Part shown: positions 1 to 64,000 of the stretch, one piece after another
Numbering within the stretch: position 1 is the stretch's first letter
How the letters are laid out: each line of letters starts with the position of its first letter
Source of the DNA: Heterodontus francisci
Lineage: Eukaryota
DNA length: 64,000 bases
Assembly: GCF_036365525.1 (NCBI RefSeq)
Contig: NC_090374.1
Coordinates: 13,495,168 to 13,559,167 of the forward strand
Direction: 5' to 3'
The notes under the pieces: generated by a model
What the model was told of the DNA's origin: nothing
The model's database searches: none
What the model saw: the letters and a program-made list of their open reading frames with translations, nothing else
Program-made: the position numbers and the translations under genes

Positions 1-3000
1 CATTTACACCGACATCAACCCCTTCAGTATGAGGGTAAGTACAGGGAAGGGGAACATTTACCCCGTCATCAACCCCTTCAGTATGAGGGTAAGTACAGGA
101 AAGGGGAACATTTACCCCGTCATCAACCCCTTCAGTATGAGGGTAAGTACAGGGAAGGGGAACATTTACCCGACATCAACCCCTTCAGAGCGAGGGTAAG
201 TACAGGAAAGGGGAACAATTACCCCGACATCAACCCTTTCAGTGCGAGGGTAAGTACAGGAAAGGGGAACATTTACCCCGACATCAACCCCTTCAGTGCG
301 AGGGTAAGTACAGGAAAGGGGAACATTTACCCCGACATCAACCCCTTCAGTGCGAAGGCAAGTACAGGAAAGGGGAACATTTACTCCGACATCAACCCCT
401 TCAGTGTGAGGATAAGTACAGGAAAGGGGAACATTTACCCCAACATCAACCCCTTCAGTGCAAGGGTAAGTACAGGAAAGGGGAACATTTACCCCAACAT
501 CAACCCCTTCAGTGCGAGGGTAAGTACAGGAAAGGAGAACATTTACTCCGACATCTTCCCCTTCAGAGTAAGTACAGGAAAGGGGAACATTTAGCCCGAC
601 ATCAACCCCTTCAGTATGAGAGTAAGGACAGGAAAGGGGAACATTTACCCCGACATCAACCCCTTCAGTGCGAGGGTAAGTACAGGAAAGGAGAACATTT
701 ACTCCGACATCAACCCCTTCAGTGCGAGGGTAAGTACAGGAAAGGGGAACATTTACCCCGACATCAACCCCTTCAGAGTAAGTACAGGAAAGGGGAACAT
801 TTACCCCGAAATCAACCCCTTCAGTATGAGGGTAAGTACCGGAAAGGGGAACATTTATCCCAACGTCAACCCCTTCAGTATGAGAGTAAGGACAGGAAAG
901 GGGAACATTTAGCCCGACATCAACCCCTTCAGTATGAGAGTAAGGACAGGAAAGGGGAACATTTACCCCAACGTCAACCCCTTCAGTATGAGGGTAAGTA
1001 CAGGAAAGGGGAACATTTACCCCAACGTCAACCCCTTCAGTATGAGGGTAAGTACAGGAAAGGGGAACATTTACCCCGACATCAACCCCTTCAGTGTGAG
1101 GGTATGTACAGGAAACGGGAACATTTACCCCAACATCAACCCCTTCAGTGCAAGGGTAAGTACAGGAAAGGGGAACATTTACCCCAACATCAACCCCTTC
1201 AGTGCGAGGGTAAGTACAGGAAAGGAGAACATTTACTCCGACATCAACCCCTTCAGTGCGAGGGTAAGTACTGGAAAGGGGAACATTTACCCCGACATCA
1301 ACCCCTTCAGAGTAAGTACAGGAAAGGGGAACATTTACCCCAACGTCAACCCCTTCAGTGCGATGGTAGGTACAGGAAAGGGGAACATTTACCCCGACAT
1401 CAACCCCTTCAGTGTGAGGGTATGTACAGGAAACGGGAACATTTACCCCGACATCAACCCCTTCAGTGTGAGGGTAAGTACAGGAAAGGGGAACATTTAC
1501 CCCGACATCAACCCCTTCAGTGTGAGGGTAAGTACAAGAAAGGGGAACATTTAAAATGATATCAACCCCTTCAGAGCGAGGGTAAGTACAGGAAAGGGGA
1601 ACATTTACCCCGACATCAACCCCTTCGGTGCGAGAGTAACGACAGGAAAGGGGAACATTTACCCCGACATCAACCCCTTCAGTATGAGGGTAAGTACAGG
1701 AAAGGGGAACATTTACCCCGACATCAACCCCTTCAGTGTGAGGGTAAGTACAGGAAAGGGGAACATTTACACCGACATCAACCCCTTCAGTATGAGGGTA
1801 AGTACAGGAAAGGGGAACATTTACCCCGACATCAACCCCTTCAGTGTGAGGGTAAGTACAGGGAAGGGGAACATTTACCCGACATCAACCCCTTCGGTGC
1901 GAGAGTAACGACAGGAAAGGGGAACATTTACCCGACATCAACCCCTTCAGTGCGACGGTAAGGACAGGAAAGGGGAACATTTACCCCGACATCAACCCCT
2001 TCAGTGCGAGGGTAAGTACAGGAAAGGGGAACATTTACCTCGACATCAACCCCTTCAGTGCGAGGGTAAGTACAGGAAAGGGGAACATTTACCCCGTCAT
2101 CAACCCCTTCAGTGTGAGGGTAAGTACAGGAAAGGGGAACATTTACCCCGACATCAACCCCTTCGGTGCGAGAGTAACGACAGGAAAGGGGAACATTTAC
2201 CCCGACATCAACCCCTTCAGTATGAGGGTAAGTACAGGAAAGGGGAACATTTACCCCGACATCAACCCCTTCAGTGCGAAGGCAAGTACAGGAAAGGGGA
2301 ACATTTACCCCGACATCTTCCCCTTCAGAGTAAGTACAGGAAAGGGGAACATTTACCCCGACATCAACCCCTTCAGTGTGAGGGCAAGTACAGGAAAGGG
2401 GAACATTTACCCCGACATCAACCCCTTCAGTATGACGGTAAGTACAGGAAAGGGGAACATTTACCCCGACATCAACCCCTTCAGGGTAAGTACAGGAAAG
2501 GGGAACATTTACCCCGACATCAACCCCTTCAGTATGACGGTAAGTACAAGAAAGGGGAACATTTACCCCGTCATCCACCCCTTCAGTATGAGGGTAAGTA
2601 CAGGAAAGGGGAACATTTACCCCGACATCAACCCCTTCAGTGTGAGGGCAAGTACAGGGAAGGGGAACATTTACCCGACATCAACCCCTTCAGTGCGAGG
2701 GTAAGTACAGGAAAGGGGAACATTTACCCCGACATCAACCCCTTCAGTGCGAGGGTAAGTACAGGAAAGGGGAACATTTACCCCGACATCAACCCCTTCA
2801 GTGCGAGGGTATGTACAGGAAAGGGGAACATTTACCCCGACATCAACCCCTTCAGTGCGAGGGTAACTACAGGAAAGGGGAACATTTACCCCGACATCAA
2901 CCCCTTCAGTGTGAGGGTAAGTACAGGAAAGGGGAACATTTACACCGACATCAACCCCTTCAGTATGAGGGTAAGTACAGGAAAGGGGAACATTAACCCC

Positions 3001-5438
3001 GTCATCAACCCCTTCAGTATGAGGGTAAGTACAGGAAAGGGGAACATTTACCCCGACATCAACCCCTTCAGTGCGAGGGTAAGTACAGGGAAGGGGAACA
3101 TTTACCCGACATCAACCCCTTCAGTGCGAGGGTAAGGACAGGAAAGGGGAACATTTACCCCGACATCAACCCCTTCAGTGCGAGGGTAAGTACAGGAAAG
3201 GGGAACATTTACCCGACATCAACCCCTTCAGTGCGAGGGTAAGTACAGGAAAGGAGAACATTTACTCCGACATCAACGCCTTCAGTGCGAGGGTAAGTAC
3301 AGGAAAGGGGAACATTTACCCCGACATCAACCCCTTCAGAGTAAGTACAGGAAAGGGGAACATTTACCCCGAAATCAACCCCTTCAGTATGAGGGTAAGT
3401 ACCGGAAAGGGGAACATTTATCCCGACATCAACCCCTTCAGTATGAGGGTAAGTACAGGAAAGGGGAACATTTACCCCGACATCAACCCCTTCAGTATGA
3501 GGGTAAGTACAGGAAAGGGGAACATTTAGCCCGACATCAACCCCTTCAGTATGAGAGTAAGTACAGGAAAGGGGAACATTTACCCCGACATCAACCCCTT
3601 CAGTATGAGGGTATGTACAGGAAAGGGGAACATTTACCCCGACATCAACCCCTTCAGTATGAGGGTAAGTACAAGAAAGGGGAACATTTAAAATGATATC
3701 AACCCCTTCAGAGCGAGGGTAAGTGCAGGAAAGGGGAACATTTACCCCGACATCAACCCCTTCGGTGCGAGGGTAAGTACAGGAAAGGGGAACATTTACC
3801 CCGACATCAACCCCTTCAGTGTGAGGGTAAGTACAAGAAAGGGGAACATTTAAAATGATATCAACCCCTTCAGAGCGAGGGTAAGTGCAGGAAAGGGGAA
3901 CATTTACCCCGACATCAACCCCTTCAGTATGAGGGTAAGTACAGGAAAGGGGAACATTTACCCCGACATCAACCCCTTCAGTGCGAGGATAAGTACAGGA
4001 AAGGGGAACATTTACCCCGACATCAACCCCTTCAGTATGAGGGTAAGTACAGGAAAGGGGAACATTTACCCCGACATCAACCCCTTCAGTGCGAGGATAA
4101 GTACAGGAAAGGGGAACATTTACCCCGTCATCAACCCCTTCAGTATGAGGGTAAGTACAGGAAAGGGGAACATTTACCCCGACATCAACCCCTTCAGTGC
4201 GAGGGTAAGTACAGGAAAGGGGAACATTTACACTGACATCAGCCCCTTCAGTATGAGGGTAAGGACAGGAAGGGGGAACATTTACCCGACATCAACCCCT
4301 TCAGGGTAAGTACAGGAAAGGGGAACATTTACCCTGACATCAACCCCTTCAGTGTGAGGGTAAGTACAGGAAAGGGGAACATTTACCCGACATCAACCCC
4401 TTCAGTGCGAGGGTAAGTACAGGAAAGGAGAACATTTACCCGACATCAACCCCTTCAGTGCGAGGGTAAGTACAGGAAAGGGGAACATTTACCCCGACAT
4501 CAACCCCTTCAGTGCGAGGGTAAGTACAGGAAAGGAGAACATTTACTCCGACATCAACCCCTTCAGTGCGAGGGTAAGTACAGGAAAGGGGAACATTTAC
4601 ACCGACATCAACCCCTTCAGTATGAGGGTAAGGACAGGAAGGGGGAACATTTACCCCGTCATCAACCCCTTCAGTATGAGGGTAAGTACAGGAAAGGGGA
4701 ACATTTACCCCGACATCAACCCCTTCAGTGCGAGGGTAAGTACAGGAAAGGAGAACATTTACTCCGACATCAACCCCTTCAGTGCGAGGGTAAGTACAGG
4801 AAAGGGGAACATTTACCCCGACATCTTCCCCTTCAGAGTAAGTACAGGAAAGGGGAACATTTACTCCGACATCAACCCCTTCAGTGCGAGGGTAAGTACA
4901 GGAAAGGAGAACATTTACTCCGACATCAACCCCTTCAGTGCGAGGGTAAGTACAGGAAAGGGGAACATTTACCCCGACATCAACCCCTTCAGCATGAGGG
5001 TAAGTACAGGAAAGGGGAACATTTACCCTGACATCAACCCCTTCAGTGTGAGGGTAAGTACAAGAAAGGGGAACATTGAAAATGATATCAACCCCTTCAG
5101 AGCGAGGGTATGTACAGGAAAGGGGAACATTTACCCCGACATCAACCCCTTCAGCATGAGGGTAAGTACAGGAAAGGGGAACATTTACCCCGACATCAAC
5201 CCCTTCAGCATGAGGGTAAGTACAGGAAAGGAGAACATTTACTCCGACATCAACCCCTTCAGTGCGAGGGTAAGTACAGGAAAGGAGAACATTTACCCCG
5301 ACATCAACCCCTTCAGTATGAGGGTAAGTACAGGAAAGGGGAACATTTACCCCGACATCAACCCCTTCAGCATGAGGGTAAGTACAGGAAAGGGGAACAT
5401 TTACCCTGACATCAACCCCTTCAGTGTGAGGGTAAGTA

Positions 5439-6725
5439 GAACATAGAACATAGAACATAGAACATACAGCACAGAACAGGCCCTTCGGCCCACAATGTTG
5501 TGCCGATCCTTTGTCCTCTGTCAAGGACAATTTAATCTATACCCCATCATTCTCCTTTATCCATATACCTATCCAAAAGCCTTTTGAAAGTCCCTAAAGT
5601 TTCTGACTCAACAACTTCCCCGGGCAAGGCATTCCATGCCTCGACCACTCTCTGGGTAAAGAACCTTCCCCTGACATCCCCCTTATATCTCCCACCCTTC
5701 ACCTTAAATTTATGACCCCTTGTAACGCTTTGCTCCACCCGGGGAAAAAGTTTCTGACTGTCTACCCTATCTATTCCCCTGATCATCTTATAAACCTCTA
5801 TCATGTCACCCCTCATCCTTCTCCTTTCTAATGAGAAGAGGCCTAGAATGTTCAGCCTTTCCTCGTAAGACTTATTCTCCATTCCAGGCAACATCCTGGT
5901 AAATCTCCTCTGCACCCTCTCCAAGGCTTCCACATCCTTCCTAAAATGAGGCGACCAGAACTGCACACAGTACTCCAAATGAGGCCTTACCAAGGTCCTG
6001 TACAGCTGCATCATCACCTCACGGCTCTTAAATTCAATCCCTCTGCTAATGAACGCTAACACCCCATATGCCTTCTTCACAGCCCTATCCACTTGAGTTG
6101 CAACTTTCAATGATCTATGCACATAGACCCCAAGGTCTCTCTGCTCCTCCACATGCCCAAGAACCCTACCGTTAACCCAGTATTTTGCATTCATGTTTGT
6201 CCTTCCAAAATGGACGACCTCACACTTTTCAGGGTTAAACTCCATCTGCCACTTTTCAGCCCAGCACTGCAACCTATCCAAGTCCCTTTGCAGACGACAA
6301 TAGCCCTCCTCGGTATCCACAACTCCACCAACCTTTGTATCATCTGCAAATTTACTGACCCACCCTTCGACTTCCTCATCCAAGTCGTTAATAAAAATCA
6401 CAAACAGGAGAGGACCTAGAACTGATCCCTGCGGCACGCCACTGGTAACTGGGCTCCAGGCTGAGTATTTACCATCTAAGACCACTCTCTGCCTTCTATC
6501 AGTTAGCCAATTCTTAATCCAACTGGCCACATTCCCCACTATCCCATGCCTCCTGACTTTCTCCATAAGTCTACCATGGGGGACCTTATCAAATGCCTTA
6601 CTAAAATCCATGTACACCACATCCACTGGTTTACCCTCATCCACTTGCTTGGTCACCTGCTCAAAGAATTCAATCAGGCTTGTGAGGCAAGACCTACCCC
6701 TCACAAAACCGTGCTGACTGTCCCG
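5439..6725 (-). mobile_element. 5'-truncated CR1 LINE with uninterrupted RT/C-terminal ORF2 segment, inserted in the satellite
   Basis: ORF 5547..~6722 has QHGF, DFSKAFD, GVPQGSVLGP and FADD motifs. 3' tail is (TGTTCTA)n. AAGTA is duplicated at 5434-5438 and 6726-6730. Confidence 0.96.
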
Positions 6726-9700
6726 AAGTACAAGAAAGGGGAACATTGAAAATGATATCAACCCCTTCAGAGCGAGGGTAAGTACAGGAAAGGGGAACAT
6801 TTACCCCGACATCAACCCCTTCAGCATGAGGGTAAGTACAGGAAAGGGGAACATTTACTCCGACATCAACCCCTTCAGCATGAGGGTAAGTACAGGAAAG
6901 GGGAACATTTACTCCGACATCAACCCCTTCTGTGCGAGGGTAAGTACAGGAAAGGGGAACATTTACCCCGAAATCAACCCCTTCAGTATGAGGGTAAGTG
7001 CAGGAAAGGGGAACATTTACCCCGACATCAACCCCTTCAGTGCGGAGGGTAAGTACAGGAAAGGGGAACATTTACCCCGAAATCAACCCCTTCAGTATGA
7101 GGGTAAGTACAGGAAAGGGGAACATTTATCCCAATATCAACCCCTTCAGTATGAGGGTAAGTACAGGAAAGGGGAACATTTACCCCGACATCAACCCCTT
7201 CAGTATGAGGGTAAGTACAGGAAAGGGGAACATTTAGCCCGACATCAACCCCTTCAGCATGAGGGTAAGTACAGGAAAGGGGAACATTTACTCCGACATC
7301 AACCCCTTCAGCATGAGGGTAAGTACAGGAAAGGGGAACATTTACTCCGACATCAACCCCTTCAGCATGAGGGTAAGTGCAGGAAAGGGGAACATTTACC
7401 CCGACATCAACCCCTTCAGTGCGGAGGGTAAGTACAGGAAAGGGGAACATTTACCCCGAAATCAACCCCTTCAGTATGAGGGTAAGTACAGGAAAGGGGA
7501 ACATTTACCCCGACATCAACCCCTTCAGTATGAGGGTAAGTACAGGAAAGGGGAACATTTAGCCCGACATCAACCCCTTCAGCATGAGGGTAAGTACAGG
7601 AAAGGGGAACATTTAGCCCGACATCAACCCCTTCAGCATGAGGGTAAGTACAGGAAAGGGGAACATTTACTCCGACATCAACCCCTTCAGCATGAGGGTA
7701 AGTACAGGAAAGGGGAACATTTACCCCGACATCAACCCCTTCAGTATGAGGGTAAGTACAGGAAAGGGGAACATTTAGCCCGACATCAACCCCTTCAGCA
7801 TGAGGGTAAGTACAGGAAAGGGGAACATTTACTCCGACATCAACCCCTTCTGTGCGAGGGTAAGTACAGGAAAGGGGAACATTTACCCCGACATCAACCC
7901 CTTCAGTGCGGAGGGTAAGTACAGGAAAGGGGAACATTTACCCCGAAATCAACCCCTTCAGTATGAGGGTAAGTACAGGAAAGGGGAACATTTATCTCAA
8001 TATCAACCCCTTCAGTATGAGGGTAAGTACAGGAAAGGGGAACATTTAGCCCGACATCAACCCCTTCAGTGTGAGGGTAAGTACAAGAAAGGGGAACATT
8101 TAAAATGATATCAACCCCTTCAGAGCGAGGGTAAGTACAGGAAAGGGGAACATTTACCCCGACATCAACCCCTTCAGTATGAGGCTAAGTACAGGAAAGG
8201 GGAACAGTTACCCCGACAGCAACCCCTTCAGTGCGAGGGTAAGTACAGGAAAGGAGAACATTTACTCCGACATCAACCCCTTCAGTGCGAGGGTAAGTAC
8301 AGGAAAGGGGAACATTTACCCCGACATCAACCCCTTCAGTATGAGAGTAAGTACATGAAAGGGGAACATTTACCCCAACATCAACCCCTTCAGTCCGGAG
8401 GGGAAGTACAGGAAAGGAGAACATTTACTCCGACATCAACCCCTTCAGTGCGAGGGTAAGTACAGGAAAGGGGAACATTTACACTGACATCAGCCCCTTC
8501 AGTATGAGGGTAAGGACAGGAAGGGGGAACATTTACCCGACATCAACCCCTTCAGGGTAAGTACAGGAAAGGGGAACATTTACCCTGACATCAACCCCTT
8601 CAGTGTGAGGGTAAGTACAGGAAAGGGGAACATTTACCCGACATCAACCCCTTCAGTGCGAGGGTAAGTACAGGAAAGGAGAACATTTACTCCGACATCA
8701 ACCCCTTCAGTGCGAGGGTAAGTACAGGAAAGGGGAACATTTACCCCGACATCAACCCCTTCAGTGCGAGGGTAAGTACAGGAAAGGAGAACATTTACTC
8801 CGACATCAACCCCTTCAGTGCGAGGGTAAGTACAGGAAAGGGGAACATTTACACCGACATCAACCCCTTCAGTATGAGGGTAAGGACAGGAAGGGGGAAC
8901 ATTTACCCCGTCATCAACCCCTTCAGTATGAGGGTAAGTACAGGAAAGGGGAACATTTACCCCGACATCAACCCCTTCAGTGCGAGGGTAAGTACAGGAA
9001 AGGAGAACATTTACTCCGACATCAACCCCTTCAGTGCGAGGGTAAGTACAGGAAAGGGGAACATTTACCCCGACATCTTCCCCTTCAGAGTAAGTACAGG
9101 AAAGGGGAACATTTACTCCGACATCAACCCCTTCAGTGCGAGGGTAAGTACAGGAAAGGAGAACATTTACCCCGACATCAACCCCTTCAGTATGAGGGTA
9201 AGTACAGGAAAGGGGAACATTTACCCCGACATCAACCCCTTCAGCATGAGGGTAAGTACAGGAAAGGGGAACATTTACCCTGACATCAACCCCTTCAGTG
9301 TGAGGGTAAGTACAAGAAAGGGGAACATTGAAAATGATATCAACCCCTTCAGAGCGAGGGTATGTACAGGAAAGGGGAACATTTACCCCGACATCAACCC
9401 CTTCAGCATGAGGGTAAGTACAGGAAAGGGGAACATTTACCCCGACATCAACCCCTTCAGCATGAGGGTAAGTACAGGAAAGGAGAACATTTACTCCGAC
9501 ATCAACCCCTTCAGTGCGAGGGTAAGTACAGGAAAGGAGAACATTTACCCCGACATCAACCCCTTCAGCATGAGGGTAAGTACAGGAAAGGGGAACATTT
9601 ACCCCGACATCAACCCCTTCAGTGTGAGGGTAAGTACAGGAAAGGGGAACATTTACCCCGACATCAACCCGTTCAGTGTGAGGGTAAGTACAGGAAAGGG

Positions 9701-9744
9701 GAACATTTACCCCGACATCAACCCCTTCAGTGTGAGGGTAAGTA

Positions 9745-11031
9745 GAACATAGAACATAGAACATAGAACATACAGCACAGAACAGGCCCTTCGGCCCACA
9801 ATGTTGTGCCGATCCTTTGTCCTCTGTCAAGGACAATTTAATCTATACCCCATCATTCTCCTTTATCCATATACCTATCCAAAAGCCTTTTGAAAGTCCC
9901 TAAAGTTTCTGACTCAACAACTTCCCCGGGCAAGGCATTCCATGCCTCGACCACTCTCTGGGTAAAGAACCTTCCCCTGACATCCCCCTTATATCTCCCA
10001 CCCTTCACCTTAAATTTATGACCCCTTGTAACGCTTTGCTCCACCCGGGGAAAAAGTTTCTGACTGTCTACCCTATCTATTCCCCTGATCATCTTATAAA
10101 CCTCTATCATGTCACCCCTCATCCTTCTCCTTTCTAATGAGAAGAGGCCTAGAATGTTCAGCCTTTCCTCGTAAGACTTATTCTCCATTCCAGGCAACAT
10201 CCTGGTAAATCTCCTCTGCACCCTCTCCAAGGCTTCCACATCCTTCCTAAAATGAGGCGACCAGAACTGCACACAGTACTCCAAATGAGGCCTTACCAAG
10301 GTCCTGTACAGCTGCATCATCACCTCACGGCTCTTAAATTCAATCCCTCTGCTAATGAACGCTAACACCCCATATGCCTTCTTCACAGCCCTATCCACTT
10401 GAGTTGCAACTTTCAATGATCTATGCACATAGACCCCAAGGTCTCTCTGCTCCTCCACATGCCCAAGAACCCTACCGTTAACCCAGTATTTTGCATTCAT
10501 GTTTGTCCTTCCAAAATGGACGACCTCACACTTTTCAGGGTTAAACTCCATCTGCCACTTTTCAGCCCAGCACTGCAACCTATCCAAGTCCCTTTGCAGA
10601 CGACAATAGCCCTCCTCGGTATCCACAACTCCACCAACCTTTGTATCATCTGCAAATTTACTGACCCACCCTTCGACTTCCTCATCCAAGTCGTTAATAA
10701 AAATCACAAACAGGAGAGGACCTAGAACTGATCCCTGCGGCACGCCACTGGTAACTGGGCTCCAGGCTGAGTATTTACCATCTAAGACCACTCTCTGCCT
10801 TCTATCAGTTAGCCAATTCTTAATCCAACTGGCCACATTCCCCACTATCCCATGCCTCCTGACTTTCTCCATAAGTCTACCATGGGGGACCTTATCAAAT
10901 GCCTTACTAAAATCCATGTACACCACATCCACTGGTTTACCCTCATCCACTTGCTTGGTCACCTGCTCAAAGAATTCAATCAGGCTTGTGAGGCAAGACC
11001 TACCCCTCACAAAACCGTGCTGACTGTCCCG
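9745..11031 (-). mobile_element. Second copy of the same truncated CR1 insertion
   Basis: Same length (1287 bp), same junctions, same AAGTA duplication (9740-9744 and 11032-11036), and identical 417-aa translation. Confidence 0.96.
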
Positions 11032-13699
11032 AAGTACAAGAAAGGGGAACATTGAAAATGATATCAACCCCTTCAGAGCGAGGGTAAGTACAGGAAAGGG
11101 GAACATTTACCCCGACATCAACCCCTTCAGCATGAGGGTAAGTACAGGAAAGGGGAACATTTACCCCGACATCAACCCCTTCAGCATGAGGGTAAGTACA
11201 GGAAAGGGGAACATTTACTCCGACATCAACCCCTTCAGCATGAGGGTAAGTACAGGAAAGGGGAACATTTACTCCGACATCAACCCCTTCAGTATGAGGG
11301 TAAGTACAGGAAAGGGGAACATTTACTCCGACATCAACCCCTTCTGTGCGAGGGTAAGTACAGGAAAGGGGAACATTTACCCCGAAATCAACCCCTTCAG
11401 TATGAGGGTAAGTGCAGGAAAGGGGAACATTTACCCCGACATCAACCCCTTCAGTGCGGAGGGTAAGTACAGGAAAGGGGAACATTTACCCCGAAATCAA
11501 CCCCTTCAGTATGAGGGTAAGTACAGGAAAGGGGAACATTTATCCCAATATCAACCCCTTCAGTATGAGGGTAAGTACAGGAAAGGGGAACATTTACCCC
11601 GACATCAACCCCTTCAGTATGAGGGTAAGTACAGGAAAGGGGAACATTTACTCCGACATCAACCCCTTCAGCATGAGGGTAAGTACAGGAAAGGGGAACA
11701 TTTACTCCGACATCAACCCCTTCTGTGCGAGGGTAAGTACAGGAAAGGGGAACATTTACCCCGAAATCAACCCCTTCAGTATGAGGGTAAGTGCAGGAAA
11801 GGGGAACATTTACCCCGACATCAACCCCTTCAGTGCGGAGGGTAAGTACAGGAAAGGGGAACATTTACCCCGAAATCAACCCCTTCAGTATGAGGGTAAG
11901 TACAGGAAAGGGGAACATTTATCTCAATATCAACCCCTTCAGTATGAGGGTAAGTACAGGAAAGGGGAACATTTACCCCGACATCAACCCCTTCAGTGTG
12001 AGGGTAAGTACAAGAAAGGGGAACATTTAAAATGATATCAACCCCTTCAGAGCGAGGGTAAGTACAGGAAAGGGGAACATTTACCCCGACATCAACCCCT
12101 TCAGTATGAGGCTAAGTACAGGAAAGGGGAACAGTTACCCCGACAGCAACCCCTTCAGTGCGAGGGTAAGTACAGGAAAGGAGAACATTTACTCCGACAT
12201 CAACCCCTTCAGTGCGAGGGTAAGTACAGGAAAGGGGAACATTTACCCCGACATCAACCCCTTCAGTGCGAGGGTAAGTACAGGAAAGGGGAACATTTAC
12301 CCCGACATCAACCCCTTCAGTGCGAGGGTAAGTACAGGAAAGGGGAACATTTACCCCGACATCAACCCCTTCAGTATGAGGGTAAGTACAGGAAAGGGGA
12401 ACATTTATCTCAATATCAACCCCTTCAGTATGAGGGTAAGTACAGGAAAGGGGAACATTTAGCCCGACATCAACCCCTTCAGTGTGAGGGTAAGTACAAG
12501 AAAGGGGAACATTTAAAATGATATCAACCCCTTCAGAGCGAGGGTAAGTACAGGAAAGGGGAACATTTACCCCGACATCAACCCCTTCAGTATGAGGGTA
12601 AGTACAGGAAAGGGGAACATTTATCTCAATATCAACCCCTTCAGTATGAGGGTAAGTACAGGAAAGGGGAACATTTACCCCGACAGCAACCCCTTCAGTG
12701 CGAGGGTAAGTACAGGAAAGGAGAACATTTACTCCGACATCAACCCCTTCAGTGCGAGGGTAAGTACAGGAAAGGGGAACATTTACCCCGTCATCAACCC
12801 CTTCAGTATGAGGCTAAGTACAGGAAAGGGGAACAGTTACCCCGACAGCAACCCCTTCAGTGCGAGGGTAAGTACAGGAAAGGAGAACATTTACTCCGAC
12901 ATCAACCCCTTCAGTGCGAGGGTAAGTACAGGAAAGGGGAACATTTACCCCGACATCAACCCCTTCAGTGCGAGGGTAAGTACAGGAAAGGAGAACATTT
13001 ACTCCGACATCAACCCCTTCAGTGCGAGGGTAAGTACAGGAAAGGGGAACATTTACCCCGACATCAACCCCTTCAGTATGAGGGTAAGTACAGGAAATGG
13101 GAACATTTAGCCCGACATCAACCCCTTCAGTATGAGAGTAAGTACATGAAAGGGGAACATTTACCCCAACATCAACCCCTTCAGTCCGGAGGGGAAGTAC
13201 AGGAAAGGGGAACATTTACCCCGACATCAACCCCTTCAGTCCAAGGGTAAGTACAGGAAAGGGGGAACATTTACCCCGACATCAACCCCTTCAGTACGGA
13301 GGGTAAGTACAGGAAAGGGAAACATTTCCCCCAACATCAAACCCTTCAGGGTAAGTACAGGAAAGGGGAACATTTACCCCGACATCAACCCCTTCAGTAC
13401 GGAGGGTAAGTACAGGAAAGGGAAACATTTCCCCCAACATCAAACCCTTCAGGGTAAGTACAGGAAAGGGGAACATTTACCCCAACATCAACCCCTTCAG
13501 TCCGGAGGGGAAGTACAGGAAAGGGGAACATTTACCCCGACATCAACCCCTTCAGTCCAAGGGTAAGTACAGGAAAGGGGGAACATTTACCCCGACATCA
13601 ACCCCTTCAGTACGGAGGGTAAGTACAGGAAAGGGAAACATTTCCCCCAACATCAAACCCATCAGGGTAAGTACAGGAAAGGGGAACATTTTTCCCTTA

Positions 13700-16600
13700 T
13701 TTTCTTCAAGCGCTTCTGTTTATTGGTTATAAATACTTTGGGAGAGATGGGCTGATTGACTGACAGTCAAGAATTATCCTTTGGGGCAATGGAGATTCTG
13801 GTTCCTTTCCGATTGGTGAACAGTGGCACCACTTGAGGATGCACCAATGGTGGGAGCATTGGGATGGAGAGGGGGAGGGGTTTGGAGGTCATGTGATGAG
13901 ACCTCCAGGAATACAGCCGACCAGAGTTGGGGAACCCAATAACAGAGATGAATCACCCGGTCCCAACTGCCTTTGGTTCACACACAGGAGAATGACCTTC
14001 GGAGGCTGATGGAAGAGGAGGAGGGGAGACAATTAAAATAGTATTTTGAAAGGAAAGCAATGACTCACTCTCTTCTGAATCAGCGACTGTGGGTTTCTTG
14101 CTACCTTGAACTGAAGGAGAATGTTCCGTTAGTCGAGAGGCTGAATTTTAAATATGAAAAATATTTTGAACATCGGTTTATAGCCACTTACCTTTTTTGC
14201 TGCTGTCAGTCATTATGCTGGCATAAGTACAGGAATCAGGCTGAGCTGTAAGACAAACAGAATCCACTCTGAAACTGCCTGACTGATTTAACCTCCTCAC
14301 TCTGGAATCATAGAATCTTACAGCACAACATCAACGGGTATTGATATAGCACTTTTAACATAGAAAAAGGTCACAAAACACTTCATAGTAAACAGACTAA
14401 AATTTGGCACTGAGTCACAAAGACGGACATTGGAACAGATGACCAAACACTTGGTCAAACAGGTCGGGTCGGTTTAAGGAGCCACTTAAAAGGAGAGAAG
14501 AGAAGTACAGAGGCGGAGAGGTTTCGAGAGGGAATCCCAGAGCTCAGGGGCCAGGTGGATGAAGGCGCGGCCACCAATAGTGTTACAATGAGAATCAGAG
14601 ATGGGCAAGGGGCCAGAATTGAAGAAGTTCAGAATTCTCGGAGGATTGTAAGGTTAGAGGAGGTTACAGAGATAGGGAGGTGCAAGGCAATGGACAGATT
14701 TGAACACAGAAATAAAAACAAGAAAGTGATGGAAATACTCAGCAGATCTGGCAGAATCTGTGGAGAGAGCAGCAGAGTTAACGTTTCAGGTCTGCGACCC
14801 TTCATCAGTTTTTCCAGTCTCTACAAGTGACTGAAGACTTTCACCCCAGGACCGTTGGAGTAAATCTTCCCTGCACCCTCTCCAGGGGCTTGACATCCTT
14901 CCTAAAGTGTTTGCCACAACACTCCAGCTGGGGCCTTACCAGGGTTTTGTTAAGGTTTAGCATAACTTCCTTGCTTTTATACTCTGTGCCTCTGTTTATA
15001 AAAACACGGATTCTGTATGTCTTTTTAACATCCATCTCAATTAGTCCTTCAAAGACTTGTAAATGCACACTCCCACATCACTCTGTTTATGCAATTCCTT
15101 CAGAATTGTACCATTTAGTTCTCACTGTCTCTTTCACACTTCTCTGCATTCAGTTTCATCTGCCAAATGTCTGTCCATTTCACTGGTCCGTCTATGTTCT
15201 CCTGAGTCTGTTATTATCCTCCTTACGACATTTCAGAGTTTCATGTCATCTGTATACTTTGAAATTATGCCCTGTATGCTCAAGTCCAGGTTATTTAACA
15301 TATAGAGCACTGGTTTCCCCAATATTGTTCACTTCCCTCCTGTCTGAAAAACAACTGCTCAACACGACTCTCTGCTTCTGACCGTCAGCCAATTTCATAA
15401 CCACACAGCCAATAACCCTTTCAGCTCACGAGCTTCAATTTTTCTAACAAATTTATCATGTGATTCTTTATCAAACATCTTTTGAAAGTCCATATACATA
15501 ATATTAACCAGACATGGAATATAAGCAACATGGATACGAAATTGGCTGAGTGACAGGAAACAGAAAGTCGTGGTTAATGGATGTTTCTTGGACTGGAGGA
15601 AGGTTTTTATGAAATTCCCCAGGGGTCAGTGTTAGGACTCTTGCTCTTCCTGATATATATTAATGACCCAGTCATTGGTGTACAGGGCACCATTTCAAAA
15701 TTTGTGGATGATACAAAACTTGGAAACAATGTGATCTTTGAGGAGGATAGTGCAGAACTTCAAAAGGTTGTTGGAATGGGTGATCAAGTGGCAGATGAAA
15801 TTTAATGCAAAGAAGTGTGAAGTGATTCATTTTGGTAGGAAGAACGCAGAGAAACAATATAAAATAAAGGATACAGTTCTAAAGCGGGTGCAGGGGCAGA
15901 GGGACCTGCGTGTATATATTGAAGGTGGTAGGTCAGATTAAGAAAATGGTTTATTAATAGGGGCCTAGAGTACAAAAGCAAGGAAGTTGTATGAAACTTG
16001 TATAGAACACTGCTTCGGTCTCAACTGGAGTATTGTGTCCAATTCTGGATGCCACACTTTAGGAAAGATGTGAAGGCATTAGAAAAAGTGCAGAAAAGAT
16101 TCACAAGAATGGTTCCAGGGATGAGGAACTTCAGTTACGTTGATAGTTTGGAGAAGTTGGGACTGTTTTCCTTGGAGAAAAGAAGGTTGAAAGGAGATTT
16201 GATAGAGGTATTAAAAACCATGAGGTGTCTGGAAAGCGTAGATAGGGAAAAACTGTTCCCATTGGTGGAGGGATCAAGAACAAGAGAGAACAGATTTAAG
16301 GTAATTGGCAAAAGAAGCAATGGTGACATGAAAAACATTTTTATGCAGCAAGTGGTTAGGATCTGGAATACACTGCCTGAGAGGGTGGTGGAGGCAGGTT
16401 CAATCGAGGCATTCAAGAGGGAATTGAATTATAATCTGAAAAGTGAGAATGTGCAGGGCTACAAGGAGAAGGTAGGGAGTGGCCAGTGCAGACATGATGG
16501 GCCGAAAGGCCTCATTCTATGCTGTAACAATTTTGTGATTCCGTGACATCCTTACGGATGAGCCCAGATGTGCTGCTGGGGGCTAATGGGGCAGTGTAGA

Positions 16601-19600
16601 GTCATTGAGTTATACAGCACAGAAACAGGCCCTTCGTGCATTTGTTTCAATGCGAGAAGTATAACAGGTAAGGCAGATGAACTTAGAGCTTGGATTAGTA
16701 CTTGGAACTATGATGTTGTTGCTATTACAGAAACTTGGTTGAGGGAAGGACAGGATTGGCAGCTAAATGTTCCGGGATTTAGAAGCTTCAGGCGGGATAG
16801 AGGGGGATGTAAAAGGGGTGGGGGAGTTGCATTACTGGTTAAGGAGAATATCGCAGCTGTACTGCGGGAGGACACCTCAGAGGGATCATGCAGTGAGGCA
16901 ATATGGGTGGAGCTCAGGAATAGGAAGGGTGCAATCACGATGTTGGGGGTTTACTACAGGCCTCCCAACAGCCAGCAGGAGATAGAGGAGCAGATATGTA
17001 GACAGATTTTGGAAAGATGTAAAAGCAACAGGGTTGTAGTGGTGGGTGATTTTAACTTCCCCTATATTGACTGGAACTCACTTAGTGCTAGGGGCTTGGA
17101 TGGGGCAGAATTTGTAAGGAGCATCCAGGAGGGCTTCTTGTAACAATATGTAGATAGTCCAACTAGGGAAGGGGCCATACTGGACCTGGTATTGGGGAAT
17201 GAGCCCAGCCAGGTAGTCAAAGTTTCAGTAGGGGAGCATTTCGGGAACAGTGATCATAATTCCGTAGGTTTTAAGGTACTTGTGGATAAGGATAAGAGTA
17301 GTCCTCGGGTGAAGGTGCTAAATTGGTGGAAGGCTAATTATAACAATATTAGGCAGAAACTGAAGAATTTAGATTGGAGGCGGCTGTTTGAGGGTAAATC
17401 AACATCTGACATGTGGGAGTCTTTCAAACGTCAGTTGATTAGAATCCAGGACCAGCATGTTCCTGTGAGGAAGAAGGATAAGTTTGGCAAGTTTCGGGAA
17501 TCTTGGATAACGCAAGATATTGTGAGCCTAGTCAAAAGGAAAAAGGAAGCATTCGTAAGGGCTGGAAGGCGAGGAACAGACGAAGCCCTTAAGTAATATA
17601 AAGACAGTAGGAAGGGACTTAAGCAAGGAGTCAGGAGGGCTAAAAGGGGTCATGAAAAGTCATTGGCAAACAGGATTAAGGAAATTCCCAAGGCGTTTTA
17701 TACGTATATAAAGAGCAAGAGGGTAACCAGGGAAAGGGTTGGCCCACTCAAGGACAGAGAAGGGAATGTGTGGAGCCAGAGGAAATGGGCGAGGTACTAA
17801 ATGAGTACTTTGCATCAGAATTCACCAAAGAGAAGGACTGGGTGGATGATGAGTCTAGGGAAGGGAGTGTAGATAGTCTCGGTCATGTCTTTATCAAAAA
17901 GGAGGAGGTGTTGGGCATCTTGCAAAGCATTAAGGTAGATAAGTCCCCAGGGCCTGATGGGATCTACCCCAGAATACTGAGGGAGGCAAGGGAAGAAATT
18001 GCTGGGGCCTTGACAGAAATCTTTGTATCCTCATTGGCTACAGGTGAGGTCCCAGAGGACTGGAGAATAGCCAATGTTGTTCCTTTGTTTAAGAAGGGTA
18101 GCAAGGATAATCCAGGAAATTATAGGCCGGTGAGCCTTACATCAGTGGTAGGGAAATTATTAGAGAGGATTCTTCGGGACAGGATTTACTCCCATTTGGA
18201 AACAAACGAACTTATTAGCGAGAGGCAGCATGGTTTTGTGAAGGGGAGGTTGTGTCTCACGAACTTGATTGAGTTTTTTGAGGAAGTGATGAAGATGAAG
18301 GAAGGGCAGTGGATGTTATCTATATGGACTTCAGTAATCTGTATGGACTTCAGACAAGGTCCCTCATGGCAGACTGGTACAAAAGGTGAAGTCACACGGG
18401 AGCAGAGGTGAGCTATCAAGATGGATACAGAACTGGCTCGGTCATAGAAGACAGAGGGTAGCAGTGGAAGGGTGCTTTTCTGAATGGAGGGATGTGACTA
18501 GTGGTATTCCGCAGGGATCAGTGCTGGGACCTTTGCTGTTTGTAGTATATATAAATGATTTGGAGGAAAATGTAGCTGGTCTGATTAGTAAGTTTGCGGA
18601 CGACACAAAGGTTGGTGGAGTTGCGGATAGTGATGAGGATTGTCGGAGGATACAGCAGGATATAAATCGGTTGGAGACTTGGGTGGAGAAATGGCAGATG
18701 GAGTTTAATCCGGACAAATGTGAGGTAATGCATTTTGGAAGGTCTAATGCAGGTGGGACGTATACAGTAAATGGCAGAACCCTTAGGAGTATTGACAGGC
18801 AGAGAAATCTGGGCGTATAGGTCCACAGGTCACTGAAAGTGGCAACGCAGGTGGATAAGGTAGTCAAGAAGGCATACGACATGCTTGCCTTCATCGGTCG
18901 GGGCATAGAGTATAAAAATTGGCAAGTCATGCTGCAGCTGTACAGAACTTTAGTTAGGCCACACTTAGAATATTGCGTGCAATTCTGGTCGCCGCACTAC
19001 CAGAAGGATGTGGAGGCTTTGGAGAGGGTACAGAAGAGGTTTACCAGGATGTTGCCTGGTCTGGAGGGCATTAGCTATGAGGAGAGGTTGGATAAACTCG
19101 GATTGTTTTCACTGGAACGACGGAGGTGGAGGGGCGACATGATAGAGGTTTACAAAGTTATGAGCGGCATGGACAGAGTGGACAGTCAGAAGCTTTTTCC
19201 CAGTTTGGAACAGTCAGTTACTAGGGGACATAGGTTTAAGGTGAGAGGGACAAAGTTTAGAGGGGATGTGCGAGGCAAGTTCTTTACACAGAGGGTGGTG
19301 AGTGCCTGGAACCTGCTGCCGGGGGAGGTGGTGGAAGCAGGTACGATAGCGACATTTAAGAGGCATCATGACAAATACATAAATAGGATGGGAATAGAGG
19401 GATACGGTCCCTGGAAGTGCAGAAGGTTTTAGTTTAGGCAGGCATCAAGATCGGCGCAGGCTTGGAGGGCCGAATGGCTTGTTCCTGTGCTGTACTGTTC
19501 TTTGTTCAAAGGCGACTAACAGCCCAGTCCTCTGGGCAAGATCGATCCGGTTCCGGACCTGGTGGATGTTGTCCTGGATGGACCGGCTCGGGACTGTGTA

Positions 19601-22600
19601 GGAATGGTCAGGTTGGATCATGTGGGCCAGCACGGAGCCCAGGCGGGTAGACAACGCCCGGGCAAAGATCTTATAATCCGTGCTGAGGACTGAGAAATTG
19701 TGAAATCTGCAGTGAGACCTGCTGCTGCCGTTGATGTTGAGGCTGGCTATGGTTATCTTCATGTCAAAGGTACTTAAAGACCGTCACCAATACCTCACTG
19801 TGAGGCAGCAGCAGACGTGCACCTGGCTTTCCACTCTCCCATTGAGGAACGCATTAAATCGGTGCCTCTCAACCAGTTTCACACCCGTGCCCTTCCTCTC
19901 TTTCTTGAGGGTGGCACGGACAGACTGAATGATCAGCGCCAGATTTGACCAACGGCCGAGGGCCAGCTGAACTTTAGTGCAGCACCCCTTGCAAGCCACG
20001 AGGAAATCCTGGAGTTCCTCTGTGGGGATGAGAGGAGACTCGGTGGGAGGCACGAGGGACTCCACCACCTCACTGGCGATGGAATCAAGATCGTCCTCCG
20101 TGCCCTACACTGAGTCCCCAGCCTCTTCCGGGTCGTCACTGCCAGTGGCCAACACACCCATCACACACTGTGGGGCGGACATCCCAGCCACGCCAGCTGG
20201 TCCCACCTCCGTCACGATCCCACCCCCAGGATCGATGGCGGAGGAGTCTTCTCTGGGTTCTCGTGTGGAACTGGAGCCTTTGGGCGCCAGCGGCTCAGGA
20301 CCCCCCTACACCTCCGTCCCCAGGCCAATGAGGGGAGATGGAAATTCCCAACTTCAGAAATTCAACCAGAGCCGAGACCAGAGGTGGAGAGACGAGGTCA
20401 TCTCCTGCCCCATCAGCACCCACAGGCCCAGCAGATGGGGCAGCACTTTCAGTTATAACTGGGTCGTGTATGTCCTGGTCCAGAGTGGATTTTGGCTGGG
20501 AGGTCCGACATTTTAGGGCCTCGCCCTCCCCTCCATTTAGGGCACCTGACCCAGTGGCAGAATAGGAGGCGTCCCCAGGCTCCCCTACCACAAGTAGAGC
20601 TCCACTTGCACCAACAGGAGGGGCATTATGTACAGGAGCCTCCACCTCCCCTCTATCCTGAGGGGTAGGGAGCTGCTGCCCAGACTTTTCAGCCTTGATG
20701 TTGGTGGTGATGGGGGGAACCTGGGGACCCGAAATAGGAGACAGCTTCCCTCCAACAGACGGGCCCTGCGGTGCAGGGCCCTGTGATACCTCTGTGGAGG
20801 GGTGCCTTCTCCTCTTTTTCCCACTTGGGCGTGGAGGCTCAGAGACCTCCATGTCATCAGAGGCCTCCGCCTCCTCCATTTTTTTTAGCTACCCTGGGCC
20901 TGAGCCCAGCCCTGGGGAAGGTGGGTTCCCGAGGAACGGGCCTTAGGCTGAGCTCAGGCTCGGGTTGTGTCATGGTGTCCAGGGGACGCGCCTCATAGTG
21001 TTTATTTTTGCTCAGCACCTTCCTTCCACTCGGACAGGCACCCCCCTCCCTGCCGGAGGCCGTGAAGACCACAGCCTCCGGTACTGACTGAGCAGTGTCT
21101 GTAGGGGTAGGGGGAGTGGGAGGAGATGCTGTGGCGCCACCCTGGGCTGCCGAGGTGGAGTTGGCAGCTGGGAGGTTGGGATAGTTCTTACGAACATGCC
21201 CCAGCCCCTTGCAGACATGGTACCGCGTCCCATCCAAAGTCCAGAAGGCGCAGTAGGCTGTTCCCTGGAACTCCACATTGAAGTGGCCCTCCAAGACCTC
21301 CTCCCTAACCAGCTGCATAAATATCTGATGGCAGAAGGAGTACACATGCCGGAGGCTGTTTTCCCGAAGACCAAGCGGGACTGGGGTAAGCCCTGACTTC
21401 ACCTCCCCCAGATGGTGCATGTGGGGGAGGAGCAGCTCACTGGGAATGAAGGGTGGGACATTAGACAACATTATCCACTGCGCAGTGGCCCCCAGAGGGT
21501 CCACCGGCAGGGAGGTCCCCCGCACAGTGAGCCCCTTACTCAGGGCCAGAGACGCCGCCCGCTCGGTCTTCAGGAAGAACACAGCCTTCCCGTACATCTT
21601 CGAGCTGCAACAACAGACGAGGGGCCGACAACCTTGGCCATCACCTTTATGCAAGCCTCAGTAGACATGTTGGGGTGGGCACTGCTCTTTACCCCATGAC
21701 CAGAAGTGAGCAGCTTGAATGGTGATGGGGCCACATGGGTGGCTGCAGAGACTGCAGCCGCATAGGTGTTAGAGGGCCCCGCCACCGGCACAGATGGACT
21801 TGCCATGGGTCAAGAGCTAAACCCCACCCCAATTGTAGGCCTACAGATTTCAAATAAAGCAAGCAAATTAGTAAATAAATGTATAATAAGTTAGGGGAGA
21901 GGCAGAGGGATACTGAAGAGGAAAAGAGAGGCTGGGAGTGCTGACTTGTTTTACCAAAGTGGTATGACAGATAACAGTTCAATCAAGCAGTCCTTCACAA
22001 GTTCTTCTGGTCTTCCAGTTGGGGAGAGGTGTCTTCACCTGGGTCAGCCGAAAACTGCCCACGCACTTTCTGTCTTCTGCTTTCTTCTTAGCCAGGCAGC
22101 TTCAGCTGACCCAGGCTGGGCAATCGGGGTGGGGGGAGGGAGCTTCCTTGTATATTTAGTGCAACTGCACAGCTCCCTGCAGAATTGTGCAGCCCCTACC
22201 CCTTGTTCTTCCGGCCTCTCCAACCTCTCCCAACAGTCCAAATAAATATAAGTTTGGTGCTCAACACCCACCTCGAAATACAGACGTATTCCAAAGTCTT
22301 TCCTCTGCAGCAAAAGTTGTTTGAAAGTTTTTGCAGTTCTCTCCTCAGCACTCCCTCTCCAGCAACACCTCCAGCAACTGACTGCAGAACTGTCAGCTTC
22401 ACCTCGTTGAGGCACTCAGCACTCAGGCTTCCCAATCAGAGAGGAGCCAACCGCGTTTTTTTTCTTTTTTTTTTATAAGGTGGCCTTTATACCGCAGGCC
22501 CCATTTACGTATTTTATGTCGAGGGGGCCTTTATTTTCCAGGCCCTCTTTATATACATTTTATAAAAATAACTTTTTTTGAAAAACAGATAAATAAAACA

Positions 22601-25600
22601 AAACTCACAGTGGCACAGTGGTTAGCACCACAGCTCCAGCGACCCGGGTTCAATTCTGGGTACTGCCTGTGTGGAGTTTGCAAGTTCTCCCTGTGTCTGC
22701 GTGGGTTTCCTCCCACATGCCAAAGACTTGCAGGTTGATAGGTAAATTGGCCATTAGCAATTGCCCCTAGTATAGGTAGGTGGTAGGGAAATATAGGGAC
22801 AGGTGGGGATGTGGTAGGAATATGGAATTAGTGTAGGATTAGTATAAATGGGTGGTTGATGGTCGGCACAGACTCGGTGGGCCGAAGGGCCTGTTTCAGT
22901 GCTGTATCTCTAAACTAAACTAAAATGCCATTTTCGCGTCAATTATGTGCTCCAGTCCCTGCGGTGCCCACCTGTCACAGAAGGCCTCAAGCGTATCGAC
23001 GGACACCACATGCTCCTTCTCCAGGGACACCTGGGCGCGAACATAACCTCAGAAGAGGGGCAAGCAATCAGGGAGGGCGGACCCCCTAGATGGCCCACAG
23101 CCTGGACCAATGAGTTGCCATCTTGGCCAGGCCCAGGAGCAGACCGACGAGGAGATCCTCCTCCCAGCCCACGCCCCCTCCGCACCAGGTGCCCAAAGAT
23201 CAGGAGCGTGGGGCTGAAGTGCAATCCAGACCTGAGGAGCAACCCCTTCAAATACTCAAACAGGGGCTGCAACCTCGCACACTCCATATACACGTGGAAC
23301 ACAGACTCGTCCAGGCCGCAGAAATTACAGGCGGCCTGGGAGTCCGTGAACCTACTTAAAAGTCTATTGCATGGGACAGCCCTGTGCAACACCCTCCACC
23401 CCAGGTCCCCGATGTAAAGGGGGAAGAATCCCACGTAGAGAGACCTCCACCGGGGTTTCCCCTTGCCGCCAGATGGCAACACGGACTGCCAGGGCATGTC
23501 CAGCTGGCTGTCAAGGGCAAGGAAGTGGAGAGTGTGCAGGAGCAGCCTGTAGAGGAAACCCCTCCGCGCCAACTGGAATGGCATTTCCCCAGCCAACTCC
23601 GTGCTGTACCTGTCCTGGGAGTGTTTGATGGGACGGTGTAGAGGGAGCTTTACTCTGTATCTATTCCGGTGCTGCACCTGCCTGGGATTGTTTGATAGAA
23701 CAGTGTAAAAATGTTCGATTCCCCAGCATTATCATCTCTCCAATTGACAAAAATTCATCACAACTCCAAGCTAATGAGAGCAGTGTAGCTTCTCCATTTC
23801 CCCGATCATGGTGATGTGACACAGGACATGGTGCTGGCCAGGATCCACAATATGAAGCAGCTCCTGTTGAGACAGTTCATGGTCACTCAAACCTGAACTG
23901 GGAGTTCTCATTTGGGATAACTTTCTGACGATGGGACCGGCATGAACCCTGAGAGTTGACCAGTCTGTCATTGCAGCAGCAAACACTCCCTGGTCTGGTT
24001 ACCATACCCATGGATACATCAATCCTGAAGGACATGGGGAGGGAGTGGGATAGATTTGAAACAAATGTCTTGTATATATAAATGGAGATATTCACTCACG
24101 GTCTTCTGAAGCACTGATTGTGAATCTCTTGCCAACTTTAACCAAAACAAGAAGTTCTGTTAGTTGGAGGATGAAATCTGAATATAAAATAAATAACAGC
24201 TCTAAACCATTAAGGTGCAGCTGCGTACCTGTTCGGTTGGTATCAATCTCGGCGTAGGTGCAGGAATCGTCTTGTGCTGTAAGACAAACAGGAGTGAAAT
24301 AGTGTCATTCGTCCGACATATTTGTCCTTTGGTGTCAGCCGTGCCTCAGTGAACGACACACTCGCCTCAGAGTCTAAAGGTTGTTGGTTCAAATCCCCAC
24401 TCGGGAGACCTGAACACAAAATCTAGGCTGATACTTCAGTAAAGTACATAGGGGACAGTAGTGTAGTGGCAATGTTACTGGACATATCCAGGGGACTGGA
24501 CTAATGCTCAGGAGACATGAGTTCAAATCCCAACACGGCAGCTGGTGGAATTTAAATTCAGTTAGTTAAAAAAACTGGAATAAAAAGTAGTGATAATCAT
24601 GAAACTATCGCATTGTCATAAAAACCCATCTGGTTCATAAACATCATTTAGGGAAGGAAATCTGCTGTCCTTACTCAGTCTGGCCTGCATGTGACTCCAG
24701 ATCCACAGCAATGTGGTTGACTCTTAACTGCCCTCTGAAACGATCTGGCAAGCTACTCAGTTCTATCTAAGGGCAACTATGTGGGCATGAAAGCTGAGCT
24801 AGTTGAAGTGAACTGGGTTACTAGGCTTGGAGATAGATCAATAGAGAAGCAGAGGCAGATATTTAACAGCATGTTTCAGAATACTCAGAATAAGTATATT
24901 ACGACTCTAAAGAAAAATTCTAAGGGGAGGACCCACCATCCGTGGTTAAGGAAAGCATCAAACTTAAGGAAAAAGCATATAATTGTGCAAAGATGAGTGG
25001 CGGTTCAGATGATTGGTCAGAATATAAAGAATGGCAGTGAATGACGAAAAGGTTAATCAGGAGAAAGAAATTAGAGTATGAGAGGAAGCTAACTAGAATG
25101 TAAAAATGGATAGCAAGAGTTCCTACAGGTATTTAAAAAAGAAAAGAATAAGTAAAGACCTTCTCGAGAGTGAGAATGGGGAGCTTATAGTTGATAATAA
25201 GGAAATGGCACATGAAATAAGCAAACATTTTGCTTCTGTCTTCTATAGACGATACAAAACACATTCCAGTAATAGCTGTCAATCAGGAGGTGGAGGAAAG
25301 AGAGGAACTTGGTGAAATTACAATCACTAGGGAAGCGGTACTGAGCAAACTGATGGTGCTGCGGACTGACAAGTCCCCGGGTCCTGATGGACTTCATCCT
25401 AGGGTCTTACAAGAGGTGGCTAATGAGGTAGTAGATGTGTTGGCGTTAATTTTTCAAAATTCACTAGATTCTGGTAAGGTTCCATCAGCCTGGAAAATAG
25501 CAAATATAACTCCTCTATTCAAGAAGGGGGGCGGTGGTGGCAGAAAACAGGTAACTACAGGCGAGTTAGCTTGACATCTATTGTGGGGAAGGTGTTCGAA

Positions 25601-28600
25601 TCAATCATTAAGATGGTTATAGCTGGGCACTTAGAAAAACCCAAGGTAATCGGGAATAGTCAGCATGGTTTTATGAAAGGGAAATCATGTTTAACCAATT
25701 TATTGGAGTTCTTTGAAGGAGTGACACTTGCTGTGGATAAAGGGGAGCCTGTTGACATACTGTACTTGGATTTCCAGAAGGCATTTGACAAGGTGCCACA
25801 GAAAAGGTCATTGTGCAAAGTAGGAGCTCATGGTGTAGGGGGTAACATATCAGCACAGGTAGAAGATTGGCTGGCTGACAGAAAACAGACAGTATGCATA
25901 AATGGATGTGACGAATGGAGTCCCGCAGGGGTCTGTGCTGGAACCTCAACTTTTTAAAATATATATCAATGACTAAGATGAAGAAAGCGATGACATGGTA
26001 GCTAAATTTGCAGATGACACAGAGATAGGTAGGAAAGTATGTTGTGATGAGGACATGAGGAGGTTGCAGACCAATATAGATAGGTTGAGTGAGCGGGCAA
26101 AAATCTGGCAGATGGATGGGAAAATGTGAAGTTGTTCACTTTGGCAGGAAGAATAAAAAAGCAGAGTATTACTTAAACAGAGAACGATTGAAGAATTCCG
26201 AAGTGCAGAGGGAGCTAGATGTTCTAGTGCATGAGTCACAAAAAGTTAGTAAACAGGTACAGCAAGTCATAAAGAAGGCTAATGGAATGCTATCCTTTAT
26301 TATAAGAGGAATTGAAAATAAAAGTAAGGATGTTATGCTTCAGTTATACAGGGCATTGGTGAGACCATATCTCGAATACAGTGTGCAGTTTTGGTCTCCT
26401 TATTGAAGGAAGGATGTAAATGCATTGGAGGCAATTCAGAGGAGGTTTACTAGATTGATATCTGGAATGAGCGGGTTGTCTTATGAGGAAAGGTTGGACA
26501 GACTGGGCTTGTTTTCACTGGAGTTTAGAAGAATTAGGGGAGACTTGATTGAAGTTTATAAGATTCTGAACGGTCTTGATAAGGTGGCTGTGGAAAGGAT
26601 GTTTCCTCTTGTGGGTGAGTCCAGAACTAGGGGGCACTGTTTTAAAATTAGGGGTCGCCCTTTTAGGACAGAGATGAGGAGAAATTTTTTCTTTGGAACT
26701 CTCTGCCTCAGAAGATGGTGGAGGAGGGATCATTGAATAATTTTAAGGTGGAGGTAGATAGATTCTTGTTAGGCAAGGGAATCGAGGGTTATCGGGGTAA
26801 ATGGGAATGTGGAATTTGAAACACAAACATATCAGCCATGATCTATTGAATGACGGAGCAGGCTCGAAGGGCCGAATGGCCTACTTCTACTCCTAATTCA
26901 TATGTTCGTATGCTACAGAAGTGTCAAATAAGAATAAAATATGGGCAAGGAAACCTTGGCAGGGGGAGCAGGACAGATTTGAAAGAATTATTTTTAATAT
27001 ATAAATGGAGATATTCACTCACGATCTTCTGAAGCACTGATTGTGAATCTCTTGTCATCTTTCATCTAAAGTTCTGTTAATTGGAGGACAGTGCCTGAAT
27101 ACAAAATAGACAACAGCTCTAAACCATTAAGGTGCAGCCATGTACCTGTTCTATTGCTGTCAAGCTCGGCGTAGGTGCAGGAATCGTCTTGAGCTGTAAG
27201 ACAAACAGGTGTAAACGGGGCCATTCGTCCACATATTTGTCCTTAGGTGTCAGCCATGCCTCAGTGAACAGTGCTAATTGCCATCTACTGCCTCCCTCAA
27301 CTGATGAATCAGTGCTCCGCCATTTTGAACACCACTTGGAAGATGCACTGAGGATAGCAAGGACACAGATGCCTTTATCCATGACAGTATTGGTAGGAGT
27401 GACCACCTCACAGCCTTGTGCAGACAAACCCATCTTCACACTGACAACAATTCCATCGTGTTGTGTGGAACTTCCACCGTGATAAATGGGATAGATTCAG
27501 AACAGATCCAGCAGCTCAAAACTGGGCATCTGTTCAACCACAATCTGTAAACTCATCGCCCGGCATATCCCTCACTCTACCATTACCAACAAGCCAGGGG
27601 ACCAACCCTGGTGCAATGAGGAATCTAGACAAGCCTGCCAGGAGCAGCACCAGGCATACTAACAAAAAAGATGATTTTGTAGAATATTTCTGGGAGGGTT
27701 TCTGGAGCAAGGGATGAAACTATCTTAAATCTAATACTGTGTAATGAAGTGTAGTTAATTAGTAATGTCATAGTAAAAGATCCACTGGGAAATAGTGATC
27801 ATAATACCATTAAATTTCATGTTACGTTTCAGCTGACATACTCCAACCACAAACAAGAATCTTAAACAAAGCCAATTCGGTAGGTATGAGGGGAGAACTA
27901 GCTAAGGTAAATTGGGTAAATGGACTAAAAGGTTTCGTGGTAAATGAACAGTGGGAAACCATTAAAGAAACAATTCAAAATGTTTAACAAAAATACTTTT
28001 AATTGGAAAACAAAAACTCAGCCAGAAAGACCCATCCGTAGCTCACTCAGGAAGTTAAGGATAGTATTCAATTAAAAGAAGAGGCTTACAATGAAGCAGC
28101 AAAGTAGTATGTCTGAGGATTGGGAGTGTTTTATAAACCAGCAAAGGGCCACCAAAAAGTTAATAAAAGAGGAAAAAATAGAATGAGAGTAAACTAGCCA
28201 GTAATATTAAAAAAAGCAGATTGTAAGAGCTTTTATAGGTATATATAAAGGAAGAGAGTAGCTAAAGTAAACATTGGTACTTTAGAAGCAGAGAAAGGGG
28301 AAATTATCATGGGGACTGAGGAAATGGCAGAGGCATTGAACAAATATTTTGTGTCTGTCTTCACAGTAGAAGACACAAGTTCCATACCAGAAATAGACAG
28401 TAACTTCGGGGCTAAAAGGAGTGAGGAAATGAAGGAAATTCATATCAGCAGACAAAATGTATTGGAGAAACTTAAAGGACAAAAATCTGACAAATCCCCA
28501 GGACCTCTTGGCCTATACCCTAGGGTTCTAAAAGAGACAGCTGCAGAAATAGTGGGTGCATTAGCTATGATTTTCCAGAATTCCTTAGATTCGGGAACAG

Positions 28601-31600
28601 TCCCATCAGATTGGAAACTGGCAAATGTTACACCGCTTTTCAAGAAAGGAGGGAGAGAGAAAACAGGAATACAGGCGAGTTAGCCTGATATCAGTCGTTT
28701 GGAAAATGCTGGAATCTATTATCAAGGAAGTCTTAGCAATGCATTTAGAAGAGCATAGTATGATTAGAACAAGTCAACCTGGTTTTACTAAAGGGCAATC
28801 GTGTTTGACAAATTTATTAGAGCTTTTTGAAGATGTAACTAGTAGGGAAGATAAAGGGGAACCAGTAGATGTAGTATACCTGGATTTCCAAAGGCATTCA
28901 ATAAGGTGCCACACAAAAGGTTAATAGACAAGAGTTTTGAAAAATAAGTGCCAACAGTGACGTCAGGGGACAGCTGCAAGCTGATTGGTTGGGTGAGTCA
29001 CTGCTGTTAGTGTATTTAAATATCTTTAAAAAAAGGGAAAGTTTTTTTTGGTTGAAAAAAAACCTCTGGTAATAAGGTGAGTACTACTAAAGTTTTTTTT
29101 AAATTCAGTGTAGCTTATTAAGGACTTTAGATTGTAGTGGGTAGAATAAGGCCCCTAGTGTAAGTAGTAGTTTTTTAATTAAGGGAGTAACTAAATAATC
29201 TAAGGGTAAATCTTGGCAGGAGAGCTGAGCCCCATGATATGCTCCTCCTGCACTATGTGGGAAATCAGGGATGCTTCCAATGTCCCTGACGACCACGTGT
29301 GCAGGAAGTGTATCCATCTGCAGCTACTGACTACCCGCATTACGGAGCTGGAGCTGCGGGTGGATTCACTGTGGATCATCCGTGATGCTGAGGACGTCGT
29401 GGATAGCACATTTAGTGAGGTGGTCACACCGCAGGTAATGGCTGCACAGGCAGAAAAGGGATGGGTGACCACCAGGCGGAATAGTAGGCGCAGGCAGATA
29501 GTGCAGGAGTCCCCTGTGGCCATCTCCCTCTCAAACAGATATACCGCTTTGGATACTGTTGGGGGAATGACTTCCCAGGGTAAAGCAGCAACAGCCAAGT
29601 TCGTGGCACCATGGAGGCTCTGCTGCACAGCAGGGGAGGAAAACGGTGGAACAGCTATAGTGATAGGGGATTCTATCGTAAGGGGTGCAGATAGGCGTTT
29701 CTGTGGCCGCAAACGAGACTCCAGGATGGTATGTTGCCTCCCTGGTGCTAGGGTCAAGGATGTCTTGGAGCGGCTGCAGGACATTCAGAAAGAGGAGGGT
29801 GAGCAGCCAGAGGTCATGGTCCATATTGGTACTAACGACAAAGGCAGGAAGAGAGATGAGGTTCTGCAAAGTGAATATAGGGAGTTAGGCAGAAGGTTAA
29901 AAAGTAGGACCTCTCGGGTTGTAATCTCAGGATTTTACTCCCTGTGCCACGTGCTGGTGAGGGTAAGAATAGGAGGATAAGGCAAATGAATGTGTGGCTG
30001 AAGAGCTGGTGTAGGCGGGAGGGCTTCAGCTTCTTGGATCATTGGGATCTCTTCTGGTGCAGAGGTGACCTGTACAAGAGGGACGGGATGCATCTAAACT
30101 GGAAGGGGACCAATATCTTTGCGGGGAAGTTTGCGAGTACTACTTGGGAGGGTTTAAACTAGTCTTGCAGTGGGTGGGACCCAATGTAGTAGTCTCTCCG
30201 ATGAGATTGTTGAGGCAAATGTAGAGGTTAAAACAAGCAGGTCCAGTAGGCAGGCCGGGCAGGGGCAGGGGCAGGACAGGGAGCGTGGAAGGTCTGGAAG
30301 GCTAAACTGCATTTACTTTAATGCAAGAAGCCTTACAGGGAAGGCAGATCAACAAAGAACAAAGAACAGTACAGCACAGGAACAGGCCACTCTGCCCTCG
30401 AAGCCTGCGCTGATCTTGATGCCTGCCGAAACTAAAACCTTCTGCACTTCCGGGGACCGTATCCCTCTATTCCCATCCTATTCATGTATTTGTCAAGATG
30501 CCTCTTAAACGTCGCTATCGTACCAGCCTCCACCACCTCCCCCGGAAGCAAGTTCCAGGCACTCGCCGCCCTCTGTGTAAAGAACTTGCCTCGCACATCC
30601 CCTCTAAACTTTGCCCCTCGCACCTTAAACCAATGGCCCCTAGTAACTGACTCTTCCACCCTGGGAAAAAGCTTCTGACTATCCACTCTGTCCATGCCAC
30701 TCATAACTTTGTAAACCTCTATCATGTCTCCCCTCCACCTCCGTCGTTCCAGTGAAAACAATCCGAGTTTGTCCAAACTCTCCTCATAGCTAATGCCCTC
30801 CAGACCAGGCAACATCCTGGTAAACCTCTTCCATACCCTTTCCAAAGCCTCCACGTCCTTCTGATAGTGTGGCGACCAGAATTGCACGCAATATTCTATG
30901 TGTGGCCTAACTAAAGTTCTGTACAGCTGCAGCATGACTTGCCAATTTTTATACTCTATGCCCTGACTGATGAAGGCAAGCATGCCGTATGCCTTCTTGA
31001 CTACCTTATCCACCTGCGTTGCCACTTTCAGTGACCTGTGGACCTGTACGCCCAGATATCTCTGCCTGTCAGTACTCCTAAGGGTTCTGCCATTTACTGT
31101 ATACCTCCCACCTGCATTAGACCTTCCAAAATGCATTACCTCACATTTGTCCAGATTAAACTCCATCTGCCATTTCTCCGCCCAAGTCCCCAACCGATCT
31201 ATATCCTGCTGTATCCTCTGACAATCCTCATCACTATCCACAACACCACCAACCTTTGTGTTGTCCGCAAACTTACTAATCAGACCAGCTACATTTTCCT
31301 CCAAACCTTTTATATATACTACAAACAGCAAAGGTCCCAGCACTGATCCCTGCGGAACACCACTAGTCACAGCCCTCCATTCATAAAAGCAACCTTCCAC
31401 TGCTACCCTCTGTCTTCTATGACCGAGCCAGTTCTGTATCCATCTTGCCAGCTCAGCTCTGATCATGTGTCACTTCACCTTTTGTACCAGTCTGCCATGA
31501 GGGACCTTGTCAAAGGCTTTACTGAAGTCCATATAGACAACATCCACTGCCCTTCCTTCATCAATCATCTTCATCACTTCCTCAAAAAACTCAATCAAGT

Positions 31601-34600
31601 TAGTGAGACACGACCTCCCCTTCACAAAACCATGCTGCCTCTCGCTAAGAAGTTTGTTTGTTTCCAAATGGGAGTAAATCCTGTCCCGAAGAATCCTCTT
31701 CAATAATTTCCCTACCACTGACGTAAGGCTCATCGGCCTAAAATTTCCTGGGTTATCCTTGCTACACTTCTTAAACAAAGGAACAACATTGGCTATTCTC
31801 CAGTCCTCTGGGACCTCACCTGTAGCCAATGAGGATACAAAGATTTCAGTCAAGGCACCAGTAATTTCTTCCCTTGCCTCCCTCAGTATTCTGGGGTAGA
31901 TCCCATCAGGCCCTGGGGACTTATCTACCTTAATGCTTTGCAAGATGCCCAACACCTCCTTTTTGATAACGACATGACCCAGACTATCTACACTCCCTTC
32001 CCGAGACTCATCATCCACCAAGTCCTTCTCTTTGGTGAATATCATAACCTCTGCATCACCAACTCATTCTTTCACACTAAACCCTGTCACCAGGTTTCTT
32101 GGAAGCACCCAAGATCTCGTCGTTGGCACCAGCTGGACCTCATCGTCACAAGGTGAGCCTCCTTAAACAGTGTTCAAATCACACGCATCTTCCACAGTGC
32201 GGACTGCGATACCGACCACTCCCTGGTGTGCAGCAAGGTTAGACTCAAACAAAAGAAGCTGCATCACTCCAAGCGGAAGGGCCACCCGCGCATCAACACG
32301 AGCAGAATTTCTTATCCACAGCTGTCACAAAAATTTCTAAATTCACTTGAAAAAGCCCTTCAAAACACTCCCTCAGGGGATGCAGAGACCAAATGGGCCC
32401 ACATCAGAGACGCCATCTATGAGTCAGCCATGACCACCTATGGCAAACATGTGAAGCGGAATGCAGACTGGTTTCAATCTCATTTTGAAGAGCAGGAACC
32501 TGTCATAGCCGCTAAGCGTATTGCACTGTTGAATTACAAAAAAGCCCCCAGCGAGTTAACATCCGTAGCACTTAAAACATCCAGAAGCACTGCACAAAGA
32601 ACAGCCAGGCGCTGCGCAAATGACTACTGCAACACCTATGCAGTCATATTCAGCTGGCCTCCGACACCGGAAACATCAGAGGAATGTATGATGGCATTAA
32701 GAGAGCTTTTGGGCCAACCATCAAGAAGATCGCCCCCCTCAAATCTAAATCAGGGGACACAATCACTGACCAACACAAGCAATTGGACCGCTGGGTTGAG
32801 CACTACCTAGAACTGTACTCCAGGGAGAATGTTGTCACTGAGACCGCCCTCAATGCAGCCCAGCCTCTGCCAGTCATGGATGAGCTGGACATACAGTCAA
32901 CAAAATTGGAACTCAGTGATGCCATTGATTCTCTCGCCAGCGGAAAAGCCCCTGGGAAGGACGGCATTACCCCTGAAATAATCAAGAGTGCTAAGCCTGC
33001 TATACTCTCAGCACTACATGAACTGCTTTGCCTGTGCTGGGACGAGGGAGCAGTACCGCAGGACATGCGCGATGCCAATATCATCGCCCTCTATAAAAAC
33101 AAAGGTGACCGCGGTGACTGCAACAACTACCGTGGTATCTCACTGTTCAGCATAGTGGGAAAAGTCTTCACTCGAGTCACTTTAAACAGGCTCCAGAAGC
33201 TGGCTGAGCGTGTCTACCCTGAGGAACAGTGTGGCTTTCAAGCAGAGAGATCCACCATTGACATGCTGTTCTCCCTTTGTCAGCTACAGGAGAAATGCCG
33301 TGAACAACAGATGCCCCTCTACGTTGCTTTCATTGATCTCACCAAAGCCTTTGACCTTGTCAGCAGACGTAGTCTCTTCAGACTGCCAGAAAAGATTGGA
33401 TGTCCACCAAAGCTACTAAATATCATTACCTCATTCCATGACAATATGAAAGGCACAATTCAGCATAGCGGCTCCTCATCAGACCCCTTTCCTATACTGA
33501 GTGGCGTGAAACAGTGCTGTGTTCTCACACCCACACTGTTTGGGATTTTCTTCTCCCTGCTGCTCTCACACGCGTTCAAGTCTTCAGAAGAAGCAATTTT
33601 CCTCCACACAAGATCAGGTGGCAGGTTGTTCAACCTTGCCCGCCTAAGAGCGAAGACCAAAGTACAGAAAGTCCTCATCAGGGAACTCCTCTTTGCTGAC
33701 AATGCTGCATTAACATCTCACACTGAAGAGTGTCTGCAGAGTCTCATCGACAGGACTGCGGCTGCCTGCAGCAAATATGGCCTAACCATCAGCCTCAAGA
33801 AAACGAACATCATGGGACAGGACCTCAGAAATGCTCCATCCATCAATATCAGTGACCACACTCTGGAAGTGGTTCAAGAGTTCACCTACCTAGACTCGAC
33901 TATCACCAGTAACCTGTCTCTAGATGCAGAAATCAACAAGCGCATGGGTAAGGCTTCCACTGCAATGTCCAGACTGGCCAAGGGAGTGTGGGAAAATGGC
34001 GCACTGACACGGAACACAAAGGTCCGAGTGTATCAAGCCTGTGTCCTCAGTACCTTGCTCTATGGCTGCGAGGCCTGGACAACGTATGTCAGCCAAGAGC
34101 GACGTCTCAATTCATTCCATCTTCACTGCCTCCGGAGAATCCTTGGCATCAGGTGGCAGGACTGCATCTCCAAAACAGAAGTCCTCGAGGCGGCCAACCT
34201 CCCCAGCTTATACACACTACTGAGTCAGCGGCGCTTGAGATGTCTTGGCCATGTGGGCCACATGGAAGATGGCAAGATCCCCAAGGACACATTGTACAGC
34301 AAGCTCGCCACTGGTATCAGACCCACCGGCCATCCATGTCTCCGCTTTAAAGACGTCTGCATGTCTTTAAATGAAGTCCTGTGACATTGATCACAAGTTG
34401 TGGGAGTCAGTTGCCAGCAATCGCCAGAGCGGGGCTAAAGTGTGGCGAGTCGAAGAGACTTAGCAGTTGGCAGGAAAAAAAGACAGAAGCGCAAGGGGAG
34501 AGCCAGCTGTGTAACAGCCCCGACAACCAATTTTATCTGCAGCACCTGTGGAAGAGTCTGTCACTCTAGAATTGGCCTTTATAGCCACTCCAGGCGCTGC

Positions 34601-37600
34601 TCCACAAACCACTGACCACCTCCAGGCGCTTACCCATTGTCTCCCGAGACAAGGAGGCCAAAGAAGAAGAAGAAGAAGAAGATGCAAAGCACTCATTTAG
34701 TACCTCGCCCGTTTTCTCTGGCTCCACACATAGATTCCCTTCTCTGTCCTTGAGTGGGCCAACCCTTTCCCCAGTTACCCTCTTGCTCTTTATGTATGTA
34801 TAAAAAGCTTTGGGATTCTCCTTAATCTTGTTTGCCAATGACTGTTCACGACCCCTTTTAGCCCTCCTGACTCCTTGCTTAAGTTCCTTCCCACTGTCTT
34901 TATATTCCTCAAGGGATTCATCTGTTCCTAGCCTTCCAGCCCTTACGAATGCTTCCTCTTTCTTTTTGACTAGGCTCACAATATCCCTCGTTATCCAAGG
35001 TTCCCGAAACTTGCCAAACTTATCCTTCTTCCTCACAGGAACATACTGGTCCTGGATTCTAATCAACTAACGTTTGAAAGACTCCGACATGTCAGATGTT
35101 GATTTACCCTCACACAGCTGCCCCCAATCTAAATTCTTCAGATCCTGCCTAATATTATGATAATTAGCCTTCCACCAATTTAGCACCTTCACCCGAGGAC
35201 TACTCTTATCCTTATCCACAAGTACCTTAAAACCTACGGAATTATGGTCACTGTTCCCGAAATGCTCCCCTACTGAAACTTCGACCACCTGGCCGGGCAC
35301 ATTCCCCAATACCAGGTCCAGTACGGCCCCATCCCTCGTTGGACTATCTACACATTGTTTCAAGAAGCCCTCCTGGATACTCCTCACAAATTCTGCCCCA
35401 TCCAAGACCCTAGCACGAAGTGAGTCCCAGTCAATATAGGGGAAGTTAAAATCACCCACCACTACAACCCTGTTACCTTTACATCTTTCCAAAATCTGTC
35501 TACATATCTGCTCCTCTATCTCCTGCTGGCTGTTGGGAAGCCTGTAGTAAACCTCCAACATCATGATTGCACCGGTCCTATTCCTGAGCTCCACCCATAT
35601 TGCCTCGCTGCATGACCCCTCCGAGGTGTCCTCCCACAGTACAGCTGTGAATTCAGAGCATGGATCGGTACATGGGATTGTGATATTATAGCTATTACGG
35701 AAACGTGGTTGCGGGATGGGCAGGACTGGCAGCTCAATGTTCTGGAGAACCGATGTTTCCGGCGTGACAGAGGTGGCGGTAAGAGAGGAGGGGGAGTTGC
35801 ACTATTGATTAGGGAGGACATCACGACAGTACTTAGAGAGGATATCCTGGGGGGGAACGTCCAGCGAGGCCATATGGGTAGAACTTAGAAATAAGAAAGG
35901 GGTGATCACTTTGATGCGATTATACTACAGGCCCGCCCTATAGTCAGAGGGAAGTGGAGGAGCATATATGTAGGGAAAACAGAGATAGGTGAAAGTGGCA
36001 ACGCAGGTGGATAAGGTAGTCAAGAAGGCATACGGCATGCTTGCCTTCATCGGTCGGGGCATAGAGTATAAAATTTGGCAAGTCATGTTGCAGCTGTACA
36101 GAACTTTAGTTAGGCCACACTTAGAATATTGCGTGCAATTCTGGTCGCCACACTACCAGAAGGACGTGGAGGCTTTGGAGAGGGTACAGCGGAGGTTTAC
36201 CAGGATGTTGCCTGGTCTGGAGGGCATTAGCTATGAGGAGAGGTTGGAAAAACTCGTATTGTTTTCACTGGAACGACGGAGGTGGAGGGGCGACATGATA
36301 GAGGTTTACAAAGTTATGAGTGGCATGGACAGAGTGGATAGTCAGAAGCTTTTTCCCAGGGTGGAAGAGTCAGTTACTAGGGGACATAGGTTTAAGGTGC
36401 GAGGGGCAAAGTTTAGAGGGGATGTGTGAGGCAAGTTTTTTTTACACAGAGGGTGATGAGTGCCTGGAACTTGCTGCCGGGGGAGGTGGTGGAAGCAGAT
36501 ACGATAGCGACGTTTAAGAGACATCTTGACAAATACATGAATAGGAAGGAAATAGAGGGATATGGGCCCCGGAAGTGCAGAAGGTGTTAGTTTAGGCAGG
36601 CATCAAGATCGGCGCAGGCTTGGAGGGCCGAATGGCCTGTTCCTGTGCTGTACTGTTCTTTGTTCTTTGTGAAGGAATTATAGGGTTGTAATAGTAGGTG
36701 ATTTTAACTTCCCCAATATTGACTGGGACTGCCTTAGTGCTAAGGGATCAGATGGGGAAGAATTTGTTAAGTGTGTGCAGGATAAGTGTGTTGGGGAGGC
36801 GGTGGCGTACTGGTATTGTCACTGGACTAGTAACCCAGAGACCCAGGTATTTCTCTGGGGACATGCGTTCGAATCTCACCACAGCAGAAGGTGGAATTTG
36901 AATTCAATTAATAAATCTGGAATTTAAAGCTAGTCTAATGATGGCCATGAAACCATTGTCGATTGTTGTAAAAACCCATCTGGTTCACTACTGTCCTTTA
37001 GGGAAGGAAATCCGCTGTCCTTACCTGGTCTGGCCTACATGTGACTCCAGATCCACAGCAACGTGTTTGACTCTTATAGGCCCTCGAAATGGCCTAGCAA
37101 GCCACTCAGTTCAAGGGCAATTTGGGATGGGCAATAAATGCTGGCCTGGCCTGCGACACCCACATCCCATGAATGAATAAAAAATCGGATAGTTTTCTGA
37201 AGCAGTATGTGGATGGCCCTACTAGAGAAGGGGCTACACTCGACCTCCTCTTAGGAAATGAGGCTGGGCAGGTGGTTGATGTGTCAGTGGGGGAGCACTT
37301 TGGGACCAGTGACCATAACTCTATTAGCTTCAAGATAGTTATGGAAAAGGATAGGACTGGTCCTCAGGTTGAAGTTCTAAATAGGGGGAAGGCTAATTTC
37401 GATGGCATCAGACAGAAACTCTCAAAAGTTGAATGGGAGAGGCTGTTTACAGGTAAAGGGACATCTGGCAAGTGGGAGGCTTTTAAAAGTGAGATAGGAA
37501 GAGTTCAGGGCCGGCATGTTCCTGTTAGATGGAAGGGCAAAGCTGGCAAGTTTAGGGAACCTTGGTTGACGAGGGATATTGAGGGTCTGGTCAGGACAAA

Positions 37601-40600
37601 GAAGGAGGCATATGTCAGGTATAGGCAGCTGGGATCAAGCGAGTCCCTCGAGGAGTATAGGGGATGTAGGAGTTCAATTTTCAGTTCGTTAATACCCTAC
37701 CTGTACTAATGCTTTGTCTTCCAACACACCATTAACATATCTTTGCTCCATGACCTTCTCGTCAGCTATTCTGTGACCTGGTCCTATCTACACCTTCTCC
37801 TTTGTTATCTCTTGCCCCACCCCCACTTTAATTGCTTATAACCTTTTACATTTCTAATATTTGCCAGTTCAGAAGAAGGGTCATTGACCTGAAACCTTAA
37901 CTCTGCTTCTCTCCACAGATGCTGCCAGACCTGCTGAGTATTTCCAGCGTGTCTTGTTTTTATTCTGAGAGACAGGATTTATATGCATTTGGAAAGACAA
38001 GGTCTGATTAGGGATAGTCAGTATGGCTTTGTGCATGGGAAATCATGTCTCACGAATTTGATTGAGTTTTTCGAGGAGGTGACCAAGAGGATTGATGAGG
38101 GCAGGACAATGGACGTTGTCTACATGGACTTTAGCAAGGCCTTTGACAAGGTCCCACATGGTAGGCTGGTCCAGAAGGTTCAAACACATGGGATCCAGGG
38201 TGAGCTAGCCAATTGGATACAAAATTGGCTTGGTGATAGGAGGCAGAGGGTGGTAGTGGAAGGTTGTTTTTCAGATTGGAGGCCAGTGACCGGTGGTGTG
38301 CCGCAGGGATCAGTGCTGGGCCCTCTGTTGTTTGTCATATATATTAATGACTTGGAGGTTAATATAGGGGGCACGATTAGTAGGTTTGCAGATGACACCA
38401 AAATTGGTGGTATAGTGGACAGTGAAGAAGGTTGTCTAAGGTTACAACAGGATATCGATCAACTGGGAAAGTGGGCAAGGGATTGGCAAATGGAATTTAA
38501 CGCAGACAAGTGTGAAGTGATGCATTTTGGGAAGTTAAACCAGGGCAGGACATATACAGTGAATGGCAGGGCCCTGGGGAGTTTTGTTGAGCAGAGAGAC
38601 CTTGGGTGCAAGTATATAGTTCCCTGAAAGTGGCAACACAGGTAGACAGGGTGGTGAAGAAGGCATATGGCATACTTGCCTTCATTGGCCGAGGCATTGA
38701 GTACAAGAGTTGCGACGTCATGTTACAGTTGTACATGACATTGGTTAGGCCGCATTTGGAGTACTGTGTGCAGTTCTGGTCGCCGCACTACAGGAAAGAT
38801 GTGATTAAGCTAGAGAGGGTGCAGAAAAAATTCACACGGATGTTGCCTGGTTTGGAGGGCTTGAGTTATAAAGAGAGATTGGATAGGCTTGGTATGTTTT
38901 CCCTGGAGTGAAGGAGGCCGAGAGGGGACATGATAGAGATATATAAAATTATGAGAGGCATAGATAGGGTAGATAGCCAGAATCTGTTTCCCATGGTAGG
39001 GGTGACTAAAAGTAGAGGGCTTAGATTTAAGGTGAGAGGGAGGAGGTTTAAAGGGGATCAAAGGGGTAAATTTTTCACACAAAGAATAGTGGGTATCTGG
39101 AATGAGCTGGCAGAGGAGGTGGTGGAGGCAGGAACAGTAGCAACATTTAAGAGGTATCTGGACAGGTACTTGAATGAGCAAGGCATAGAGGGATATGGAA
39201 TTAATGCAGGTAGGTGGGATTAGTATAGATAGACATTAAGGTCGGCATGGACACAGTGGGCCGAAGGGCCTGTTTCTCTGCTGTACGACTCTATGACTAT
39301 AAGTGCTCATGGAGAGGAGGTAATATGTTAGCAGGGCTAGAGGACTGGTTATTGGACAGGAAGCAAAGAGTGGGCATAAATGAGGAACTTTCAAGTTGAC
39401 GAGCAGTGAATAGTAGAGTGCCACAATGATCAGTGCTGGGGCCTCAGCTATTTACAATCTATATTAATGACAGATGAAGAGGCAGAAAGTAATGTAGCTG
39501 AGTTTGATGATACAAAGCTAGGTGGAAAGGTATGCTGTGGGGAGGGCAGAGAGGCTGCAAAGAGATATGAAGAGGTTAAGTGAGTGGGCAACAAGATGGT
39601 AGATAGAGTATAATGTAGGGAAGTGTGAAGTTATTCGCTTTGGTCACAAGAATAGACAGCAGATTATTTTTGAAAAGGTGTGAAACTTGTAAGTGTTGAT
39701 ATTCAGAGAGACTTGGGTGTGCTTGTACAAGGCACGCAGAGAGTTAGCATGCAGGTACAGCAAGCAATTTGGAAGGCAAATGGCATATTGGCCTTTATTG
39801 AAAGGGGATTTAAAAAAGTCTTGCTACAATTGTACAGCATTTTGGTGAGACCACATCTGGAATACTGTGTGAAGTTTTGGTCTCCACAATTAAAAAAGGA
39901 TATACTTGCATTGGAGGGGTTGCAGCAAAGGTTCACTAAATTGGTGCCTGGGATGAGGGGGTTGTCCTATGATGAGAGGATGAGTAAATTGGGCCTATAT
40001 TCTCTGGAGTTTAGTAAAATGAGAGGCAATCTAATTGAGACATACAAGATTCTGAGTTGGCTTGAGAGGGTGGACACTGAGAAATTGTTTCTGCTGATCA
40101 AAGAATCGAAAACATGGCGTACAGTCTCAGGATATGGGGCCGACTGTTTAGGACTGAGATGAGGAGAAATCACATCAAAGGGTTGTGAATCTTTGGAATT
40201 CTCTACCCCAGAGGGCTGTGGATGCTCCATCATTGAATACATTTAAGGCTGGGATAGATAGATTTGTGGTCTCTCAGGGAATCAAGGGATATGGCGAGTG
40301 GACGGGAAAGCGGAGTTGAAGCCTAAGATCAGCCATGATCATATTGAATAGCGGAGCAGGCTCGATGGACCACAAGGTCTACTCCTGTTCCTCTTTCTTG
40401 TTTTCTTGTGTTCTTGAGATGCCAACCCAGTGAGGATACAGCACAGGACTACATGCAAGCTAAACAACGGGAGCAGCATGCTATAGACAGAGTTAAGCAA
40501 TTCCACACCCACAGGTCAGATCCAAGCTCCACAGTCCTGCCACATCCAGTTGTCAATGGTGTTGAATAATTAAACAACTAACAGTAGGAAGAGCGTCCAA

Positions 40601-43600
40601 AAACAGGTCGCAGACTGGGAATTCTGTGACAAGTAACTTACCTCCTAACCAAAGCCTATCTACAAGGCACAAGTCAGGAGTGTGATGAAATACTCTCCAC
40701 TTGTCTGCATGACTACAGTTCCAACAACACTCAAAAAGCTCAACACCATCTAGGACAAAGCAGCCCGCTTGATCGGCACCCCATTCACTCCCTTCATCAC
40801 TGGCCGCAGTGGCAGCAGTGTGTACCATATACAAGATACACTGCAGTACCTTGCCAAGGCTCCTTTGACAGCGCCTTCCAAATCCACGACCTCTACCACC
40901 TAGAAGAACAAAGGCAGCAAACACAAGGGAACACCGCAACCTGCAAGTTACCCTCCAAGTCATACATCATCCTGACTTGGAACTATATCGCCGTTCCTTC
41001 ACTGTCACTGGATCAAAATCATGGAACTCCCTCCTGAACAACTCTGTAGGTGTACCTACATCACATGGACTGCAGCAGTTCAAGAATGTAGCTCACCACC
41101 ACCTTCTCAATGGCAATTAGGGATGGGCAACAAATGCTGGCCTTGTCAGCGACACCAACATCCTATGAAAGAATAAGTAAAAAGTATTGATGGAGTGCGA
41201 CACAGTTGGAGGTGCCATCTTTAGGATGAGATGTTATACAAAGGCCCTGCCTACCCCCTCAGATCCCACGGCCATTATTTACAGAAAAGCAGAGAAGTTC
41301 TCCCTCGTGTTCTGGCCAATATGGATCGCACAAAAATTAATCACTAAAAAACTGATTATCAGCTCATTAAATATATATTTGTTTCTGGGATCTTGCTTGT
41401 GCAAATTAGCTGTAGCATTTACTACATTAAACAGTACTTCACGGGCTTTGAAATGCTTTCAGGCATCGTGAGGTCATGAAAGGTGCTATATAAATGCAAG
41501 TTCTTTCTTTTCTTTTAAAGGTGTCAACATCTCCACAGCAGAGTGCTCGGACCATGCACTGCCTGAGCAATGGAAATATCAAACTCTAGGTGGCAGCAGA
41601 CCTTGAAACAAGCACACTGCAATGCATGGAACACTGCGAGCAGTTTGATGCAACTGAGTGGCTTGCGAGGCCACTGCAGAGGACAGTTAAGAATCTACCA
41701 GGTTGGAGTGGGACCAGAGTCACGTTGGGGCCAGAACAGGTAAGGACGACAGGTTTCCTTCCCTAAAGGACATGCGTGAAGAAGTCGGGTTTTGATGACA
41801 ATCCAACGGCTTCACAGTCACTTACTGATACCAGAGTTTTCAGTTTCAGGTTTCTTTATTAACTGATTTCAAATTGTCAAACTGACATGGTGGGATTTAA
41901 ACTTCTCATTTTATCTGATGATACAAGGAGTAGGGGGACACAGGTTGAATGTTTTGGGCAAGAAATGTAAGGGGAATAGGAGGAAGAACATTTTTTATGC
42001 AGCGAGTGATAATGACCTTGAACTCATTGGCTACGAGAGTGGTGGAAGGAGAGATAAACAATGATTTCAAAAGGAAATTGGATGGGTGCTTGAAGGAAAT
42101 AAACCTGCAGGGCTGCGGGGAGTGAACAGGGGAGTGAGACTGACTGGATTGCTCTGCGGAGAGCCAGCATGGACACGATGGGCCGAATGGACTCCTTTTC
42201 TGCTGGATCTGACTCTATGACTCAATTACCTGCATTATTAGGTCAAGCCTGTGGATTAGGAGCAGTATTAAATACAGGTCACTCTGACCCATCTGAAATA
42301 TGTCCTTTTTAATGCCATAAAACTTTATTTTATCTATAAAAAGGTCTAAGCGCATGAATTTAGGCCACTTGGATGTGTTTCTGCAGAGCAAATGCACATT
42401 TACCCCCACTGACTGCAATGTCGCCATGGTGACTCTTTTAAAGGGCATCATATTTTGATAGTCTCATGTCTTAGTGCTTTGGGAAAAGCTCTCCTATAGA
42501 ATCTGTACAGACTGTTTGTTTTGTTCTGAAGATGGTCAACTGAGGCAAAGAGTCAATAAATCCTTTAATGGGGATTTAGACAACTGTTTGAAAGTGAGTT
42601 ATTGAAGGGTATGGGGAGTGAGCAGGTCAGTGGGATTAGACTGCATGGGATATCAAAACAAATGGGTAAATATTTTGGAATAATAATTAGTGCCCCGAAT
42701 ACCTTCTATCTCTGCCCCCTTTGGTCTTGCAGGGAAAGCGGGCAGGAAAGTGGAATTGAAGCCCAAGATCAGGCATGATGGTATTGAATAGCGGAGCAGG
42801 CTCGATGGGCCATATGGTTGACTCCTGCTCCTATATCCTGTGTTCTCCCCCATCCCTTCATTCGGCAGTGAGTTTTATCAGTTCCGTTAACTCTTTCAGC
42901 ACAATGTGGTTTTGAATATTTCTCTCTGGTTGTGGCTCGTTCACCCCCTCCCTCCCTCAGGTACATCTACAGTCCCACTTTCAACTTCCTCTGCAAAAAC
43001 TGAGGTAAATCAAAGTGTAGCAGGCGGGCGACTCCAAGAATGGTGTTTATAAACCTGTAGACTGTAGCAGGAAGGGAAAACTGAGGGAGGAGTTGTACAG
43101 TTTTCAGAGAAAGAATAAGTGAGAGTAGGAGATGGTTCTGCGGAGTGAGCAGGAGATGGTGTGATGAACCTTGGTGAGATGCTGCTTTCCCCCTCCCAGC
43201 ACAGCTATTGGGAGTCTTTTGGATGACTGAAGATGAGGAGAGAGTTTCAGCCAGTAATTCAACCTGAGGATTCAGGTAATGTGAAATGGTTATTGTCCAA
43301 AAAATAATCTAGAGGCAGCGATTGAGGGGAGGATTTTCACCTTCACTGCCTGGGCAATTGTCTAGAGAGGATCACCTGCCCTTTATAGAACAAACCTGAT
43401 TTACACTCAATTATTTTCAATAGTATGAAATTCGGACAGGGTCTATAAAGGGTCATCAATCTGTCCCATCAGTTTATCACTCAGATAATGAAGGTGAGAA
43501 TCTGCCCCTGAATATCTGTCCAGTATTTTCTATTTGTAGATATTCTGTAAACTCTCTCTGCTAAACTGTCTGAATGGACTTTGATCCGTTAACTGGAGTG

Positions 43601-46600
43601 TATTCGGTACCTGGTGCAGACTGCTGGTGGGTCTGATCGGTCCCGGCAATGCTAGATGAACCCGTATCCTTCCTGAAAAAAAAAATGAACAGAAATATTT
43701 AGAGAAAGCTAACGGCATAATTCCAGGTGACAGTAAGGAACATCCTGTGTACACATCAACTTCCTGCTCATGTTATACAGAGAACAGATTTCTGAGAGTG
43801 ATTAACACAGTTAATCAGATCAGATGTAAGATCGAAGCTCTGCACTCCTGCCACATCCAGCCGTGAATGGTGGTGGACAATTAAACAACTAACTGGAGGA
43901 GGTGACTCCACAAATATCCCCATCCTCAATGATGGGGGAGCCCAGCACATCAGTGCGAAAAATAAGGCAGAAGCATTTGCAACAATCTTCAGCCAGAAGT
44001 GCCGAGTTGATGATCCATCTCAGCCCCCTCCTGAAGTCCCCAACATTACAGATGCCAGGTAGGTCCTGTACACAAAAAGCAGGACAAGTCCAACCCGACT
44101 AATTACCGCCCCATTAGTCTACTCTCAATTATCAGTAAAGTGATGGAAGGTGTCATCAACAGTGCCATCAAGCAGCACTTGCTGAGCAATAACCTGCTCA
44201 GTGATACCCAGTTTGGGTTCCGACAGGGCCTCTCAGCTCCTGACCTCATTACAGCTTTGGTTCAAAAATGGACAAAAGAGCTGAACTCAAGAGGTGAGGT
44301 GAGAGTGACTGCCCTTGACATCAAGGCAGCATTTGACCGTGTATGGCATCAAGGAACCCTAGTAAAACTGGAGTCAATGGGAATCGGGGGAAAACTCTCT
44401 GCTGGTTAGAGTCATACCTAGCGCAAAGGAAGATGGCTGTGGTTGTTGGAGGTCAATCATCTGAGCTCCAGGACATCACTGCAGGAGCTCCTCAGGGTAG
44501 TGTCCTAGGCCCAATGATCTTCAGCTGCTTCATCAATGACCTTCCTTCAATTATAAGGTCAGAAGTAGGGATGTTCGCTGATGATTGCACAATCTTCAGT
44601 ACCATTTGCGACTCCTCAAATACTGAAGCAGTCCGTGTAGAAATGCAGCAAAACCTGCACAATATCCAGGCTTGGGCTGATAAGTGGCAAGTAACATTTG
44701 TGTCACACAAGTGCCAGGCAAAGACCATCTCCAACAAGAGAGAATCTAACCATCTCCCCTTGACATTCAATGGCGTTACCATCGCTGAATCCCCCACTAT
44801 CAACATCCTAGGGGCTACCATTGACCAGAAACTGAACTGGAGTAACCATATAAATACTGTGGCTACAAGAGCAGATCAGAGGCTAGGAATCCTGCAGCAA
44901 GTAACTCATCTCCTGACTCCCCAAAGCCTGTCCACCATCTACAAGGCACAAGTCAGGAGTGTTATGCAATACCTTCCACTTGCCTGCATGGGTGAAACTC
45001 CAACAATACTCAAGAAGCTCTACACCATCCAGGACATACAGCCCACTTGATTGGCACACCATCCACAAACATTCACTCCCTCCACCACCGACGCACAGTG
45101 GCAGCAGTGTGTATCATCTACAAGATGCACTGCAGCAATACACCAAGGCTCCTTAGACAGCACCTTCCAAACCCGTGCCTCTACCACCCAGAAGGACAAG
45201 AGCAGCAGATGCATGGGAACACCACCACCTGCAAGTTCCCCTCCAAGCCACACACCATTCTGACTTGGAACGATATCGCTGTTCCTTCACTGTCGCTGGG
45301 TCAAAATCCTGGAACTCCCTTCCTAACAGCACTGTTGGTGTACATACCCCACATGGACTGCCAAAGTTCAAGAAGGCAGCTCACCACCACCTTCTCAAGG
45401 GCAATTAGGGATGGGCAATAAATGCTGGCCTGGCCAGCAATGGCCACATCCCATGAATGATTTTTTAAAAAAAGTTAATCAATCGAACCCTGCTAGAAAT
45501 TGCAGATGCTGGGATGTGGACACAATCAGACTTGGTGCAGGTGAATAGATCACCACTGCTCACAGTCTCAGCTTGGCAGCAGAGTGTGACTGATACCCAA
45601 GGATACCCTTACTTGAGAAAGGATGTACTGGCACTGGAGAGGGTGCAGAGGAGGTTCACTAGGTTGATTCCAGTGTTGAGGGGGTTGACTTTTGAGGAGA
45701 GACTGAGTAGATTGGGATTATATTCATTGGAATTCAGAAGAATGAGAGGGGATCTTATAGAAACATATAAAATTATGAAGGGAATAGATAAGATACAAGT
45801 AGAGATGATGTTTCCACTGACAGGTGAAGCTAGGACAAGAGGGCATAGCCTCAAGATTAGAGGGAGCAGATTTAGGACTGAATTAAGAAGGAACTTCTTC
45901 ACCCAGAGGGTTGTTAATCTATGGAATTCCTTGCCCAGTGAAGTAGTTGACGCTTCTTCAGTAAACGTTTTTAAAGCTAAGGTAGATATCTTTTTGAACA
46001 ATAAAAGAATTAAGGGATACAGTGAGAACGCGGGTAAGTGGATCTGAGTCCACTAAAAGATCAGCCATGATCTTATTGAATGGCGGAGCAGGCTCGAGGG
46101 GCCGGACAGACTACTCCTGCTCCTAGTTCTTATGATCTTATGAACCCAGGGCGTAGTCAGTAGCTGCAACACTGGGAGGGCTGCAGAAACTAGAAAAAAT
46201 CAAGGTAACCAATGATTCCAGACAGCTTTGGTGCCTCTTCCAGTAACTGGTTCTAGGGAAGTGATGGGGGGGGTTATTGGAGATGAGAGATAAATTTCTG
46301 CAGGGGCTTCACAAAGTCATCTGCCATAACTTTGACGGAAGAGTTGCTGAAACCCTAGAAAATGGAGGATGATCGGGTGACTCCCTCCCGCCCAGTGGAA
46401 ATTCAGCTGTTTGAAGGGGAAGGGAGAAAATAAGAATATCCAAAAATACTATAAAATGACACACTTCCATATTATACTCAAACATTCACCGCAACTGATA
46501 ACAATTCAATCAAGGAAAGTCTTTCCCTCCAGCAGGCATCCACTACAACTCAAAGTGTTGAAAGTGATAAAAATGAGCAAGAACTTAATTTTAGGGTAAT

Positions 46601-49600
46601 TAGCGTGAATTACAGGTTAATTTGGGGAAGGAAGCTCACAGGTGAATCTGGAGTCAGAGATTTACAAGCATCCTGGCAATTGGGAGCTTTTACTCAGTAA
46701 CGATTAGCCTGTGATTCATCTCAGAGCCTTTTCAGATCACTTTCCGCACAGCGAGTGCCTGAACAGCTGCTTTAAAAGGACAATCCGTGTTCACAGTTCA
46801 TCACCATCAGGCTGCACTCTTATCTGTGAGCAAAAGATGTTCAATTCAACTCTGGACCAGGGAACTTAAGCTACCCTGCATGTATTAATAGACAATCATC
46901 CTACCTTTTTGTACATCTGATGCACCCTATTAGCCATGAACATCCTAAAGAGATAAAAATGATGAGTAAATATTTAGTTAATTAACTGAAATCCTTATCT
47001 GGAGCATTAGAAAGTGAAGGTTAAAAAGTTAATCAAAGCCACACCCCATCTACACTCTACCCCATCATGGACTCTACCCACACATTTAATCCCCTCCCAC
47101 AGCCCATGTTCACTGATTGGTCCATATCATTCCATGTGCCATGAGTGAATGTGAAGAATGTAGCCAATTAGAATTTTATACAATGGCGTACACGTGAAGC
47201 ACACACTAAATCCTGCACACTACCTTTAACATGTTGATCATATTATATTGACAAATGTATTACATAAACTCCACTATTGGAAGGGTATCAGGCCAAACCA
47301 ACCCTTTTCATCAATACATACATATTGCACAATTGGATAGGTCTGGGGTTTTATTATATGATCCTTAGATTCTTTTTCTCAAGACCACCCAACATAGTCC
47401 AGTCCAATATCAATTATTGACCAAACCAGATTGCCAACAGCAGGAATCCCAACACCGAGTGAAGAGTAACAAAACACTTTCTGCCACACAAACTGTTCCA
47501 CCGCCAGTTCTCTCTGTCTTTGTTCTTTTGCATTGCCCTTGCCCACTGCCCTTTCTCTGATTTCTTAAAATGTTTGTTCATTTCAGAAGAATCAAAGAAT
47601 TTTACAAAACAGAAGGAGGTCATTCGGCCCATTGTGCCAGTGCCGGCTCTTTGAAAGAACTTTCCAATCAGTTCCTTCCCCCTAGCTTTCCCCCAAAGCC
47701 CTGTAAATATCCAATTCCCTTTTGGAAGTTATTATTGAATCGGCTTCCATCGCCCTTACAGGCAGCGCATTCCAGACCAGGACAACTCGCTAGATGAAAA
47801 AGGACATCCTAGGACATCATAACCATCGCTCTACTGGAACTGTCACAATATCATTGCTACACTATTATGGCATAAATGATAACACTCATTTCACCACATC
47901 CTTAGGTTGTATGGTTTGTTGTTCTTACACAAGGCCGTATGTCTCAATGCTGTGAAGGCATTCCTTGTTTTATCAACATCAGCTGCCTCCATTCAGATGA
48001 TGATACACTCAACAACAACTTGTAATTATATAGCACCTTTAACATAAGGTGCTTCACAGGAGCGTAATCAGACCAAATTTGACACTGAGCCACATAAGGA
48101 GAGATTCGACTAGGCCAATGAAAGCTTGGTCAAAAAGGTAGGTTTTTTAAAATATCGTAAAGAAGGAGGAGAAAGAGGTAGAGAGGTGGAGAGGTTTAGG
48201 GAGGGAATTCCAGACCTTCGGGTCGAAATAGCAGAAGGCACAGCTGCCAATGGTGGGGTAAAGGAAACTGGGATTTACAAGAGGTGAGAGCTGGACAAAG
48301 ACAGAGGGTTATAGGTCTGGAAGAGGTTACAGAGATAGTGAGGGCGAGGTCATAAACAGAAGGATGAGAATTTTAAATTCTCAAGATCATTGATCACCCA
48401 CATTATTGGACACAGCAGCTTGAGCTCTATAATGTGTCCAAGGCACCTTACACCTCCAGTTCAAGCAGCCCGTGCAAAGAGGGCTTGAGGGGCCTGTGCA
48501 CTCAAGGATCATTACGCCCCTCAAACACTGTTTTATTTTACCTCATCCTGCACACAACCCACCTCCTTTCTTCCTGAAGATGATGAAAATGATGATGAGG
48601 ATGAAGAGAATGAGCAGCAAAATCAGCAGTAGAATGACCAGCAGATATATATTGGTGCTGGGGGCAGGCGGCTTCTCTGTAAAACAGCAAGAACACCATT
48701 GATGAGCAACATCTTAAACCAAGGATGTGTTCACCCTTGAGTCATTCCCCAGCTTGGTTCAGTTGGTGGTGTCAGAAAACCAGAGGTTCAAGCCCCATTC
48801 ATAATTTGAGCACCTAATTCACACTGAACAGCCAATACAGTAATGAAGTCAGTGCTGTCATCAGCAGTGCTGTCTTTCAGATGAGACGTAAAACTAAGCT
48901 TCCGACTGCCTGATCAGGTGGATGCCAAAGATCCCATGGTACTTTTCGAAGGAGAGCAGGGAATTCTGCTGGTGTCCTGCCAAAGTTCCCACTAAGCTAT
49001 GTGAGTGTGCGGCCGAGCAGCAATCCAGAACATACCGCACATTGAAATAAAGAGACCACGCACAATGAAGCAAATTTAGAGGGAACATTGGTCCTAGACA
49101 AACAACAGAAATTTGCTGCTATATTTGCCTACATAATAAAAGTTATTGCACTTCAAAAAGTAATTATTTGGCTAACAAACACTTTGGGGTGTTCTAAGGA
49201 TGTAAGAGGTGCTATGTCACTGCAAGCTCTCTCTTTTCTTAATATACAGCTGGATATGTTGGGGTGGTTTAGGTCCTGTCATGGGAATCTGTGGAAGGCC
49301 CTGGTTCGCAGAGAATCTTTCGGTCCCACTGCTTCCTCCAGTGGAACTTGTGGCAGGTCTACATAGAATTAGATTGAATATACCAACAGGCTTTCCATCC
49401 ACACCAGTATTTATGCTCCACACGAGCCTCTTGCTGCCCTAATTCATCTAACCCTATCTGGATATCCTTCGATTCCATCTCCTTCATGTACTTATCCAAC
49501 TTTCCCTTAAATGCATCGACACTATTCACCTCAACTACACCTTGTGGTAGCAAGTTCCACATTCTAACCACTCTCCAGGTGAAGAGGTTTCTCCTGAATT

Positions 49601-52600
49601 TCCCACTGGATTTATTAGTGATTATCTTATATTGATGACCCCTAGATTCGTTTCTCCCACGAGTGGAAACATCTTCTCTACATCTACACTATCAAACCGC
49701 CTTACACCAGGGTTGTCCAACCTTTTCACGTGGGTGGGGGGGCACATTACAATTTTTGTCTTAAATGGGGGGGGCGGTGAGACAATTTCGGAAAGATAAA
49801 GACATTAAAAATTTATCTTACTATTAATCGAAACAACAATTGTACATTTTCGTGAAGAAGTTTTAAATGAGAAGACTAATTTATTGACTTACTTTCTCGT
49901 CACTATAATAAAAGCAAAATACTGTGGGTGTTGGAAATCTAAAATAAAAACAGAAAGTGCTGGAAATACTCAGCAGGTCTGGCAGCATCTGTGGAGAGAG
50001 AAGTAGAGTTAACGTTTCAGATCGGTGACCTTTCATCAGAACCGGCAAAGGTTAGAAATGTAATAGGTTTTAAGCAAGTAAAGTGGGGTTAGGGAGTAAA
50101 GAGAACAAAAGGGAAGGTGTGTGATAGGACAGAGGGCCAGAAAGATTAACTGGCAAGGAGGTCATGGAGCAAAGGCAAAAGGTGTGTTAATGGTGTGGTC
50201 AAAGACAAAGCATTAGTGCAGACAGAGAGTTAATGACAGAATAATGAACAGTCCGATCCAAAAGCACAAACATGAAAAAACCAGTAGGCAGGCACATGGT
50301 AAAAAAAAATGATGAAACAATATAAAATAAAATAAAAATCAAAAAAGGGGGCCAGTCATGTTCTGAAATTATTGAACTCAATGTCAGTCTGGAAGGCTGT
50401 AGCGTGCCTAATCGGAAAATAAGCTGCTGTTCCTCGGGTTTACATTGCTGTTCACTGGAACACTGCAGCAGGTCCAGGACAGAGACGTGGGCATGAGAGC
50501 GGGTGCGGGGGTTGGCGTTGAAATGGAAAGCAACCAGAAGCTCGGTGTCATGTTTTCGGACTGAGTGCAGGTGTTCCACAAAGCTGTCACACAATCCTGT
50601 GTTTTGTCTCCCTAATGTAGAGGAGACCACATTGTGGCAATGGTTACAGATTGCTTCGCAGAGAGCCAGCATGGACTCGATGGGCTGAATGGCCTCCTTC
50701 TGGGCCATAAATGACTCTAAAGTTCTCCCTCTTCAATGTTTTCACCCCCCTGTTGGTAATCCATGTGTGAATGCTGAACTAGGACATGATCCAATTTGGC
50801 TGTGATGCCTCTCACAGTCAGATAGCCACTTGGGTAAATGTACCATTCCCGATGAAGGAGTCACACATTCACTTTAAATCAAGAGGGACATCTTATACTG
50901 CTGCACCTTCCAGTTAGAGATGACCGAAATGTCAGTGTAACTTTGGGTCCTTTGGACACTGACACACGTAACATTCAGTTCAATGGCTTTCAATACTGAA
51001 TACCAAAATGTACCTAAAAGGATCAGCACATGCAAATTACTGTAAATACAATAAACAGCAAAACTGTTAGACCCTCACCGCACAACCTCTATACACTGGA
51101 GAATGTGGGAATGGTTTCTTACCATGTACAACCTGCAGCTGTGTCTCAGTCTGGATCAGATGTTGATAATTGGACCGTAATGTGTATTCCACCAGACACA
51201 GGTAAGTGTGATTGTTATTCACACTCAGCTGGTTTATCCTGGTTGAGGCATTTCCCTCGTTTGGATTCCCGATGAGCTCGTACCGATTTCCACCATTTGC
51301 AGTTGTCCAAGATCCATTTGATTGGGCTCTGAATGTGACTATGTGTTGGTAGGGCTCCTTCTTCATCCATGTAACAGTGGACACGGTGCGGCGCTCCCTG
51401 GGTGTGAACATACAGGGCAATGTAACTGAAGCTCCCTCGGTCCCAGTCACCACTGAGACATTTCCACTAGCAGCTGAGGAAAGGACAAACAACAGCATGG
51501 ATCATAAGAACATAAGAAATAGGAGCAGGAATAGGCCATTCAGCCCCTCGATCCTGCTCCACCATTTAATAAGATCATGGCTGATCTGATTATGGCCTTA
51601 ACTCCACTTTCCTGCCAGCTCCCAGAACCCTTGACCCCCTTGATAAGAAACTGCTCAGATCAGTGTGCAGAATTTTTAGATTAAATTTGTTCTGTATTTT
51701 TCAACTTTACAATCGAATGAATTTCTTAAAAACTCCACTCTCATATCTCAGCAGGTCTGTCCCAGACAGGCTGTTACATTCTCCTATAGCACCCACCTTG
51801 ATCATTTTCAACTCCTTGATCACAATATACTGACAGGTCAGAAACTCCATTCCACCCACTCGAATTCATTGATCCAGAGCCCCACACCCTTCCCGCATTG
51901 CTGAATGCAATTGTTCCTTCAATTATTTCAAGGATTTCACTCCATCCATCACTCTGTCCAGAAATCACATTCCAAGTGTTGACCACTCTCTGTGTAAAGG
52001 GGAACCTCCTGACATCAGTCTTCACTTCACAGTTCAGTACTTTTAACCCATGACCATTGCTACTCACACAGTTTGATTTAAAGGAGTATTCAGGGTCGAG
52101 GTGAAGGAGGATCTCCATGAGGTGAAGAGCCAGCAGGCCTCACTCTTTGCCACGGAGGCCTCCAAGATCATCTTCCTGTCCAGAGTCCGCTCCATTGAGC
52201 AGGATGAGATGTGCTCACGTTACAGGGAAAGGGTTGGCCCACTCAAGGACAGAGAAGGGAATCTATGTGTGGGACCAGAGGAAATGGGCGAGGTACTAAA
52301 TGAGTACTTTGCATCAGTATTCACCAAAGAGAAGGACTTGGTGGATGATGAGCCGAGGGAAGGGAGTGTAGATAGTCTCAGTCATCTCATTATCAAAAGG
52401 GAGGAGGTGTTGGGTGTCTTGCAAAGCATTAAGGTAGATAAGTCCTAATGGGATCTACCCCAGAATACTCAGAGAGGCAAGGGAAAAAATTGCTGGGGCC
52501 TTGACAGAAATCTTTGCATCCTGATTGGCTACAGGTGAGGTCCCAGAGGACTGGAGAATATCCAATGTTGTTCCTTTGTTTAAGAAGGGTAGCAAGGATA

Positions 52601-55600
52601 ATCCAGGAAATTATAGGCCGGTGAGCCTTAAGTCAGTGGTAGGGAAATTATTAGAGAGGATTCTTCGGGACAGGATTTACTCCCATTTGGAAACAAACAA
52701 ACTTATTAGCGAGAGGCAGCATGGTTTTGTGAAGGGGAGGTCGTGTCTCACTAATTTGATTGAGTTTTTTGAGGAAGTGACAAAGATGATGGATAAAGGA
52801 AGGGCAGTGTATGTTGTCTATTTGGACTTCAGTAAAGCCTTTGACAAGGTCCCTCATGGAAGACTGGTACAAAAGGTGAAGTCACATGGGATCAGAGGTG
52901 AGCTGGCAAGATGGATACATAACTGGCTCGGTCATAGAAGACAGAGGGTAGCAGTGGAACGGTGCTTTTCTGAATGGAGGGCTGTGACTAGTGGTGTTCC
53001 GTAGGGATCAGCGCTGGGACCTTTGCTGTTTGTAGTATATATAAATGATTTGGAGGAAAATGTAGCTGGTCTGATTAGTAAGTTTGCGGACAACACAAAG
53101 GTTGGTGGAGCTGCGGATAGTGATGAGGATTGTCAGAGGATACAGCAGGATATAGGTCGGTCGGAATCTTGGGCGGAGAAATGGCAGATGGAGTTTAATC
53201 CGGACAAATGTGAGGTAATGCATTTTGGAAGGTCTAATGCAGGTGGGAGGTGTACAGTAAATGGCAGAACCCTCAGGAGTATTGACAGGCAGAGAGATCT
53301 GGGCGTACAGGTCCACAGGTCACTGAAAGTGGCAACGCAGGTGGATAAGGTAGTCAAGAAGGCATACGACATGCTTGCCTTCATCGGTCGGGGCATAGAG
53401 TATAGAAATTGGCAGGTTATGCTGCAGCTGTACAGAACCTTAGTTAGGCCACACTGAGAATATTGCGTGCAATTCTGGTCGCCACACTACCAGAAGGACG
53501 TGGAGGCTTTGGAGAGGGTACAGAAGAGGTTTACCAGGATGTTGCCTGGTCTGGAGGGCATTAGCTATGAGGAGAGGTTGGATAAACTCGGATTGTTTTC
53601 ATTGGAACGACGGAGGTGGAGGGGCGACATGATAGAGGTTTACAAAGTTATGAGCGGCATGGACAGAGTGGATAGTCAGAAGCTTTTTCCCAGGGTGGAA
53701 GAGTCAATTACTAGGGGACATAGGTTTAAGATGAGAGGGGCAAAATTTAGAGGGGATGTGCGAGGCAAGTTCTTTACACAGAGGGTGGTGAGTGCCTGGA
53801 ACTTGCTGCCGGGGGAGGTGACGGAAGCAGGTACGATAGCGACATTTAAGAGGCATCTTGACAAATACATGAATAGGATGGGAATAGAGGGATACGGTCC
53901 CCGGAAGTGCAGAAGGTTTTAGTTTAGGCAGGCATCAAGATCGGCGCAGGCTTGGAGGACAAATGGCCTGTTCCTGTGCTGTCAAGTCGGCATGAGAGAG
54001 GAAGTGTTGGGTATTCTAAAAGGCATTAAGGTGGACAAGTCCCCAGGTCCGGATGGGATCTATCCCAGGTTACTGAGGGAAGCGAGAGAGGAAATAGCTG
54101 GGGCCTTAACAGATATCTTTGCAGCATCCTTAAACACAGGTGAGGTCCCGGAGGACTGGAGAATTGCTAATGTTGTCCCCTTGTTTAAGAAGGGTAGCAG
54201 GGATAATCCAGGTAATTATAAACCGGTGAGCCTGACGTCAGTGGTAGGGAAGCTGCTGGAGAAGATACTGAGGGATAGGATCTATTCCCATTTGGAAGAA
54301 AATGGGCTTATCAGTGATAGGCAACATGGTTTTGTGCAGGGAAGGTCAAACTTAATAGAATTCTTTGAGGAAGTGACAAAGTTGATTGATGAGGGAAGGG
54401 CTGTAGATGTCATATACATGGACTTCAGTAAGGCGTTTGATAAGGTTCTCCATGGTAGGCTGATGGAGAAAGTGAAGTCGCATGGGGTCCAGGGTGTACT
54501 AGCTAGATGGATAAAGAACTGGCTGGGCAACAGGAGACAGAGAGTAGCAGTGGAAGGGAGTTTCTCAAAATGGAGACGTGTGACCAGTGGTGTTCCACAG
54601 GGATCCGTGCTGGGACCACTGTTGTTTGTGATATACATAAATGATTTGGAGGAAAGTGTAGGTGGTCTGATTAGCAAGTTTGCAGACGACACTAAGATTG
54701 GTGGAGTAGCAGATAGTGAAGGGGACTGTCAGAGAATACAGCAGAATATAGATAGATTGGAGAGTTGGGCAGAGAAATGGCAGATGGAGTTCAATCAGGG
54801 CAAATGCGAGGTGGTGCATTTTGGAAGATCCAATTCAAGAGTGAACTATACAGTAAATGGAAAAGTCCTGGGGAAAATTGATGTACAGAGAGATTTGGGT
54901 GTTCAGGTCCATTGTTCCCTGAAGGTGGCAATGCAGGTCAATAGAGTGGTCAAGAAGGCATACGGCATGCTTTCCTTCATCAGACGGGGTATTGAGTACA
55001 AGGGTTGGCAGGTCATGTTACAGTTGTATAGGACTTTGGTTCGGCCACATTTGGAATACTGCGTGCAGTTCTGGTCGCCACATTACCAAAAGGATGTAGA
55101 TGCTTTGGAGAGGGTGTAGAGGAGGTTCACCAGGATGTTGCCTGATATGGAGGGCGCTAGCTATGAAGAGAGGTCGAGTAGATTAGGATTATTTTCATTA
55201 GAAAGACGGAGGTTGAGGGGGGACCTGATTGAGGTGTACAAAATCATGATAGATATAGACAGGGTGGATAGCAAGAAGCTTTTTCCCCAGAGTGGGGGAT
55301 TCAATTACTAGGGGTCACGAGTTCAAAGTGAGAGGGGAAAAGTTTAGGGGGGATATGCGTGGAAAGTTCTTTACGCAGAGGGTGGTGGGTGCCTGGAACG
55401 CGTTGCCAGCGGAGGTGGTAGACGCGGGCACGATAGCGTCTTTTAAGATGTATCTAGACAGATACATGAATGGGCAGGAAGCAAAGAGATACAGACCCTT
55501 AGAAAATAGGCGACATGTTTAGATAGAGGATCTGGATCGGCGCAGGCTTGGAGGGCCGAAGGGCCTGTTCCTGTGCTGTAATTTTATTTGTTCTTTGTTC

Positions 55601-58600
55601 TTGTCCTGTTCTTTGTACTTCTTCCAAAAGGTAGTGAGAGAGCTCTGTGATCAGCAGCCTGAAGGAAGAGAATGGTTCAGTAACATCTTCGCAGTCCGAC
55701 AAACTAAGGATCAGCAAAACCTTTTATGCTGGGCTGTACGACGTGAAGCCCGCAGACAGCACGGCCTCCCAGTCCTTCCTGTCATCTATCACGGAGGTCT
55801 TAGATGACAGCATGAAGGAGAGACTGGACAAGCTGCTAACTCTGGACGAGCTGGCAAAGGCCGTCAAGTCCTTCGAGACGAGTAAAACTCCCGGAAGCGA
55901 TGGTTTACCGGTTGAGTTGTATTCGGCCCTGTGGGACTGGGTTGGCCCGGGACTGCTGGAAGTATACGAGAGTATGCTTCTGGCGGGCGGCATGTCAGAA
56001 TCCATGAGGAAAGGCATCACCCTCATCTGCAAGCGGAAGGGGGAGAGGGCAGAAATCAGAAATTGGCGGCCATCTCACTGCTTCTGTCCAAGGTCAGTCT
56101 GCTTTGGAGTTGGTCATTTACCCTGACCAGACCTGCACTGTACCTGGCAGGAAGGTCTCTGATCGTCTTGCGCTACTCAGGGATATGATCACCTATGTAC
56201 GGGACAGGAGGGTGGACACGTGCCTTATCAGCCTGGACCAAGAGAAGGCTTTTGACAGGATATCACACACCTACATGATGAACGTGCTCTCCAAAATGGG
56301 GTTTGGGGAGGGAATCTACAATTGGATCAAACTGCTCTACACAAACATCAGTAGCGCAGTCTCAATCAATGGGTGGGAATCAGTAAGTTTCCTGATCCAA
56401 TCTGGAGTCAGACAGGGTTGTCCTCTCTCCCCGGTCTTGCTTGTTTGCTGTATTGAACCCTTTGCTGAGTCTATTAGGAAGGATGCAGGCATAAGAGGGG
56501 TGAGAATCCCAGGCAGCAGAGGCACTTGAGTAAAAACCTCCTTGTACATGGACGACGTCACCATCTTCTGCTCGGATCCGCTGTCTGTGTGCAGACTGAT
56601 GAGCATCTGCGACCAGTTCGAACTGGCCTCGGGAGCCAAAGTTAACCACGGCAAGAGCGAGGCCATGTTCTTTGGAAACTGGGCTGACCGATCCTTTGTC
56701 CCCTTCACCGTTCGGTCAGACTATCTGAAGGTGCTGGGAATATAGTTCGGAAGGGCTGGGTCATGCACCAAAACCTGGAAGAAGCGAGTAGCCATGGTAC
56801 ACCATAAACTGAGCATGTGGGAGCAACGATCTCTCTCCATTGTGGGCAAGAACCTGGTCATCAGGTGCGAGGCGCTCACATTGTTGCTGTATGTGGCACA
56901 GGTCTAGCCCATATCCCACTCCTGCACTGTGGCGGTCGCCCGAGCCATTTTCCGCTTCGTCTGGGGATCCAAAATGGACCGGGTCCAGAGGGACACGATG
57001 TTCAAACCTCTGGATAAGGGAAAAATGTACCCAACGTCACCCTCATCCTGATGACCACCTTTGTGTGCGGCTGCATCAAGCTGTGCGTAGACCTCCAGTA
57101 CACAAACAATAAGTGTCACTATGTGCTGAGCTTCTATCTGTTCCCGGTGTTGCAAAGGATGGGCCTGGTCACATTGCCGCGGAACACTCCATCCAGTTGG
57201 ACCGTGCCATTCCACCTATCCTTTGTGGGAAAGTTTCTGCAGGAAAACACCTTTGACCACCAATCCATCAGGCAGTGGTCTGCACGGAATGTCCCCAAGG
57301 CCCGACAGGAAAAGGAGATGGTGGATCCTGTCGGTTGGTTCCCCGAGCAGACTGCCAAAGTCATTTGGCAGAATGTCTCATCACCAAAGCTTTCAAACAA
57401 GCACCAAGATGTAGCTTGGCTGGTGGTGAGAAGAGCCCTCCCCGTCAGATCCTTCCTGCACACCCGGAGTCTCACTCCCTCCGCACAATGCCCTCGAGGT
57501 GGCTGTGGTGGGGAAGAGACAGTTGCCCACCTCCTTTTGGAATGTGTCTTTGCAAAGCAGGTGTGGAAAGAGATACAGTGGTTTTTGTCGAGGTTCATCC
57601 CAAGCAGCTCTGTAACACAAGAGCCTGTGCTCTACGGGCTGTTCCCAGGGATGCACACTGACATAAACATCAACTGCTGCTGGAGGACCATCAATTCGGT
57701 GAAAGACGCTCTTTGGTCTGCACGAAACTTGCTGGTCTTCCAGCACAAAGAGTTGTCCACGACCGAGTGTTGCAGACTGGCACATTCCAAGGTCCAGGAC
57801 TATGTGCTGAGGGACACACTAAAGCTTGGGGCAGCTGCGGCAAAGGCTCAATGGGGAAAGACCACTGTGTAAGGTCCCCCCCGCCTACCAAGGTGATCTG
57901 AGGGGCTGGATCCATGGAAAACCGCTCGGGCTGTATCCAGAAAATATGGGTTTGTTACAAAATGTACATGGCATGTAAAATGAAATGGAGGGGTTGTGAG
58001 GCAACTCATTCCTGTATTGAAGGAAACTGATCTCCTTTTCATTCTTTGTATTGTTGACTTGGTGCTGTTTTGAACTGTTTTGTAATGTATTTTTTTACAG
58101 ATTTTTATGAATAAAGTGTACTTTGGGGGGAAAAAAATTAAAGAAGTATTCCAAATTATTTTGGGTTGGGGGGAAATCTGCCATGTGGCTCTTCTCTGCA
58201 CCAGCTCCAGTGCTTGAATGTCTTTCCTCTTTCAACGGGCAGCACTCAAGGTGCAGCCTGATCCCATGTATCAGCCATGACTCAGTGGGTGGTGCTCTCA
58301 CCGAGCACCAATCCCAGGCTGACACACCAGTGCAGTACTGAGGGAGTGCTGCACTGTCAGAGAGAGATTGAACGGAGTCCCTGTCTGCCCTCTTATATAG
58401 ATGTAAAAGATTCCATGTTACTACTTGATGGTCTTATGGTCACCATTACTGAGACAGGTTTTTAATTCCAGAATAATTTAATTAATTAAATTTATATTTA
58501 CCAGCTGCTGTGGTCAGTTTTGAATTTAAGTCTACTGATTATTTGCTAGGCCATTAGAATACCAGCCTAGTAACTTAACCACTATGCTACCATGCCCCAT

Positions 58601-60815
58601 AACAAACAGACCAATCTTTCTTTTTTCAGATAGCTGTTCACTTTGGTCATGTTCCTAACTCATACTCCACTGTACGCCTTTGTAGTTCAACACGACTGGT
58701 TTTGTTGATTTCTGCTCTGTATTGCTTGGACATGTTGAGCTTTTAGTCTCCTAAGCCTGGCTCTCTTTAGCCCTCATCAGCACCATTTACCGAGCATGTT
58801 TGTTACCCATTTTCCTTCCTTGTGCAATACTTTATACAGTCACTGACTCCAGCTGGGCACTGACTACATGCTAACTCTTGATCAAAGGTACAAGACTAAT
58901 CAATGACTGTTGGCAGGATATTCAGCAGGGGAGAGGGGAAGGTAGGGAAAGATGGCAGTCTCCCCTGTCTTCACCCAATGGGACCCCAGGAGGTACAAGA
59001 CCCATCATGTCTTCAGTCAATGGGACTGGGGAGGTACCTCTTGAAAAGGGACAGAAAATAATCAAAAAGGCTAAGTGAATGCTCACCTTTATTTCTAGAA
59101 TTCCAGAATACAAGTCATGCTTCATGCAAAGCCCTGGTTAAAGACCACACCTGGAGAATTGTGAGCAGTTTAGATTTAGATTTAGAGATACAGCACTGAA
59201 ACAGGCCCTTCGGCCCACCGAGTCTGTGCCGACCATCAATCTCCCATTTATACTAATCCTACACTAATCCCATATTCCTACCACATCCTCACCCGTCCCT
59301 ATATTCCCCTACCACCTACCTATACTAGTGGCAATTTATAACGGCCAATTTACCTATCAACCTGCAAGTCTTTTGGCTGTGGAAGGAAACCGGAGCACCC
59401 GGAGGAAACCCACACAGACACAGGGAGAACTTGCAAACTCCACACAGGCAGTACCCAGAATTGAACCCAGGTCACTGGAGCTGTGAGGCTGCGGTGCTAA
59501 CCACTGCGCCACTGTGCCACCCTAGACATCACACCTTAGGAAGAATATATTGGCCTTGGAGGGAGTGCAGTGTAGATTTACCAGAATGATAGCTGCGCTC
59601 TAAGTGTTAAATTAGGAGGAAAGATTACACAAACTCAGGTTGTATTCCCTGGAATTTTGAAGGTTAAAAGGTGATTTTATTGAATTCTTCAAACTGTTAA
59701 TGGGCATAGAGAGAGAAAAACTATTTCTGCTGGTTATGGAGTCCAGGACTCGGGGGCATAGTCTAAAAATTAGAGTCCGACCTTTCAGGAGTTGAATTAG
59801 AAACACTTCTACACACAAATGGTGATGGAAGCTTGGAACTCTCTGCCACAAATGACAGTTGATGTTAGATCAATTGCTAATTTTAAATCGGAGATCGGTA
59901 AGAGTTTTGGTATCCAAAGATATGAAGGGACATGGGGCAAAGGCAGGGATATGGAGTTCCGTTGTCGATCAGCTGTGATCTCATTGAATGGCAGAACAGG
60001 CTCCCCGGCTAAGTGGCCTCTTCCTATGTCCCCACATTGCCCTCAGCCAATGGAGGCTGGGGGAGATGGAAGCCTCCTCCCCATTCCTCCCCCTCCAATG
60101 TCCTCAGCCAATGCCTATAGAGCAGTGGTGTCTATATTGGTAGAGATGTTGCATGTGGGGATGATTTTATTTGCTCCAAGCCCAGGGCACTGAAGCCGGT
60201 TTGAACAGGTCAAATCAGCGAGTGTGCGAAATACTGCGGGAGGTTTGGGAGACAGGTGATGGAATGGTCTAGAAATAGTCTCTCTCCTTCTTACTGCCTC
60301 CTGCCTCAGATCAACTGAGAGAGCCCAGGACAGGGAGCAAAACCCGAAACCTACCAGACCAGGTGAAGCCTTTAGCCATTGAGCTACCGGGGCAGCTCCA
60401 GCCCCTGAATATTGTTCCTCACCTTCCACTCTCAGACTCGTTAGTTTCGGTGTTTGAACATTTCCAATATTGAGCTCCACACGACACTGATAAGGACCAC
60501 TGTCCGCCCGGATCAGCCGCTCCATCATTATTGAGACATCTTTGTTACTGAAGTTCCCCACGAATCTGAATCGATTCCCGCCGTCCTGCTGTATCACATT
60601 CTCACACAGCTCACTCTGTGAATGGCCTGGACCAGAATATGTACACTTAAAAATAACATTGTAATCCCATGAATCGCGGTTGTACCATATCACAGAGCCG
60701 GTGACCGTCTGATCAGGGTGTGGGTGGGTGAAAGTACACGGCAAGACAGCGGAACCTCCTTCCTCAACACTCACTATATCCGCAGTGCTCATTGTCCAAC
60801 CATTACCCGAAACCT
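13700..60815 (-). CDS. Multi-exon Siglec-15-like immunoglobulin-superfamily receptor gene (V-V-TM-tyrosine-motif tail); leader exon not in window
   Basis: Collinear minus-strand exons with canonical AG/GT sites: 60815-60423, 51473-51123, 48676-48563, 43672-43611, tail cassettes at ~27.1, ~24.2 and ~14.1 kb, and AATAAA at 13724-13719. Confidence 0.8.
13719..13724 (-). terminator. Polyadenylation signal AATAAA of the receptor gene
   Basis: TTTATT on the + strand, about 230 nt downstream of the stop codon at 13953. Confidence 0.55.
13953..14005 (-). CDS. Terminal coding exon C1 (TSEGHSPVCEPKAVGTG*)
   Basis: Strong acceptor gtctcccctcctcctcttccatcag, phase 1. The upstream intron would be only 63 nt. 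Confidence 0.5.
14069..14110 (-). CDS. Tail exon B1 (VQGSKKPTVADSEE), 42 bp
   Basis: CTAAC branch point plus ctccttcag acceptor; GTGAGT donor; phase 1-1; homologous to 24100 and 27023. Confidence 0.65.
14192..14245 (-). CDS. Tail exon A1 (QPDSCTYASIMTDSSKK), 54 bp, YxxI motif
   Basis: ctgtttgtcttacag acceptor; AAG|GTAAGT donor; phase 1-1. Confidence 0.72.
14330..14705 (-). mobile_element. Degraded L2-like LINE 3' fragment
   Basis: Residual L2-type ORF2 C-terminus; similar copy at 48010-48380. Confidence 0.55.
14728..14808 (-). mobile_element. Penelope-like element terminal fragment containing a hammerhead core
   Basis: Matches 49960-50040. Minus strand reads CTGATGA-AGGGTC-GCA-GACCT-GAAAC-GTT-AACT. 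Confidence 0.7.
14815..15505 (-). mobile_element. Degraded CR1 RT fragment
   Basis: ORF 14841..15068 (TLVRPQLE...ERVQGRF). Confidence 0.8.
15510..16545 (+). mobile_element. Degraded CR1 3' half
   Basis: PQGSVLG, FVDD and LEYCVQFW motifs in broken ORFs, followed by a CR1 3' UTR. Confidence 0.88.
16636..19507 (+). mobile_element. CR1 LINE, near-complete but disrupted ORF2 (APE endonuclease + RT); young subfamily ending ...KCRRF
   Basis: NARS, ITETWL, YRPP, GDFNFP and SDH endonuclease motifs; RT motifs; TGTTCTTTGTTC tail. Confidence 0.95.
19508..22455 (-). mobile_element. Tx1-clade LINE 5' part: 5' UTR, frameshifted ORF1, start of internally deleted ORF2
   Basis: ORF1 has LSNVPPFI and a degenerate CCHC knuckle (HVCKGLGHVRKNYP). 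ORF2 MKITIASLNING is joined directly to RT motif TDYKIFAR. Confidence 0.88.
22456..23600 (-). mobile_element. Tx1-clade LINE 3' end (zf-RVT region, 3' UTR, poly-A), interrupted by a V-SINE
   Basis: LGWRVLHRAVPCN...CNFCG...ESVFHVYMEC; T-run at 22456-22474. Confidence 0.85.
22606..22924 (+). mobile_element. HE1-like V-SINE (tRNA-derived head, CR1-type tail)
   Basis: A/B boxes (TGGCACAGTGG, GGTTCAATTC), V-domain, tail GGGCCGAAGGGCCTGTTTC...(CTAAA)n. Confidence 0.85.
23601..23709 (+). repeat. About 1.6 copies of a ~68-bp repeat (GTGCTGTACCTGTCCTGGGAGTGTTTGATGGGAC...)
   Basis: Second, diverged copy starts at 23669. Confidence 0.6.
23999..24024 (-). CDS. Candidate terminal exon C2 (RLMYPWVW*), matching ITIM consensus LxYxxV
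   Basis: Acceptor tcccactccctccccatgtccttcag lies 75 nt after the B2 donor; phase 1. Confidence 0.4.
24100..24156 (-). CDS. Tail exon B2 (ELLVLVKVGKRFTISASED); ancestral acceptor reads GG, with an in-frame AG 15 nt upstream
   Basis: Homology to B1; GTGAGT donor. Confidence 0.5.
24229..24276 (-). CDS. Tail exon A2 (QDDSCTYAEIDTNRT), 48 bp, YxxI motif
   Basis: ctgtttgtcttacag acceptor; CAG|GTACGC donor; phase 1-1. Confidence 0.72.
24333..24450 (+). mobile_element. DeuSINE-like (SacSINE1/AmnSINE1-type) head fragment
   Basis: tRNA-like head with GGTTCAAATCC; related to 27248, 48740 and 58270. Confidence 0.55.
24451..24785 (+). mobile_element. tRNA-derived SINE (family with AAGGGCAATTAGGGATGGGC tail)
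   Basis: Aligns by eye with 36795-37185 and 61122-61487. Confidence 0.8.
24786..26912 (+). mobile_element. Degraded CR1 LINE ORF2
   Basis: KSPGPDG, QHGF, DFQKAFD and FADD motifs; CR1 3' UTR. Confidence 0.92.
27023..27065 (-). CDS. Tail exon B3 (..KDDKRFTISASED); acceptor shifted, possibly a pseudo-exon
   Basis: Near-identical to B2; GTGAGT donor. Available acceptors give 43 or 51 nt, and both hit a stop in phase 1. Confidence 0.4.
27146..27193 (-). CDS. Tail exon A3 (QDDSCTYAELDSNRT), 48 bp, YxxL motif
   Basis: ctgtttgtcttacag acceptor; CAG|GTACAT donor. Confidence 0.72.
29213..30162 (+). pseudogene. CR1 ORF1 (CxxC zinc finger/coiled coil + SGNH esterase), frameshifted
   Basis: CSSC...CRKC, IGDS, HIGTND and DGMHLN motifs. 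Confidence 0.9.
30350..35646 (-). mobile_element. Inverted CR1 of the ...KCRRF subfamily, nested in the full-length CR1 and split by an RTE
   Basis: ORFs 35067..35594, 34566..35066, 31470..32045 and 30432..31466; tail at 30350-30375. Confidence 0.93.
32041..34680 (+). mobile_element. 5'-truncated RTE-clade LINE
   Basis: 566-aa ORF with GKAPGKDGI, NYRGISL, FIDLTKAFD, LLFAD and LLYGCEAW; (GAA)n tail at 34662-34680. Confidence 0.93.
35989..36670 (+). mobile_element. CR1 3' fragment (...KCRRF subfamily)
   Basis: ORF 35989..36429; TGTTCTTTGTTCTTTG tail; GTGAA at both junctions. Confidence 0.9.
36795..37185 (+). mobile_element. Full-length tRNA-derived SINE
   Basis: A/B boxes (GTTCGAATC); tail shared with the LINE end at 45398-45460. 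Confidence 0.85.
37671..37962 (+). mobile_element. Penelope-like fragment replacing part of the host CR1 ORF2
   Basis: Reverse-complement similarity to 49940-50380; degenerate hammerhead at 37866-37902. Confidence 0.75.
41184..41512 (+). mobile_element. DeuSINE-like body and tail (head at 27248-27275)
   Basis: GGAGGTGCCATCTTTAGGATGAGA...AGATCCCACGGC...GGCCAATAT core; GCTATATAAATGCAAG tail. Confidence 0.6.
41645..41905 (-). mobile_element. Diverged copy of the 36795-type SINE
   Basis: Reverse complement of the CCTTTAGGGAAGGAAA...GCAAGCCACTCAGTT core. Confidence 0.65.
41915..42222 (+). mobile_element. CR1 3' fragment
   Basis: RGHRL...FF.QRV remnant followed by 3' UTR. Confidence 0.7.
43611..43672 (-). 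CDS. Membrane-proximal cytoplasmic exon (KDTGSSSIAGTDQTHQQSAP in phase 2-1), 62 bp
   Basis: Acceptor tttctgttcattttttttttcag; CAG|GTACCG donor; splices in frame to the A exons. Confidence 0.65.
43815..45470 (+). mobile_element. CR1-group LINE RT and 3' end (partner of the 36795-type SINE)
   Basis: QFGFR, LDIKAAFD, PQGSVLGP and FADD motifs. Confidence 0.9.
45608..46142 (+). mobile_element. CR1 3' fragment
   Basis: LERVQRRFTR...WNSLP ORF; (TTCTTATG) tail. Confidence 0.9.
48010..48380 (-). mobile_element. L2-like 3' fragment
   Basis: Similar to 14330-14705. Confidence 0.55.
48563..48676 (-). CDS. Transmembrane exon (EKPPAPSTNIYLLVILLLILLLILFILIIIFIIFRKKG)
   Basis: Acceptor ttcttgctgttttacag; phase 1, in frame with Ig exon 2; 26 hydrophobic residues followed by RKK; GAG|GTGGGT donor (alternative donor at 48541). 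Confidence 0.88.
48740..49240 (+). mobile_element. DeuSINE-like element with internal insertion
   Basis: TCTTTCAGATGAGACG...AAAGATCCCATGG...GAGCAGGG core. Confidence 0.6.
49360..49700 (-). mobile_element. CR1 3' fragment
   Basis: ORF VRMWNLLP...FKGKLDKYM. Confidence 0.8.
49905..50625 (-). mobile_element. Penelope-like element 3' part (GIY-YIG C-terminal remnant + terminal repeat)
   Basis: FVEHLHSVRK...VAFHFN...EEQQLIFRLGTLQP. Confidence 0.8.
50007..50043 (-). ncRNA. Minimal type I hammerhead ribozyme motif
   Basis: GGUU-CUGAUGA-A-AGGUC(ACC)GAUCU-GAAAC-GUU-AACU: stem I, core, stem II and palindromic ACGU stem III. Confidence 0.7.
51123..51473 (-). CDS. Ig V-set exon 2 (117 codons; YLCLVE, no Siglec Arg)
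   Basis: VTLPC..W..YLC Ig motifs; cctttcctcag acceptor; G|GTAAGA donor; phase 1-1. Confidence 0.9.
52224..53983 (+). mobile_element. CR1 (...KCRRF subfamily) nested in Tx1; last tail bases at 55606-55615
   Basis: RT ORFs 52525..53922. Confidence 0.92.
53984..55601 (+). mobile_element. CR1 inserted in the 3' tail of the preceding CR1
   Basis: 375-aa RT ORF; TGTC at 53980-53983 and 55602-55605. Confidence 0.9.
58270..58425 (+). mobile_element. DeuSINE-like fragment
   Basis: CAGTGCAGTACTGAGGGAGTGCTGCACTG...GTAAAAGATTCCATG. Confidence 0.6.
59040..60030 (+). mobile_element. Degraded CR1 3' fragment interrupted by a V-SINE
   Basis: RPHLE...RGHSLKI...WNSLP remnants. Confidence 0.75.
59169..59521 (-). 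mobile_element. Full-length HE1-like V-SINE
   Basis: Reverse complement of 22606-22924, with a (CTAAAT)n tail. Confidence 0.88.
60423..60815 (-). CDS. Siglec-15-like V-set Ig exon (131 codons) with the essential Arg (YQCRVE)
   Basis: WTM, AVLPCTFTHPH, IFKC, SELC, RFR and CRVE match recalled Siglec-15 V-domain motifs; (CT)n-ccacag acceptor; G|GTGAGG donor. Confidence 0.9.
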
Positions 60816-60964
60816 CTGTGGAGAGAGAGAGAGAGAGAATATTAAAACAGCACAGGGACAGAGAATACTGTTTCAAAATCAAACTGTGAGACAACATACT
60901 GTGTTCTGTAGTGATAACAGATGCATCAGATTTACGAGAATGGTTCATGATGAGAGACTTCAAT

Positions 60965-61760
60965 CATGAGGATTGATTGGAGAAGCTGGGATTGTTCTCC
61001 TTAGAGAACAGAAGGTTGAGAGGAGATTTGATAGAAGTGTTCAAAATCATGAGGGGTCTGGACAGAGTAGATAGAGAGAAACTGTTCCCATTGGAGGAAG
61101 GGCCAAGAACCACTGGACATTGGGGATATGGTGGCACAGTGGTAATGTCACTGGGCTAGTAATTCAGAGGCCCAGGCCTAATGCCCTGGGGGCACAGGTT
61201 CAAATCCCACCATGGCAGCTGGTGGAATTTAAATTGATCTAATTAAAAATCGAGAATTGAAAGCTAGTCTCAGTAATGGTGCTATGAAGCTATCATCAAT
61301 TGTCATAAAAACCCATCTGCTTCACTAATGTCCTTACCTGATCTGGTCTACATGTGACTGCAGACCCACAGCAATGTGGTTGACTCTTAACTACCCTCTG
61401 AAGTGACCTAGCAGGGCAATTAGGGATGGGCAACCAATGCTGACCTTGCCAGCAACACCCACATGCCATGAACAAATTTTTTAAAAATTGGCCAAAGAAC
61501 CAAAGGTGACATGAGAAACAACTTTTTTTTATGCAGTAAGTGGTTCATATCTGAAATGCACTGCCTGAGAGTGTGGTGAAGGCAGATTCAATCGTATCTT
61601 TAAAGAAAATTGGATAATTATCTGAAGAATAAAGATTTGCAGGGCTATAGGGAAAAGGAGGGGAAGTGACACTAGCTCAGTAGCTCTGATAGAGAGTTTG
61701 TATGGACATGATGGGCCAAATGGCCTCTTTCTGTGCTGTAGCTATTCCATGATTCTACCA
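60965..61760 (+). mobile_element. CR1 3' fragment with a SINE inserted at 61122-61487
   Basis: LEKLGLFSLE ORF; SINE matches the 36795-type. Confidence 0.8.
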
Positions 61761-61815
61761 TTATATCAGATTCAGATGCTATGGAGTGAGTTATAGACTC
61801 AAATATAATGGACGT

Positions 61816-62743
61816 TGTTACGACCAGGTAAGAAGAGGGTCTAGGGGTTCCCTCTCAGCCTTTTCCTTGTTTGACCGTTACAGAGTTTAATTTTTAAAAC
61901 ACCGTGTGTTTAACTCCCCCTCAGTGAATCCTTGTTCACTGCTCTCCAATCAACCAGACAGGTTTTCTTAGACTTAAACAAGAAAGGTGTAAGTTTATTA
62001 ACATTAAAACTCTAATTCGGTTAAAACTACTACGAATACGCGTCTCGACCACACTAGCATGCCTACGTGATAAACACACATGCAGATAGAGACAGAAAAG
62101 GAGAAAGAATAAAGGGGAAAAGTTTGAGGCAATAGCTGGAGTTCATTTACTGTCCTTTGAGTTCGATGCAGTGTCTTTGATTGCAGTTAAATCTTGCTGT
62201 TTTGTTGGGGCCCAGTGCATGTTTTCAAACTTGATTTGATGTGGGAGTCTTCTCTCTTGAAGTTCAAGTGGCTTCAGTGGATTTGGAAATTCGTGAGAGA
62301 GAGAGAGAGCCAGTGAGAGAGATCTTCCTTCTCTTTTGTCTTCAAAGCAGTCTCTGTCTTTAAACTGTCCTGTGAGCACATTTCAAACCTCTAAGTTGGC
62401 CAGCAGGTTACTCAAGTGCCTAAGTTTTTTCAACAAACTCTCCTGCATTTCTATGGATTTTCCATCTTAGCAGACACCCTCAGTGGGGGGAGGGGGGTGG
62501 TGGGGAAGTGTGGATGGAATGCTGGCTTGTTACACATTTAATGTCTCGTGATCAAAATCCATTCGGGTTAATTGGATCAGGGAACAGTTCCATTGTCTCT
62601 CCAGGCTCTTAGAATACAAATGTTTCCAGCCACTGCTGATCTCTTTAAACAAGTCATCTTTTCAGTCCAGCAGCAGTTTAAAATTAATGTTCATATTTTG
62701 AAATTAATATGCCTCATTTTTGGCAGGTGGGGTCTTCATGACA
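61816..62743 (-). repeat. 3' LTR of a Gypsy-type element
   Basis: TG...CA ends with imperfect inverted repeat (TGTTACGA/TCATGACA); purine-rich tract adjoining at 62744; internal AATAAA on the minus strand. Confidence 0.7.
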
Positions 62744-64000
62744 TCTCCACACCCGGAGAAGAGCAAGTACAGGAAAACACACATGCATCTCTGTCATTCA
62801 TTCTCATTCATTCAGAAATCCTAAAAATTGTTACAGCCTGTCTTTTCTTGGTAGCAGTGCTGCTTTAAACTGCCCTTTTTGGCATCCCAATAAACATTTG
62901 ATTTTTGGGGAACTTTTTCAGTTTGCACATTTCCAAGACTGCCTAGGCTGCCTTTGTTCCCGTTGAGGTCTGTAGGGGAAGGGTAAGATTTCATTAGCCC
63001 TAAATTGGAATTCTGCTCAGAAGAGTCAGTAGTGGATGGATCTATTCTGAACTCTCTTTCAGTGATTTGATGAGTTATGCAAGGGCTTTTCACCTTAGGG
63101 GATGGTTGGTTCCCTTTTCTCTTGACTGTGGGGGAGAATTCCTTGCTACTCTTCCCTTTTTTCTCTGGGACACTCCTGCTTACAGGTATTTGTCCAGATT
63201 CTACTGCACTGCCCTAAGGCACTTTGACTAGGTGAGGCATCAGCCTCACAATTTCTCTGCCCTCTTGAGGACTTTCTTTGTCTCTGCAGGTTTCTGTAAA
63301 TGCTGTGAGCAACTCTGGTGGGGTGCTTCTGGTGTCTGCATTTACATAGGAGGATGTGGGGTCTAATGTTTCAAACATTTCGGGGTTGGCTGACTGGGCA
63401 GTAGGGGTTTTCATCTGGGATTCTCTCCAGATCTCCTTTAACCTGCCCTCTTTGTCCCTTTTTCTCCTTTCCTCTCTAACTTGTTGCCAGCCTTGTGCCT
63501 GTCTGTGCCCTTTTGTTCTCAGCAGGGCTCCCTTACACTTCACCAGCCCTCTGCTGGAGGGTCATCCAAACACCAATACAGGACTTAGGGGTGCAGATTT
63601 CACTGTAGCTTGGGGTTTCCCTTCAACCCGGCACATGTTGCAACTCCTACAGTACTCCACCACAGCTTTGTGGAGTTTTGGCCAGTCAAATTGCTGTCTT
63701 TTGTTTTTCGTATACCGACATGTAAAGCCACTGTAATCTCATGGGCTATTCTTACTATTTTTCTCCAGTAGCTCTGCAGCACCACTAACTGGTGAACCAC
63801 TGACCACTCCCTACCCTCAGGTCTGTGAGGAGAACTCCACGTTCTCACCAGTACCTCATTCTTTAAATAGTAGCAGTCAGGGACTCCCTCTGCTTCAATT
63901 TCAGACTGGGCAGCCTGTGTTCACTCTCTCAATACTGGGTTGGCTCACTGAGCTTCAGCTAGGAAAAATCCATTTAATTCATTCCCTGGGTCTTCTAACT
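62744..64000 (-). mobile_element. Degraded Gypsy-type internal region (integrase H2C2 remnant), continues past window end
   Basis: IAHE..HVGIRKTK, then frameshifted WPKL...YCRSCNMC..GKP. Confidence 0.75.

What the first reader, a model, noticed from the sequence alone, without database searches (positions are those of the whole stretch)
13953..27275. Triplicated cytoplasmic-tail exon cassette giving modular tyrosine motifs
Seen: three homologous blocks (13953-14245, 23999-24276, ~26950-27193). Each has exon A with the identical acceptor ctgtttgtcttacag and SCTYASI / SCTYAEI / SCTYAEL, then exon B with a GTGAGT donor; two have a terminal exon. No Ig exons lie between them and the A exons are phase 1-1. 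Inference: one receptor can carry one to three YxxL/I motifs, or alternative C-termini, by splicing. The Cys at Y-2 makes these ITIM-like rather than canonical ITIMs.
Basis: partly seen in the sequence, partly recalled or inferred. Interest (0 to 1): 0.8.

Follow-up and report, generated by a model that had tools for sequence, protein, structure and literature searches.

The report
Shark receptor tail: duplicated tyrosine-motif exons
The three repeated blocks are real, transcribed mini-exons in the tail of one horn-shark Siglec-15-like inhibitory receptor gene; because each keeps the reading frame, splicing can give the tail from two to four tyrosine docking motifs. This design is already known from receptors such as PECAM-1, and the isoforms are already in RefSeq.

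Summary
On the minus strand there are three homologous A+B mini-exon pairs: A3/B3 at 27193-27023, A2/B2 at 24276-24100 and A1/B1 at 14245-14069. All three A exons have the same 15-base acceptor and all three B exons have GTGAGT donors. Every exon is a multiple of three bases in phase 1-1. Only retrotransposon debris lies between the pairs.

They belong to one Heterodontus francisci gene: a Siglec-15-like V domain, a second V domain, an uncharged TM and a tail. RefSeq isoforms X1-X7 carry A1 alone, A2+A1 or A3+A2+A1, with or without B2. RNA contigs show the junctions 43611 exon->A3, A3->A2 and A2->B2.

- The "terminal exons" inside the blocks are in no horn-shark model. The real last exon, a canonical ITIM (VIYAAV), lies beyond the window's left edge, past a 13.7-kb satellite.
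- B3 is probably dead: its pyrimidine tract is deleted, it is in no isoform and no contig covers it.
- A-B and A'-B' form an old pair shared by sharks. Only block 3 is a young copy of block 2 (about 84-88% identity).

Catshark and rays duplicated the other cassette independently. Cys at Y-2 is a conserved family trait. Phosphatase (SHP) recruitment is inferred, not shown. I rate it a new member of a known kind, of moderate interest.

The parts
27146..27193 (-). Exon A3 (48 nt, phase 1-1), encodes ..QDDSCTYAELDSNRT; young duplicate of A2
   Evidence: Peptide located; splice sites. RNA contig joint 24276->27146 in runs X1-X3, and a loose end at 27196 matching the 3' end of exon 43611-43672. Present in RefSeq X1, X2, X7.
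27023..27058 (-). B3 (36 nt), open frame DDKRFTISASED with GTGAGT donor; probably an unused pseudo-exon
   Evidence: Located. There is a 6-nt deletion in the pyrimidine tract before its acceptor relative to B2. It is in no RefSeq isoform and has no contig depth (bins 26916-27147).
24229..24276 (-). Exon A2 (48 nt, phase 1-1), encodes ..QDDSCTYAEIDTNRT
   Evidence: joints to A3 and to B2; present in RefSeq X1, X2, X3, X5, X7.
24100..24135 (-). Exon B2 (36 nt, phase 1-1), VGKRFTISASED; optional 12-residue spacer
   Evidence: Joint 24135->24229 (skips 93, CT..AC) in run X3. Present in X1, X3, X7 and absent in X2, X5.
14192..14245 (-). Exon A1 (54 nt, phase 1-1), ..QPDSCTYASIMTDSSKK; the ancient A' type, in every isoform
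   Evidence: present in all RefSeq isoforms. It has the strongest donor (gtaagt) of the three A exons.
14069..14110 (-). Exon B1 (42 nt, phase 1-1), VQGSKKPTVADSEE; in every isoform
13953..14068 (-).
   Evidence: Translation. It resembles the C-terminus of Chiloscyllium punctatum RefSeq isoform X4 (score 51 against shuffles 26±5.4; 3 of 2000 shuffles reach it). It is in no horn-shark model.
23999..24025 (-).
   Evidence: Read from the sequence. No isoform contains it. No contig depth: bin 23900-24015 is zero, and the depth in bin 24016-24131 is fully accounted for by B2.
43611..43672 (-). Tail exon KDTGSSSIAGTDQTHQQSAP (62 nt, phase 2 to 1), which feeds the first A exon
   Evidence: Its 3' end is the loose end attached to A3 in run X1.
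46905..46944 (-). Juxtamembrane exon GCSWLIGCIRCTK (40 nt, phase 1 to 2)
   Evidence: It resolves the frame between the TM exon and exon 43611-43672.
48563..48676 (-). Transmembrane exon (uncharged span, ends ..FRKKG)
51120..51470 (-). Second V-set exon (approximate ends)
   Evidence: Pfam V-set E 7e-16; peptide located.
60430..60812 (-). First V-set exon, Siglec-15-like (approximate ends)
   Evidence: Pfam V-set. Best solved relative is Siglec-15 7zoz_A, E 9e-17, with the CRVE arginine aligned.
24340..26960 (.). SINE/LINE insertions separating blocks 2 and 3
   Evidence: RVT_1 hit at 25478-25954; ORFs. Homology between the blocks stops at 24345 and 26964.
14300..23950 (.). Retroelement debris separating blocks 1 and 2
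   Evidence: Exo_endo_phos, RVT_1 and zf-RVT hits; ORFs.
1..13691 (.). 54-bp satellite (253 copies, with embedded LINE copies) filling the last intron as far as the window's edge
   Evidence: TRF result. The terminal exon is not found in the window.

Best explanation
The three blocks are tandemly duplicated pairs of cytoplasmic mini-exons of a single minus-strand horn-shark gene. The gene encodes a Siglec-15-like V domain, a second V domain, an uncharged TM and a tyrosine-motif tail.

Shown:
- Every tail exon after exon 43611-43672 is phase 1-1 and a multiple of three bases, so any subset stays in frame.
- A3, A2 and B2 are cassette exons. A1, B1 and a distal terminal exon outside the window are in every RefSeq model.
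- The resulting tails have two, three or four tyrosine motifs: CTYAEL, CTYAEI, CTYASI and the terminal canonical ITIM VIYAAV.
- Neighbouring tyrosines are 16 residues apart without a B exon and 28 residues apart with one.
- The A-B and A'-B' pair is ancestral to sharks. Block 3 is a later local duplication of block 2; its A exon stayed in use and its B exon lost its acceptor tract.

Inferred:
- Once phosphorylated, the motifs recruit tandem-SH2 phosphatases (SHP-1/SHP-2).
- Cassette choice tunes the valency and spacing of the docking sites, and hence inhibitory strength.
For: Gene and isoforms:
- RefSeq proteins 99-100% identical to the window's V exon carry the exon peptides in the combinations A3-A2-B2-A1-B1-T, A3-A2-A1-B1-T, A2-B2-A1-B1-T, A2-A1-B1-T and A1-B1-T.
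- Each exon peptide maps to the window.

RNA:
- Contigs of four runs from one sample give GT..AG joints for A3->A2 (three runs) and A2->B2 (one run).
- A contig also runs from A3 into exon 43611-43672. No mismatches are listed in the A2 or A3 exons.

Exon arithmetic and splice sites:
- A2 and A3 have weak donors (gtacgc, gtacat) against gtaagt for A1, and the B2 acceptor is weak. This fits optional versus constitutive use.

Selection on the young copy:
- A2 and A3 differ at 6 of 48 nt: 4 synonymous and 2 conservative changes (I/L at Y+3, T/S).

Family conservation:
- The A-B-A'-B'-T order recurs in Chiloscyllium, Hemiscyllium, Stegostoma and Mustelus. Scyliorhinus has it with a second A'-B' copy. 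Rhincodon and Pristiophorus models show parts of it.
- Predicted isoforms that skip A or B exist in Mustelus, Rhincodon and Stegostoma.
- Independent duplications of the A'-B' cassette are seen in Scyliorhinus canicula and in the rays Hemitrygon and Hypanus.

Fit to SHP binding:
- A at pY+1 and I/L/V at pY+3 fit the published SHP SH2 preferences, and sharks keep the SHP binding sites (PMC12151841).
- PECAM-1 is a precedent: loss of one cytoplasmic exon abolishes SHP-2 binding (PMC5664058).
Against: - The isoform set comes from automatic Gnomon models. Only three junctions were seen directly, in contigs from a single sample.
- Contigs cannot give isoform proportions. Junctions into A1 and into the terminal exon could not be examined.
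- A paralogue with near-identical A2/B2 exons is expressed in the same runs (the 'CCA' joint), so some mapping ambiguity remains for A2-B2.
- Blocks 2 and 3 are no more conserved in exons than in introns (0.875-0.92 against 0.83-0.90). Selection on A3 therefore rests on a 4:2 substitution pattern, p about 0.05 by my own binomial estimate.
- Cys at pY-2 is outside the ITIM and ITSM consensus and outside the SHP-2 N-SH2 preference (I/L/V) quoted.
- No binding or phosphorylation data exist.
Confidence: 0.8

Rival explanations
1. Only the ancestral exons matter. A3, and perhaps A2, is included as splicing noise from a recent duplication and is on its way to decay, as B3 already is.
For: Exon identity between blocks 2 and 3 is no higher than intron identity. 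B3 has already lost its pyrimidine tract and is unused. A3 is seen only in this one gene among about 75 family proteins.
Against: - A3 keeps its frame, tyrosine, acceptor 15-mer and donor.
- Its substitutions against A2 are 4 synonymous to 2 conservative.
- The A3-A2 junction appears in contigs of three runs, at a depth similar to the paralogue's A2-B2 contig.
- A2-type exons are conserved across shark orders.
Confidence: 0.15
2. The CxYAx(I/L) motifs are not inhibitory docking sites. They would be YxxΦ endocytosis or sorting signals, or docking sites for Src-family, Csk or other SH2 proteins, and only the terminal VIYAAV would be the ITIM.
For: Cys at pY-2 misses the ITIM and ITSM consensus and the SHP-2 N-SH2 preference. 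YxxΦ fits AP-2 sorting signals, and acidic residues upstream with Y-A-E-I recall Src-family SH2 ligands (my own knowledge, not tested).
Against: A at +1 and I/L at +3 are the SHP C-SH2 preferences. The 28-residue spacing between motifs is in the range I recall for bidentate SHP ligands such as PD-1 and PECAM-1. One Hemiscyllium paralogue has the canonical L at -2 in the same motif (SLTYASI), and the orectolobiform A motif SSPYAEI has S at -2.
Confidence: 0.2
3. The blocks are left-over 3' ends of three separate duplicated receptor genes whose Ig exons were lost, not parts of one gene.
For: Each block has an A exon, a B exon and a short ORF ending in a stop. The blocks are separated by 3-10 kb of transposons.
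Against: Spliced contigs join the upstream tail exon to A3 and A3 to A2. RefSeq isoforms string all three together. The in-block 'terminal exons' are unused. All exons share phase 1-1.
Confidence: 0.03

Closest known systems
PECAM-1 (CD31) cytoplasmic domain
   Same: The tail is encoded by several short, alternatively spliced exons. Dropping one exon (exon 14) removes an ITIM tyrosine and abolishes SHP-2 binding (PMC5664058). The logic is the same as for A3/A2/B2 here.
   Different: The PECAM-1 exons are not recent tandem duplicates of one another, its ectodomain has six Ig domains, and its ITIMs are canonical. Here the cassettes are paralogous A+B pairs with Cys at pY-2.
CD33-related Siglec inhibitory tails (membrane-proximal ITIM ..YASL.. 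plus distal ITIM-like ..YSEV..)
   Same: A sialic-acid-lectin-type V domain is joined to a tail with a proximal YAS(I/L) motif and a C-terminal YxxV motif. This resemblance is recalled from memory and was not tested. CD33 is the next-best solved relative of the V domain after Siglec-15.
   Different: The V domain is closest to Siglec-15 (E 9e-17 against 6e-6 for CD33). There are extra upstream YAE(I/L) exons, Cys at pY-2, and a V-V rather than V-C2 ectodomain.
Siglec-15
   Same: It is the best solved match of the first V domain, with the CRVE arginine aligned. RefSeq names some paralogues 'sialic acid-binding Ig-like lectin 15'.
   Different: By my own knowledge, Siglec-15 is an activating, DAP12-coupled receptor with a lysine in its TM and no tyrosine-motif tail. 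This gene has an uncharged TM and a tail with up to four tyrosines.
SIRPα / PZR-type multi-tyrosine SHP-2 docking tails
   Same: Several Y-A-x-(I/L/V) motifs in one tail that recruit tandem-SH2 phosphatases (from memory, not tested here).
   Different: In those receptors the number of motifs is fixed, as far as I know. Here it varies by cassette splicing and by lineage-specific exon duplication.

Membership tests
ITIM, (S/I/V/L)xYxx(I/V/L) | S, I, V or L at pY-2 | tested here: not met
   A1, A2 and A3 all have Cys at -2. Consensus as quoted in PMC12151841. The terminal exon motif VIYAAV, outside the window and read from RefSeq proteins, does meet it.
ITIM, (S/I/V/L)xYxx(I/V/L) | I, V or L at pY+3 | tested here: met
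   YASI, YAEI and YAEL.
ITSM, TxYxx(V/I) | Thr at pY-2 | tested here: not met
   Cys at -2; Thr is at -1 (consensus).
ITAM, YxxL/I-x6-8-YxxL/I | Two YxxL/I motifs 10-12 residues apart | tested here: not met
   Tyr-to-Tyr spacing in the RefSeq tails is 16 residues without a B exon and 28 with one (counted).
Alternatively spliced modular cytoplasmic exons (PECAM-1 type) | Symmetric-phase short exons, so that any subset stays in frame | tested here: met
   Exons of 54, 48, 48, 42, 36 and 36 nt, all phase 1-1.
Alternatively spliced modular cytoplasmic exons (PECAM-1 type) | Transcripts with different exon subsets | tested here: met
   RefSeq isoforms X1-X7; A3->A2 and A2->B2 junctions in RNA contigs. 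Skipping junctions were not directly seen.
Alternatively spliced modular cytoplasmic exons (PECAM-1 type) | Exon choice changes SHP phosphatase recruitment | not testable with these tools
   Needs phosphopeptide binding or a cell assay.
Siglec-15 orthologue | Siglec-15-type V domain with the conserved arginine | tested here: met
   7zoz_A E 9e-17; CRVE aligned.
Siglec-15 orthologue | Charged (Lys) TM for DAP12 pairing and no inhibitory tail | tested here: not met
   The TM exon encodes an uncharged span, and the tail has up to four tyrosine motifs. The defining feature itself is recalled from memory.

The most novel reading that the evidence does not exclude
Elasmobranch Siglec-15-like inhibitory receptors may use a distinct, conserved docking motif, (D/S)-C-x-Y-A-x-(I/L/V). 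The motif is carried on a duplicable A+B exon cassette. Lineages (horn shark, catshark, rays) would repeatedly change cassette copy number, and cells would change cassette inclusion, to set both the number of motifs (2-4) and their spacing (16 or 28 residues) for tandem-SH2 phosphatases. The invariant Cys at pY-2 would add a further layer, such as redox or acylation control of docking.
Probability: 0.15. Interest if true: 0.6.

Novelty: new member of a known kind. Interest (0 to 1): 0.4.

Why it matters
It gives a clean, datable example of exon-pair duplication combined with symmetric intron phase turning a fixed inhibitory tail into an adjustable one. The example sits in a shark receptor family (a Siglec-15-like lectin domain with an inhibitory tail) that two literature searches found undescribed. 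The recurrent, independent duplications in horn shark, catshark and rays suggest selection on the number of docking motifs. The conserved Cys at pY-2 is a testable deviation from the ITIM rule. However, the gene models and isoforms are already public in RefSeq, and the principle is established for PECAM-1 and similar receptors.

Tried and rejected
1. The look-up of encoding contigs was tried to fetch the paralogous horn-shark loci and the loci of other species, in order to count cassettes in genomic DNA. Copy number elsewhere therefore rests on predicted proteins only.

2. BLASTP of the B1 read-through ORF against the C. punctatum X4 protein found nothing because the query is short and compositionally adjusted. 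A Smith-Waterman alignment with shuffles did show similarity.

3. A word search of the scan's notes for this cassette returned nothing.

4. Literature searches for shark Siglec-15 and for ITIM receptors of cartilaginous fish found no paper on this family. A search for exon duplication with ITIM tails found nothing relevant.

5. A search with the tail of the longest RefSeq isoform found only the same V-set family, so there is no sign that the cassette was shuffled onto other ectodomains.

6. ITAM and ITSM readings were rejected on spacing and on the pY-2 residue.

7. The 'three gene relics' reading was rejected on the spliced contigs.

8. I did not build or search any joined spliced model of my own. 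Exons were translated and located one by one and compared with proteins the tools returned.

10. The large HMMER search and structure prediction were not used. The tail is short and likely disordered, and the family was already clear.
Full report
**1. What is in the sequence**

The feature lies on the minus strand. The 15-mer ctgtttgtcttacag occurs exactly three times in the window, ending at 14246, 24277 and 27194.

A degenerate pattern for the core of the following exon (GAYTCCTGYACYTAYGCC) hits those three places exactly. Chance expectation is 0.32 matches with up to 3 mismatches, and 0 of 100 shuffles reach the observed 4.

BLASTN of each block against the window gives these identities:
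- Block 2 (24041-24345) against block 3 (26964-27260): about 84% over about 300 bp.
- Block 1 against block 2: 65% over 205 bp, E about 1e-6.

The three-way alignment and the splice-site listing define two mini-exons per block.

| Exon | Coordinates | Length (nt) |
|---|---|---|
| A3 | 27193-27146 | 48 |
| B3 | 27058-27023 | 36 |
| A2 | 24276-24229 | 48 |
| B2 | 24135-24100 | 36 |
| A1 | 14245-14192 | 54 |
| B1 | 14110-14069 | 42 |

- Every length is a multiple of three, and every exon starts and ends in intron phase 1.
- All three B exons have GTGAGT donors.
- The A exons encode ..SCTYAEL....SCTYAEI.. and ..SCTYASI...
- Between the blocks I found only retroelement fragments: RVT_1, Exo_endo_phos and zf-RVT hits.

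**2. Which gene they belong to**

Upstream on the same strand lie these exons:
- Two V-set exons at about 60.4-60.8 kb and 51.1-51.5 kb (Pfam V-set).
- An uncharged transmembrane exon at 48676-48563.
- A 40-nt juxtamembrane exon at 46944-46905.
- A 62-nt tail exon at 43672-43611.

The first V domain is closest to human Siglec-15 among solved structures (7zoz_A, E 9e-17, with the CRVE arginine aligned). CD33 and Siglec-8 follow at about 1e-5.

A word search with the V1 open frame returned Heterodontus francisci RefSeq proteins that are 99-100% identical. Their cluster holds isoforms X1-X7, XP_067885252 to XP_067885260.

My searches agree with that.

**3. How the cassettes are used**

Each exon peptide found in the window can be read in the RefSeq tails.

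| Isoform | Tail exons after exon 43611-43672 |
|---|---|
| X1 | A3-A2-B2-A1-B1-T |
| X7 (lacks the second V domain) | A3-A2-B2-A1-B1-T |
| X2 | A3-A2-A1-B1-T |
| X3 | A2-B2-A1-B1-T |
| X5 | A2-A1-B1-T |
| X6 | A1-B1-T |

- T is a terminal exon encoding ..NVIYAAVVTTR. It is not present anywhere in the window. It must lie beyond coordinate 1, on the far side of the 54-bp satellite that fills 1-13691.
- The split codons predicted from the genomic exon ends match the junction residues in these proteins: G+CT or G+CA gives Ala, G+TT gives Val, and C+CT gives Pro (read by eye).
The comparison was exon by exon against proteins that the tool returned.

**4. Direct RNA evidence**

Four runs from one sample (coded X1-X4) hold the V1 exon. 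I laid their contigs on 23900-27350. The results were:
- A joint 24276->27146 skipping 2869 bases with CT..AC ends (GT..AG on the gene strand) in X1, X2 and X3. This is A3 spliced to A2.
- A joint 24135->24229 skipping 93 bases in X3. This is A2 spliced to B2.
- A loose end behind 27196 in X1 whose 23 letters are the reverse complement of the 3' end of exon 43611-43672. This is that exon spliced to A3.
- No mismatches listed inside A2 or A3, so these contigs fit this gene.
- A second, deeper A2-B2-like joint with 'CCA' between the sides. It corresponds to the paralogue whose protein reads ..NRTGWKRF.. (P0007). A paralogue is therefore co-expressed and must be kept in mind.
The small value in bin 27032-27147 equals two bases of A3, and the value in bin 24016-24131 equals the 31 letters of B2.

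Contigs show presence, not absence or abundance. Only one read-laying run was allowed, so junctions into A1, exon-skipping junctions and the region after B1 were not examined.

**5. Why some exons are optional and B3 is silent** (inference from sequence)

- A1 has a consensus-like donor (AG|gtaagt) and B1 has a good acceptor (ctccttcag).
- A2 and A3 have weak donors (gtacgc, gtacat), and B2 has a weak acceptor (..ttttggttaaag). This fits constitutive A1/B1 and optional A2/A3/B2.
- B3 differs from B2 by a 6-nt deletion that removes most of the pyrimidine tract in front of its acceptor. This is a sufficient reason for its absence from all models and contigs, although its frame and donor are intact.

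**6. History**

Block 2 and block 3 identity by segment is as follows.

| Segment | Identity |
|---|---|
| Upstream intron | 0.90 |
| A exon | 0.875 |
| A-B intron | 0.86 |
| B exon | 0.92 |
| Downstream | 0.83 |

- This marks one duplication of a unit of at least 300 bp. The copies were later pushed apart by SINE/LINE insertions; homology stops at 24345 and 26964.
- In the A exon, 4 of 6 differences are synonymous and 2 are conservative (I/L at Y+3, T/S). This is weak evidence of constraint (about p 0.05 by my binomial estimate, assuming about 73% non-synonymous sites).
- In B3, 2 of 3 differences are radical.

The deeper pair is old. The order A(..YAEI..)-B(..KRFT.S.SE.)-A'(..PDSCTYASI..)-B'-T(..V.YAAV..) recurs in predicted proteins of Chiloscyllium, Hemiscyllium, Stegostoma and Mustelus. 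Scyliorhinus has it with a second A'-B' copy, and the Rhincodon and Pristiophorus models show parts of it. Rays have A'-type exons and T.

Only this horn-shark gene shows two consecutive YAE(I/L) exons. However:
- Scyliorhinus canicula isoform X3 carries two nearly identical A'-B' cassettes.
- Hemitrygon and Hypanus proteins carry two A'-type cassettes, with an isoform lacking one.

Cassette duplication is therefore recurrent in this family. Predicted isoforms that skip A (Mustelus X3, Rhincodon X4) or B (Stegostoma) show the same modular use elsewhere. All of these are automatic models.

**7. The motifs**

- Cys at pY-2 is not peculiar to this gene. DSCTYAS(I/L/V), DSCTYATI, DPCTYANI and DFCTYASI dominate the A' exons across sharks and rays.
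- SCTYA(E/D)I occurs in the A exons of Heterodontus, Scyliorhinus, Mustelus and Pristiophorus. Orectolobiform sharks have S, I or F there instead.
- By the consensus definitions quoted in PMC12151841 (ITIM (S/I/V/L)xYxx(I/V/L); ITSM TxYxx(V/I)), the A motifs are neither ITIM nor ITSM. The terminal VIYAAV is a canonical ITIM.
- The same paper summarises peptide-library work: SHP-2 C-SH2 favours Ala at +1 and Ile at +3, Ala at +1 promotes SHP-1 recruitment, and the SHP binding sites are conserved in sharks. The A motifs fit at +1 and +3.
- Counted on the RefSeq tails, neighbouring tyrosines are 16 residues apart when A exons abut and 28 apart when a B exon intervenes. A1 to T is also 28.
- An ITAM (10-12 apart) is excluded.

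The inference is that the tail is a variable-valency, variable-spacing docking platform for tandem-SH2 phosphatases. PECAM-1 is the precedent: it has eight alternatively spliced cytoplasmic exons, and loss of exon 14 abolishes SHP-2 binding (PMC5664058). Binding itself is untested here.

**8.

- The block-2 ORF (23999-~24025) has no support.
- That translation resembles the C-terminus of a Chiloscyllium punctatum RefSeq isoform (X4) that reads through the homologous donor and stops at the same relative place. The score is 51 against 26±5.4 for shuffles, and 3 of 2000 shuffles reach it.
- This may be a conserved alternative end lacking the terminal ITIM, or only slowly evolving intron. No horn-shark model has it, and I could not lay reads there.

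**9. Verdict**

The finding is real and its main interpretation is right. It is a further example of a known design, and the models are already in RefSeq. Two literature searches found no paper on this shark family.

Noticed in passing
window 1-13691 (and A1 exon 14192-14245): A 54-bp satellite (253 copies, 78% matches) fills the last intron up to the window's edge. Its unit length equals that of the A1 exon (54 nt). In the gene's orientation it shares TTCCTGTACTTA and more with A1: local score 14 against 7.0±1.2 for shuffles, 0 of 1000 reaching it. This was noticed post hoc. Another note of this scan (s1-872915) reports an intron satellite built from an exon copy in this genome. The array could have been seeded by an A-type exon, or the match could be chance.
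   Followed up: partly
window 5550-6800 and 9856-11106: Two identical 417-aa reverse-transcriptase ORFs (RVT_1, E 1e-27) sit about 4.3 kb apart inside the satellite, each with the same flanking ORFs. The array therefore contains a recent higher-order duplication that includes a LINE insertion.
   Followed up: no
window 46905-46944: A 40-nt juxtamembrane exon (GCSWLIGCIRCTK, phase 1 to 2) lies between the TM exon and exon 43611-43672. It removes the 'frame conflict after the TM exon' raised in note s1-872627; no premature stop or frame-switch is needed.
   Followed up: yes
window 24130-24227 (joint with CCA between): The same RNA runs hold a deeper contig from a paralogue (RefSeq XP_067885261-63..NRTGWKRF..) whose A2/B2-type exons are at least 95% identical to the window's. 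Read mapping to these mini-exons needs care.
   Followed up: partly
window 24136-24228 and 27059-27145 (A-B introns): The A-B intron is open in frame in block 2. Its start translates as GTQLHLNGLELL (block 2) and GTWLHLNGLELL (block 3), which resembles the read-through C-terminus DKWLHLNGFELLLN of a whale-shark RefSeq isoform (P0032). This intron sequence is therefore conserved between shark orders.
   Followed up: no
RefSeq isoform X7 (P0003): One predicted isoform skips the whole second V-set exon (about 51.1-51.5 kb), giving a single-V receptor with the full four-tyrosine tail.
   Followed up: no
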